Shown: positions 1 through 64,000 of the stretch, piece by piece
Layout: each line of letters starts with the position of its first letter
Position numbering within the stretch: the stretch's first letter is position 1
Source: Albugo candida
Taxonomy: Eukaryota
Length of the DNA: 64,000 nt
NCBI GenBank assembly: GCA_040437565.1
Contig: JBDOQK010000040.1
Location: forward strand, 248,001 to 312,000
Direction of reading: 5' to 3'
Translations under genes and position numbers: made by a program
The notes under the pieces: generated by a model
The model's database searches: none
Told to the model about the DNA's origin: nothing
The model's input: the letters and a program-made list of their open reading frames with translations, nothing else

Positions 1-1080
1 GTCGATTCGTGTCAGAAGGATCTCAGGAGAAAGACGCAGGGTATTTCAAGTGTCGTGGTAGCTTGGCAGCAAGGCAAGAGCTAGAGACGCTTTTACACTG
101 CTCGTCATGTCAACGGTGTTTCAAGAAATAGAAACATTGTGGATACAGTGCCTGGAATAAAAAGTCTATCGTTTGCATGATGAGCATCTCGACAATTTTC
201 AATATTCACCGTCCAACTACACCGTCTTGTATTACCTCAATGTAATGGCATGTTTGAAACGAATACAAGCTGATAAAGCAACGATTAAACTTGATTGACC
301 AGGGCCTCTTTTACGAAAATGCACATTGCTACCGATGAACGTATATCAGTAATAAACATTTATTGCATCACACGAAAACTTCTCATTATCTTCTGGATCA
401 AGTGCTCCGACTTTCTTTCTGTTTCCTAACCAATAAAGTCAGTCAGAAATCGGACAACCAGACAATGGAGCAAGAGAGTGAAGGTTGATTATAGCACAGC
501 CTCTTTAATTGCTTGATAGGCATCTCTTGAATAATTATGGATCTTATATTGTCTGGAAATGAAGAATGATATTATTTGCAAAGATAATATCAAGGTTTAA
601 GTTGTGAAAAGGTAGCGGAACGGGATAATTTAGAGACTCCACTAGTCGTCTTATTATGCCATAAATGCTTTCAAGAAGATCCAATTGTAATTGCTATTGA
701 ACACATAGTAGTCGCACCTTAATAGGATAGAAAAGAGATGATAGTTAATTGCTACTCTGTAGCTTTCTGGTCAAGCATAAACGCACTAACCTAGGTCTAC
801 GAAAAAAGTATTTGAAGTGTAATCAAATTAGCAGTCAGAACACGACTCGGATACGAGCACTGAAACAATCGAGCTCTTCATACAAGCCTTGCAATTCTAC
901 ATTCTTTAACATTGAGTGAAGAAGGTGAACTTGAAGCCTATATACTATGCGCATCAAGCAAACAAGATACTCTAGTTTAAGAATATTTAGCGTTTGCCAG
1001 TCCCTCGAGAAGATTTGGCGACACGAAAGGTGTCCAGAACGGAGCACCTCAATTCTTTTACTATTCTTACCATCTCATAT
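1..1080 (-). pseudogene. Decayed member of a long unknown host gene family (paralog of 42600-44133)
   Basis: Inverted nucleotide similarity to 42600-43620, e.g. gtatttcaagtgtcgtgg (41-58) vs the revcomp near 43600, and tcttcatacaagcctt (~875-890) vs ~42678-42693. No long ORF. Confidence 0.55.
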
Positions 1081-2340
1081 GAGTACAACATTTAAAAAAA
1101 GCCTTTGAAGTCAAGCCATTTGAGGTGGCAGAGATGCGCTTCCATCAATACGATTGATAGTCGCTGCAGTTTGGAATGGAGCCAATATGACGCAAAAAGA
1201 GAAAGCACGTCGATGACGCTGCTCGTATTTATCGATATTGCGAAAAAGCAGTCGATGCAATTTGCAAATTGTGGGACACCGAAACGAAAGTTCAAAACCT
1301 AATAGGGAGTAGAATCATGTAAAGTAAGCTATAACGGATCACTTGAGAACCATACGTCAAATATATATGAAACGTAAATGTCGCAGTAAGTGATACCATT
1401 AGACAAGCGAAACCGCAGCTGATATCGCCAGCTGTTGAGCCGCTCACAAAAACTAACTTAGCATAAAACAGTAGACACATTCACTAGTGATATCGCTCGT
1501 GTCATATCCGTATGATAAATTTGACCGAAGAGTGAACTTCCTGGAGAGAAACCTATTCTAGAAAAGCATAACCCGTCAGCAACGCGGATAGAAATCAAAT
1601 TCAAAGATTGTTACATTGGAGCGCTGAAAATCAAATGATGTGTGTTCGAACAGTAGACCCTAGTCGAGTTGTAGCATTAGCAATTGTTATTGTGCATGAA
1701 CTAAATGTATCAGATTCTTGATGCTGATTAGTTTTGTGGCGTTCGCTGTTGTTCGAGGCGCATTAATTGTCGTCATTTAGATGCAATTTCCCGTGTTGTG
1801 TTGTAGAGGTAATCTTCCTGTATTCGTAAAAGATACTATACAATGAGTTTTGAAATCGAATCATGACAGCAAAAATATATATAGATAAGAAGACTCGCCA
1901 TATCGCTTGCTCTTTTGTCATTTGTGTGCAACAAGCTTTTCAATTACTTTGGGAGATCCAGTATATCGGACATCCACAGCGTGCAATCTGATCTCCAACT
2001 AAGTTTGTTTGGGAAATAAACTATGCAGCAACATTTCCTCTTGTATAGCCGTCTCGTGCTGTACGATCGTTATTAAATTAAGTCTAGTGTGTCGCATAAG
2101 CGATTCGCGAGCGTTCTTGTTCGATTGTATGTCGAGCAGGATTCCTTGGACGACGTGACGGTATCCATGATAGAAAGTACCAAATACAAGTCCTTGATCA
2201 CGAAAACGCCCAGTTTTTTGACTTTGTTGCGCTTTTTCTTTATCGACGAAAACAATGTGACAATAAAGTCGGACATATAGGCAAGCACGCATAGAAGCAT
2301 CATTGTCTCTAAATAACGTCAATAGTTTATATTCATTCTT

Positions 2341-2356
2341 CTCATTTTCCAATTCC
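2341..2356 (+). promoter_or_regulatory. Oomycete Inr/FPR-like core promoter motif
   Basis: CTCATTTTCCAATTCC about 35-50 nt upstream of the ATG at 2389; resembles the TCATTYY..AWTTY oomycete initiator/FPR consensus. Confidence 0.5.
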
Positions 2357-2388
2357 TTTTCTACTTACCAGGTGCCATCGTCGCCAAT

Positions 2389-2970
2389 ATGAAGTTTGTT
2401 CTACATGGATTCCATGTGGTTATTTGGCAGATTCTGATTGTAAAAATTCAGGATGATAATTGTCCCTACTCATTCGATTTGCAGTCATATTATGAATGCA
2501 AAACAAACGTTCTGAATGAATACGATCTTACCCCAGAAGGATCAGGCGCAAATTGTGAAACGTTTCAGTACTATTTTTATGGCGATGAGTTAGTCATGTC
2601 GACACCCCGAACCCGCGTACCTAACCGAGTATAAGGGGATAATAAAAAAATAAGCATAAGCACGGTAGGAGTATCATGTTTTATATTGCTAGATATCGAA
2701 TGAAGCATAAAAATAGCAACACGACCGTAGACGCGACTCCATTAAGTTTTATGGTAGCTATGTTTTTCAATTTTGACGAACCAAGGATTGTGGTACCTGC
2801 AATACTTGTTCAATTCAGACAAGATACTGAATACGAATTTACTTTAATTCAAGGCAGATCACCTCCGGAAAGTGCATTGGTGTTAATTCGCGTCAAGAAA
2901 ACGGTATTTTTGGCAACGCGCTGACAAAGTCGAGAAAAATAAGTTTCATAAAGACTTCACACGAGAAATT
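2389..2970 (+). pseudogene. Disrupted putative secreted protein, divergent pepsin-like family (copy 1)
   Basis: Hydrophobic N-terminus MKFVLHGFHVVIWQILIV, then CPY...CETFQYYFYG, later VAMFFNFDEPRIVVP and (shifted frame) GIFGNALTKSRKISF. These motifs are shared with the genes starting at 27129 and 32394. Contains stops and frameshifts. Confidence 0.55.
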
Positions 2971-3169
2971 TGAAGCACACGTCGGGTCCACTGATCCAAA
3001 AGCTGATCCTTCATTAGGATTCAGCCTTTCATGGAAAAAAATACGAGCATTTTCAGCCTGCTTATCCGAGACGAAGGCAAAATAAATCATTTATTACTCT
3101 CGTGAGCTGCACAAGACTGCGAGCAATCAATATGGATTGCACCAACGCATTCGGATTGAATATTTTTTA

Positions 3170-3654
3170 AGGAACCGTTAAAATCCCTTCAGTTTGATAT
3201 GGTTGGCTGATTTTCTGCTTGCATAGTGCCAACGTACGCTTAGGTAAGGGACAATATGATAGCACTGTCCGCTACTTTTCGACGTGAACTATTTCGCGCT
3301 CAATTTTGCAATCACTCAGTTCAGTTAACGTTCGCGTTTGTACGTGTAGCTGACTATTGCTAGACTATCTCGCAGTTCACGGTTTGTTAATAACACAAGA
3401 ACCTTCTATACTATACACTAAGTCATAATATTTCACTGTGTTAGGGTCATTCATGACACAAGAATCTTATTTTCTATATATTTGGTCGTTGAAGATGGTT
3501 TCCGGGGTGAGAATGATAGACTCTTTTGCAGTCGATATGGTTGAATTCTCAGTCTCGGAAGTAGCCAATCATATCGAATCGTTTCGCACATTAGCCAATC
3601 AGATCAAACTGAGGGGATTCTACCAAATGGACTGAGGGGATTTTTACGGTTCCC
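3170..3654. mobile_element. MITE-like non-autonomous DNA transposon (copy 1)
   Basis: Inverted ends ggaaccgttaaaatcccttcagtttgat / atcaaactgaggggat...gatttttacggttcc; a diverged second copy lies at 38820-39328; no coding capacity. Confidence 0.7.
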
Positions 3655-3924
3655 GTTCTTTAATAATTTGCCTTATTTGCCATGTCAAAAATACCTAATA
3701 TGATGTNNNNNNNNNNNNNNNNNNNNNNNNNNNNNNNNNNNNNNNNNNNNNNNNNNNNNNNNNNNNNNNNNNNNNNNNNNNNNNNNNNNNNNNNNNNNNN
3801 NNNNNNACCGTTCACACCGTCGCATTCCAGCCTCTGTTCTTATGAACGTTAATGCACTTCTAAACTAGATTAGAGATATACACATAACCAACAAAGAAAA
3901 TATGTAAGTCTATATCAGATTTCT

Positions 3925-4227
3925 AACACACTATCTATTTTCAAATGGTCCTTTCTAATTAGCTAAAACAATTATCTATTTTTAGGTGGTCCTTTCTAAT
4001 TGGTTAAAAAAGTATCTATTTTTAGATGTCCGGCCAAATTTCCAAAGCTCCATACATAACCACGAAAATTTGCCGAACTTCAAAGGCTTCTAACTTCATC
4101 AAAAATAAATTTTGCAAAAAATCCGACTCTATTGCCAGATAGCCACGGCAATGTACTTTTAAGGTATAGAGAGATATTTTTGTTTAAGTGGGTAATTAAG
4201 TGTCCCAAAATTCTTGCGCACCGAGTG
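3925..4227. mobile_element. Possible DNA transposon end (Tc1/mariner-like terminus) with ~40-bp subterminal repeats
   Basis: About 2.5 copies of tatctattttt..tggtcctttctaatt at 3930-4030; ends in gtgtcccaaaattcttgcgcaccgagtg, which resembles a TIR. The partner end is not visible (gap). Confidence 0.35.
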
Positions 4228-4499
4228 GAGGTGCTGGTTATAGGTGTCGTGCACTGTACTATTTTCTTTCCATGTCACATTGATTGATGTAAAATATCAA
4301 GTAAACCTTACGGGTGGGGAATAATTTGACTACTCTGAATGCTTACGATCTAAGCTTTGAAGGAGGGGCTCGAATTTGTTTCTGCTTCTGCTGAAAGAAA
4401 ATCATACCGGTGGTATCATTAAAGCTTCGCTTCTGACAGCACTTCGTCAAATGCTGTGCTAGATAGCTTGTACACTATTCAGTTCTCACAAAGAGCTAA

Positions 4500-7400
4500 G
4501 CTTAGGATGGCTTTTCTCTTCTCATGCACTGAATTATATATACTAAGCATCTCCTTACGCTTATTATTCCTGACAATCGATCTCTCATGATTAACACGAC
4601 TAGTACAGTTCGATTTGAGCAAACAAACTCATCCACATTGATCAATTGCACGTCTCTTATAACATCGTATACTATCTTGGGGAGTTCCAGACCAGTCTTC
4701 GCTACGTTAGATTGACTTGCGGCGGCGCCTAATTCAAGAGCTTGCACGTTAGCTTCTACGCTTCTCAATTATAATCAATCATTCATTACTGTTAGAGTCT
4801 TTCGCTTGGGTCATGAGCTTCCTATACGAATTGCTGCTTCTGGTGAACTCTCGTGGACTCATATAAACCTGTATTGAACCTGGGAGATAGCCAACTCAAT
4901 CTCTCTGCAGCGAGAAATTCTAGCAGTATAATGATTCATTGTACAGAAATAGGAGCGAGTGCTTCCTCGCAAACGAGTCTATTTTCGAAGATCGGACAAG
5001 CGGCATAAAGCTAGTAAATAATGCATTGGAAAGGATGCGAATAAATCGTAAAATGCACATGTCCGACCCGAGTTCAAAAGCTTTGTGATTTTGGTTGGAG
5101 AACATTGAGGATGTAGATCAAAAAAGAGTAGATTTCTGAGCTTCCATAGCAAGTCGGTTTCCATGCTTCTTGCATACACCACGAAGAAGAATGATGCCTG
5201 CTGGTTTATAAAAACTTACTGCACTAGACACTCGCGAACATTCATGTCTTTAGTACCCTTACTAGCTTCCATAGCAAGTCGGTTTCCATGCTTCTTGCAT
5301 ACACCACGAAGAAGAATGATGCCTGCTGGTTTATAAAAACTTACTGCACTAGACACTCGCGAACATTCATGTCTTTAGTACCCTTACTAGCTTCCATAGC
5401 AAGTCGGTTTCCATGCTTCTTGCATACACCACGAAGAAGAATGATGCCTGCTGGTTTATAAAAACTTACTGCACTAGACACTCGCGAACATTCATGTCTT
5501 TAGTACCCTTACTAGCTTCCATAGCAAGTCGGTTTCCATGCTTCTTGCATACACCACGAAGAAGAATGATGCCTGCTGGTTTATAAAAACTTACTGCACT
5601 AGACACTCGCGAACATTCATGTCTTTAGTACCCTTACTAGCTTCCATAGCAAGTCGGTTTCCATGCTTCTTGCATACACCACGAAGAAGAATGATGCCTG
5701 CTGGTTTATAAAAACTTACTGCACTAGACACTCGCGAACATTCATGTCTTTAGTACCCTTACTAGCTTCCATAGCAAGTCGGTTTCCATGCTTCTTGCAT
5801 ACACCACGAAGAAGAATGATGCCTGCTGGTTTATAAAAACTTACTGCACTAGACACTCGCGAACATTCATGTCTTTAGTACCCTTACTAGNNNNNNNNNN
5901 NNNNNNNNNNNNNNNNNNNNNNNNNNNNNNNNNNNNNNNNNNNNNNNNNNNNNNNNNNNNNNNNNNNNNNNNNNNNNNNNNNNNNNNNNNAGCTTCCATA
6001 GCAAGTCGGTTTCCATGCTTCTTGCATACACCACGAAGAAGAATGATGCCTGCTGGTTTATAAAAACTTACTGCACTAGACACTCGCGAACATTCATGTC
6101 TTTAGTACCCTTACTAGCTTCCATAGCAAGTCGGTTTCCATGCTTCTTGCATACACCACGAAGAAGAATGATGCCTGCTGGTTTATAAAAACTTACTGCA
6201 CTAGACACTCGCGAACATTCATGTCTTTAGTACCCTTACTAGCTTCCATAGCAAGTCGGTTTCCATGCTTCTTGCATACACCACGAAGAAGAATGATGCC
6301 TGCTGGTTTATAAAAACTTACTGCACTAGACACTCGCGAACATTCATGTCTTTAGTACCCTTACTAGCTTCCATAGCAAGTCGGTTTCCATGCTTCTTGC
6401 ATACACCACGAAGAAGAATGATGCCTGCTGGTTTATAAAAACTTACTGCACTAGACACTCGCGAACATTCATGTCTTTAGTACCCTTACTAGCTTCCATA
6501 GCAAGTCGGTTTCCATGCTTCTTGCATACACCACGAAGAAGAATGATGCCTGCTGGTTTATAAAAACTTACTGCACTAGACACTCGCGAACATTCATGTC
6601 TTTAGTACCCTTACTAGCTTCCATAGCAAGTCGGTTTCCATGCTTCTTGCATACACCACGAAGAAGAATGATGCCTGCTGGTTTATAAAAACTTACTGCA
6701 CTAGACACTCGCGAACATTCATGTCTTTAGTACCCTTACTAGATTCTAATTCATAGGAGAGAGTAATATGATCGAATTCTGCACATAGCAAACTTGAATG
6801 TCATCGTCTCTACAGCTGAAAGGTATCATCGTCATCATCAACTAATATTTATAAACGATCGGACTTGGTCGCGATCATAAAATCTTAGTCAACTGTCAAT
6901 GTGAGATATGCTATTTGTTTGACGGCATGTATGGGACAATATACGGATTTTTCTGCAAAAGGCGAGCTTTCATCTGCTTAATAGAATCTTTCTATTAACC
7001 ATTGCAAAGTGCGGTCCAAAGTGAAGCACTCTATAGATATCTGCCAAGATGACTCATCGTCCCGATTGAAGGTTTGAAATTGGCAAAATCTCATCACATC
7101 TAGCATCAGGCGACTAGCTTCAAAAGTCCCTCTTAGGCTATTTTGGTCCAGGGTACCTTAAGTGGGCAATTTGCGGTATCCTATTGATGGTCGCGCTGAT
7201 CAAATTGCGGCAAAAGCCCTTAGAATAGAAGTTTTACACTGCGGATGTCGTTGATCTCTGAAGTGCTTCTATTGCAGATGTGATTGTTCATTGAGTTCAA
7301 CTCGGGTAATTATGGCACATCCGAAAGTCATGAATCTACTTGCATTCGGTTGAAGCTTTCATGAGAATTACTAAAGTGTCACAGGGTGCGACCCAGTGGT

Positions 7401-9210
7401 CCAAGTTGATGTAGCACGTTAAGATATATTTCAAAAGAGAAGAGCCAAAAGAAGTACCACGTCGTGGCACATACACGATTCGGTAAGATCGGAAAGGTTC
7501 TTCAAGGTAGTGCCCAACTACCAGGAAAGCTGATCGTTCAAAACGGGTATCAAGGATACAAAACAAGTTAAGCACCATGATGAGTGCTTCCAAATTTTTC
7601 GTGACATACTTTGAAGTCAAAAGAGAAAATATTATCATACGCCTGATAGCTACGTATGGAGCAACTGGTCATCTCTCTGTTGTACGAGAGTTCTTGAAAT
7701 TGTATGCGATACCAAGATGAATTTCACTAGGGAATTCAATCAGTGACACACATGATATTCACTTTTAATGCATGTCCCTGTGGCTCGAACTTTACACGAC
7801 CGAGTATTTCATAATTTATTTTCTCGATCCACACACGCAACCAAACACTTAAGGTCCGTTTCAGCTCGTAAAAAGAACATCATCATCAGGATGATTTCAA
7901 TATTACCTAAATCTATTCGAAAGCTCAGTATCCTTTGTTATGATGAATTTCGAACACAAGCGTTCACGAGGTTACATGCGCCTTTCCAGTAAGTTAATAG
8001 AAGTGAGTTCTTGTCCAAGATGCAGCGATTCCAGGTCCCTCTGGATATGTGATGGGATTAATTTGAGGTTTTACGAAGTGCACTGGAATCGAACAGGCTA
8101 GCTTAAGTATTTCAGTTATAATTGCACTGAGAAAGCATTGTTACATGGTGCAAAATGGATTGGAATCATGCAATTGAACTCAATCATTCTCGAGCATCTA
8201 ATTCTGAAGCGATTTGCATTCAGTACGCTATTCAATCGGTTGCAAATTTTATTGTTCTGACATAATGTATCTCTTTTTTACAAAATGTTTATTACCTCAG
8301 TATGCACTTCGATGGTCCACAAACGTTCTCCAATATATTGATAACATCAGATGGAACAAGAACCTGTGCAGCATTGCTCAGCATTATACGTCAACGTCGG
8401 ATTTACTCTCAAGTCTAGGGAACAGGTTGTGATAGCATGGTACAATTGTGTCTCATTTTTATGATATCTCAGTGTATTAGCGTAACGGAACCCATGCGTC
8501 CGACAAGGATCTGGTTCTTCTTCGAAGTTAGTCTTGATATCCTGATAACGCTGTCTGAAGTCACTTGTTACTATATAGCTTCGAGCTTGCGGTCGATTTA
8601 GGTATGCTTTTATACCACGACCTTCTCGCTTCGTTGAGCATTGATATTTGATCTAAAAGGCACTGATGATTCGTGCGCTTTCTCTGTTATACGATAGAAC
8701 CAAGGCTCAATCTTCATACAAGAATGACACGCATCATTAGACACGAACGAGTCAGCCTTTGTTTTTGAGCATTTCATGTAAATTCTTCACTTTTCTATAT
8801 ATCTCCATCAGAATTTCTTAATTTGGAAAAAAATGCTCATTCCGTTACTGCGCGGTTGCAATAGGCGCGTATGTTGATGTTGCTGAAGCGAACAGAAATG
8901 ATAATAAGATTGATATCAACGTCCAGCAGCTCACTATTGTCATGCTACACTTGGCTCCGATTCCCAAGACTTGCAAGGTTGATTAAAATGTATCGTATGC
9001 ACTTCATCTACTCAAGCCGCTCTACGATTCACCGCGATCAAGCAACTTTCATTCGGCTATCGTCATATTTGAATTTGAGCTGTTGTACGCGAAACGAGGC
9101 CGATACTTGTACAACGCTATCAGTTGCCCCAAACTTCTTCGGAATTAATTTCGGCCAGTGTAATCACAAGTACGGAAAGTGTGTAGAAACGATTGATAAG
9201 TGGTACGCCA
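4500..9210 (-). pseudogene. Long decayed host gene, paralog of 17500-19620, containing the 125-bp array
   Basis: Collinear DNA similarity of ~4540-8130 with ~17500-19620 (e.g. aactgtcaat..gctatttgtttgac; gagttcttg.caagatgcagcga). Many stops and frameshifts. A possible disrupted signal-peptide start lies near 9210; the 5' boundary is uncertain. Confidence 0.6.
5139..6742. repeat. Perfect tandem array, 125-bp unit, 12 visible copies (6 each side of a gap)
   Basis: Unit agcttccatagcaagtcgg...gtacccttact starts at 5139, 5264, 5389, 5514, 5639, 5764 and 5991, 6116, 6241, 6366, 6491, 6616. Confidence 0.97.
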
Positions 9211-9554
9211 TGTTAATGAAAAGCACAATAGGTAACATTTTTTCTAGCGCTTTTATTGTATTCTTCCTGTCATGAGATGAGTCAAATTACCCAAATACGG
9301 TAATATTTTATCATTTCTAGTAAACGTATACGGTAATGGATGTAAATTGGCTACAAAGTAATGCAAGCAGTCTGCAGTCCAGCGTCAAGCTCATGTCTAC
9401 AATTGAGATTTTTATTACTCGACTACAAAGTTGCTGCACACGGAATACCATATCATAATATGAGTGAAGGTAGAATTCTTGACGAAAAGAAAAATCAAAT
9501 CTCATCTATTCGGATGTTTTAATGATTTATTGAACTGGATGATTCAAAAATTGA

Positions 9555-10135
9555 TCAGGTTCGCTGATGAAGAATGTACATGTGTTGGTCTACAAACTTG
9601 ATAGGGTGAGTATTGGCAAGTGCAGCGCCAATGACCCAAGCATCGCTGCGACTACGGCGAACGGCAATGAAGCAACAGTTGTTGTTTGCCCGCACAAAAT
9701 AATTCGGCTTTGAAAGTGTGAATGCTTCATTACCAACATGATCGCTGAACTTTAATGTCGGAAGCTCCAAGTTGGTAATTTCATCACAGTCAGTTGATAG
9801 ACCAGTTATCTTAGGCATTGCTTGCATTAATTGATCAAATGCCGGACTTGGGAACTGGCTGATAGCATTTTGTAAGTCAAAAAACACGACTCCTTTGTTG
9901 GTACCGGCTTTGACACCGNNNNNNNNNNNNNNNNNNNNNNNNNNNNNNNNNNNNNNNNNNNNNNNNNNNNNNNNNNNNNNNNNNNNNNNNNNNNNNNNNN
10001 NNNNNNNNNNNNNNNNNNTGACGACTCATCAACAATCATGCAATCACCCAATACTGGGTGACTCATGAGGGTTGCCACGTCACTACAAGTGGACGCTAGC
10101 ACCCTGGGTTGTGTCGATATGTCGACTTGAACCAT
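9555..10135 (-). CDS. Pepsin-like (A1 aspartic protease fold) protein with degenerate catalytic motif, interrupted by an assembly gap (copy 2)
   Basis: VVFFDLQNAISQFP...TDCDEITNLELPTLKF...FTLSKPNYF...CFIAV...WVIGAALA follows the pepsin C-lobe pattern (IVDTGT, C..LPTLTF, WILG). DTG is replaced by DLQ. Linkage of the 5' part across the gap is uncertain. Confidence 0.6.
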
Positions 10136-10259
10136 TGTTTTCGAGAGGAAAGAGTTGAAACAAGTTTTTTTTTCGAGGTGTTTTTACTTAATTAGCGGGT
10201 TACTTAGTGTCCGGCAAATTGAGAAGTGTTTGGCTATTTCAGTATGAAGGTGTCTAGAT

Positions 10260-13200
10260 CAGTGACGCACACTTCTCTATATAGACTTGTAGACTCTTGT
10301 CAAGTAGACATTTCTGCCATTGTCAGCATCGATCACAGCCACCACTCTCCTTGTAGAAATTATGCTGACACCCATACATCTGTATGGGATCTCAGTTCCC
10401 ATACAAAACATGGAGTCAGCATCAATCCTACACAACACACGACACAACAACACAACAACCAACAAATTAAACATCAACAAAAACGATATATCATCGTAAT
10501 CATCATCGATCAACAAGCAACGATCATCTACCATCTATCATCATCGAGCAACATCACCACCATGGCTCCGCCAAGGCACGGCTACAGCAAATATGTGATA
10601 TTTACGGGGAAGAAATCGAATACGAAAAATGAGCTGGTTATCTGCAAATTGTGTAGTGAGGGTATTTCTAACGAGTGGGCACTCGAGAACTTCAGAACAG
10701 TCAACAAGAACTTGGTCACGAACCACTTAAAGAAGTGCGAGTATTATAAGCAGCTGATCACTAGAGAGACTTAATCCCTCAACTAATAAAGAAGTTTTTG
10801 ATGATGATGAGGCAGAAGTAGAAGAAGAAGTAGGAGGTGCGGTTACAACAAGGAAACGGAGCTCAAATTCTGCATTTGTGACAGAACACCACGAAGACGA
10901 TGATAATCAACGGCAGCTGGCGGCAAAAAGCTAGCTGCTGCGACGACCATCAAGAATAGTGGTAGGAATAGTTGCAGCAGCAGCAGTAGCAGTAGTCGTG
11001 GCACAATGGATGGGTATGCCGTGAAACTCAGTACAAGCACCAGTTCAAAGCTAGAAAGAAGCTTGATTATGACCACTATTAAAAACGTATGGTCGTTCAA
11101 CTAGGTAGAGCGCGCAGAAAGTGTTGCTTCTTACAGAGTGCTTCATCCTGGAGTGGATTTGCCGTCGACAAAAGCTCTTGCTGGTCACATTTTGAAGAAA
11201 TTTTGCTTGAGGAGGAAGGCAAGATGGTCGCTTCCTTAAGGGATGCGGGGTACAGACATTGTTCTTTGACTCTTGGAAGAGCGTGAGGAAAGAAAACATC
11301 TTGGGTATAATCCTGGCTACCTCGAGCGGAGGGATCTTTGTTGGGGACAACATCAGTATAGAACGATCCCGTTCGGGCGAAGAGCTCACGCCTTTTGTAC
11401 TCAACTATCTTGAGAATTTAAAGTCAAGACATGACCTGCACGTTGTTGGACTGACCTCATACGCATGTTGGAGCTATGCTAAGACAAGAAGGATCCTTCG
11501 AGCTCAAAAGCGTGACGTAGCATACCTACTATGCTTTGCACACCAAACCAATCTTATAGTGGGAGATATTTTCAAGTCAGTCCCTGATTACAAGGAGATG
11601 GCTAAGAAAGCAATCAAAGTCGTGGGAATATTCAATGCAAGCACTTACCACTTGGGAAACCCAAAGAAGCCCCAAAGAGACTTGAAAGTCCCGGAGCTGG
11701 CCCTTATAAAACCGTGGGATACTTGTTGGCAATGATGTAGGCGCATGGCTAGTGCTTTGCTTCTTAGCAAAGCACCGTTAAAGGTAAACTATTGTGGGCT
11801 TTCACAAAACTTTGGCATATCATCAGCATGTTGCTCATCCTGCGTTCCAATCACTTAGGCTTATGCCAATGCCAACGCCCATGCTACTGAAGACGACGTC
11901 ATCAAACTTCCTGAAGATATCTATGACATTATAGAGAGCGATCGGTTATTCTGGCAGCTGCTCGACTAGTTGAATGGCGTTTTAGACGAGTTGACTATGT
12001 AGATCAACGTGATACAGGCAGAAAAGAGAAGACTGGACTTCGTTCCTGCCAATCCTGTTCTCGCTAGCACAGTTCTTTGAGAAGAACGGGAAGGATGAGC
12101 TTTCAACTCACATTTTCGACAGACTAGAGCGACGGTGGAAGGAGTGCGAGTAACCGTTACTCATTTTGGCGTTCGTTCCGAATCCTGCTCTTGGTTGGAA
12201 GTTGATATCTTCCACATCTGGTGTGACTCTCATCAAAGTGCTCTGCTGGGCTCAATATTACTATAAGTCATATTTGGGACAAGAATCCACCACTCTATCG
12301 ACCGAGCTGCTAGGCCATACTAGCGGAAGCAAATATTGGTGTGGTGCGTCGATGATTTCTCGTCTCTCTCCAAAACAATCTCAATCAATGATATTGGACG
12401 AGAAGACAACGGATGAGAAGACAATGGACGAGAAGGACCAGGACTTTCATTGGAAGCTGAACTTTGAAGGTTTACATACTGGAGAAGCTGTGCAGGAGAT
12501 TGTCCTGAACTTGCCAAGCTTTCTCTGCACATATTTGGGATAGTGATTTCGTCTGCTCCCGTGGAAAGCTCTTCAGTGACATGGGCTTTATAAAGTCGGA
12601 TCGGCGTAATTTGCCTGGACGGAAGAAGTTACTTGGAATTATACAGCTCAGAGCCCGCCAGAAGAATGAAGAGCGGGAAAGAAACAAGAAAAAGCTCCTC
12701 TTGCACCAAGCGATAAAACCGAATAGCCAAGTTTCGTCTCGCCAGGGTGTCGTTCAACCCATGGTAGTGATTGATGAGTCCGACGGCGAGGAAGACATCG
12801 ACGAAGGTAACTCGGACCCCGAAGACGCAGCAGCAGCTGATATAGACCGGCGGCCGGATTTCAGGCCAAGCGATGATGTTGCTGCTGAAACGTTTCGAAT
12901 GTTTAACAGCATGATTCAGGAGCTCGAAGAGGATATAATAGAGGAGGCTAATAATTTTCAGGATGAGAAAGAGGAGCAGGATCAGGAGGTCAACAATGAC
13001 ATTATCGCTGGCGGCCGGAGGGCTCCATCACCAGAGGACTTAAGCTTTGAGAATGTGCATCCATGTGACGACTGCAAGTTGAAATTTCAGATCCTCAATC
13101 TTCTGGAGTTCCAGGACAAGGATTTTGATGATGATGGAACAATGGTTACCGTTTTTCTTCTGCTAAACATGGAAGAGACTGAGTCACTGAGAGAAACGGA

Positions 13201-13634
13201 ATATATAAAAAAAATATATCAATTGATTGCATATGATATATATATTACATACGCTGTTGATAGATGTTGACGCATAGTGGTCATGTTGTTTATCCGCCTG
13301 TCCCCTCCTCCTTATTGTCGGTATCATATCTATATGTCTTGTAATGTCTAATACATCTTCTTTTTTCATGATCATCAATAGCATGCATAATCAGAGAGGT
13401 ATTCAAAAGGCTTTGCTACTAGCGAAAGAATACCTATCATCATAGCGTCATCTTCATCATCATCAGCAGCCATTTTATACTGATTAGTATGAGGAATGCA
13501 GCTCTCCATTATTTTATACTGAAAGCTGTTGTAGACGAGGATGTAGACTGATAGACAAAGTTAAAAGATGTTGACTGGAAGTAGACAGGACACATCTACG
13601 ACTCAGCTTGCAGACATGTCAGAATCCATCACTG
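10260..13634 (+). mobile_element. hAT DNA transposon, defective
   Basis: Termini CAGTGACG / CATCACTG; 8-bp TSD GTCTAGAT (10252-10259) vs GTCTATAT (13635-13642); (g)tagac subterminal motifs at both ends; transposase remnants inside. Confidence 0.88.
10562..13270 (+). pseudogene. hAT transposase pseudogene (BED-finger-like, DUF659-like, dimerisation region, acidic tail)
   Basis: CKLC...HLKKC; FDSWKSV; CFAHQTNLIVGD (CxxH); KPWDTCW (TRW-like); LFSDMGFIKSDRRN. Split by many stops and frameshifts. Confidence 0.85.
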
Positions 13635-13718
13635 GTCTATATTACTAAAATCAGACTAACCGACTTCTCAAATGATATACATGATCAAAATTTTCCATGA
13701 AAATGCCTTTGCAAAATA

Positions 13719-14100
13719 GTGAGTCATCACCTGCTAAAAGCAAAGCACATCGACAAAAGGGTGAAGTTCGTGTGTGAGCAAGCGAGACGTGGGGTTATTG
13801 TACCACAATATGTACCTTCGAACAAGATGATCGCCGACATATTGACGAAGGCGCTCGATTCCCACCAGCTCGCCAGTTTTCGCACACTCGTGGATTTTCA
13901 GTGGTCAGAACACGGCCGAGAAGGAGTGTTGGAAGATGGTGGATATGTAGTCGCCGCGACATTGGAAAGAGTTCGTCAACGGGCGACTGTTCGTCTCTAT
14001 GACGTCATTTAACGACCGTGCTATTCGAAATAATGCGCGATGTTGTAGTTTGTATGTGGATAGGATACCTAGGAAATGCATATGATAATATTTAACAACA
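13719..14100 (+). mobile_element. Ty1/copia 3' fragment (RNase H end, PPT, LTR)
   Basis: KAKHIDKRVKFV...MIADILTKAL, followed by the purine tract gagaaggag and a TGTTGGAA... LTR start near 13927. Confidence 0.75.
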
Positions 14101-14399
14101 GTTTTCACATTAGCACAAAAAGACAGAGGGAGGGGGAATATATACTTGGTACCCTCCAATCCATCTGATGCCACATTCTAAATGCTCGCTTCCACTGAAA
14201 AGATTTGCTGTCCCATTGAGACAATTTTGCGGGTCGATGTAGTGCAATGTTGATGTCCATCGCCTTGTGCGGTCCAAAGAAAGGTTGGATAAGCTAGAAT
14301 ATTACCGTCGAACCCGCTGTACAATTCTCACGAATGATTGGCGACGCATCGGACACGAACTGCTGCAGGAATTTAGTGCGTTGTAGCTTCATTCGTCCC

Positions 14400-16800
14400 A
14401 TGAAACACATGAATTTGTAGCCCACCATCTTGTGGACGAAAATTCAAATAATCTTTGCTGATCACGTAAACGTGCTTAGAAACGTTTTTTTGCTTCCGAT
14501 CAAGCACAATTCTATTTAGTATCGAACCCACAGTCAAATACTCTCTTCTGGGATGTCCACGTGCATAGTGAAATGCCACAGACGTGATAAAATTACTGTC
14601 TGCGCAACCAATAGTTGACCACGGAAAGTTTGTGCCCGTCGAACAAACTCATCATCTAATTTTTTTTAACAGTTGAAAGTACTATCGAATAAGTTGGTGT
14701 GTGCGGAACGAAACACCTGGACATTTGAACCACTATGATTGAATTAGGAATAGATGGATACGGCATGGTCCAATTCGCCGAGAGCAAGAATAAACTCACT
14801 CAAGTTGAGCTTCACAACAGATCCATCGCAATAAACTTGGACGAGTTCGAGTTGCGTCATAACACCATTTGGAGTTTCCGAAAGCAATGTCGAATGATCC
14901 GCAAAATATACTCTAGTTGCGACAGTCGTGCCATGATCTAGATACCATGTTCTTCGTATTGCCGAAGTAAGTTTACCAAAAAATTCGATCGTCATCAGAA
15001 AAAGGCATGCTGAAAGAGGATCGCCTTCTACGTTGTGGTTTATTGAACGGTGCGATTTTGCCATCATTCATCAGTTGCGCCTTCGTGTCCGTGTATAAAA
15101 GACGAACCCAGTCGACGAAAAATTACAGCGCCCATTTTTCCGAAACGCAAATATGTACGTCAAATTGACTCGATCTTTAGATTTTTAAAAGTCGAGATAG
15201 GTTGCATACGCTTTCACCCCACGATGAGTCACCATGTCTTGTATGTCGTTGAGATGTCGAAGGTGATGATGTATCGACCTTCCTCTGATCTTGATGGATC
15301 AAATCTGCCTGAATGTTTTTTCGATTGATGCGCCGGTACTCTAAAAAGTACCTTGATATCGACAGAAGTAAGTGCGATCGGCCAATGTTGCCAGCATTAC
15401 TTCTTGATCCTTAATTTATTAAAATGTGGTAGCCGTGTGACCTTGTGGTAGAAGTAAGATACCTCTTTCGAGATAATATCCGATCACAATCTTCAGACAC
15501 TCGCCAAACATTTCCGGATATAGCAGACCAATTGCAGCTGTTATTCCATTCATACATGGAGAGGAACTATTTTACACGTGCTTGATCGCTTACATCATCT
15601 CAGTCGCACCTAAGAGAGTTATGGTACGGTCTTGCTCTTCTGAACCAGGTATAACTTTGAGTCAAATCCAGCGGCTCTTTTAATTTATTTCGCATGTATC
15701 AGCTGAGTAGGTCTATGAGGTATAGAGAGAACCATGAGACCGGCCGAAAAATCCCTGTATTGGTAAACAGTTTACATCGTGTTCGATTTCACGGTGGCAC
15801 ATCTATAGGGATATTTTCGATCTGCACGCGGCTACAAGAAGTATCCGTGAGCAAAAAAAGGCTTGGAATAGTTCTCCACACGCTTCACGTGATGATAGAA
15901 GCTGTCAGCTTGGCTGTATTTGGCATTGTTTTCGATCGAAATTTTAAATTGCTCGAGACTCGATTCGAAAAAATGTCGTGACTGATTGGTGTCTTGAGTG
16001 CAACATCAAGCTGCTGTATATTCCAAACACGCTGTATAGACTTAACATCACGTCGGCTATCTTGTGAGATCGTCCTCTCTATCGCTTGAAGATGTTTCTT
16101 GATTTTTGTCTTCCAACTTTCACACACTTTTTTGGGATTCCAAGTTGTCAAACTGTTCGAGAAGGAAATTCGCTTTCAATTTTATTGCTTCGACAACTTG
16201 AAGACATTCAAATAGTCGCAGTGAACATTTTCAATGTCGTCTCTCCGTAAATTGAGCTGCATTTGCAGAAATTTTCTTTTGTGGCAGATGATCTCTCGTA
16301 TGTCGTGGACGGAGATATATAAAGATTTTGTATTCCATATTAGACAGCTCCTTCCACATGCAAACTTTGTCCAGTCGATTCTTTCCCCGGGCATATCATT
16401 GCTATGCATAAATGGATTGAAGGAAAGCGGGATATAGTCGCGTTATAGTAACGTCGCACGATCACGTGTCTTTGATACTAAAAAGAGACGAACGATACAA
16501 TACACTTGATGCAGTTCAAAAATCTGACAATTATTTTTTGAATTCTGGATAATGGAGTTTGCCTATAATATTCTCCATTCACAACGTCGTTCCAGAGCTT
16601 GAGAAAGAATCCGATCGGACCAATTCGTTTATATTGGAAATATGTAATCGGGTTATTCGCGAGTGATGCGGCCACCAAGCCTCGAGTCTTGCTTTCGTAT
16701 CACATTTGATGCAGCAAACCGGTGCCGATGTTTGATCACAAAATATTCCGTGGATGGCTTTTAGAACATTTTGCGTATCAAAAGGTCAAATGCGAGCGCA
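14400..16800 (-). pseudogene. Possible further decayed member of the long host gene family
   Basis: Series of broken minus-strand ORFs with weak, patchy similarity to 18800-19500. Confidence 0.3.
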
Positions 16801-17499
16801 TAGTTCTGGTAACAACTTCTTATGCATCTTATGCATCAAAATCCTTACATGATGTGCTGTAGTCAGATATTTGCAACTTTGACCCGAGTAGAGGAGACGC
16901 ACAACTTCACTTCCTATATTACATCCCTGTGTGTACGATAGAAGGTTTTGCCTCAAAAGAACTAAGAATGATGTGCATGTATCATTTGTGACTTATGATA
17001 AAAGCTGAAACATCCCATAAATTCTACATGCGTATTCCTTGTCATTCTTTACATTTGCTTTTTCGGAGAAGAGATCGGAGCGTCTCAAGGATTGTTTCAG
17101 TAGATCCATTTGAAACCAGCTTGTACAAATTATCATACAATAATGATGTGCCGCAGCAAAACTCTTCGTACAAGGGATAGAAGAGCACGCTCCCAGTGCA
17201 TAGCGAGGCCTTCTTTGCATTCTATTCACGTACTTTTTTTACATATCTCATTGAGTGATGTGATATATCTGGTAAACCTGGTGGGGTGAGAAATGTTTGA
17301 CTATTCGATGTCTACACAATTTAAAGTTTGTATGAGATCCGAAAAAAGAGAATCATACGGGTGGCATCATTCAAGCATTGCTTTTGACAGCAAAATGTCG
17401 ACAAATACTGTGCTGGTAGCTTGTACACTATGCGGTTTCCACAATAGCCAAGATTGACAATGAATTTCTTTTATTTTCTCATGTATTAATATACAGACA

Positions 17500-19620
17500 C
17501 TGAGAGCATTCCATTAGGCTAATTATTCCTGACAACCCTATCTTATATAATCAACACTACTTGTGCAAATTTATTTGGTGGTAACAAGATCTTCCAGAAC
17601 GATCAAAGATACGTCTGTTCAAATTCGTGAAATAGATTGGGCGCTGCCCTTCCAGTCTTTACTAAATTCAGATTAACTTGCGTCAACTTATTTCTCAAGA
17701 ACTTGCACATTAGTTCCGCTTTTTTCAATACGAACCAGTCCTTCATTACGGATAGAGCATTTTCGCTAGTGTCAGGAGCTTTTATACAAGTTGCTTCTCT
17801 GATAAACACTTCTACGGTTTTATAGGACCTGTAAGAGAGGCAGTTCAATATCTCCGCGTTGATAAATTCTAGAAAGGTTTGATTCATCAGTTTGAATAAC
17901 TGATTGTACACAAATAGGAGAGAGCATTTCCTGCCAGACAAATCTTTTTATTGAAGATTGGACAAAGGTAATAAAGCTATCAAATAATGCTGTGGAAAGG
18001 GTGCGAATATATACAAAAAATGCACTTGTCCAACCCGAGTCCAAAAGCTTTTTCATGTCCGATCTCATTGATGGAGGAGATTGAGGACAGCTTGACCAAT
18101 AAATTAAACAATAGTAGTTGTCTGAGTTTCCATGTTTCTTGCATACTCCACTCAGAAGAATGACGTCTAATGGTTATGACAACTAAGTGCAATAGACACT
18201 CGCAAGCATTTATTCGTTCATGTTCGTTTTCTAGATTCCAAATTCTAGTAGACAAAAGTATGTGCAAATTCCCCATGAAGCAATCCTAAATGTCATCGTC
18301 TCACAGTTGTAAAGTTTCAGCGTAATCGCCAGCTGATAAATATATAGAATTAGATATTGTTGCGATAACAACATCTTAGAAAACTGTCAATGTAATCTAT
18401 GCTATTTGTTTGACAGGATGCAAGGGACAATGTACAAACTCCCTTTGTTGCAGAAGACGAGCTTCTATCTGGATATCGCTACTGAGAATAATCTTTCCAT
18501 TACCCATTGCATATTGCGCTTGGAAGTGAAGAGTAGTCTAAATATCCGCCAGGATACCACGTCGTTCCAATTAAAGTTTGAACGCTGATAAAAATTTGTC
18601 ACATATAGCATCAAGTGGCTGGCTTCAAGAGTATCTTTCGTACTGTGGTGATCCAGGAACTACGGTACTGGTTCCTCAAGTGTGCAATTTACGGTATCAT
18701 TATTGCGAATACGTTGATCAAATATGCCAGCTTTGCACGCTGTGAACGTCGCTGATCGCCGAAGCGCTGCTATTGCATATATGATGCTTCATTGAGTTCA
18801 AGTGACACTTAATAAAGTCAGCAATCTACTTGCATCCGATTGGAGCTCTGAAGTTTTTTATACAAGTGTCATGCTCAAAGGGTGCGTACCAGTGCTCCAT
18901 GTTTTTGTAGAACGTGAAGATTGTTTTTTTGAAGCGGAACGCCAGAAAAGAAAAATCGGACCGTAAACGTAACCCATAAACGATTTCTTAAGTTTGGAAA
19001 TGATCTTCTAGAATGTGGCCAAGTTTGAAAAAATCTGATCGTTTAGAAAGGGTAGCAAGAATACAAAATGAATTGGGCACGATAATGAGTATTCCGAGCT
19101 TTTGTGTGATATGGTGTGATTTTGAGAAGAGAGAACATCAACAAATCACTGATACTACATCCGGAGTAAGAGGTCTTTTCTATGCTGTACTAGCATCCTT
19201 GAAAGTGTGTGCGTTTACTTTTGATGTGAAAGATTTCTACTCTAATACCAGCTCCCTATGCCTCAGATTTTCACAAGATCAAATATTTCTGACGTTACGA
19301 CTTTCTTGTTCCATACGTAAAAGCTCACCTCAAGATCCGCTTCAGATACTGTTCAAGACATCTTTATCGGGTTGATTTTAATACTTCCAAGCTTGTACCT
19401 CAATCTATTCGATTGCTTGATATCCTACATATTGCGATGGATCCGAAAACAAGCGGTCACGAGGGCTTACGTGCAATCCAGTAAGGTAATAAACAGTGAG
19501 TTCTTGTACAAGATGCAGCGAGCTCAATTCACACTGGCTATATGATGAGATCAATGTACTAACTCAGCGTCATGCACTGAAGCAGAACAGGTAAGCTCAA
19601 GTATCTCAGTTTATTTACAT
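17500..19620 (-). pseudogene. Decayed host gene, paralog of 4500-8130
   Basis: Collinear similarity. Carries a single diverged copy of the 125-bp array unit at ~18120-18235 (VILLSGVCKKHGN vs IILLRGVCKKHGN). Confidence 0.65.
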
Positions 19621-19904
19621 TGATTCTGGACAAACAAAGTCATTCGTTCCGAGAATTCACGATGCTGCTACTTGTTTTTTTTTGATTCAGAGATGATCTA
19701 TGCAATCGATGGCTGAAGAAATTGACATGCACAAAGCGTGTGTCAAATCATGGGGATAAATATCGACTTGGTTGGTTATTTACATCCTTCGGGAATAGGA
19801 AGCTAATGAAATCGTACAATTGGGAACGTTCCAAAATATGAAGAGACAAAGTACCCAACGTCACAAATATGGATGCTTGTCAAGCTCGTGATTCGGTTCT
19901 CGTT

Positions 19905-22500
19905 TTAATAGGATTTCCTTTTTTTAAGTGGTTTTTATTCTAAAGATTTAATATTAGAAATAGCTTTTTCTAGTTTATTTTTTAACTTCTTTATCTTAGT
20001 GTATCGTCATATCGGAACTCAAGCAGCCCACAAAGATCTCCGGTTGATGTTCGAGGTTGGTCTTAATCTTCTGGCACCGCTGTCTCTATCCATTTGTTAC
20101 GATATTTATCTGTATTCCGCCCATTTCCTGAGTGCCACAACTATCGCAAGTAGCTACTACCTCCCATCAGGATGCGATGCAATTCTGCATGAGGATCGCA
20201 TATGTTATGATATCACTTTTTCTTGAGTACCTTTCCTGTCGCTACTAAAGTATCTTGAGATTCTAGTGATCCAAAACTCTGCACAGACATGATCTCCACA
20301 GTAGATACTTTGAAGTGTGACACTTCGTAGCTCTTACTGACAAAAAGCTTCTTCAGTAGAAACAGCTTTTAGATGTGAGTTATGAACTTTCGATTTTGCT
20401 GTAGTATCATACAAGACCTGTCAAAATACTGATTTTTTGTGGCAGTCGGTAGTTTTGATTATGACAGAAGAGATACTTTTGTCTGTTGCTAGGTGCACTG
20501 ATAATTGCCTAACGCTTTTTGCATCCCAGAGCAATGACTTATCACCCTAACTGGGTTGAATTCCAGCCTCCATTTTATCTGAAGGAATCCATGCATAGAA
20601 GTGTAAGCAGTAAGTCTTTGAAAGCAGACTTCATTGGTATTGACAACTCCGAACGCAACAGCTACGGTCTCACTAACCTCTAAGTTTGCTTGATAATTTC
20701 CTAACGCCTGTTTTTTATTGTGCTAGAAGGTCAATGGTGAACAGAGAATACGATTTGTTAAGAACCGGTTTTCATATGGATTAGTTGTGATTTCTTGAAT
20801 GATGAAGAGGCCTCAAAACGACCAGCCAAACATTTTTTGGTTCAGTGAAGTAGAAGAATTCAAACCAATCCTTCCCACAATCCATTCATCTTGCATCAAC
20901 TCGGTATTGGTGAAGGGGACGAATATATCATAGCTCAGCATGATAATTTTGTGTGGAGATCTCCGTTCTCACCTTATCTTCTGAGATGTGTAGGTTTTGC
21001 CAGTTTGAGATCATTTTTGCTGTCGCCGTCCTTTCAAATCAACGATGCTCAATTTCAAATCTACCTGGACAATGAATGGGCAAGGCCGATACTCTCCTGA
21101 CTTCATCGTTTAGTAATAACATCGTTGGAGTTGAGATGCTGTCCCACACCCGTAGCTGACCATGTCGTTAGAGGTCTAACTCGAGTTTGTGTTGTTTGCT
21201 TGCACTCGGCCCATCTTGTCTAAGAAACTTGCAATTTTTCGTACATCACGGTACGATGAGTTTCCTTCAATTTTGATTTGGCGCATTTGACTATCAAATG
21301 TCCGGAAAACCTACTAGTTAGGATTGGGAGGTCTAAACCATCACAGATAGTTTATATGCAGTAGTGAGTAAACATAGCAATGTAATACAAGCTGGATTGC
21401 TAACAGATTCGAGATTATTATTGCCTCATTTTGCTCGTGAATCACGACATTTGGTATTCGAGAAGATGTCGAAGGCGTGACCATCAACTGTTTTATGTGG
21501 GTAGGAGCGGAACATTATCTCCAGAAAAGTTGAAGGATTGCAAGTACTATAAGCTTTGGTTGAAGTCATCAACGTCTACGTTGCATTCATGATGACGGAC
21601 AGGGGATTTCCCATACCGCACACAGACTCTGCTGAATTAGTATCTCAGATCACCAGTCTTTACTCGAACGTACACAAATACTATCTTGCAAATTTCTTTC
21701 AAAAGAGCGGATTGTCCGCTGATGGGGACTATCTGAAACATTGACCTTGGCTTGCTCCGCTAGAGAGCAAAACCGTCAATTTGTCATTTTGTTGAAGGAA
21801 TTTGAAGCAGCTTCTCATTCGAGACCGAATTCACCTTCAATAGTGTTTCTTTCCAATCAGCGATATTCTTTTAATTATGGTTAATATCTCGTATGTCTCC
21901 TACCTGAAGGTAATTTCATGTCCACAAAAATACTGCTCGCATTCCCTGCTTGCTATCTCTGGAGCAATTTGTGTCACAAAAGGTCACATCGTACGATTAT
22001 CAGTTTGATAGCCACACTCCCCATGTAAGCAATAGGGCATTCGCAGAGTGAGACATCCTTGAATCTGCGTTGAATGTTTGTTTTATCGACCGAACGTTTT
22101 AAGGCTTCGATGACGGATGTGACTCTTCGTTTTACGTCCGGTACGACGTGGCATGAATAATATGTACTGTTTTCGGTTGAGGTGTTCACTGGAGCCTACA
22201 CTACGACAATATTTTGATGATCGGTTTGACTTCGTCTCCATCCTGCACCGATCCATACGCCTGGATAGCAGGGTAATTTATTCTGGTAGTATACGAGTAT
22301 CCTCTTCCGACAAAAAGTGAGAATTCGATCTTTTGAAAATTTAGGCAGCATCACTTCTCCTCTTTCGGACTCTTTGTTTTCACTAATCAAGCCATTCTGG
22401 TCGTGCTCCATCAGAAATATGTCAGTTTCCGAGCCAAACGCATACGATTCCTCATGCCGGGATGTATACTGATATTCCATTATGCTGAGGATCTATTGCA
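19905..22500 (-). mobile_element. Highly degenerate non-LTR (LINE) RT relic
   Basis: Remnant motifs in expected order: NKLPCYPGV (KAPGPDG-like), FKDVSLC (FRPISLC-like), SGASQG, VDD; A-rich tail on the minus strand at ~19905-19985. Confidence 0.45.
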
Positions 22501-22749
22501 TGAATTGGAGGTAAGTGGCGAGGAGTCGGTAAAGATATAGAAGAGCTCTCTCTCAAAGATGACTTTCCTGGAGTAAGTTGCAACAATTCATACCTCAAAG
22601 TAAAAAAGGTTGATCGCTGGCTCCCTTTAGATTGGATGCTAAGTGCTGCTCGATTATATCAACTTGGAACAATATCTCGGCATTCAGGCTGATTGGTAAT
22701 GGAATTCATAAAACTGGTCATCTTTTTTATCGAGCATGTCCTAGCACAA

Positions 22750-24380
22750 AACTGCATTTTTTGTGATCAAGAAACCAGGTTTCACGATCACAATCAACTT
22801 TAATCACTTCAGGTGTTTATGCAATCAAAAATGCAGCACAAAAATTGTTTGCCATTGACCACAGCAATGATTTTCTACTTCCAACTCAAAATTGCAGTGG
22901 CGATGTGATGATAATCATTCGTTCGAGCTTTACTCTTTGTACAACATCTGAAGAGACCACCGAACGAAGCATTCGAAATCGCAGTTTGGTTATGGGTCTC
23001 CCCATTCACGATGCACTGGTGTATATGCACAGCATATAAGCACCGGTCAAGAAAACAATTCTTTTAAAATATTGATCTCTGAGAATCTCTATTGGCCCGC
23101 AACACATCTCGCATTTGGTGATTTCAATACACCACTCCATCCAGCTGTCGATGATTTAATTGGAATAATTCGTTTCCAAGCAAGTTTATCAGCGTGTTTG
23201 AAATAGCATTTACACTTGGGTGTGGTAGACGTTTACCGAATCAAACATCCGACCGAAAAGAATTTACATGACCATTAACACGCAAGAATGGACTAGATTA
23301 CATCTGCATGCAGGAAGAGCTATTCAATATGGTACACAAAGACTGGATATATACGTCTACGACATACAGAAGATCATCAGGCACAAAAAGTAACTGTTGC
23401 CAATCTAGATTGAACTCTAAGCCGAGATTATTGGAAATTTACATGTCGACTATTCGACTATTCTCAACCTGCTGAGAAAATTAGATTAGAATCGAACATG
23501 GAGCTAGAAAGGGGAGGACAACTTCGACTCCCGGAGTAATGCGGGAGTGAAGAATGGTTTCATTTTGACGGCCAGAAAACCATAACTCTCAATGACAGCT
23601 CCACAATACGAGCCTGCATCCATTAGTTTTATCTTCCTCGATCCAAAGATGTCGCGAGTCCATTTTATCCGCCCCTTCTTTTTATGCTCGCTATATCCGG
23701 CTATATGACTTTCATTTATGCTTGATGTCAAGCGTGTTGGTATATACTTGAACTTTGAATAAACGGGCGAATAATATTGGCACGCATTGCATCACAGTTA
23801 AACAATCCCATAGCCCCTTCATATGGCTGGAGCTACTACCTACTCAAATCAATTCTACTCATCCCGTCCACGCTAGACTTATATTGCATGTTCAATTTGG
23901 CAAAAAACAGCCAGCGTGGAAAGACTGTCAGGAAATCAATTGGATTCATGGCCTTCTTTGCAGGTAGTATTTCTACAATTCTTCTGGACCAATCATAATC
24001 GTCACTTTTTGATCAGAGATCATCAACTCCAACAATTCCAGCACTTTCTGTGATCGACACGGCGTGTAGTGCGCACGTCCGGGACCTTTTACGGAAGTAA
24101 CACGATCAAGACGAACGCATTCGGATTTCTAAGGTGCTAGATCAACTCATAACTAAATGACCATTTCGTGGATTGACCGGACGCGACGATCTTGCTCCTA
24201 TTGTGGAGCGCACGACTTTGCAAAGGACGGTACTTAATGCCAGTTTTACAGCTTTCATATCTTTTACTCGCTAGACACGGTCTCGTGCTGTGGTTGTCTG
24301 AGGCTACCGCAATGCAGGACTATTAGCGAGAAGACATTATTAATTAGTCTAATTCTAGTAGTATAGACACCTTCAATTGA
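22750..24380 (+). mobile_element. LINE relic: APE endonuclease remnants joined to the ORF2 C-terminus and 3' UTR
   Basis: GVYA, VDVYRIKHP, LDYI and DH motifs; 23800-24180 is similar to the LINE at 45900-46260; the 3' end tagtctaattctagta.tatagacaccttcaa is shared with it. Confidence 0.7.
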
Positions 24381-25489
24381 TTTTACGACGAGATACTGTA
24401 CCCGATCTCACTGAAATTGTAGCAATCAATTCAACAGGAATTATCAATCAGGGAACAGCACAACTACGTAAACACAATGAGCTGCCGTGCATGATGAATT
24501 AGAAGAAATTGACCAGAAAAATCATATTTTTGTTTCTTGTTTCGAATTTATTATCGCAATCCGAAACCAGATATTTGCGTATATGGACTAAAGATGGACG
24601 GATATCTCGAATGTATCTCGTTGGGTGCATCGCCCGACCGCGCAGTGTTGATCAGTGGATCCGTATGATTTGAAGCCTCAGCGACTTTAAGGTCGCAGGA
24701 CACGGTTAAGCTCACTGCTGGAGATTTAAAAAAACGTCAGCTTTTGTAAACTCACAGATTGGTATTGCGGATGGGATTCTCGCAAGTTCATCAAGAGATA
24801 ATAATGACAATATGTAATACATCTCACTTCTCCGTACGTCTCATGAAATACCAATTATCTCAAAAAAAATTGTTATCCTCACCAATACCATAGTTCTGGA
24901 GAGTCCGAGTGGTCAGAACGCCATGATAATTTGATAGTTCTATCCAGCGGATGAATACAAATTTTATCCTTCAGTGAAATCTGCGACTTCTGGCGGAATA
25001 ATACAAGAAATTGTACGCGCTTATTCGTGCGGTTAATCGGTAACTGCATGACATTTAAGGCAATCCCCTTCATCCTTCTCGGTTGAAAAGACCAGTGATC
25101 GAGTCTATAAATTCAAGTAGCTCATCAAATCTCGATTGCATTCAGCACAGACTTGATAAAAAAATACCACTCACTTGCACTGCGTTCGAACTTTCGATCT
25201 TCCGCGTTCGGCATAGTACCTATATAAAAAAACAAACGAGGAGATAGAGAAAATAGTAGTTTGCATAAGATCCCATAGTCCTTGTCAGGGGCCGACGATG
25301 TCACATATTTGAGCCTTCTTGTACTTCGAATAGAACAGGATCTCTTCTGTTTTGACAGCTAACATTTCCGCGTCTAGTACTCAACTTACCACAAATCTCA
25401 ATTGCGTTGAGTTTCCTCTTTGCACATGCTTCTAAGTTCTGATAGGAGAAAAAGTGGAACAAATAAATAAATAACAATAAAATATGGAA

Positions 25490-25600
25490 TTGCTATTTCC
25501 ACCCATCTTTTTGCTATTTCCACCCACCAATTTGATTTTTTGACCAATCAGATTATGACGCTATTTCCACCCAGCTTTTTACTATTTCCATCCATCTTTA
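25490..25600. repeat. Cluster of four ctatttcca(c/t)cca motifs, probably transposon subterminal repeats
   Basis: Motif repeated at about 25493, 25514, 25561 and 25582, next to a gap. Confidence 0.55.
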
Positions 25601-25779
25601 TCAACGTCCTATTTCATCAATTGCAACCAATCTTTTGCCACTCGTTTTGATCTCATTGAACACGTTCGCCANNNNNNNNNNNNNNNNNNNNNNNNNNNNN
25701 NNNNNNNNNNNNNNNNNNNNNNNNNNNNNNNNNNNNNNNNNNNNNNNNNNNNNNNNNNNNNNNNNNNNNNNTTCTCGCT

Positions 25780-27129
25780 TTATTGACCATAGTCTTTCTT
25801 AGTATCAGTTGCATCCTTTCGGGTAGGGTTCCACCACATTTTTGTATCCTCGTATGAGTATGTCGGCTCAGTATGTGGAAAAGAAAAATTACTACCTGTT
25901 TGATTTTGTTGGTCGTTTGAGAACCCAGTATTACCTGAGCCGGTAGTTGAAAGCGACAAAGCATTAAAACCAGATTCTAATTGTCCGGCATACAGCTGAG
26001 AGTTCCTCTCTGATCCATGATCCGCATTTGAGTTTATCAGGTGTGAAATTTGAGTTGACGAACTGCCTGTTAATGAATTGTGCCGGTAGTATAAGGGCTT
26101 TGCATACTCGGTGCCGCTTTTGAAAGCCAACTGATCTTTCATTCTGTGTATGACATCTCGCTCAGGGTTCCGACTCATTCCATGACGATGATATGGTAAA
26201 GTCGACGCTTTTGAAAACCGATAGTCAGGTATGATTACTCTTTCATTCTTCCAACCCATTTGTAGTGTGGATTGCTGATCATCATCGCTTCTGTGATGTT
26301 GCTTTTTTCTTCATTTTGTGATTCTTACTCTGATTAACATTCCAATGCGGATTTTCATCCTTGAGTTTTTTTAATTCATCAACCTCTGTCCGTTTTCCGA
26401 CATCGATATAATCCGACTCCTCTTCCTCAGGAATTCCAATGTCGATTTTGATTTGTGATTCCTTAGTCTTATAAAAGCTGCATTTATGAAGCCTCATTGC
26501 CGCTCTCCCGAAAATCCATCTATCACTATTATGGGCGACAATATGTTTGAAGTCTATCATCATGAAAAACGGCGTCTCGCCTGACGGCAAAAAAGCAATT
26601 GGTGTTAATTTCTTCACGCTTTTCATGTTTTTTTGCATGATTTTGTAGATTGCATTAGGTACCACAAGCTTTTCATGCCAAATGTCAAATTCAACAATTG
26701 CTTCTTCAAAATAATATTCGAAGCATTTTATCGTTTTCATATTTACTTGCCAAATTGCAAGATCGCCAGTGCTTGCCTCCATCGTTGTTATAGGTGCGAA
26801 TTTTTCTGAGGGGTCCATTTTCAATTCAATTTATTGTCCATTGAAATAATAGCGGAATGATTTACATTCCTTATCGAATGCTGATGGACAGAGATATATT
26901 GACCAAGACTTAAAAGTGGGATGTGTACAATAGTACCAGATTTGATCTTTCGACTGGTTGACCATAGCGACGAAGTATGGAAATAGTGTTTTGATCCGAC
27001 AGCGATCAAGCCAACATTTCACCGTTTCTTTAAGAGGGCAATTCTCGTCATTCCCTTAACTTGAATGACCAGTATCGCGGCGATGAGATTGAGCAGCAGG
27101 TGGAATTTGCATAAGAAAGACTTTCTCAT
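25780..27129 (-). pseudogene. Disrupted putative secreted protein, divergent pepsin-like family (copy 3)
   Basis: ATG 27129 MRKSFLCKFHLLLNLIAAILVIQVKG (signal-like), frameshift, NCPL...CKSFRYYFNG, LKMDPS, WQVNMKTI, AIVEFD, WIFGRAAMR, then a charged low-complexity tail. TCATT Inr-like motif upstream. Confidence 0.65.
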
Positions 27130-27410
27130 GGTCGCTGTCGATATTGTGTCCAAGAAGATTAAAAATGAGAGAATGAGAAGAGCACAGAACGATTGCTTCT
27201 GGAGCTTGTTCTATGTATACGGAACAAATAGAACAAGCAGCATCAGACGACTTAACAAGTAGTTCAAGTTGAAATAAAGAAATAGTGATGGTGAGATGTC
27301 GCACTGCTGTACGTGAGATGAGATAAATAAATGTCTCCGTCGGATTGTGCTCGACAAGGGACGAAAAACACATGGATTCACAGCTCCACATTCGAATAAA
27401 CAAAAAGGAC

Positions 27411-29900
27411 GTTATAATTCTTCTGCACATCCAATTGTCTCATATTGCGACCATGAGAAATTGCGGATTAGGTTAAATCTGCGACATTTCTATTTGAAAT
27501 GTTTGTCTCCGTGACACTGTGCGAGCGTTTTGGATGAGATAATGTACGTATCGCGTTCTAAGCCAACGGCACCAATTGATCAAAATTGACGTTCTCCTCG
27601 ATCAATTGATCAACAATTCCGTTTAATGCTTCCTTCTCACAACACATACGTCTGTGTTGGATTGTCAGTTCATCGACACGTATCGCTTGCACTTGATTTC
27701 TCTCCTTTCTTATTCCTAACTTCACTTGAAATCACAAAACTGTTGTTCATTCGACAAGTGTATCTGTTTGCCCTTTGAGTTGCAGGAAATATACAGACGA
27801 CGAGAGCACCCGATCTCGCTGATCATATAATCGGCCTCGCAAAGCGAAGAATTTNNNNNNNNNNNNNNNNNNNNNNNNNNNNNNNNNNNNNNNNNNNNNN
27901 NNNNNNNNNNNNNNNNNNNNNNNNNNNNNNNNNNNNNNNNNNNNNNNNNNNNNNGTTATAATTCTTCTGCACATCCAATTGTCTCATATTGCGACCATGA
28001 GAAATTGCGGATTAGGTTAAGTCTGCGACATTTCTATTTGAAATGTTTGTCTCCGTGACACTGTGCGAGCATTTTGGATGAGATAATGTACGTGTCGCGT
28101 TCTAAGCCAACGGCACCAATTGATCAAAATTGACGTTCTCCTCGATCAATTGATCAACAATTCCGTTTCATGCTTCCTTCTCACAACACATACGTCTGTG
28201 TTAAATTGTCAGTTCATCGACACGTATCGCTTGAAATGACTTCTCTCCTTTATTATTCCTAACTTCACTTGAAATCACAAAACTGTTGTTCATTCGACAA
28301 GTGTATCTGTTTGCCCTTTGAGTTGCAGGAAATATACAGACGACGAGAGCACCCGATCTCGCTGATCATATAATCGGCCTCGCAAAGCGAAGAATTTTGC
28401 TGTCACCGCATTTTTCTCTGATACGATTTGATCGTATTTTCATGTTCACGACACCAATTGATTGCTTCGGCATCGAAATTCCATTATTCTTGTCTAAACA
28501 TTTCGAGCTATTTACTGACGTCTGATACTTGTATTCGAACAGCTTTGTCCTCTTCTGCGTGTCGACTTCGCAAAGCTTTGATTGTAAACTTGAAGCTGAT
28601 TCTGTATCGGCTCGAGTTCCAGCGCTCGTTATAGCTGTATTATTGTACCTTCGTTTCAGCAACGATTCCTTCGTAATTGCTACCAATCATTGCTCTGTAA
28701 ATGCAGCTGCTTTACTTCTCCGGCATGCTTCTATTTACGTTGTGAGATCGTCAGTTCGCTTGATTATCAGCTCGTAGCTTTTCGACCTCAGCTATCAAGC
28801 GCTGATACGAGTTGAATCCTCGCAGTTTCAATCTCCCTTGTTTTCCGCTTGTTTTCTCGATTATTGAAGACCGTTCCCCATTGCTCGCAATTCCACATCT
28901 CCTTCTCAAACGCATCCACATACTGTTAGATCGATGTGACCGTACTGTTCTCATCGTTCCTTTTGTCTGGTGTAGTCGATAACATCTCTGCTTGCTCCAT
29001 AAGATGCGGACACATGACCGAGTACTTCCTCCATTTGATCCTCCTCGAAGACTCTTTCAGCCATCCGGTCAGAGCAATTGGCTTTCTGGCTGCTGCTTCT
29101 CGTTGCGGTGCCGGATACGCTGTTTTAAGATCCGGAAAGACGAAGTTGAGATTCAAAATTGCAGACATCTAATACCTGCCGCCAAAAACATTTGTGCGCT
29201 GGAAGATCGATCGATGGAGTTGATAGTTTCTACTGTAGCCATATACACTGTCTGATTTCATTTCAGTGACCGTTCGTATCGATACAGCTTGTTATCGAGC
29301 AGCGTTGTTACATTCCGCTGCTTCCCTTAAAGCCAAGTGGTCTATTGCCAGGGGAAGCAGTTCTATTTTCTTTTAGGCTTCTTCGAGCTCATTTTCCATC
29401 CAATCGCTGGAGCAATGATTTACAATGGTGGCATAAATTCGCTGCATTGAGACAAAGAAGCCACTGATTGGGCCGAAGGATGTACGCTGGAAATGCGGCG
29501 AGGAGGCATATCGGCTGACTGTGATAGTGTCGGATCAAACGAGTGGTTTCTGGGTCTTCTATTCCTCAGTTCTTCACTGTCAAAAACAGCTTGTGAGGAA
29601 GACACGTAACGCGTTTTACTTCCAGCCGGAATGGTATCGTACTCGGAATATATTACGCAAATTTCACTCGATATAAAATTTCAGCATTGCAGCGAGATCA
29701 CGACACTTTAGGGCCGAAATCCGACACAAATGCTCTCTGATTTCCTGAGTGATTTGACATTACACCATGTAGCGAAATCGAACAAAAGGCGTCACACCAT
29801 CCGAATGATTTGGAACCGCTACGAGAACAACGTCGTACTATTTCGGATATACTTGTCTGATTCCATATTAAGAAGAAGTGTCGTGTGATTTGGGAGGTTA
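27411..29900 (-). pseudogene. Decayed coiled-coil-like gene, duplicated at 33500-34600 and partly at 52200-52500
   Basis: Shared peptides DTESA...VDTQKR...RFARPII and EVEKL.AD; clear DNA similarity between copies. Confidence 0.6.
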
Positions 29901-31116
29901 TTGTGATGAATAGCACTATGATAGCCTTTGCATTGTATCGATTGAGATGCGTTTTTCTTACTAATTCGACGGAAAGGGCGAGTGATTGGTTGGCGTTGGT
30001 GCTAATATCACGTTTTCCAGTTGCATATATCAAGGTTGCGGTCCAGCTAGCATTCGTAATGCTCCTTTGTGACAGCGGACGATAGCATACATAGTTTGCT
30101 TACACATAAACGTGGAAAATCCGTGGGTAATGGCAGCGAGAAAGCATGTGAACCAGTCATTTTATGATATGACAAAAATGTAATCAATCAATGAGGAGTT
30201 AAAACCACAATAATTAGTTACTCAACTGCTGGTAATTCATTGTGACTATATGAGGGCGTGACATGGCCTCTCTACAGAGAACACTGCATTTTGGTATTGA
30301 AAAATTGTATTAGAGTGGAGACGATTTTCATTCTCCTAAGCTGCTGTCACAACTTGCGCTCCCTTAAATATTGAGGTTCTAGCTTAATTGTCCGCGCGCG
30401 CTCCACTTGGGATTTTCATTAGTAAATCGATGTGAACACGTTCGCCGGATGATTGAGTGAGACCATCACTTGTTTCTCTTATATAGAGCCATAAGGCGGT
30501 AGCTATTTGCCTAGAAGGCAAAGTCACAGGTCAGCTGAAGGTGTCTGTATCACTGCAATTAGGCTCCAGCTCACTACTCTCAATTTCAAAAAGGTTCCGA
30601 CCGGATCGATGTAACCATTAAAAAACAAAAGCGTCTCTATCATGTCAAAAATTTGATAAGTCAAATGAATAAATGGAAATTATGGAACACGAATACTTTC
30701 TTATGCTCCTAACCCAATTATATCGGTCCTCTTTTAGCATTGTACTCTTCTTTGTTGCCTTTCATATTCATTTGCCTATGATTCTACACCGTTGGTATAA
30801 ATTCACCCGGTTCAGCAGCACTAATTATCACTCCATCTTACTATTCCTAGCTTATTTAATCGGATTGCCTCAAGCATGGACACGTAATTCTTCGAGGTCA
30901 TCCGTACACACACCACCTTCGTACCACGTCCATGCATCCAGTAGTTCGAGGGGGCTTTGTGTAATGCCTACGATGGAATTGAGTCAATTTTGAGTGCAAT
31001 AACGACTCTAAATTCGCTTATTTCAAACTCGTGCCTTACGCAATACCTACCATCACGATCCTGTCATTCAAGCCATTGCAAGCTTGCTTCCTAAATCGCT
31101 AAGTTATAGAAACGAT

Positions 31117-32394
31117 TCATGAATCTCTCCCGAAACGCTTACGTCTCAACTTGACGTCCGATTCTCCACGCCTAGTCTTGAAGTCCAATTTGAACTCGTT
31201 CTTTGTGGTAGTCGTTGATACACGCTCCCTCACTTGTGACAGGAAATCCGGCAGTTGAAATGTAGTTGAGATTATATCAAACCAGAGCGATATCGTATTG
31301 AAAGTTGCCAAAAGGAGACTCCTAACTTTGACAGAATTCGTATAACATCACCTGATCCGATGTATCTGGGAATAACCATTAAAAGGATATCAATTTCATG
31401 AAGTTAGCTCCAGTAATCTGAACTGGACTTCTTAGCGGCACCTTTAGTAGCAAGCTGCTGGAGTAAGGTCGTTCGTTACCGAATCGTTGACCATAGTGTT
31501 ACTAAGTATCAGATGCTTCACTATGGGAAAGGTTCAACCTTAGTTCAAGATTCGATGATGTTCATTTGAGGAATCTTCCTGTTTGAAATAGCCACCCATC
31601 CGTTCAACCATACTGGAATCAACCAATCGATGTTACTTCGCACGTCTGAGTTGTTCAACTCTATTAGACGTCTCCCCTTTTCTGTCTGTGAACGCTTTAC
31701 TCTTCTTACCTTCCCAATCCCAAATACGATTCGGTATCTCGATGCATCATTTTTGTAAAAGCTGTCTTTCTACAACTCCATTGCCACTCTCCCGAAAATC
31801 CAGTAATGTTTGTCATGGAAGCGGATATGTTTATACATTATGGCCAAAGGAAGCGGCTTTGCGATGTGCGGCACAACTTTAATCGTTGCATATGCACTCG
31901 AAGTGATCTTCTTCGAAATGGTTTCTTACATGTGCAATTCCAAGGCTTTAGATACCATGAGCTTTACATAACTAATATCGAACTCGTACCTCTTTGAATC
32001 TTCCTATCCAGGATATCTCTACCATTTTTACTTCCCAGCTATCAGTAGGTACACTCGTGAACCTGATCGTTCTTATAAGACTGAAGTCTACTTTTTGTGA
32101 AGTGTCCATTGATAGTTTGGAATTTGGCTCCGTTAAAATGATACTGGAATTTATCACATCTTTCATTGAATGCTGCTAGATTGAGTTTCATTTTCAGAGG
32201 CAGAGAACCGGAACCTTTACGACTGTACGCGAGTTGTTGTTGCGGATTAGCGACCATAGCGAAGGATAGTTTGAAGAAAGAATCATCAAGTGAACATTTC
32301 AACGGTTTAGTAAAGGGGCATTCCTTTTTTTCCTCAGATTGTGCGACGACCGATGTCGCGGCGATGAGGTGGAGCAGCAGATAGACTTTCCCAT
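31117..32394 (-). pseudogene. Disrupted putative secreted protein, divergent pepsin-like family (copy 4)
   Basis: ATG 32394 with an immediate frameshift into KVYLLLHLIAATSVVA; ECPF...CDKFQYHFNG; LSMDTS; WEVKM; YWIFGRVAMEL*KDSFYK. Matches the 27129 gene. Confidence 0.65.
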
Positions 32395-33499
32395 GGTCGA
32401 CGTGGATGTTGTTTCCAAAAATATTAGAAAAAGAGCAAATAATGAGAAGCACAAAATGGTTGCGTCTGAATTTCTTCTAGATTTTCAGCCTACATAGCAC
32501 ATTCTACAGCAGACGAGTCACGAGTGAATGGATTAGAAATAGCGAACGTGATATAAAATCTAGGGTAAGATGTCACAATGTCGTACGCTACAATGATATA
32601 TGTAATCAACACGGCTGAATATTGCTCGATACGAACAAAAGCTACATTGTTTACAAACATAGTTCGAAGCCCGTGGAAGACACACTGAATTGAGCCAGCT
32701 TTGGATCGAAGCCTCAATGCGTTGCCATGTTAATAATCTAATTTCTAGCAAGCTCCTAGGACCAAGAATAAATGATAAAATTCAATGCACTACTTTAACT
32801 CGCAAACTCACAAAAAGGACAGAAATTTTCTACCGATCTGATAGTTGCGTTTTGATTGAGATAACGTACGTGTCGCGTTCTGATTTAAAGGCCAATTGCT
32901 CNNNNNNNNNNNNNNNNNNNNNNNNNNNNNNNNNNNNNNNNNNNNNNNNNNNNNNNNNNNNNNNNNNNNNNNNNNNNNNNNNNNNNNNNNNNNNNNNNNN
33001 NTTGTGCGACGACCGATGTCGCGGCGATGAGGTGGAGCAGCAGATAGACTTTCCCATGGTCGACGTGGATGTTGTTTCCAAAAATATTAGAAAAAGAGCA
33101 AATAATGAGAAGCACAAAATGGTTGCGTCTGAATTTCTTCTAGATTTTCAGCCTACATAGCACATTCTACAGCAGACGAGTCACGAGTGAATGGATTAGA
33201 AATAGCGAACGTGATATAAAATCTAGGGTAAGATGTCACAATGTCGTACGCTACAATGATATATGTAATCAACACGGCTGAATATTGCTCGATACGAACA
33301 AAAGCTACATTGTTTACAAACATAGTTCGAAGCCCGTGGAAGACACACTGAATTGAGCCAGCTTTGGATCGAAGCCTCAATGCGTTGCCATGTTAATAAT
33401 CTAATTTCTAGCAAGCTCCTAGGACCAAGAATAAATGATAAAATTCAATGCACTACTTTAACTCGCAAACTCACAAAAAGGACAGAAATTTTCTACCGA

Positions 33500-34600
33500 T
33501 CTGATAGTTGCGTTTTGATTGAGATAACGTACGTGTCGCGTTCTGATTTAAAGGCCAATTGCTCCAAATTACCTTCTGCTGTGATGAATTGATCAACAAC
33601 ACCGTTCAATGCTTCCTTCTCACTGCACAAACGCCTGCGTTGGATCGTCAGTTCATCGATACATATCGCTTGAAATTGATTTCTTTCTTGTAATTTTCTC
33701 AATTGCACCTAGAATCTTGAACCTGTTCTTCCATACGACCCAAATGTATCTGTTGCTCTTCGCGTTGCAGTAAATATTCTCATCAGACGACGAGAGAAAT
33801 TGTTCTCGCTAATCATATAATTGGCCTTGCAAAGCGTTCGAAATTATTCTTCTCCAATACAATTTGATCGTATTTGCATGTTAACGACTCCAGACTGTTC
33901 TTACACAGCATTGACCTCTTCTGCGTGTCAACTTGGAGCCTTAAAGCTGATTCTGTGTCGGTCCAAGTATCCTGATGCTCTCGTAAAGTCTTCACCGCTC
34001 GTTGTAGCTGTATTGGAGTCGCTCTCTTTTCAGCAACGATTTCTTCGTAACTGAGTCGTATGTCCTTCAGCATATTTTTACAAAGGCGCTCCATTGGCTG
34101 ATGTTATTTCCTCTCCTCTGTGCCGTCATCTGCGACATCCTTGGCAAAGCTTTTTTCTCTCCTTTCACAACTTTTACTTGTGGCTGTAATCGCTTCAATT
34201 CATTGTTTCTTGAATGCAGCTCCTTCGCTTCTTGGCGACATGCTTTTAATTTCGTTGTGAGATTGTCAGTTCGCTTCAGTATCCGCTAGGAGCTTTTCGA
34301 CCTCAGCTTCTAAGGCGCTGATACGCGTCGATTTCTCGCAGTCTCGATCAGCCAGCCGGTATGGTACGCGATCGGAACATGTTGCGCAAATTCCCATCCG
34401 ATATGACATTTCAGCGTTGCAGCGAGATAACGACACTCTTGGGGCGAAATTTGATATGAATGCTCTCTTAGTTCCGTATCGATTTGACATTGACATTAAT
34501 ATTGGATTCTGTGTGCATATTTGGGAAAAGTTGACGTCTGAATGAATGGATATTCTCTCGTTCCAAACGGCATTATGATTGTGCTTCCATCGTGTCGATT
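33500..34600 (-). pseudogene. Decayed coiled-coil-like gene (paralog of 27411-29900)
   Basis: ORF pieces 33493-33708, 33813-34094 and 34266-34691 align with 28090-28800 and 29680-29760. Confidence 0.6.
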
Positions 34601-35451
34601 GAGATGGTATTTCCTTGCTATTTCGACGGAAGAGGACGAGTCCTTTGCGGGGGTGGGGACTATAGCACATTATGTAGTCGCATGTATTCATATTCTTCCC
34701 TGACTCGCATCCGCTGTATCATTTATGAGAGCTGACCGGAGGACGCGACCTGACATTGCTCAATTCGAGCAAAAAGGTAAATACGCAAGAATAGAAGGTC
34801 CTAAAATGTAGATAATCTAAATTTTGGTGTCCCTCCAAATTTTGATACGGTCGCAATAAATCGAATGTGTTAATAACATGACATCGAATGCGAGAGGATG
34901 ACGTCTGCCATGTACATCATATAAAAAAAGCTTGTATTCTTGAAAGGCATTGTCACAGATATCAGTGACTATCCTAGTAAGTCTTTTATGTGACTGACTG
35001 TAGGCTTGACTTGGACTCTCTCCACGGAATATTATATTTTTAGAACAAAACATGTCCAGGAATTAGTGGCAAGTTGACAGACAGTAGAATTAAAAAGTTC
35101 ATCCCACAAGCTGTTCTTACAACTTGCCCTCCTATTAAAAAGATATTTCTAGCATGTGCGCTCTGCTCTGAATACCATAAGCAGGGTGACGCATACACAT
35201 CCGCCGTTTGCTTTGTAACATTCTCGTGGACCAATACTTCTTTTTCAATAGCATGATATGCCAGTTCCACACCTGACGAATCATCCTTTTTTCTTGCATT
35301 CTTCCTCGATGTATGTCGTTGCTTGATCAATGCTGCTACAATTGATTTCTATCAAACTCACGTGATCCACTTGATCCACTTTTCCGCCTCTTTTAAAACT
35401 TTCGCCTATATCAGGGTTCTAGCCCGGAATAATCCTGCATGGGTTTGGTGC

Positions 35452-38400
35452 TGTTGTTTGTCCATGCTGCTTGAGTAGTGTGGGGTAAATGAGAAACTAT
35501 TTAATTTGAAGCTTATGGTTATATTATCACTTCTTTCCTTTTCCTACTGTCCTCGTATATTATCAAGAGGGGCTTCGTCCATTCCAAGGATCGCAATCTT
35601 TCGACATCACTAGTCGCGCCTTTTCAACACCCTTCTCGAGGTTTCAGCACACCAGTGAGACTAGATTGCGTAGAACATTGAGCCATGGCGCGGAAAAAGT
35701 CTTGGTTAGAATGTCAGCGCGCATGAAACGCGACTCGCAATAGTCCACTTTGACCACTTCTTTCTGACTATAATCCAGGATAAACTTGAGTCGCATCGCG
35801 ATATGCTTCATTCTCCCTGCGCTGTATTCTCATTGAATCTTCCTTATCACAGTTTGATTATCCTCGTGCGTTACCACTGGATTGACCACACGCACCCCAA
35901 TTTCTTTTAGAGACTCTTTCATTCCTAACAAATCAGTTGCCACCTTCGAAGCTGCCACAAATTTAGCGGCCATCGTCGATAGAGCCACGCTGTTTTTTAC
36001 GGCACATCCATCCAACAATCATTCCATGAAGACAAATGACACCTACACCGACCGACTTGCGGTCCGTACGATTCGCTGCATACTCTGCGTCACTGTAACT
36101 TTCCAGCATAACCGTTGGCGATGCATCCTTTCTTTCCGTTCCTTTTAGTTGTAACTCTAGGTCAATCGTATCCTTCAGACAGACAACGAACAATTCTCTT
36201 TGTCACCCCACCAGTCGCTTTCTAGTGGCGCGTGCGCACGCCGGCTGGCCCGATGCACTGCGAACGCAATGCTCGGTCTCGTACAATGAGCCAGCCACAG
36301 AGACTTCCAATTATTGACTGGAAAACATCTTGACGGTGGGGTGCTCAGCCCTGCTGACATTACCACTTGGTAATAATTCGCCCTCATCCTCGAAATCTTT
36401 GCTCCTCGCCAATAGATGTACGCGCTGGTTAGCCTGCTCCAAAAGAAGTTTACTGAGAATTTCTCGGATACTCTGCGCTTGTTCATGATTATAACCCTCA
36501 TCGTCGTCGTACATTATTCTAATGCCAAGAAACATGGTCAGCTCTCCGAGGTCTTCCACCCCAGGCACACGCATTTGCCTTGAAAAATTGATTTATTTTG
36601 CTGACGATTGTTTCGGTAACCAGCAAGTCGTCCACGTAGACTCCCACTAGAATTGTCGCCGACCCGCCACCTTTCTTGTATTAACAACTGTCCGTATGAC
36701 ACTGACTAAATCTGATCTTGAGTAGCATGGCGTGTAGCAATTGTTCCCACAAGCGTTCGGCTTGTTTAAGTCCATACAGGCCCTTGGTAATTCTCAACTC
36801 CATCTTGCTCCTGCTACTTGTGGCCAGACTACCTAGCTTATTTGCATCAAAATCCATACCCTGTGGCACGTGGAGGACATTCTCAAGATCTTCCTTCGTC
36901 TTTCTCGGCTTTTACGTAATAGTTTCGGACATCGCCGTGTCGAGCTGACACTTCCATACTCGTGCAAGAGTTAGCACGACTCTTGCAGCCGTTACGTCTA
37001 TCACAGCGCTTAATTCAAACGTGTAATTCACTCTATATGCTTTCTCCTTAACGCATGCCAAAAGTCTTGCCCTATATCTTCCAAGAGTTCCATCCGTGTG
37101 CTTCTTGTTCTTGAAAACCCACTTGGAATGCAATATGTGTTGACCAGGACGGCGAATTCTCAGCTCCCAAGTACCGTTTGCCTTCAGGGAATCGATTTTC
37201 AAGCGGATCGCATCACACCACCACTCCGTCTCTGAATACTGCATTGGTTCCAATATGAGGCCAGATCTCTAATCACACCAGCCATCGCCTCCGGAACATG
37301 TTTCGCGCCCATGTTTCGAGTAGTCATACGGTTTCCAGGTTACGTTTCTCATCCATGGTCAGCACCATCACTTTCAGTTGTTTTAGAAGCAGTAGTGCCC
37401 TTTCTCTCCTGATTCCCGCCCCTTGAACGCTTTCTTCCGATCGCTTCTATCTCCTTCCGCTGAGCTACATTCTCTATATCTTGGTTGTCTTGGAAAGATG
37501 AATATTCCTGATGTAGATGCTCCTGTAAATGCTGATGTTCCTCAACTCTTTTCGTTTTAGCATTCTTGACTTGTTGCGTTGTAACTACCAACATGGGAAA
37601 GGTACACCTTGAACCCCTTAGTCTCATCGTGATTTTCGATAATTACTCCAGCCCTGACCTGTGGCTTCCACGCTTTTCGTCACGGGTCGTGATACACAGC
37701 ACACGGACTTCCAAACACCATTATGTAAGAAATATTGTTTCTTCCCCGTCACTATTTCAAGTGGAGACGCTCGATTTAGATTCGAGCTGCTCGGGACGCG
37801 ATTTAAAATATATGCGACGTACTCCACTACATCACCTAGAAGTGCATCAATAAGCCACTTGCGAACAACTTGCATCGCGCCATATTAAGCACAGTCCTAT
37901 GCATGCGCTCCGCCTTTCCGTTGGATGCTTGGTTAGTGGCTTCACTTATTTCTCTTATTACCCCAGTTGACTTGTAAGAAATATCGACATTGCGATATTC
38001 GCCTCCGCCATTCGTACTTAAAATGTGGACCTTTGCAATCAAAAGCGCGCTCGAAAGAAGTCAAATAATGCTCAAAATCTGCTCAGCAAGATTTTTCTTC
38101 CGCGCAACGAACACTCTCCAGTAGTTAGATTCGTGATCAACAAAGTTGATGATGTATCGGTCTCCATTTCGGTCCAGTGGCGTCATGGGACCTTGAAGGC
38201 ACTGCAGATAACTTTACCTATTCGATCAATTGGTGAGTGCGCTCCAGTATACTTCTTGGACTGTGAATTCTTCGACTGCTTGCCTTGAGCACATGNNNNN
38301 NNNNNNNNNNNNNNNNNNNNNNNNNNNNNNNNNNNNNNNNNNNNNNNNNNNNNNNNNNNNNNNNNNNNNNNNNNNNNNNNNNNNNNNNNNNNNNNGCGTT

Positions 38401-38760
38401 CCCGTTTTATATGTCGCATTAAATTCACAATGAGTTTCTCTGGTCTGTCCACATGATCTACACCATGGTCAGAGGCCCTGTGCTCACTTTAACGAGATAT
38501 CTTCTCGCTAACACTTGCCGCATCATCGAGTGCGCATAGTGGAGCTGCTGGAGAGTCTTCCGGAGGGCTTGGGCTCATAACCAGTTGTTTGTCCACGCTT
38601 CTTGATCAGTGTGAGGTAAATGAGAGACTTTTTTATTTGAAGCTTATGGTCCTATTATCACTTCTTTTCTCTTCCTACTGTAATCGTAGATTACGAAGGG
38701 GCGCTTTATCCATTCCAAGGATCGCGATCTTTCGACATCACTTGTCGCGACTTTTCAACA
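35452..38760 (-). mobile_element. Ty1/copia LTR retrotransposon, defective
   Basis: LTRs 35452-35629 and 38583-38760; TSD GGTGC/GATGC; PBS GGTTATGAGCCC at ~38571-38582; integrase (GGGEY, SNGKAERMHRT), RT (GLYGLKQA, YVDD) and RNase H (SDAEYA, ADILTK) remnants. Confidence 0.92.
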
Positions 38761-38819
38761 GATGCTCTATTTGTAACTCTATGCACTTGAATCATTTGAG
38801 AGAATACATAATAAATATT

Positions 38820-39328
38820 AGGAGCCGTTTCAATTCCCTCAGTGGTTTCGGTAAAATCCTCTCATTTTGATATAATTGGCTTGTTTTATGCTTGCATAGT
38901 GCTAATGTACGCCTAGGCAAGGGACGATATGAAAACACTGCCCGTTACTTTTCGACATTAAATATTTTGCGCTTATTTTTGCAATCACTCCGTTTAGTTA
39001 GCGCTCGCGTTTGTTCGTGTAGCTCATTGCTGTTAGACTATTTTAGCGTTCGCAGTTTGATGATAAAACAAAAATATTCTATGCTGTGAGCTGAGTTCTA
39101 ATGTTTTCACTGTGTACGGATCATTCGCGAAACAAGAATCTTATCTTCTCCAAAGTTGGTCTTCAAAGATGGTTTCCGGGTGAAAATGATAGCCTCTTTT
39201 GCTGTCGATACGGTTGATTCCTCATTCTCGGAAATCAGCCAATTATACCGAGACGTCTCGAACATTAGCCAATCATATCAAACTGAGGGGATTTTATTAA
39301 AAGTACTGAGGCGAATTCAAGGGTTTTC
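38820..39328. mobile_element. MITE-like element (copy 2)
   Basis: Collinear with 3170-3654, with the same inverted-end motifs (atcaaactgaggggat). Confidence 0.7.
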
Positions 39329-39449
39329 AATATTAAGAGTTTTTATAAATATCGCAGCTTTGTTGCTGAATGTGCTCGATATATCTACTCTCGTAATTAA
39401 AAGACTCCATTTTCCGCAGACACACTGGTGCTAACATTTTCATACTCAT

Positions 39450-39850
39450 CCAAACTAGATTTTATTTTTCTTTGTTTCTTGATAAGATTTATTCGGACGG
39501 TTTAACGGAGTCCCATAGATGTACCACGTTGTTGCCAACTGTAATACCAATAAGTGTAATACAGCTATGAATAGAATAAGAAGTAAGGATGCATCATGAT
39601 GAGATGATTGGGTTGGTTTTTGTTCGGTGGGGACATAAAGATCTGATATGTCAAACTTTCACGATCTACCATACGGATGTACATATGAAGGAAGAAGAAG
39701 TCTTCCCTAAAAAAACTCATCCCAGGCGTGTATGGGAATGCCTCATTCATCTTGACGCATTGCAATATGCTATTACTCTGTTTTTACGAGGAAAAACTTA
39801 ATCAACGTTGCCTTACTCATCTACAGCGTCATAATTGTACACGAAACATG
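39450..39850 (-). pseudogene. Possible decayed paralog of the 49128 secreted protein
   Basis: EDFFF...NQPNHL...PYFLFYS resembles VDFFF...DKPSHFL...PSYLVVFYS; weak. Confidence 0.3.
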
Positions 39851-42299
39851 GCTAGAAACTAGCAAGTCTCTTGATAAAATTGAAGCGCACTTGCAGGAGG
39901 ATAATCACTAGATAAATCAGCTGCATTAGGAAGTTCAATCAGCATAGAACATAAAGAAGCAAGATCGATGGTGTGAAGCTCCAAGAATCGGCTAGATGTA
40001 TTCCGGCTAGCTATCTTTTAAGTTCAATTGATAAAAAACCTCACGAAGCGGACTGTGAACTGCGGATTGCTGCAGTGAATTTCGATATTCAAGCAATTAA
40101 CTAACAAGTCACATCATCAGGTCTGATGCCAGTAGCTTTTGGATTGAGCCAAACGACTGTTTGTGCACGCTTGATATTCGTCACTCTAACACTTTACCTC
40201 TTTGCATCAGTCAACGCAATTGAGCATGTTTTTTTAGCATTCTCTCTTAGATGTCAAACGTGCAGACAAAATGTTACCTGACTAAATAGTGGCAAATCCT
40301 GAAGTGCGTTTTTCATGCATGCTTGTTATCTTCCTCTTACTTCTTCCTATATTATTAAACTCCCTTGTTTGGCAGGTTCGTTTCTTGTGTGAATTTGTTA
40401 CAAAACCACCGCGCCTGGATCAGCTCTAACAGAAAGTTCATAAAACTCCTGAAACAGTTGTTAGCAAATCCATGAAACTTGAAATGACGATGACACCTTT
40501 CTACAGTCCTCAATTTCTTTCGGTCTTTTTTTATGAATTGTTTTTTTTCATTTGCGTAACGGTAGCTACTGTTGGAAATCGATGAATGATTAGTTACGGC
40601 ATCTCTTCAGATACCACAATACTCATAGCGGTGAACAAGTGAAAATAGATACCTATATTTCATAAAGAATTAATTCGTTAAGTCGATCAATACTTCATAT
40701 GTTCTTAGCCTTGCGTGGATATAAAAAAAAGATGTGGGGAGAGATGAAATGAAAGACATCAGAGTCTACGTTCTCTTCAAAGGATTGAGGTTGATCAAAA
40801 TCTCTAATTTGCGATTTTTTTGTTTCTCCAAAAAACGGTTCCCAACAAGAAGGACGGATTTGTATTATAATTACGAGCTTTTCCACGGCTGCCTCGAGTT
40901 CGTATCATTGCACTCTAGCATTCGCTCACTCCTGACTGGTTCTTTATTCGGTGGATTGATTACTGGATAGAGCAGATCCTTTGGGTAACGAATGTGCATC
41001 TGGTGCGGTCTTGTGCGATAATGTTAATGGTTTGGACCTGCGCTATTGCAGAGACGACAATGCGCAATTCTGAAAAGACTTAGTTCGTTGTAAGGAATGG
41101 TGGGAGACAGTTGGGTGTACGATATCGATACGAGAGCAGTTTTCCAGCGTAATTATAAAATCAAAGCATGTTTAAGTAATCAATAGGCTCTGGACGGCGG
41201 ATATTGTGGCCGAATAGCTTCCGTCGAGACTTCTTCAAATGGATTTGGAGTGGTTTCATGTTGTAGCGCTTGTAGAGATCCGTGCCTCTTATTTCTGGGG
41301 ATACTGAAAACGGAGGATGCGGCGCATATGGTGGCGATGATACGCCTCAAGGCTATTAATGTCGCGGTCTTGAAACCCCATGTGCCATAGTTGAATAGCA
41401 AATTAGGTACCACATAGAAATTGTACAAGCGAGCGGGTAATGTATACGATCGGTTTATTGCAATCGCAGCTGGATTGAGTTACTTTGAATGACCGGCCTC
41501 ATAGGCCTTAAGAATACACCTTGAACCTACATGGATCCTTATTATTGGGGAGAGCCTTGATCTTTGTGGTGCAGAACACGAATGCTGCGTTCAGATGAAA
41601 ATTATGTTTTTCATCCCGTGTTGGAGGAATGAGACGCAACCTGGTTAGCGCATTTTTATTGGTCAAATACTCTTCGAGGGATGGTGAAAGTAGCTCTGGC
41701 TGGTTGAAGTCAACGAGAAAAATGAGAACTGTTACAAAAGTCTTTTCAACATACCACTTCGTGTCTTCCTGAAATGCAGCAGTGTATCTATAAAGAAGAA
41801 TACCTCGTATACCTCCTCTAATATCATTGATCGATGTTCGAAACGCACTTCAAGTGTCCGCTCTCGGTATATTAGGGCAAAAGCGATCTTGGAACTTTGA
41901 TTCTATCGGAAGGAGTGCTGACGCGTTATGGTCATTCATATAGGTGTATCTGCAAGTACTCCTTCCTTCAGTCAAGGTGATCATACGTATGTGGCCCAAA
42001 CCTTAAGGCTGCTTATAAAACGACTTCCAATCTTAGTATTTTACTAAAGAGTATATATTATCACACGTGAAGGGAATGTGTAAGGTGTGTCACGGCAAGT
42101 TACTTGTATGACCTTGGGTTTGTTACAGCTGGCGCTATTGGGCTGCAGTTTCTCGTGACTGACGGTTTCACATATGGCGACATAAATTATATAAACCACT
42201 TGACTTATAGTTCTTTCATCACGCTTCAATTCTCTGTTGATTCTTTGTTACTTACATTAAACTAGTTCTTTGAAGTTTCTACTTTTGTTGCGTGTTCCC

Positions 42300-44133
42300 A
42301 CAACTGTCCATTTATATCGCATTCTTCTCACAACAGTTTTGGACACAAGCAACGTCATCTACGTGCTTTCTCCTCTTCCTCAAATTGGGAATATTTGAAC
42401 CTGCAGTTGTTATCGGTCATTTCGATGGAAGTGCAACTGATAAATTTATAACTTGACTTTGCAACAATTCTTTTGGATATTGCACTTCTATAAGATGGTA
42501 TGAATAATATAAGAACAAAGAGTCTCATCATAGACACGACTGTGTCGCCAAATATTCTCGCTGAACGTGCCATTGCTGATTAATTTTTGGACTAATGCAT
42601 CTCCGTCACTTGATGTGCGTAGTATGCAGGATGAAACGTTTACTTCCTTCTCTCATTTTTTGAGAAAGCCGAATTCCAAGGCTTGTATGAAGAAGGCGAT
42701 TGTGTCAGTGCAGTTACTTTAATTGTTGCTATAGTGTCAATTTTTAGCACTGGGCTCGCATAGACCCACGTGAATGAGCTGGACAGGGATCTCAATATTA
42801 TATGAACGGTAAGAGTATCGCCAATCTCCTTACTCTACAATCTCTATTCTACCTTTCGACAACACTACTATAGAGCGCTTGTTGATAAGTACAATACGAA
42901 AGCTTGTCACTCAAGCCATTTAAATAAATCATGTATTTTTGCCCTCATTCCAATGGGAATTCTTATGAGCATGCAAGCTCTACAAGAGTATAATAAATGA
43001 ATTGATGATGCCTTTAAATTACTGTGTCTACGCTGCCGTTCCACTACCCGAACCTTTTTATCATATTTGCGCAACAATATCATTCTTAACTTTCTTTGGA
43101 CGATATGATCTAGCATTATTTGAGCAATCCCTAGCAAAAAAAAATGAAACAAGCTGAAGTTCGATCAACCCTCACTCTCTGCTCAATTCTCTAGCTATCC
43201 GATGCTGGACTACCTTCATTAATTGTAAAAGACAAATTCGGAGCACGCAGTTCACAAGGGTATGAGCAATAGCAATTCCCTACTGAGCACTCACCATCAC
43301 CTGCTACTTATACGTTTCCTTCGGTATCCATTTGCATTATCGCAAGAAAGACCCTCCCAAGTCAGCTGTCTCGCCGCGCAATCGCTGATTTACGAGTTTT
43401 CATTCGCCATAATGTTTGTTTGTTTCACAGCATAACAAAAACGCATTAGTTTGAAGGTGATATTGAAAATGGTCGCGATGCCCCTAAGGTGAATGATAGA
43501 CTTCTGCTTGAACGTACTGCGTCCACGATGTTTCCATTTTCTTGATAACATGACGTGCTGAGCAAATCCCGTACTTAGATCTTGCTTTGCTGGCAATCAT
43601 CACGGCACTTGAAATACCATGCGTCTATCTTCATTGCATATGAAATTTTACTGAAACAAATGGACCCAGAATTTATTATCAAAGTTGTCTGCACCTTCTA
43701 GACTAAACAGTAGTGGAATGGCGTGGATGATAAGTACAATAATATCGGGTTGTCTCATGTGCAACAATATCAAAACACTTGTGGAATCGAAAAAAGGTTT
43801 GCGAGGATCGATGTAATGGAGCAGTCGCGTATTTCGAGCGCACCAAGGTTTTGGCACGGCGGCCTGAATGCTTTTCTAGAAGAGGTAGCTTATGGCATGA
43901 CCCCTCCAGCGATCGATCGAACATCTTTACAGATTGCGCTTATATTAGCTCATGCCGCCCTTACTGCACTGTTTGAACCGTCTATCCAAAATCCAATTTT
44001 GAGCGTGGTTAAAAAGTTAAATGCAACGAATTATCAATCTGACAGAGGAAATAACAAATATACGCGATATGGTCGGAACATAGGAGGAAAGATGGTAAAC
44101 GCGTTTCGCTGTAAAGCTTGCGCAGCGAGCTGA
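42300..44133 (+). pseudogene. Decayed host gene, inverted paralog of 1-1080
   Basis: DNA similarity to the reverse complement of 40-900; broken ORFs. Confidence 0.55.
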
Positions 44134-45249
44134 TAAAATTTGTTCGTATGATCACCGTGCCAACTGGTACATTAAACGGATAAGTAAGGTGGATTAGATT
44201 GACTGCATGCAATCGTGATGAAAACTACGAACGATACTCCTGTTTCCAGTACAACTGCTATCAACATGTCAGAAGAATTACCTTCTTGATTTCTTACCTT
44301 CTCTCAGCAGTCAACCGAGAAAGCCCAATCCGATCCACACAATAGAATTTCGAGACCTATGCAGGAATGTTCCGGTTTGCTACGGTATGTCATGTTTGCC
44401 AAGACCCTCAAATTGTTGCCAAATAAATCATTCGCAGTTATCAACGTAGGTGACACTTCAGTGCGGGGCTCTTTCACATAGTTCTAGTGTGATATGCATC
44501 CGGAAGGCGGACTTTTAAGGCCACTTCCGATGGTTTCCGCTAAGAAGCCCGGCTTGGAGATCCCTAGATGCTCCGGTACAGATCCTATGTCACCTTTGCA
44601 CAATTTTGATTATTTGATCTAATGATAGCCCGATTTATCGATCTGGAAGCTTTTTGAGCAAGAAAGACTTATATGCGGTACCCTCCGGATAAGATTGTCC
44701 GCCCCCGAATTAGTACAACTTTATGAAACAAATACTTTGACTTCCGCAGCATGGTACACACACCTGATGAGTCATCTGCACATAAAATTTGGTACAAAAC
44801 TTCTACAGGATTCAACGCTGCAATCATACATAAAAATTTCTGAATGATAGTTTTATGGTAAAAAAAACCTACTTAAAAAATACATGCTACCAGCGAGTGG
44901 AACCTCCTTTTTCTCTAATAACTGCTTTTATCCTCTCTCTGGGATGGACTTAAAAAGATGCTGTAGCCACTCTGGATCAATAGCAGAACATGTCTGTTTA
45001 AGTTGAAGCTACTGTTCTTTGCTGTTCATGTATGTCCATACATCCTCAATGAAATTGAGATCTGGTGAGTTTGCAGACCAATCTGGCTTGCCCATGCTGC
45101 GGTCGTCACACCATTTTCTGGGCGCTTTTGCGCGATGGACAGGCGCACCATCTTCCATGAGTATGGCACCAGGGCGAGCATACTCAGTTAAGGGTGTTCG
45201 CTCGTAGTACTTTTTAATTAGACACCGTTCTGTTACTACAGTTTGGTGG

Positions 45250-45506
45250 TTAGCTACTCTATTCTAATCACTAGTATGTAACGCTCTGAAGAGCCCGGTC
45301 CAACTCCTGTACACTTATTTTCTGGTGTAGTTTCCAGCGGGCTTGACACGTCCATATCTTCATTGATTAGGTTGATTTTTAACGTGAAGGAATCTTTGCC
45401 TCCGCCGAAGGGCCCGCCGGCAGCCCTTTTTCCACCGCCGGGATTCGAACCGGGGTACACACGGTCAGAAAACATGTGTACTATCCGCTAAGCCCCCCGA
45501 CGGGGT
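45250..45506 (-). mobile_element. tRNA-derived SINE (tRNA-Glu/Gln-like head)
   Basis: Minus strand reads CCCGTCGGGGGGCTTAGCGGATAG...CCCCGGTTCGAATCCCGGCGGTGGAA, with an A box and a perfect B box, followed by a non-tRNA body. The 3' boundary is approximate. Confidence 0.7.
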
Positions 45507-45525
45507 CTGTTGACCCTAGCTCAGT

Positions 45526-46912
45526 TGAAGGTGTCTATATTACTAGAATTAGACTAACTGACTTCTCTAGTTGCCTAGGTTATCTTAAATAACATATATA
45601 CATATAAAAAACGTTTTGTGAAATACCTGTGGGAGATTGATAAGATGTCGTCTCGTTGATAATTCCGTATCGTAGTAGCCCTCAGCATCCTTAGTACGAG
45701 ACTGTGTCCAGCTTGTTAATGCCGTAAAGTTGTAAAGTTGTAAAGTTGTAAAAGTGGTCCAAAAGTGCCGTGGTTTGCAAATTGCTGTGTGCCACACTAC
45801 GGTGAGCATAACCAGCCAACTAGGACAAGGATCTGAGTTGTACTTGCATTTTGACTTGTCTGTGCCGTACCCGCAGTAATGATCTTCGGCTACTGAAAAA
45901 TGCACCAAATGATCCTTGCGTTGCGAATTGATCCAGCACCTTTGCAAGCCGAACGCGTTCCTCGTGGTCATAACACTGTCTTCGAAAGTACCGAACGTGC
46001 GCACTAAACGTGGTGTAGATCACGGAAAGGGCTGGAACTGTCGGAGTTGCAGATCGCTGATCGAACAAACGACGATTCCGATCTTACCATATGAAGTGCA
46101 GTGTCACCGCTTGCAATGCTAGTCATAAATCTGCGATAATGTCGAAATAGTCTTTCCAATCCGACCGTTCTGTTGGTACGATTGAACATAAAATATGCGT
46201 CCAACGCGGTCGAGAGGAGAAAAACTGATCCCAACTAGGGAGTAACTCCCTCCATAACTGTGCCGTGTGATCGCACTCTAAAAAGAGATGTTGATCGGAT
46301 TCCACTGCCCCATACGAAGGCTGCGTGCACAATATGATGTCGGGCTGAATATCCTTNNNNNNNNNNNNNNNNNNNNNNNNNNNNNNNNNNNNNNNNNNNN
46401 NNNNNNNNNNNNNNNNNNNNNNNNNNNNNNNNNNNNNNNNNNNNNNNNNNNNNNNNGTGTGATCGCACTCTAAAAAGAGATGTTGATCGGATTCCACTGC
46501 CCCATACGAAGGCTGCGTGCACAATATGATGTCGGGCTGAATATCCTTCAAGAACCAGAAACGAGATCGAACTGGCAGCATTCGGAAGGCTAGACGTGAT
46601 GTAGCCATAAAAGTTCGAACTCGTTCTGAATCCAGTGCGCCCGATCTCTCCCGTGATGACCAATGTGTCGACATCGGATGACTCTTGGTTGGTTCGGGAG
46701 GTTTCCAGACGATTCGGGATAGTTGTGAGCGTGAAATAGATGGAAAATAATGTTTCCTTTCCGTGCTTTTTACTCCCACATAAAACGATCTGCCACTTGT
46801 GGTTGGTATAATCGAAGTGATGATACCAGTCTTCGAGTGTATACGCTGGAGAATCTGAGTGACTTCATTGTAAAGTCGACTCAGCAACTTTTCTTCAGCC
46901 ATATCCGATGTC
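45526..46912 (-). mobile_element. 5'-truncated LINE (ORF2 C-terminal zinc-binding region plus 3' UTR)
   Basis: 14-bp TSD GACCCTAGCTCAGT at 45512-45525 and 46913-46926; RLAFRMLPVR...C...ESDQHLFLEC..TAQLW (zf-RVT-like); same family as 22750-24380. Confidence 0.85.
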
Positions 46913-49068
46913 GACCCTAGCTCAGTCAGTTGAGCACGCGGGCCCCCTGCCAGACGTCGGTAGTTCTATCCCAGCAACTGTGGGCAGCGGTTTGAGCCCA
47001 CCCAAGCAGAAATCTTGAGAAATATCTGCCTCCATAGGTTTCTAGTCAGACTTCAGTGATATTCACACGGTCGGAAGCTCATGATAGGATAAGAAAGGTA
47101 GTTAAAGAACAAGATAAAACATTGTAATGAAATTTATGAGTATGGCACTTCCAGCATTGAGAAGGCCTTCCCAGAAGCCAGCCAACTCACCATCGTGACC
47201 TGGTGTGACAAAGGCAGCTGCTGTACAACGATTTGGTGCCATAAGCACAAGCTAGCTTCTCTTGCTATCCTGGAAGGCACCTCAGACCATTACTGAAGAA
47301 CTCCTTGACTTCTAAGAAGGTACCAAGCAGTCTGTCAGGTACCTCTCATTGGTAGATCGCCTGACCAAAAGTAGGCGAAAAAGCTTTCCAATATTAAAGC
47401 TGGCCTCATCAATCCAGCAGATTGATTTCCAGAACTCCATGGTGGAATTCTGGGATCTTTTTGCAAAGTCGCGACTCTTAGCAGTGTGTGGCTTGTTTAA
47501 AAATGGTTTTTCTAAACCCCCACTCGAGCAAACAGAGAAGCGACATGTAAAGACTCTCGCATTGCATTCTGACCAGCTATATTTGGTATGTTGGTGGTAA
47601 TTTCGGCCAGAGTTGAACGTCTTGCACCCTTGGTGCTGCCAACAAGAGTTCTGACTTCCCTTCTGAAAGTTTTTTTCGGCCTTCCAAGACTTTTCTTTGG
47701 CAGAGCTGTGATTTCTTTATTGCACCTCTCCATGATGCGTCGCACCTACCGCTCATTTGTGCTGAACATGCAGGCAATTTTCACAAGGCTGCCTCATTCA
47801 ACAAGTGCGCAAACGTTCCTCAGCTGTTAAAGTATGTTTTTGTGCAGTTTCAGCAATATTTTAAAAATTCGAAGGTGAAGTAGTGGTTTGTTCAAGCGCA
47901 AGCTTGCGGTTTTGAGTCCAAAAAAATAAGAAAAGCGAACAATCATTTCTGGAGGGTACTACACAGTGGCAATTCTCAAGACATATGGATTTGGTCTATT
48001 GAGGTTTACGTTCTAACATGGTCCCTCTTCACCTTATGCATAATGGGTACATTGTATAAAAACGAGTTTGCAATCAAAACCACCATGGGATGCTCGATTA
48101 ATAAGCAGAACCACGATGTGTTTTGTGATCGTATAACACAATTCAGAGTCAGTTTGTTGGCATTGCAACGTGAAGTGAACATATGATCGGTGCCACGGGT
48201 CACTCAGTCCGAATTGAGCCTTTTGCTGCAACTCAAGTAAGAGCTAAATAATCGGCTGCACGTATGCTCGCAATTGATGATCTGGCTTAGTGGCGACGCC
48301 CTTTGATAGAAAATATGTGCTCCTTTGTGGTGCATTTCAAACGCGGCTTTCGTAATCAAGCTGATTTGAGTCTGCTTACATTGTCAAAATTAGGTCTCGG
48401 CAAGCAATGTTTCAGTAACGATAAATAGTGTGACAATCGGTTTATTCACGACACCGCACCTTGAATCGACAACAAAACGCAAAGCGGACTCGGTCTGTTT
48501 ATTTTCTATGAAGAAGTGTACGACTGTTACTCCAGTTGTGTCTTCCAGAATTGCATATTTTTTGTGTAAAGGTAAGTGGAAAAGTAAATTAACGGTTCAG
48601 ACTCGTTTTAGTACTGGCAAGATGATTTAAGTCAGAGAGTGATCCATATTATGCAAGAAGATAAATGGTAGGGAGCGATCAACATACTGGAGGTAAGAAA
48701 ACACAAGCGAAAATGATAATGAATATAGAAAGCGCGTACTGCAGATGTGCAATTAATTCCACACATTAATTGCAACATCGTACTGTGATCGTGATAAAGC
48801 TTCTGCACTTGTCGACCTCAAAGCACTCGAGTTAGTCGCCATAACCATTGAAACTTATGAACAACATCACTGTACTATCCTTTTGAACCCATCGTCGATG
48901 CGATATTCGAATGTATGAGAAACAACATGAGACAATCTGATGTGCTGGCGACGCAAAGTGTCGCAGCCTATTCTTGGCTCATGTTGCCTTTAGTTTACCA
49001 CAACGTGGTACTTCCGGCAAAGTACTATTTGTGGTTTCATATTAGATGAATGCGCTGCCACCCATTAA

Positions 49069-49083
49069 TCATTTTTGAATTTC
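49069..49083 (+). promoter_or_regulatory. Oomycete Inr/FPR-like core promoter motif
   Basis: TCATTTTTGAATTTC about 45-60 nt upstream of ATG 49128. Confidence 0.55.
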
Positions 49084-49127
49084 ATCAATTGAGCACACAT
49101 ACACAAACACACTTCCCTTCATAGAAT

Positions 49128-49886
49128 ATGACACGATTGTATCTGGTTGGCTTACTTGGCATTGGTGCGGCTGGAATGCATATAAAATACAATCAGATCG
49201 GACGCCTCCCGCTCCTAGTCAAACCTCTGGAACTATACAAAGATAAGGATCCTGTCTTATCGGCAGTCAAGTACGTGGAGAATAAAGACAAGCTAATTGA
49301 AGCAATTAAAGAATATACGATGACATACGAACGCATTATCTTGGACCAAGTAGATTTTTTTTTTAAAACGGATGCGGATGCCTCGAAATTCTGGAAAGAT
49401 CTTACCTTTTTGCCAGTCGAACCACATTCTATACAAGTATTTCTAAGGGACAAGCCATCACACTTTCTTGCTGATAAATTTCCTTCCTATCTGGTCGTGT
49501 TTTATTCCCACACCGCTTGGAATGAACTATACAATACTGTGAAACCCAGTCCCAAAACCGTTGATCTCGATCCTTCCAATCTCAGATCCATCATTTCCGA
49601 ACTTTCTAATTCCAAAGAAAACAAAACAGATAATTTTGCCCCGAGAGCCATTGACTACTTTACTAAAGGTCTGGAAGGAAAAACATTTTATATTGACTTT
49701 AAAGATCCTAACAAAAAGCTTGGAAGCAATCTGATTGAATCCGCAAGTCTTTCATCTGACCAAATTCATCTCAAAAATGGTGTCACTCCCAGTGATTTAA
49801 TTGTGAAGGAACAAAAGCGTTTCACTCGAGTCGAGAGTCCTGATATCGACCAACGATTTCAAGTCTACCAAATTGTAAATATCTGA
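49128..49886 (+). CDS. Intact 252-aa hypothetical protein with signal-peptide-like N-terminus (candidate secreted effector)
   Basis: Uninterrupted ATG-to-stop ORF; MTRLYLVGLLGIGAAG; upstream Inr-like motif; no cysteines and no recognisable domain. Confidence 0.75.
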   Translation: MTRLYLVGLLGIGAAGMHIKYNQIGRLPLLVKPLELYKDKDPVLSAVKYVENKDKLIEAIKEYTMTYERIILDQVDFFFKTDADASKFWKDLTFLPVEPHSIQVFLRDKPSHFLADKFPSYLVVFYSHTAWNELYNTVKPSPKTVDLDPSNLRSIISELSNSKENKTDNFAPRAIDYFTKGLEGKTFYIDFKDPNKKLGSNLIESASLSSDQIHLKNGVTPSDLIVKEQKRFTRVESPDIDQRFQVYQIVNI

Positions 49887-52800
49887 AAGTATCTAACAAG
49901 TACACTTCTCATGCTTCTAATCTGTTTTATCGCTTCTATGATACTGTTCTTTAAGCCCGATAACTATGATACTCACGCTGTGATATAGAAATCTTTAGTC
50001 TTATAAACTGCTCGATCAGCTAGTAAGACTCGTTCCGCCTTGAGATTTTTCACATTCATACACACGCGCCACCTTCGTATTATGTCCTCAATCCATTACA
50101 TCGCGCCTAGGCCCTATGATGTGATCAAGTCGAATTCATCACAGATAACGACAAATCTCGCTCGTTTTTCAACACCCACCAAACACGATGAGCCTAACCG
50201 CTCTTCTACAATCAATCCATTGCAAGCTTGCTCTCCTCAATCGTGTCGCTCTAGAACCGATGCCTCAATCTCTCTCGGAAGCTTACGTCTTAATTTGGAG
50301 TTCGGACTTCACGCCCGGTCCTGAAGTCAAAATCGATCTCACTATGTGGGGTGGTCGTTGACGCGCGCTCCTTTTTTGTAAAAAATAGCTCCAGTCCTTG
50401 AGGAGCGTTCTGAAAACACTTTTAGAGACGTACCGATCTGAAGGTTGAACTGTTTTAACAATGAAAATATTCATACTTTCCCAATTTTTTGTCGGCTGGT
50501 GATCCTCTCGTTTCAAAGCCTAGAATTCACTGATATATAAAGCGATAGCTAGTATAAGCCAGTTATGGTTTCTCGAAGCTCAGTCTGCATCAATATCGAT
50601 AAAGGCGCTTGCATCATGACTCGAGGTCACGGGGATGTCACACACTCAGTTCACCGAGCGAAGTCAAGATCTATGTGCAGTAGCCACACGAACACTTGCT
50701 TTTTGCGAATAGTTGCAATCAGAATTACCCAACAACATTGCAGTGGTTGTGAAGAACGTATTTGATACCCTGATTTCGTGCATCCCGCGTTCAAGCATCA
50801 TTTGTGGCCCCAGCATCATACGTTCACTGTATCTGGCTGCTATGTGTATGGAAGCAGATCGGGAATCATCGATGAGTTCTTCATGTCTTCTATGCTGTGT
50901 TGATGTGATCAGTAATATGCCGTATTTGTAAGGATACGGCTACAAAGGAAGATATTTTGAAGCTGCCAAAGAAATGCGTCAAGTTACGTCATCTAAATCG
51001 TTCGCATGGAGAATCATTACTTCGACATACCTAGTCCAAGCTCAATTCACTACGTACTTGTGCGTAGCGATATATTCCTATCCTTTATACAACGTGATTC
51101 AGGTCATTTAAGGTGTCGCATCATCCAGTGGCAACGCCCAGAATGAGATCCCCCAATAATAGTTGTTGACCATAGCATTCATGAGTATCAATTGCGTCAA
51201 TCTGGGAAGAGTTTCATCATGATGTACACTGGTGAGCTGAGAATTCCGTGTGACTCCATGATAAGCATTTGAGTTTGTCGATTGAGAAGGGGAAAATTAT
51301 GAGAGGACGAGCTATTTCCTTGACGTTCCTTTCTGTTTTCTGCTTACACTGTACCTCTTTTTATCGACAATTGATCTTTTAACGCGGTTTCCTTGCCTTT
51401 GGCGCCTCCCATGTGATCTGTGATGCTCATATGGGAGAATTGACGTATTATAATCCTGATGCGGTCAATCGACTTCTTTATCATTCGCCCTACCTACTTT
51501 GAATTGTTCACGATCAACACTTCTTTCAGGCTGATCTTTTTATGGATATATTGATGCTTACTCTCGTCGCCTTTTTCATGTACATTTGATATCTCTGAGT
51601 TGGTTGACTCTACCCGTCATTTTCCCTTTTCCGGAATCGAAAGACTCAATTTTGAGCATTACATTTATGAAAGCTGCATTTATGCAGCTTCAATGCCTTT
51701 TTTTCGAAAATTCATTTATCCTAGTTATGAAAGTGGACATACATGCTTTTATGGCGATGTTAAGCTTTTTCCGTTCGGCGGCAGAAAACGAATCTTGTTT
51801 ATCGCTCGACGCGTTGTCCGTATATGCTTTTTTGCAAGACTTCTACCAATACTAGATACAACTCATCGACTTCCATATTTTCCCATCCAACGTTCCTCCT
51901 TCATTTCTTCTAGCCAGCTCCTAGACGTATTATCTCTGACTCGAGCAATGTTATTGGAGCGACGTTTTGTTAGTGTCCATTGATAGTATATGAAATGATG
52001 TCTAAAGATCGAGCTTTTATCTCCGAAGCAGAAACGGAGAGTTAGAAAAAGCTAATTGGCCTGTAATTGCGGGTTATCGATCACAACGACCAACTGTGTA
52101 AACAATTAGCATGAATGGATAATGCTAATGAATTACAGCGTTTCCGCAAAAAGGCATTTCACTTTCAATTGTGCGATCGGTATTGCGGCGATGAGATGTA
52201 GCGACCGATTATCTGATGCTTTGGTTCTGCGACCATGAGATATTTTTGATGAGTTCTCCAACAAATGCACATGTAAGGTCTATTTAAATTGCATTTATCG
52301 CAGATATATACGTTGAAGTTCCGGGACCCTTTGCGAGCGTTTTGGATGGGACACTGTACGTGTTGCATTCTAAACCAACGACATCAATTGTTCAAAATTG
52401 ACCTTCTCCGCGATAAAAGTGATCATCAATACCGTTTGATATTTCCTTCTCACAAACGTACGCTGTGTTGTATCGTCAGTTTATTGACATCCTAGGCCAA
52501 AAACTGTACATAGTCATTCCTCTTTTGTTTGAATGCCTTGCATGCTTTATTTCCTTTTATTACAGCCACGAAAAAAAAAATTGCGCAGCGTACGATCTTT
52601 CCCGTGGGGTGTTTTAAATATAGCCGATCTTAGGAAGACATGTGAGTAGTAGAGAAGGCTTTCTTCGCAAGTATTCTCGGTGAAATGTATCTCGAGTATA
52701 AAAAATCATAGCAAACTCGCAAGAAGGCAGTCTATCAAATATCAACGTGATTAAGTCAATTCGTTTGCACTTGTGCAAATGAGCCATCCAGAAATATCAT

Positions 52801-53116
52801 CTACGACATGTAATCATTCACAGCATCGAATTTTTTTCTGTTGTAAGTTCATCTATAGATCTTCCTGCAAAAATGGAGCTGTGTGACTTATTACGTCGCG
52901 TGCAATGAAAGCATCAAACTTGATGAAACTCCGACTTCCGTCTAATAAACGGAAATCCTTCTAGAAGATTCATGGTTAATCTTCATTGTGTATTTCGTGT
53001 AAACTTAGAAACGTAGTTCGCTTAGCGGAGATTATTGCCAAGCGTTTTTAGGAGACATCGATCATTCTTTTACTTGGATTTAAGAGTTGAAAGATTAACA
53101 TACAAGCTCTATATAT

Positions 53117-53173
53117 CCTAAAGTAACTTTTACCTAAAGAGGTTACTTTCGCTGATTATGCTTCTTCAGTAGG
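53117..53173 (-). ncRNA. Type I hammerhead ribozyme
   Basis: Minus strand: CCUA-CUGAAGA-A-GC(AUAAUCA)GC-GAAA-GUAAC(CUCUUUAGGUAAAA)GUUAC-UU-UAGG. Conserved core, three stems and a CUU cleavage triplet. Confidence 0.8.
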
Positions 53174-55118
53174 TTCTTACGCTATTAGTGAAGTGAAGTC
53201 GTCCCACACGGATATTAGGATTTAGGGTTTCAGACTTGCTTCCTGTACAGTCAAGGATGGCTGGAGGGGACAGGTCGGGGTTCCTAAGCGTGGACGGACA
53301 AAGTAAATGTTGCAGTGTCGGAGGTTTGGTGTAGCAGACCGTGATCGGTGCTTCGACCGAAGCTTCGAGTTCTCGGACTTGTAATATCCTTCGAACCACT
53401 GCACGGGGTGGACCATTGGGGATATATCTGAGCTTGTAGACGATGGGGACCGGTGAAGTGACGGGCTGAAAGTCGTTGCTGAAAGAGCTTTTCGGAAAAC
53501 CGGAAGCAGGAGCTTAGGTAAGTACCCGCGGGCCTGTAACCGTTTATAGAAAAGATTGACAATCCGCCGGAAGTCAGCTGGGCGGCTGTTATGAGATTTG
53601 TATTTCTTCAGTAAGCCGTAAATGAGTCCTTTGAGGATACCGGGGGAGTGTGCGCTATTGGCTGGAATGTATAGATAGAGATTGAGAGCCTTCTGGTGTG
53701 TCTTAGTGATAAGACGAGAACCTTCTTTCAGCATCCATAAGTCCAGGTGCGCAATCTGGGTCATGTGAACAACGTGAGTGACCCGGAGGCGGGATAGCTT
53801 AGTGAACATAGCTAAGAACCGCTTATAATCATAAGAATCCGGTCCTGGGTCCCAAACCAGGAACAGGTCGTCAATGAAGCGCCGGTAGTACAGTAGTCGT
53901 TGTTTGAATTGACTCTATAGAATATCCTCAAAGTAAGGTACTTACATTGAGGCGAAAGCTGTCGCGACAGGAGTTCCCATGGCAGTTCCCCTTTGTTAAG
54001 GCCAGACGATAGCACAAAGGTGAAGTAGTTGTTCTTCATGGGGAGCTCCAGACCGCTAAGGATAGCCGTGTACCATTTATGTCCAGAGATTCGGCGGCTG
54101 ATAAGACGAATTGCGTCGTCGATAGGAATGTGGGTGTAGAGTGACTCAACATCAGCCGTAATCAGTAGAGTGGACGGAGACACGGTAATAGCCGATTGCT
54201 CCTCAAGAATTAATGTGGGCTTCTGAGGTACGAGGGTATGCTGCGAAAGAAGGGTTGGAGTTGAAAGTCCAGCCACTTCGATAATCCTTGGAGCACACTG
54301 GCGGAGTTGGAGACAATAGGTCGAATGCAAAGAACAGGATTTTTTTTTTTTTTATGGATCTTTGCGAGTGGATAGAACACGTTGAGTCGCGTATTTTCAA
54401 GATCGGACATAACGATGGCTGTTGTTGACCAGTCAGAGTCGTATGAAAACTGTTTTGCTTGGTAATGGTACCAATTACGGACACGGGTTCGTAAAAGGCG
54501 AAGCAAAGCGTCGACCGGAGCAGTACTACGTGTGTAAGCCGTCGGATCTTGGAGATGATCTAGGCAAAGACGGGTAAAATGCTCAGTTGTGAAAAGGGCC
54601 GGACCGAGATTTTTGTCGGCAAGGACGACTTTTAAGTCCGGACGTTGGCGCAGTTGATGGAACGTAGCTTGTTGTATATAATTCAAGTTTCGGCGCCGGG
54701 TCGGGGTCCAGCGAAAGTTGTAAAGGTTTCGCTCAACCGTTTGGAGTGTCATTTTGATAGCCGGAGTAGCAGGCTGGGGTTGAAACGACCGATTAGGAAC
54801 ATATATTTTGCGAATAAAGTTCCGATTGTAATCCCCAAATTGCACACGAAGTCGGATGGATCGCATGAAGTCGGGGAGGGCAGAAAGAAGATCAGAATGG
54901 ACCAGTGGCTTAGGAGTAGGACAGAATTTCAAGTTAAGTCCTAACAGACGATTCAAAGCCGGAGGAACAGGGATTGTATTAGGGACAAAGTTATGGTAGG
55001 CTAAGTTTCTAGCAAAGCTGTTATCCATAGTAGTAGAACGGCTCGCTAAAAGAGCTAGTGCGTTCGCTTTGTCCGACCTGTGGAGTTGGATCGAGTCTTG
55101 TTTGGAGCGGGATCCCAC
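53166..55118 (-). pseudogene. Penelope-like reverse transcriptase (ORF2), frameshifted
   Basis: LGLNLKFCPTP, ADKNLG, FYPLAKIHK, IRPIVS, TADVESLYTHIP, GTAMGT (~53972-53990), RRFIDDLF (~53860-53885), YIPANSAH, LQARGY. Confidence 0.9.
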
Positions 55119-55129
55119 TGCTTTCTGGA

Positions 55130-55983
55130 CTCGGAAGACTTGTCGGGCTTTCTGGTGGGCAGCTTTTTAGACAAGTCGGGTTTGTTTCCTGCCGCTCTTG
55201 CGTTTCTTTTGGAGCGGCTTTGCCTGATTTAACCTGCTGGGACTTCGCAGATTTGGCGCCAGTCGGTGCCCTTTGTCAGCCGGCGCGTGCTTTTAACGAT
55301 TGTTGAAGCTGTGCAATATGTGCTTTCAAGGGCCCAATAGCTTTCTGTACGTTTTGTTGTACATGATGCTGAACAGACTCCGTGAGAGGACTCGTGGCTT
55401 CAAGCTCCATAGCAGCAGTTTTCTTAGATGCTTTGGCAGCGGCTATCTCCTCCCGGGCAACGTGCTCTAAATGAAGAGTATAGTCTAACCGGTTGAGTTC
55501 AGATGATAACCTGTCCCTAACTGTTAAGTAGTCATGAACAGCTAGGGAACGACTGCCAGACTCGGCGTTCAACCATATATCCCACGGAGGGAAGGATGCG
55601 CCAAGTCGTATATGAACCTTCTCATAGAAGGTCTTGATCTACAGTAGCGTTTTCTGCGGTAACGCGTTTCGCTCCGTAACGAGGGCTTCAAGCTCTAGGG
55701 CGGTAGCTTTTTGAATATCAGCCCGTAATTCCGTTTCATTATTTCCAAGTTGCTCTTGCAAGGAAGCTTAGAGGGTCTCAGCTACAGTAGACTCAAGTAG
55801 CTTGGAGTCTTAGAAAGTGGCCTTTAACTTAACACAGCGAGGTGTGTCACTGTTAAGTTTGGCAAGTGCCTTTTCCTTGGCAGTGATCTTTTGTGCTAAA
55901 AGACGGTACTGCTTCAGGGTGGAGTCAATGAGGTCCACTATATGGCGCGGCGGACTAGTACATACTGATTTGTATGGGACCAT
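55130..55983 (-). pseudogene. PLE ORF1: coiled-coil protein with basic tail, containing internal stops
   Basis: ATG at 55983; LLAQKITAKEKALAKL, ELEALVTERNAL, KAHIAQLQQSLKA, then a K/Q/S-rich segment directly upstream of the RT. Confidence 0.6.
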
Positions 55984-56547
55984 CCTTAAGTTTTTTTAAT
56001 CTTGGGTTTGACACAAGATAGGCAGGATTGGTAAGGGAAGAGTACCGTGAGTTCTATCAAGCCAGCCGAAGCGTGATGCCGCCAAGAATCGGTAGTACAC
56101 TAGCCTTTGTCGAAGTGCCGTCGGGGTAGGGCTGGGTTCCGCAGTTGTATGAGGTTGCCGTATACCGTTCGAACAGATTCCGATGGTTCCTTGCCGGTAC
56201 TCCCCAACGTTAAAGGTTTGCAAAAGCAAAACAGGGTCTATCCAGTAGGCACCGTGAGCTTAAAGCTCCTAGCGAACGTAGCTAGGGTGGGCGGAGTAGC
56301 CGTTCCCTCTACAAGAACCGCAGTTTTTCTGGGTTCGGAACTAACCTGGCAACTTCTTGTTCGACGATGGAGACGCTCTAGGCTCCAATCGTCCAGGTCG
56401 CGTGCCCATGCGATCATGTGTACCTGCCGGGTAAAGGGTGAACTTTGAAAGGAACACCCCTCCCCCCGCGTGTAAGAACGTTGAAACGCCGCTCCGGAAG
56501 TACGGTGGTTTCAAACCCTCACGAGTTTAGCATTAAAGAGTTGAAAG

Positions 56548-59500
56548 TGCTGAGGGTAAATTGGAAAGTGTATATATATGAAGATAGGTCCTTAGTTCAC
56601 TATCAACTAATCTGAGTCTATACCACAGTCTTCTCTATCGTGAACTCTACTCCGTTTGTAACGACATTGCCAACGCTGACTTTCCGCTTAAGTAATCGTT
56701 GGATGTACTCCGAACATTCTCAGTAGAAAGTCCGTGTGTGAGTAACACGATTCCCGAATATTTTCTTCAACACTCCCCCTCGACGCAATATTCCTGGTGT
56801 TCACCGGATGAACCAAATCTTGGAATTGCTTCGTCGAAATGGGCTTCAGCAAGAAATCAGCAACGTGTTTTTGCGATTGAACGTACTCAATCTTAATTTT
56901 ACCATCCTTCAGATGATCACGAATAAAATGATATCGAACATCAATATGTTTTGCCCGACTTTGATATCCGTTATTCATCGCTATAGCAATCGCACTTTAA
57001 TTGTCATTAAAAAATAGTTACGTATCGACCAGTGTTTGCCTTCAACTCGGATAGTAAATGATTGACCCATATAACTTCCGGCATGCAGAGTGAAAGGGCG
57101 CTCTGCTTCGGCCGTACTAAGTGCCACACTTTGTTGGATTTTTGACTTGAAAATCACTGTAGCATCGTTTGCCATGACCATGATTCCAGTTACATATCTT
57201 CAGTCTACCTTTCTATTCGCCCAATCTGCGTCACTGTACGCACATACCTTCAAAAACTTCCTGCCGCCTCTGTAAGTGATCCTATTCTCACTTGTTCAAG
57301 TACCGCAGGACTCTTATCGCTGCTTTCCAGTGCTCTTCATTAGGCTGGTCGTTGACATCTCTAGGTGGGTAAATGCATACGTCTTCCTCTAGATGTCCAT
57401 TTAAGAAAGCGGTGTCGACATCACATTGATGAATATGGAAACCTTGGTGAAAGCAAGTCGATGAGTAAACTCTGATAGAGTTCATATTTGCAACTGGTGC
57501 ATATGTATCTATATAATCAACTCCATATTTTTGTCGAAATACCAAACAACGAGTCTAGCTTTGTGCTTTTGTATTTCACCAGTTTGGTTTCGCTTCTAGT
57601 TGAATACCCATTTCTTTCCGATAACCTTCATATTCGGTTTCGGCTTTGTCAGAGTCTACGTGTTCTTTTCTTCGAGCCCTTGGAGTTCTTGACTGAGGGC
57701 GATTATCCATTATTCTGAATGTGCACATCGCATTGCATCTTTGTACGCTGTTGGTGTGTCTAACGCAGCACTGGCGTGCTCATGTTCGATTCGAAGTTGT
57801 TTTTGTGGTCGATTTTCTTCCAAGCTGAAAACAATAGCATCTGATAATTCGTACGGAACGATTGAGTCGGATTGTTTGCCGTGAAGTAGGTTGTTGGGCC
57901 CAGATGATGTAGATATTGGAGAGTGATTACAGCCATCTAATCTCTCCCTGAGCACAAGCTCCGTATTAGCAGTGTATCAATATTGACGTCATTTTCACTT
58001 GGATCAGCTTCTTGGTTACCATAATCTTCATCAACCTCCATAGCTCCATCATTTTCATTGGTCTCAATGGGCAGTTTTGCTTCACCAACAATTTCGTTTG
58101 CCCCGAACTCCAATCTTTCTGTAGACTGATCTTGGCATAAAACTTGAACATACTTCGATGGTTGAATTTCTTGAAAAGTAGCTGAACGCGTTATATCCAA
58201 ACAATAAGATTCCAAATTACATACACGATAGATATCCTTTTGTATTTTCGAAGTAGCCCAAAACATGCATTTGTAGACCTTGTCAAATTTGAATCTTTTC
58301 GACTTGTCGATATGTGCGTGCATAACCACGAGCTCCAAAAACTTTCAAATCTGAAATATGTGGTTGATATCCATAACATACTTCAAATGGAGTTTTATCT
58401 TGGTTTGCTGCACATGTTACTCTGTTATTATGTACATAGCAGTATTCATAGCTTCTGCCCACCATTCTCCTTCCACTTGCATGTGCGACAACATGCATCT
58501 TGCTCTTTCGGTGATTCTTCGATTCAATCTCTTTGCAAGACCATTCTGCTGCGGTGAATATGGAACTGTTGTCTGGTTTACTATTCCAGCCTTTTTGCAT
58601 ATCGCTGAAAAATTTTGATTGATATATTCTCCACCATTATCTGTACGCAAGCACTTGTTCCTTGTTCCATGTTGCATTTCGACTGGAGCCTTGAATTCAA
58701 AAAACTTACTTAGCACTTCCAACTTGGTTTGTATGAAGTAATAATGAACCAGTCTTGAATAATTGTCGATGAAGGTGACCATATACTTTGCACCGCCTTG
58801 AGAGTTTTCGTGTATCGGTTCAACAACATCGCTGTGAACCAGTTCTAGAAGCGAATTTTTTTTCATCATCCCGTATCCAGATGATTGAAATGGTTGAACG
58901 GACGACTTCCCATTCATGCATCCTTCATAAATTTCTTGTTCTGCACAGTCTGATGCTGATGTTGTTTTCACACAAAACCTTTCAACAAAGTTCTTCATAT
59001 TCTTCAATTTATTGTTTGATAAATGCCCCACTCTTGCGTGCCAAATTGATTTATTCACCAGCTTGTATTCCTCTTTTGCTACTTATTCACCGAGATTTGC
59101 AACTTTAAGTGCATCACATTCAAGTACAAACAGTTTTTTTTCTTTTCGTTGTATTCGTACTATACTTTCACCACCACTTTTGAATACACAAGTCAAGTTG
59201 CCAAATGTTACTAAAAGGCCTTTTTCTGCTAGAGCAGAGACGGATAGAAGCTTTTGATCGAGATCGGGAACGTACAAGACATTGTCAATTCTGATATATT
59301 TGTTGTTCTTCAGTTACGCGTAAGTGGTGCCGACTCCTACCGCATCCCCATTGCTCCCATCAGCAATTGAAATCGCAACTCTTTTTTTCAAAAATTGCTT
59401 CCACCAATGTTCTTGTTTGTGTCCATATTTGTTACATCGAAAACATTTCCCCTAAAACTTTGCTGCTTGTTCGGCATTCTTGTTTCTTCGACCTCTCCTT

Positions 59501-60329
59501 GGTCGATTGTTGTGGATCTTCGGTGCCACTTCATCGGATTCCTTCAGATTGATCCTCTCATATTCACGAAGAATCATTTTCTATGCCTGAAACAAATCCA
59601 TTCCAGGTATATTCTCCATAATCTTCACAACCTGATCACTTCCGAGTAGGATCCCAAGCTGTTCTTCCAAGTTGACGACAGCTCCATTTGCTTGCATTGA
59701 CATACATAGTTCATCAAATCTAAGGAAATGAGCCATCACATTCCCGCATTTCTTCATTTTGAATTCATGTAGTTCCCGTTGCTTTTGAATTTTGTTGTGG
59801 AATGAGCGCCTTAGGAAGAAGTTCTTTAAAATTCCCCAAGCTTGAGCAGTTTTACATGCTGACCTACCCATAGACTGAAAATTGAGATTGATCATGGTTG
59901 AGATTATCGCGAATGCCTTCATATCGTTGACCTTCCAATTTGAAGCAGGAATGTTAACCTCGTTGGGTATTTTACTTCGTCGATGTGATCGAGCAATCCC
60001 TTACGCATCAGCTGCATTCGAGCATTGAACTACCAGCTGAAATAATTTTCTTCTTTCAACATATACATTGTCGTGAAAGTCGTAGCTAAAGAAACAATAA
60101 GGTTGTGTCTGTAAACCTGTTGAGGCTAAATTGAAAAGTGTATAGTTATGAAGATAGATTTTAGTTCACTATTAGCTGATCTAAGTCTATATCACACTTT
60201 TCTCTATCGTAAAATCTATTCCCTTTGTAACGACATTGCCAATACTGACTTTCCGCGTAAGCATTCGTTGGATGTACTCCTAACATTCTCAGTAGAAAGT
60301 TGGTGGATTCCCGAATGTTTTCTTCACCA
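56548..60329 (-). mobile_element. Ty1/copia LTR retrotransposon, defective
   Basis: LTRs 56548-56772 and 60118-60329 (TG...CA); PPT AGGGGGAG; gag, WHARVGH, LRTDNGGEY, PQQNG, DVDTAFLNG, VALSTAEAE, KHIDVRYHFIR; internal RT deletion near 57340. Confidence 0.92.
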
Positions 60330-60799
60330 GATATTTCATGCAGACCCTTCAGGATCACGCAAGTGTCTTTTCCGTTCAGTACGCTTTAGTATGAATTCTA
60401 TATTTGTCATGGATTTTGGGTAGGGTTGAGCGCATGTTCGGCAGCTTATGTTCAAATGTCTCTAGCTGCTATAGAGTTCATCCCAGCGCAGCTTTACAAA
60501 TTCTTCACTCTGCATTTGATTCATTTGCTATCAATGTCAGTGACTCTGATGAAGTGTCGGCTAGCGGATGTTACCAGACACCAGACAATTCTACTTGTGA
60601 GCCACAAGTAAGCTACGAAAAAGAACACCATGCTCGTACACGTTTGTTATCGAAAAAAATTGAAAGGACCAGAAGCATTATCCATAGATTCTTGAGAGCC
60701 ACACTAACCTCATGCTTCATGCGTTAGGAGCGCCGGTTGTAAATCTCGAAATCTCTCTAATATGAATCGAACACTCTTTAATCGGTACCTTAATTTGCT

Positions 60800-61930
60800 T
60801 GCAATGAATTCGTTTACGTCTTTAAACTAATACAGGAATGATTTAGATTACCCCCCCCCCGCACTTGCGCTTTGCCTTTTTGTAGAGCGAGTATAGTGAA
60901 GGTGAAGCGCTGTTGCAAGCGCTGTTTCGCTGAAAATAGCACTTGCTTTCTGCATGTCGCATTCATTTGATCCCATAGTAGCCATGAGTAAACTGTCTCA
61001 GTTTCGGGGGGACCTTTCGCATAGCGTTCGTGCACTGTACCAACTGAGAAAATGCACACATTCTTCCTTCCAACCATCTGCTTCATCAAACTATGAACGT
61101 TTTGTGTGCTGTAAGGCAATGATTTCGTGCAGTCTAACATGGCAACACGTCAAAGCATTCAAAATGCGACTTTCACACATGTCGTAAATTCTCCTTCTCA
61201 TAGAGCGACATCTTTTCCTTTCCCTCTCAACAAACAGTTGTTGGCCTATCGTCGGTCGGTACCAAAGCCAATAGTTGGTCCAGCTCGACAAATCCCTTAT
61301 ATCCACATTGCGACCACATAATCAAACTGTCCTGATTGTCAATCTGTCACACGATTAATTGGACCACCAGCGACTAATGATATACAGATGCGGCAAGCTT
61401 TTCTGCGGATGATGAAGTGCACATATTTTCATGCGACGTTTTAAATAAAGGTATTGCCGCGTTTTGAGAAAAAATTAACTATTATGGTGGTCATAATCAC
61501 TCCAAGACTTCAGTAGGCTGCTCAAATCCATAGCGGGGTTTGGCGTAATGATTTTAAACGTAAGCGCTGTAGCCACAGGTGTCAGACCTGGCAATTTCAC
61601 CTGACCACGTATTTTTCGTGTGAATTGGCTATCAAACTTTTGAACCATCACTTCGACGGAATATGTAGCACGTGTATCCGTCGTAGCAAGCTCCCATCTC
61701 AGCTCCTCATTATTTCCACACGGGAATATGTTTCACGGGAGATCTATTTTCAACGTAGTATAATTCTTGTGATTTGTCTCGGAAAACTTAAACAGTGGCG
61801 CAACCGTGATATCAGTGATTCACTTTAGTTGGATCTGCATGGCTTCCCCGTCTGGATCGAGAAATAAATCTCGCACTGCTATATATTATGAAGCTGCGCT
61901 AACGTCGCTTTCCAGTGATGACCCGGCTCT
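60800..61930 (-). mobile_element. Probable Ty3/gypsy RT relic
   Basis: Degenerate pieces (VVA.DI, RILNALT, PPET) in gypsy RT order; heavily broken. Confidence 0.35.
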
Positions 61931-64000
61931 CTNNNNNNNNNNNNNNNNNNNNNNNNNNNNNNNNNNNNNNNNNNNNNNNNNNNNNNNNNNNNNNNNNNNN
62001 NNNNNNNNNNNNNNNNNNNNNNNNNNNNNNNNGTGTCTGGTCTATGGTTTGGTTTCGTATAATTTAATCTATGTGCCAGCGTTGACCCATTGGTTCGAAT
62101 TAAAACGAGTGTTATGTGGCTAAATAGTTGAAGAGAGTGCGTATCACAGTCACAAGGTATCGAGGTCAAGGAAATGAGATGTCGTGGGGTGTAAACTATA
62201 CATGATATGCGGATTCCGTTTCTTGCTTTTCTTCAGCAGAGTAGAAATCTCTTTCAAAATGTTCTATTGCTGCTTCATGCTGCAAATAACTTCTTGTTGA
62301 AAAGCGGATGTTCATCTTGATCAACGCTGTGAGTTGCATTATAGGTACGCTTTGTAGACTATTGTGTTATGATCGCTAAGTAGTTGGGCAGGAGGTAATC
62401 TACTTTTCAGATTTGGGCTGAGAGTGCCACATACCATTTGTTATGAATTCTGAAGGACGGGTGTTGCGCAGACCAATAATAAATGCGAGAACTAGGTCCG
62501 TATTTATTGCATGATCACCACGCTTTGGTATATTATGTGTCCCAACGACGACTTTTGTTTGCGGAAATGGATTTGGATAGGTATGATTATACAGTCGCGG
62601 CGCAGTGAAAAACTCCAAACGATTTGCTCCATTTATATGAGCCCTGATCAATTGGATGGATTATTCCTTCACGGAAAGAGTAATCACGTGAAGCGTCTCC
62701 TAACCGTCAAAAAAGGTTCGATTGAAGTATCTGTAAGTGCTTGCAAACAATCTAGACTTTCTGGAGGAAACTAAGTTATGCATGAGGATCTTCGGAGTGT
62801 AGATGTCTCATGAGGGATCAACTTGACCAAGCTAATATTAATCGCGCTAAAGGAGAAAACGACATGGATGATATGTGTCTCCGTTTTTTGCATAAAGTAA
62901 CATCGTGGCCAACTGGTGTAAACTGTGAATCGAACTCCACTTAATGTAGTGCATGATCAATGGTGAAGCGTTCGGATAGCAATCATTCCAATTGTGATTG
63001 TAGTTTTTGGCGTGAACCCAGCAGATATGTCATCTACTTTTATTCTCTGAAGCCTATCTCATTTGAATCTTGTCTGGACTTTGTTGCCATTTGTTGAATT
63101 ACATTATGCTGGTCCTTTTCCTCGCATAATTCGAGCTTCATTCATAAAAAAATCATATTCGAGTAAAAGTCAGAAAATGAGTAAAAGATTAATCTTACTT
63201 TTCCACGTGCAGTCGTATCGTACACTCTTCTGGTAACTGCAGTGTGTCAGTTTGCTCAATTCACTCCGCTTCACTTGCTACACATATCACGAATTTTCGT
63301 TTGATACGACTCCAATCTCACCACTATCAACGTACTGTACCGAGAATAAGAAAATGTCTTTGATATTCTTCATCAGCAATCGCTCCACAGCGCTACTGGT
63401 CTTTCATGGTGTAAACTGATGGACTTGTGTGATATGACATGGATAGTGGTTGAGACTACAATCCAAACGATCATAAGAAATCCGCACCATCAAGTGTAGT
63501 AGTTCGTCTTCATAAGCGCATGTCGTCCAAAATTCATCCATCATTAGCAATCGATGCTGTAACAAATCATTGGTGACGTAGTTGGCAACTACAATTTCAC
63601 GCTCCAAGAAAGATAAAAAGCAAAAACGAACGACCATGCCACTGATAGACTGACATTCTCAATATTGCAGGCAGGATCAACGCTGCGACAGTGAATTCAA
63701 AAGGCTGCAAGCAGTCGGGTCGAAATGATCAGTCCGTTGTTTATTTGAGGAATTGACTGACGTGATCTTAATGCATCAAGAAAAGAATATTTCTAATTTT
63801 TTGACCAACCAGCAATTGATATTCCACAGATTCCTAATGAAGCTTGGTAAGTGACGATGGAACGGGTACAGCACCGCCGTGTGTGGCCATCAACACCTTA
63901 ACGTGATGGTTCCAAATAGTATGTGTGTAAAAGCGCCAAAGACCGGACCGCAATGTCTGTAACGTTGGAACAAGCGCGACACATATGTAAACGAAATACG

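Follow-up and report, generated by a model that had tools for sequence, protein, structure and literature searches.

A degenerate, endonuclease-less Penelope-like element of the telomere-attaching kind at an internal locus of Albugo candida, and the possible element origin of its 16-bp flanking repeat

How could a retroelement that appears to encode no endonuclease (EN) come to lie at an internal site, between two nearly identical 16-bp repeats? The sequence-only reading of the window, by which we mean the whole 64-kb stretch of DNA analyzed, had placed a near full-length, two-ORF, EN-less Penelope-like element (PLE) at 53094–56531, and these coordinates proved right. The body between the repeats, on the minus strand, is composed of 5′ UTR, ORF1, ORF2, and 3′ UTR; its length of 3,438 bp fits the 3.1–3.9 kb units of the nearer related families, and it is the only copy that blastn and tblastn found in the window. 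That the element is a two-ORF, EN-less PLE of the telomere-attaching kind seems to us very probable. The fuller statement, that an inactivated member of this kind landed internally and is flanked by a 16-mer of its own sequence, has about an even chance of being correct.

The 5′ UTR (55984–56531, minus strand; ∼548 nt) is non-coding, with ORF1 homology beginning at 55989, and neither a match to the hammerhead model R1 described below nor, by blastn, a copy of the 3′ module was found in it. ORF1 (55024–55983, minus strand) comprises 320 codons with four in-frame stops and shows 37% identity over 257 aa (E = 2e-38) with ORF1 of the relative L001. It looks helical and coiled-coil-like in character, and the coiled coil claimed earlier can be kept as a plausible prediction, given that the AlphaFold single-sequence model of a 120-aa open piece of ORF1 contains two long helices but has low confidence (pLDDT 58). 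ORF2 (53166–55028, minus strand) encodes a PLE-type reverse transcriptase (RT) without GIY-YIG, and its present frame reaches a stop at 53166–53168. It survives in four pieces (55028–54219, 54210–54016, 53989–53474, and 53468–53286 onward), the frame being broken by three frameshifts near 54215, 54000, and 53470, and there are two in-frame stops within the counted pieces and another at the W-x-Q-x-x-GTAMG block. The pieces contain the RT blocks ADKNLGP, KIHK..IRPIVS, DVESLYTHIP, Q.GTAMG, RFIDD, LDL, and KALNLYLYIPANSAH; in block names taken from PMC13159263 and PMC8557442, ORF2 has the N-terminal DK(G/N) block that is specific to PLEs and, after it, RT1-7 and the thumb. The C terminus lies ∼30 residues past the conserved ...PNGP...CYTKPPTL..LCP block, as it does in relatives. 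The damage amounts to three frameshifts and six to seven stops in total, and the PLE is an old, inactivated single copy at an internal, transposon-rich place.

The family of this RT is large, counting 1,506 cluster representatives with E ≤ 0.001, of which 387 reach E ≤ 1e-10. Relatives of 568–713 aa, with 32–61% identity, stop directly after the common C-terminal block. Across 76 relatives there is no variation in D-K-x-x-G, K-x-H-K, R, D, Q..G, and DD. The nearest ESM-Atlas clusters consist of DUF8422/HTH_animal/RVT_1 proteins of ∼570–620 aa, while a PDB profile search with the RT gave weak generic RT matches only (best E = 2.4e-4) and no TERT. In a quick tree, which took in relatives only, without named Penelope, Athena, Coprina, or TERT references, the window RT groups with P0001, P0199, and L001 (SH-aLRT 95–97), and an adjacent clade includes a protein of Globisporangium splendens. 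L001 is the closest DNA relative and has a (CCCTAAA)n cap at its 5′ end; outside the RT, in the UTRs, no DNA similarity to it was found. The features of the element would make it a Coprina/Athena-type EN-minus PLE, a label that comes from these features and not from a tree with named references. The suggestion of an uncharacterized PLE clade is doubtful in view of the hallmarks of EN-minus telomere PLEs and the number of representatives: the element is not an obviously new clade, and the family of which it is a typical representative has a very wide distribution.

The lack of a recognizable GIY-YIG domain, already remarked on from the letters alone, was confirmed by HMM scans. Pfam scanning of all ORF pieces of the window copy, run without an EN-plus PLE control, gave no GIY-YIG match, and the scans of relatives, run without a positive control on a PLE EN, gave 0/76 and 0/9. 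There was likewise no Pfam match to GIY-YIG among 14 ORF1/ORF2 translations from relatives' loci, none in precomputed Pfam lists for 141 proteins (21 + 120), which contain PF00078, PF28514, and PF26215 only, and no occurrence of the pattern G[IV]Y..Y[IV]G in the 76 relatives. As far as these protein sequences indicate, the absence of EN characterizes the entire family and does not reflect damage to the window copy.

A new finding is that the 3′ UTR combines a telomere motif with a predicted hammerhead, the marks of telomere-associated EN-minus PLEs. The telomere-like motif AAACCCTAAATCCTAAT, in reverse-complement orientation and of the TTTAGGG type, is located at 53214–53230 (minus strand), just beyond the point where ORF2 of relatives ends and ∼38 nt upstream of ribozyme helix I. 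It is degenerate, with 1.4 perfect units; TTTAGGGTTT occurs once in the window, within AAACCCTAAATCCTAAT, between ORF2 and the hammerhead. At the equal position after ORF2, L001 has AAACCCTAAAACCCTAG, and in L003 and L009 telomere repeats come after the element. The type-I hammerhead ribozyme motif (53115–53175, minus strand) was detected with R1, a model built from 17 relatives with the window excluded, at 36.7 bits (E = 1.1e-9), and is the sole significant match in 64 kb, the next best reaching 12.1 bits. It contains CUGAAGA at 53169–53163 and GAAA at 53150–53147, with cleavage predicted after 53121, which leaves a tail of 27 nt (53094–53120, minus strand) before the left 16-mer. Its helices are weak (4 bp in helix I and 2 bp in helix II), and the MFE fold of the window sequence is not a hammerhead (z = +0.8). 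Over 78 relatives' loci, R1 gave 64 matches, of which 63 are in sense orientation, distributed among 54 loci, and a pattern finder gave 47 sense matches, one antisense match, and none in shuffles. In the hammerhead alignment, 12 of 14 pairs have changes on both sides; the percentage paired in the A5 hammerhead set is inflated by selection because that set was chosen by a finder that requires pairing. In the variant typical of the family, an additional A follows CUGANGA, and helix II measures 2–3 bp in most members. With Rfam, no family appeared at E ≤ 1 in 52000–58000, no hammerhead at E ≤ 10 in 53060–53260, and no hammerhead at E ≤ 1 in 17 loci of relatives. L002, whose hammerhead folds well, with helices of 7, 5, and 7 bp, scored 15.3 bits, below threshold.

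The interstitial location described earlier holds, as no telomeric array exists in the 64 kb. The PLE is flanked by a multi-copy repeat, which ends near 53047, on one side and, on the other, by a decayed Ty1/Copia element outside the PLE (56548–60329, minus strand; gag, integrase, and RVT_2), whose LTRs (56548–56772 and 60118–60329, minus strand; TG..CA) are identical at 184 of 225 positions and whose outer flanks are GAAAG and GATAT. A telomeric location and a 5′ telomere cap, both lacking in the window copy, are found in the close relative L001. Read on the plus strand, the left 16-mer ATTTAAGAGTTGAAAG (53078–53093) could be either a target site duplication (TSD) or the 3′-terminal stretch of the element, and the right 16-mer ATTAAAGAGTTGAAAG (56532–56547), which adjoins the Copia LTR, either a TSD or a 16-nt, 5′-truncated upstream copy. 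The two are identical at 15 of 16 positions, so that the candidate TSD of the sequence-only reading does exist as a repeat; its nature as a TSD is not established, since relatives show a pseudo-LTR layout, and one decayed copy cannot carry such a claim. The search for an empty site, proposed at the same time, covered four sequencing runs (X1, X16, X18, and X20), located via words of the stretch itself, which favors filled alleles: both junctions were present in 4/4, including X20, the sole run with a low share (0.23), and there were no empty-site joints. No RNA data carrying the stretch were found among the runs listed.

The repeat might be a chance match, with the real ends of the element elsewhere, and the boundaries were indeed set by the repeat itself in AT-rich, low-complexity sequence. 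Chance is nevertheless unlikely because 15/16 was reached only once when the two end zones of 401 bp were shuffled by mononucleotide 300 times. In addition, the 12-mer core AAGAGTTGAAAG occurs at these two sites only on both strands of the window, and the enclosed 3,438 bp agrees with the unit lengths of relatives, so we give this explanation very little weight. The explanation that we prefer is that the 16-mer represents the 3′-terminal 16 nt of the element, repeated upstream as a minimal pseudo-LTR; we hold it with evenly poised confidence and regard it as likelier than a target duplication. In relatives the pseudo-LTR or partial tandem layout is plain: 5′-truncated copies that end at the 3′ terminus of the element stand directly upstream of full-length copies at L005 (two such copies), L015, L023, L031, and L055, and the prefix equals the suffix in 21 of 78 loci, i.e., the units are tandem or circular. 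The 3′ terminus lies 58–67 nt past the hammerhead cleavage site in five families, while the tail of the window copy measures 43 nt with the 16-mer counted and 27 nt without it. The 16-mer, 28–43 nt past the cleavage site, lies within what corresponds to the 3′ tail of relatives, and therefore may be a 16-nt pseudo-LTR. When the 27 nt, the 16-mer, and GCTAAAC are read once, a CTAAAC stretch falls at +46 to +50, and L001 has CCTAAACCCC at +46 to +55, a weak correspondence that was noticed post hoc. Only the 16-nt repeat could represent the layout in the window copy, in which no long internal pseudo-LTR was found by blastn or as a second R1 match, and 16 nt is much shorter than any pseudo-LTR of the relatives, all of which measure at least 68 nt. 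With a single copy of the family and no empty site, the 3′ end given here for the element is provisional. Mechanistically, active members would be transcribed from head-to-tail or pseudo-LTR arrays, and the RT would start from a free 3′ end of DNA, as a rule a telomeric G-overhang paired with the CCCUAAA stretch of the RNA, a process for which an element-encoded nick would be unnecessary. The window copy might instead have been placed at a DNA end or break in the chromosome interior, and the 16-nt pseudo-LTR might have arisen via template switching as reverse transcription finished or, alternatively, from the copying of a tandem or circular template over slightly more than one unit.

A true TSD, which we consider less probable than the element-derived 16-mer but far from negligible, would mean that the EN-less element proper (53094–56531) entered the chromosome interior where two nicks lay 16 bp from each other. 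These nicks could stem from a staggered break already present, from an intermediate of replication or repair, or from a nuclease acting in trans. The improbability of a chance 15/16 repeat agrees with this, as does the sharp end of the similarity at both sides; it is not resumed past Copia, where local alignment scored no higher than 262 of 500 shuffles. The lack of a 5′ copy of the hammerhead/telomere module also speaks for a TSD, there being no pseudo-LTR of ordinary size. The Copia flanks bear on the same point, because GAAAG, the last 5 nt of the right 16-mer, matches GATAT at 3/5 positions, whereas CTTGG, beyond the left 16-mer, matches at 1/5: this fits a 5-bp Copia duplication inside the 16-mer, with the PLE entering beside an existing Copia, and that order of events would favor a TSD. 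Identity of 15/16 is also easier to explain if the PLE is younger than the Copia LTR pair, though the age estimates overlap (∼0.053 per site, 0.02–0.116, for the PLE versus 0.073 per LTR lineage, 0.045–0.10, for Copia). A TSD, however, requires a nuclease that is encoded by neither the window copy nor any tested relative, and the known entry of the family, according to PMC8557442, PMC6431247, and PMC13159263, is at telomeric 3′ ends without TSD. It also leaves the element with the shorter tail, 27 nt as against the 58–67 nt of the five families, would need to stop exactly at the edge of the Copia LTR, and is accompanied by no empty allele in any of the four runs. An unlikely further explanation is a remnant formed at the DNA level, either part of a former (sub)telomeric array of head-to-tail units that recombination moved or collapsed, or cDNAs of PLE and Copia caught together at a double-strand break, the 16-bp repeat then being an array register or a repair junction. 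The relatives assemble mostly as tandem or circular units (the 21 loci above and the diverged tandem units in L019/L020), the copy exceeds one unit by exactly 16 nt, the 5′ side of the PLE meets the terminal nucleotide of the Copia LTR, which is where a linear Copia cDNA would end, and Copia is without a clean 5-bp duplication. Against this, the window contains neither a telomeric array nor a second PLE fragment, the 3/5 flank is compatible with 13% LTR divergence, and breakpoints that agree to 16 nt in the register of the unit would, with no mechanism behind them, have to be coincidental. A last, improbable reading is that the RT ran slightly over one lap of a hammerhead-processed, circularized RNA. 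The window copy begins 28 nt past the cleavage site and ends 43 nt past the next, and is circularly permuted relative to the telomere-attached form. In L031, the 68-nt copy begins at the cleavage site within 1–2 nt, the site being in a T run, which suggests ribozyme cutting in vivo. If this were true, an autonomous EN-less PLE would be able to move via circular RNA in the manner of retrozymes and insert at internal breaks.

Among known systems, Coprina-1_Alen of Ascochyta lentis is a two-ORF, telomeric EN-minus PLE, and Coprina Pt1, of a diatom, is among the references listed (PMC13159263). The element shares with Coprina the lack of GIY-YIG, a coil ORF1, and an ORF2 with the DKN motif, RT1-7, and thumb, together with flanking repeats, hammerhead motifs, telomere repeats at the ends (here in the relative L001), and a wide taxonomic spread including stramenopiles. 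Unlike Coprina, the element is present as a lone, decayed copy at an internal position, and there is no telomere array near it. Athena and Terminon of bdelloid rotifers are also EN-minus PLEs, Athena being described as rotifer-specific (PMC6431247, PMC8557442). They have in common with the present element two ORFs, a 3′ region that combines a hammerhead with a short telomere stretch in reverse complement, telomere-capped 5′ ends (seen in L001), and head-to-tail arrays. The telomere stretch of Athena is, however, immediately downstream of the hammerhead, whereas in the window and L001 it is upstream, between ORF2 and the ribozyme; L003 shows the Athena order. The EN-plus Penelope/Poseidon, Neptune, Nematis, and Naiad/Chlamys, the last with an N-terminal EN, share the RT blocks, the linker block before the would-be EN, the pseudo-LTR/tandem layout, and the type-I hammerhead, and produce TSDs via their own nuclease (PMC8557442). 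The element differs from them in having GIY-YIG neither at the ends of ORF2 nor in ORF1. Non-LTR retrozymes consist of type-I hammerhead repeats in tandem and are believed to be mobilized through circular RNA (bioRxiv 10.64898/2026.07.22.740005). One type-I hammerhead per unit and the tandem or circular-looking units of relatives are shared features, and a copy of one unit plus a few nucleotides would be expected of a circular template. Retrozymes are, however, small and non-coding, whereas the window element is an autonomous 3.4-kb unit.

If the 16-mer is a real TSD, the locus would be a rare documented case of internal entry by an EN-less, telomerase-related retroelement at a staggered break, and such entry would bear on the escape of EN-minus PLEs from chromosome ends. 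The more solid, if modest, point is that oomycete-type genomes contain Coprina/Athena-like PLEs with a complete telomere-motif and hammerhead module. Our literature search found, within the collection that it covered, no paper characterizing PLEs in oomycetes, and the abstract of Gladyshev and Arkhipova 2007 is said to name stramenopiles. Such elements are liable to mis-annotation in, or omission from, oomycete repeat libraries. Their hammerhead is a variant missed by the current Rfam models, and the PLE family is very common in protist metagenomes.

The sequence and the stop-to-stop frames of 52800-56900 place a retroelement on the minus strand (53094-56531, 3,438 bp) between two copies of a 16-mer, ATTTAAGAGTTGAAAG at 53078-53093 and ATTAAAGAGTTGAAAG at 56532-56547 as read on the + strand, which are identical at 15 of 16 positions. 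Its ORF1 (55983-55024, minus strand; 320 codons with 4 in-frame stops) aligns with its counterpart in the metagenomic relative L001 at 37% identity over 257 residues (E=2e-38), and AlphaFold, run on the single sequence of the 120-residue open piece, predicts two long helices with low confidence (pLDDT 58). ORF2, also on the minus strand, starts at 55028 with MDNSFARNLAYHNF and is split into four frame pieces, with three frameshifts, two stops within the counted pieces, and another stop in the Q..GTAMG block. It retains the DKN motif, RT1-7, and the thumb, which are the block names for PLE reverse transcriptases in PMC13159263, and ends ~30 residues past ...PNGP...CYTKPPTLQHLLCP, exactly where its relatives end. 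With the 15/16 repeat, ORF1, and a PLE-type reverse transcriptase (RT), the sequence-only reading of an endonuclease-less (EN-minus), two-ORF Penelope-like element (PLE) between 16-bp repeats is borne out.

The family to which the element belongs is very large and includes oomycete members. A word-indexed search for longer proteins gave 21 relatives (494-820 aa, 32-61% identity), and at E<=0.001 exhaustive HMMER with the 318-aa N-terminal piece matched 1,506 cluster representatives, of which 387 remain at <=1e-10 and 32 at <=1e-30; one cluster member, from the oomycete Globisporangium splendens, is a protein with ORF1 and ORF2 fused. Pfam, used without an EN-plus PLE as a positive control, found no GIY-YIG in nine relatives (0/9), in the ORF1/ORF2 translations of related loci (0/14), or in 76 full-length-like relatives (0/76), among which RVT_1 matched in 30. 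The GIY..YIG pattern is likewise absent from all 76, and the precomputed Pfam lists of 21 + 120 proteins hold only PF00078, PF28514 (DUF8422), and PF26215 (HTH_animal). In a quick maximum-likelihood tree (51 rows, midpoint root, without named PLE references), the window element pairs with the protein P0001 (SH-aLRT 95), the two then join P0199 and L001 (97), and this group lies beside the clade of the Globisporangium protein (96); the tests run lend no support to the proposal of an uncharacterised PLE clade. One scan of metagenome contigs yielded 78 related loci, and in most of the first 40 listed ORF1 lies upstream of the RT ORF and overlaps it. In 21 of the 78 (e.g. L006, L039, L041, L057, and L070), the first 81-596 nt equal the last, ungapped, at >=95% identity, which means that units of 3.1-6.4 kb come out of assembly circular or in tandem, from templates that may have been either DNA arrays or RNA.

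The region downstream of ORF2 characterises the element beyond its earlier description, with two features that are new here, a telomere motif and a hammerhead ribozyme. L001, the closest relative at the DNA level, opens with ~150 nt of (CCCTAAA)/(CCCTAAAA) repeats, carries AAACCCTAAAACCCTAG directly after ORF2, and has 122 nt repeated at both ends. The window element bears AAACCCTAAATCCTAAT in the same place (53230-53214, sense strand of the PLE), and TTTAGGGTTT within this motif occurs nowhere else in the 64 kb. Module order varies between subfamilies: both loci have the order ORF2, telomere motif, hammerhead; in the related locus L003 (2999-3245, compared with L001:1-290) the order is ORF2, hammerhead, (CCCTAA)4, with a repeat of type CCCTAA, not CCCTAAA.

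The hammerhead-like motif, ~38 nt past the telomere motif, was spotted by eye and tested afterwards. Applied to the window together with the 78 loci, a pattern finder demanding CUGANGA, GAAA, and three helices matched 47 times on sense strands and once on antisense strands; five shuffles gave no match. On both strands of the whole window it matched this motif alone, against 0.05 expected. The covariance model R1, built from 17 relatives with the window left out, places the hammerhead at 53115-53175 on the minus strand (36.7 bits, E=1.1e-9; next-best match in the window, 12.1 bits), and its 64 matches fall in 54 of the 78 loci, 63 of them on the sense strand. The sole match opposite the RT-gene strand, L064:40-95 (55.7 bits), is possibly an inverted neighbouring copy. 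Across the 17 sequences both sides change in 12 of 14 pairs, and 88.9% of cells are paired versus 30-41% with partners slid, a share inflated because the sequences were picked by a finder that demands pairing; the informative part of the covariation is the variety of pair types. Rfam hammerhead models missed the motif, and the models of Rfam 15 at E<=1 left the family hammerheads undetected in 17 loci; even the best-folding relative, whose minimum-energy fold is a three-way junction (z=-2.6), reached just 15.3 bits for Hammerhead_1. In the alignment A5 and the R1 matches (54 loci), most hammerheads of the family carry one additional A between CUGANGA and helix II, which is just 2-3 bp, and that of L002 has neither feature. 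The window hammerhead, with helices I and II of 4 and 2 bp, has a minimum-energy fold that is not a three-way junction (z=+0.8) and is probably decayed. Its cleavage is predicted after 53121.

Telomere-attached EN-minus PLEs combine a reverse-complement telomere stretch with a hammerhead, according to PMC6431247 and PMC8557442, and the window PLE resembles them in this combination; PMC13159263 describes a Coprina that has two ORFs, the first encoding a coil. The element is a single decayed copy, internally placed, of a telomere-type EN-minus PLE. A description of such PLEs in oomycetes was not found in the literature searched.

A chance origin of the 16-bp repeat is very improbable: when the two 401-bp end zones were shuffled 300 times, a 15/16 match arose only once, and the 12-mer core does not recur on either strand of the window. 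The proposed origin as a target site duplication (TSD) is less certain, and the relatives, which show the classical PLE layout, offer another source. In L005, the full-length copy is immediately preceded by two 5'-truncated ones (one of at least 433 nt, the other of 336 nt) that end at the element 3' terminus, and in L015, L023, L031, and L055 the downstream edge of the terminal repeats is that terminus. From the predicted hammerhead cleavage to the terminus it is 58-67 nt in these five families; L068, with a repeat that extends as far as the end of the contig, was left out for that reason. The post-cleavage tail of the window element is 43 nt with the 16-mer and 27 nt if the 16-mer is target DNA, and the former is nearer the family norm. 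A TSD is, moreover, not expected because the family encodes no nuclease. Reading the 16-mer once also puts CTAAAC at the distance from the ribozyme that CCTAAACCCC has in L001, a post hoc and weak point. We give about an even chance to the 16-mer being derived from the element.

A TSD made without an endonuclease is the somewhat less probable alternative. Sixteen nt is far below any pseudo-LTR seen, and the similarity stops sharply without resuming past the decayed Copia element that the right 16-mer abuts. If Copia came earlier, GAAAG within the 16-mer fits its 5-bp duplication (3/5), and CTTGG beyond the 16-mer misfits it (1/5). The ages do not tell the order of the two insertions apart: stop-codon density puts the PLE at ~0.053 substitutions per site (95% interval 0.02-0.116), and its LTR pair puts Copia at 0.073 per lineage (0.045-0.10). 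That the locus is a DNA-level remnant or a joint capture seems unlikely. As a separate observation, in L031 the 66-68 nt from hammerhead cleavage site to element 3' end recur once in tandem (L031:6961-7099, also L031:68-135); the second copy begins within 1-2 nt of the predicted cleavage site, in a T run. It looks like a reverse transcript of the 3' cleavage fragment, a hint of ribozyme cleavage in vivo.

The Ty1/Copia element (56548-60329, minus strand) measures only 3.8 kb. Its LTRs (56548-56772 and 60118-60329; 184/225 identical, TG..CA) enclose gag, integrase, and RVT_2. Inside 60117 lies a PBS-like GGTTTACAGACAC, inside 56773 a PPT-like GAGGGGGAG, and the outer 5-bp flanks of the element differ (GAAAG / GATAT). 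The window holds no telomere array and is a scaffold of short contigs with nine 100-N gaps (e.g. 46357-46456 and 61933-62032), so that "interstitial" is valid only for the contig 46457-61932 carrying the PLE. Part of the stretch is present in twenty sequencing runs, and in all four examined, contigs span both junctions and PLE depth is single-copy-like. An empty site was not seen in these four, nor were joints, and within this sample the insertion thus appears to be fixed. On the left, the PLE is flanked by repeat sequence present in many copies, with 2-3x the depth of the element in run X1, where two variant left-flank contigs end near 53047; this flank belongs to a dispersed repeat whose copies in the window (52320-52489, 27508-27678, 28052-28222, and 33510-33659) are 73-83% identical. 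Neither blastn nor tblastn with four relatives found a second PLE copy in the window. A 4,333-nt contig of run X1 carries a 307-nt fragment ~90% identical to the ORF2 start (window 54714-55020), so elsewhere in the same organism the family has one further member or more, in fragmentary form.

Follow-up and report, generated by a model that had tools for sequence, protein, structure and literature searches.

Among Penelope-like elements (PLEs), the closest described counterparts of the motif analysed here are the hammerheads of the endonuclease-less, telomere-associated elements of fungi and protists, which Cervera and De la Pena (2014, PMC4209133) describe as type I ribozymes of the terminal region that are read from the sense strand, have short helices I and II beside a large helix III, lack recognisable loop-loop contacts and are active as monomers. 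According to the same paper, PLE hammerheads typically have an additional base inserted between position 9 and position 10.1, along with a conserved G10.1-C11.1 pair. For the metazoan endonuclease-bearing PLEs (Penelope, Poseidon, Neptune and Cercyon), the form described there is a different one, in which helix III is reduced to 1-2 bp or absent, helix II has 6-8 bp, and the hammerheads are thought to act as dimers (PMC4209133). Athena/Terminon elements of bdelloid rotifers are also endonuclease-less PLEs and, as presented in PMC6431247 and PMC8557442, they carry a hammerhead beside a reverse-complement telomeric stretch near the 3' end, with ACACCC as the repeat unit. In Athena, this stretch is placed immediately downstream of the hammerhead (PMC6431247).

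Hammerheads of endonuclease-lacking PLEs are already known, and the motif found at 53117..53173 on the minus strand of the 64,000-nucleotide stretch of Albugo candida DNA analysed in this study (hereafter the window) is a real, family-typical further case. Like the fungal and protist hammerheads reported in PMC4209133, it is of type I, belongs to the sense strand of the element's terminal region, combines a helix III of 6 bp with short helices I and II, and appears to be without recognisable loop-loop contacts; they also have in common the extra base that follows A9 and the pair G10.1-C11.1. It differs from them in being present as a single copy within a decayed, internally located element. 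Helices III and II of 6 and 2 bp also set it apart from the metazoan form, which is resembled only by an alternative register of the motif, fold b, considered further below. In regard to Athena/Terminon, the window likewise joins an endonuclease-less PLE, a hammerhead and a reverse-complement telomeric stretch near the 3' end, but the order of these parts is reversed: in the window and in its closest relative found, a metagenomic locus designated L001, the stretch stands upstream of the hammerhead, at a distance of 41 and about 80 nt, respectively, and its unit is CCCTAAA-like instead of ACACCC. With the hammerhead families of Rfam, the window motif has the catalytic core and the three-helix junction in common.

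The core of a hammerhead is formed by C3-U4-G5-A6-N7-G8-A9 and G12-A13-A14, type I being the topology in which both RNA ends lie in helix I, and the cleavage site is formed by the A15.1-U16.1 pair followed by an unpaired H17, which is any base except G. The window motif, which was delimited from the sequence, by a descriptor scan and with a covariance model of its family (R2), contains all these parts on the minus strand. Helix I has 4 bp (CCUA 53173-53170 with UAGG 53120-53117) and is open, as in the type I topology, with helices I, II and III of 4, 2 and 6 bp. It is followed by the catalytic core CUGAAGA (53169-53163), one extra A between A9 and G10.1 (53162), a helix II of 2 bp with a loop of 7 nt (GC 53161-53160 with GC 53152-53151), GAAA (53150-53147, GAA corresponding to 53150-53148), and a helix III of 6 bp with a loop of 14 nt (53147-53142 with 53127-53122), composed of the A15.1-U16.1 pair and GUAAC/GUUAC. 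The cleavage-site triplet is CUU with U17 (53121) unpaired, which places the predicted cut between U53121 and U53120. Both conserved pairs of hammerheads are present, A15.1-U16.1 as A53147-U53122 and G10.1-C11.1 as G53161-C53151. An earlier note on this DNA, made by reading the letters, had listed the helices, CUGAAGA, the extra A, GAAA and CUU; every one of them was found on the minus strand within 53173..53117, and the descriptor scan of both strands of the window recovered the same coordinates. This register is referred to here as fold a.

The element that hosts the motif was recognised by tblastn with the two ORFs of L001. Matches to the reverse transcriptase (RT) ORF of an endonuclease-less PLE extend over 53286..55211 on the minus strand as four pieces in three frames, with 49-53% amino-acid identity, which implies at least three frameshifts. 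Upstream of it in the element, 55234..55989 (minus strand) holds an ORF1-like region encoding a coiled-coil protein, which matches residues 97-350 of L001 ORF1 with 37% identity (E 5e-37). The translations contain the RT motifs DKNLGPA, LAKIHK..RPIVS and RFIDD, the first of them in the window ORF 54210-55166 and invariant in five homologues; the homologues found in databases are RT proteins of about 530-545 aa. In a Pfam search of the window ORFs and five full-length homologues no GIY-YIG domain was found, and the RVT_1 model stayed just below cut-off in four of the five homologues and was absent from the window fragments. A PDB profile search returned weak generic RT matches only. The endonuclease-deficient PLEs are described as having a conserved DKN/DKG motif ahead of the RT, a thumb behind its motif 7, no endonuclease and a coiled-coil ORF1 (PMC8557442, PMC13159263). 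The features of the host fit such an element, a Coprina- or Athena-like one.

The window copy itself is dead and decayed, with the RT frameshifted, the 5' end lost and no second terminal repeat present. Every family-invariant position is kept in its ribozyme. Directly upstream and on the same strand, a fragment of a copia-type LTR retroelement occupies 56592-60305, with Retrotran_gag_2, rve and RVT_2 ORFs and with direct repeats of 145 nt at 56592-56736 and 60161-60305 that are 87% alike; this copia element probably accounts for the missing 5' end of the PLE. Contigs assembled from four sequencing runs over 51500-57000 presented the locus in near-identical form and without joints at element boundaries. 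The contig of X20 record 25 covers 53011-53212 with no other letters, and informative variation of the motif was not found among these contigs. In three of the runs, contigs have their ends between 53023 and 53136, and a raised depth was seen at 52420-52603. The contigs of X18 and X19 differ by a single additional C behind 53212, a position in the spacer that separates the hammerhead from the telomere-like stretch; this is a polymorphism of 1 nt or a strain difference. Repeated sequences were also noted in other parts of the window. A tandem array at 5014-6915 is built of a 125-bp unit in at least 13 copies, many of them identical, and repeat families are located at 27411-28397, 32339-33301 and 52320-52417, with near-identical duplicate pairs 544 nt and 663 nt apart; the segment at 52320-52417, downstream of the PLE, is a third copy (84%) of one of these families. 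The window sequence contains at least one N.

In regard to the 3' part of the element, the order in the window is a TGA at 53232-53230, directly followed by the two-unit telomere-complement stretch AACCCTAAATCCTAA at 53229-53215, a spacer of 41 nt and the hammerhead, all on the minus strand. The stretch lies past the RT end and ahead of the hammerhead, and nowhere else in the window is there a telomere-complement match of this kind. The last RT homology ends at 53286, which corresponds to residue 750 of the 770 residues of L001, and the hammerhead starts 113 nt further on. By homology with L001, the RT should end near 53226-53232, and since the homology reaches residue 750 of 770, the TGA at 53232-53230, today out of frame, probably once ended the RT. 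The earlier note had placed the motif right at the end of the RT frame. This holds for the frame as it stands today, as the TGA inside CUGAAGA (53168-53166) closes the ORF 53166..53513, which is in the frame of the last RT homology, but not for the probable original frame: the stop within CUGAAGA would be a read-through of a shifted frame, and the motif would start about 57 nt past the original stop.

The same layout is found in L001, where the RT stop TGA (3629-3631) is followed at once by AACCCTAAAACCCTA, so that the TGA-AACCCTAAA junction is common to L001 and the window. On its 5' side, L001 consists of a long (CCCTAAA)n/(CCCTAAAA)n array, in which CCCTAAA and CCCTAAAA units are intermingled over roughly the first 150 nt of the contig (positions 1-150), a spacer of about 80 nt, a hammerhead at 230-290, ORF1 and the RT ORF. 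On the 3' side, the same 80 nt are repeated, and a second hammerhead starts at 3727 and is cut by the contig end. The telomeric repeats at the start of the contig indicate that the L001 element is located at or beside a telomere. In the window, on the other hand, the two-unit remnant was found but no array, so that the copy does not lie at the end of a chromosome there. Two further loci, L008 and L046, have repeated segments that extend about 50 and 62 nt, respectively, past the hammerhead, with the contig continuing beyond them, which places the ribozyme near the 3' end of the unit. The earlier note had inferred an element boundary about 25 nt away, a distance of the right order in the light of these two relatives.

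These loci come from a search of metagenomes in which an alignment of five homologues served as the query and which yielded 78 loci encoding related RTs; a scan of viral contigs found no relatives. When the descriptor was applied to the 78 loci, 40 motifs were obtained in 36 of them, every one in the sense orientation of the RT, with the opposite strand giving none. In relation to the RT match, 15 of these motifs lie upstream and 25 downstream, and the match itself contains none. When all 78 loci were resampled ten times and scanned on both strands, a single motif turned up, which corresponds to 0.1 per resample. Several features that the descriptor did not impose were then counted in the 31 unique motifs. 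A is the optional extra base in 30 of them, G stands at position 10.1 in 30, and U at position 17 in all 31. Helix II comprises 2-3 bp in 30 of the motifs; a helix III of 5-6 bp was counted in 27 and a helix I of 4-5 bp also in 27. With A, G and U at the three positions and with helices of 2, 6 and 4 bp in the same order, the window motif is typical of the family in all six features. Conservation of the core in sister elements, on which the earlier note had staked its reading, was likewise found in the related metagenome loci, the catalytic-core columns being invariant across 29 aligned relatives.

Two covariance models were built, both with the window excluded: R1 from 11 related loci with a supplied structure, and R2 from the 40 matches of R1 in the related loci. 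With R2, 59 matches were obtained, distributed over 52 of the 78 loci, and all 59 are on the RT strand and flank the RT. Two terminal copies flanking the ORF represent the pseudo-LTR pattern of PLEs, and this pattern, with two hammerhead copies around the RT, was observed in L001, L008, L011, L046 and L066. The 59 matches, comprising 46 distinct rows, were also used to follow covariation, in an alignment that was fitted to the model and is hence biased in favour of the structure. In it, 93.2% of the cells are paired, and 11 of the 13 pairs changed on both sides. The covariation that the earlier note had proposed to check across other genomic copies is seen here, as compensatory changes, in the related metagenome loci. 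The covariation score of 0.379 compares with 0.122 in shuffles, none of 500 shuffles reaching 0.379, and slid registers did not exceed 0.064. Among the pairs, only G10.1-C11.1 and A15.1-U16.1 are invariant.

Many of the relatives have an additional structure in the form of a distal helix I. A distal helix of at least 6 bp was present in 19 of the 31 unique relatives, compared with 183 of 2000 random positions; typically it has 7-8 bp and lies past a 3-nt bulge on the 3' strand, with examples in L020, L025, L037, L041, L056, L061, L066, L069 and others. It may be a site of tertiary contact in the relatives. In the window motif, neither a distal helix I nor an internal loop was found at the flanks, and L001, L008 and L011 are also without the distal helix.

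Applied to the window, R1 matched the motif with 30.1 bits (E 2.4e-6), and R2, run with default filters over both strands of the 64 kb, with 34.3 bits (E 1.3e-7), as the sole significant match, followed by the next one with only 9.2 bits. With filters off over 52000-62000, R2 matched 53116-53174 with 35.7 bits (E 8.3e-9), in the register proposed by the earlier note; the score of L001's own hammerhead under R2 is 36.4 bits. The E-values of both models are rough owing to a short calibration, and the gap to the next match is still large. A second hammerhead was sought in the window with R1 and R2, and with R2 without filters over 52000-62000, and nothing above 12.4 bits was found. The observation in the earlier note of one copy and no duplicated pLTR is therefore true for the window.

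The default-filter matches of R1 (30.1 bits) and R2 (34.3 bits) align the motif as fold b, an alternative register at 53132..53174 on the minus strand in which the 3' half is taken from the first of the two CUUUAGG copies. In it, helix I has 5 bp (53174-53170 with 53136-53132) and helix III 2 bp (53147-53146 with 53139-53138), and the predicted cut falls between U53137 and U53136. By nearest-neighbour energy, fold b reaches -1.5 kcal/mol compared with -4.7 kcal/mol for fold a. We prefer fold a, because fold b is energetically weaker, scores slightly lower under the full model and is unlike the family. The sequence CUUUAGG occurs twice on the minus strand, at 53139-53133 and 53123-53117, 16 nt apart, and thereby offers two possible 3' halves and cut sites.

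Two checks that the earlier note had named turned out differently from the above. Searches with Rfam 15 gave no hammerhead match, either in the whole window at the gathering score or in 52800-53500 (701 nt) at E up to 10. The motifs of the relatives were missed too, in 20 related loci with the family motif at the gathering score and in 7 of these loci at E up to 10. As Rfam is blind to the motifs of the relatives, its negative outcome on the window says little, and the Rfam 15 models leave this hammerhead variant uncovered. RNA folding behaved in a similar manner. The stability of the 71-nt region 53110-53180 is no better than that of shuffles (z +0.53), and over 53174-53112 the hammerhead fold a has -4.7 kcal/mol, whereas the minimum-energy fold has -8.0 kcal/mol, a gap of 3.3 kcal/mol. 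The hammerhead is thus not the minimum-energy fold in the window, but the same kind of gap is seen in the relatives, whose hammerhead folds lie at a median of 4.8 kcal/mol above their own minimum-energy folds (31 unique motifs), and minimum-energy folding is accordingly uninformative for this class.

In our opinion, the motif is very probably the hammerhead of the 3' untranslated region of an endonuclease-deficient PLE. The earlier note had assigned it to the 3' end of a Penelope-like element, as a type I hammerhead of the sense strand, an identity upheld by the same architecture beside related RTs, by the compensatory changes and by the match to the family models. From what is known of hammerheads and of PLEs (PMC4209133, PMC6431247, PMC8557442, PMC13159263), we infer that the motif would cleave, where it would do so, and what the cut would do for retrotransposition. 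In an active element, the sense transcript would fold into three helices around the CUGANGA/GAAA core, and active copies would cut themselves after U17, for which the position predicted in the window is between 53121 and 53120. The cut would trim read-through RNA to unit length and leave the ribozyme body at the 3' end, with the telomere-complementary stretch ending up about 95-110 nt upstream of the new RNA 3' end. In tandem or pseudo-LTR arrangements, the hammerhead copy lying upstream would likewise trim the transcript at its 5' end, so that RNA of unit length would be produced. The telomere-complement stretch could then pair with the G-rich overhangs of chromosome ends and provide priming of reverse transcription without an endonuclease.

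Other explanations of the motif should be weighed against this one. A chance likeness to a loose hammerhead descriptor might be suspected from the failure of Rfam to match it, from the fold stability equal to that of shuffles and from the frequency of the bare core CTGANGA...GAAA, which occurs 12 times in the window compared with 7.4 expected, that is, at chance level. A loose match of this kind was indeed met at 22945-22994 on the plus strand, with helices of 3, 2 and 4 bp; neither R1 nor R2 matches it at E up to 10, and it was discarded as chance. For the motif at 53117..53173 the situation is the opposite one, since the full three-helix descriptor at the strength of the candidate was never found when the window was resampled 100 times with a first-order Markov scheme, and a looser version of the descriptor gave a mean of 0.04 matches per resampled window. 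Moreover, family models that excluded the window found this single site with E-values between 1.3e-7 and 8.3e-9, and its position and the flanking telomere stretch agree with L001. The chance reading is therefore close to refuted, and we hold it to be extremely improbable.

Genuine homology still allows that the motif is mainly a structured 3' fold presenting the telomere stretch to overhangs, or a very poor cleaver. A helix II of 2 bp, a helix I of 4 bp and the missing distal helix I speak for such a role; for the same reasons, the ribozyme activity of the window motif could be weak. The competing fold, more stable by the 3.3 kcal/mol given above, and data from a vertebrate PLE (PAc), for which ribozyme cleavage is reported to be dispensable for insertion in vitro, point in the same direction, and the same report describes no RNA-seq reads ending at the cut site (PMC11167929). 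These vertebrate data call for caution about the role of PLE hammerheads in general, and in a review the in vivo role of the motifs is called 'still a mystery' (PMC7761336). However, the invariance of the core in the 29 aligned relatives, together with U17 in 31 of 31, fits selection for catalysis better than selection for shape alone, and a fungal PLE hammerhead with a large helix III is reported to cleave at 0.16-1.97 per min in vitro (PMC4209133), which makes a purely structural or nearly inactive motif unlikely in our view. Alternatively, the hammerhead could be the 5' leader of a next tandem unit that is now missing, with the telomere-like stretch as the junction of the units. L001 provides a precedent, as its segment of 80 nt plus hammerhead follows telomeric repeats twice, once behind the array at the contig start and once behind two repeats that succeed the RT stop, a pattern expected from head-to-tail additions at a chromosome end. 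On the other hand, the repeats of L008 and L046, which end about 50-62 nt past the hammerhead and share the upstream flank, fit a terminal repeat of the 3' end. Furthermore, no ORF1 homology was found downstream of the window hammerhead, and a comparison of 53116-52300 with the sequence that precedes ORF1 gave nothing meaningful, its best match being 16 nt long. Such a leader is thus an improbable source of the motif, and the hammerhead of the PLE's own 3' untranslated region remains our preferred explanation.

In regard to the wider meaning of these results, the importance of the window copy on its own is small, as it is a decayed relic. The case illustrates that a reading of the raw sequence can catch a ribozyme that a standard Rfam scan misses. 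As Rfam 15 misses the family wherever it was tried, and the family includes 59 hammerheads in 52 of the 78 loci, a family-specific model would improve the annotation of these retroelements. For PLEs, the locus adds one more lineage in which an endonuclease-less element combines a hammerhead with a telomere-complement stretch, and the order of these parts, which differs from that in rotifer Athena, bears on how reverse transcription is primed at chromosome ends. Going further, one may speculate, on what is for now a doubtful footing, that the form with the bulged A, a helix II of 2-3 bp and U17 is a distinct and widespread subclass, lacking in Rfam, of the endonuclease-less PLEs of protists and fungi, that the telomere stretch placed upstream of the ribozyme in the window and L001 serves internal priming on chromosome-end overhangs, and that the duplication of CUUUAGG may give two cut sites 16 nt apart. 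If this were true, the upstream order, the reverse of that in Athena, would place the priming stretch inside the cleaved RNA, about 100 nt away from its 3' end, and reverse transcription would initiate internally on the overhangs of chromosome ends.
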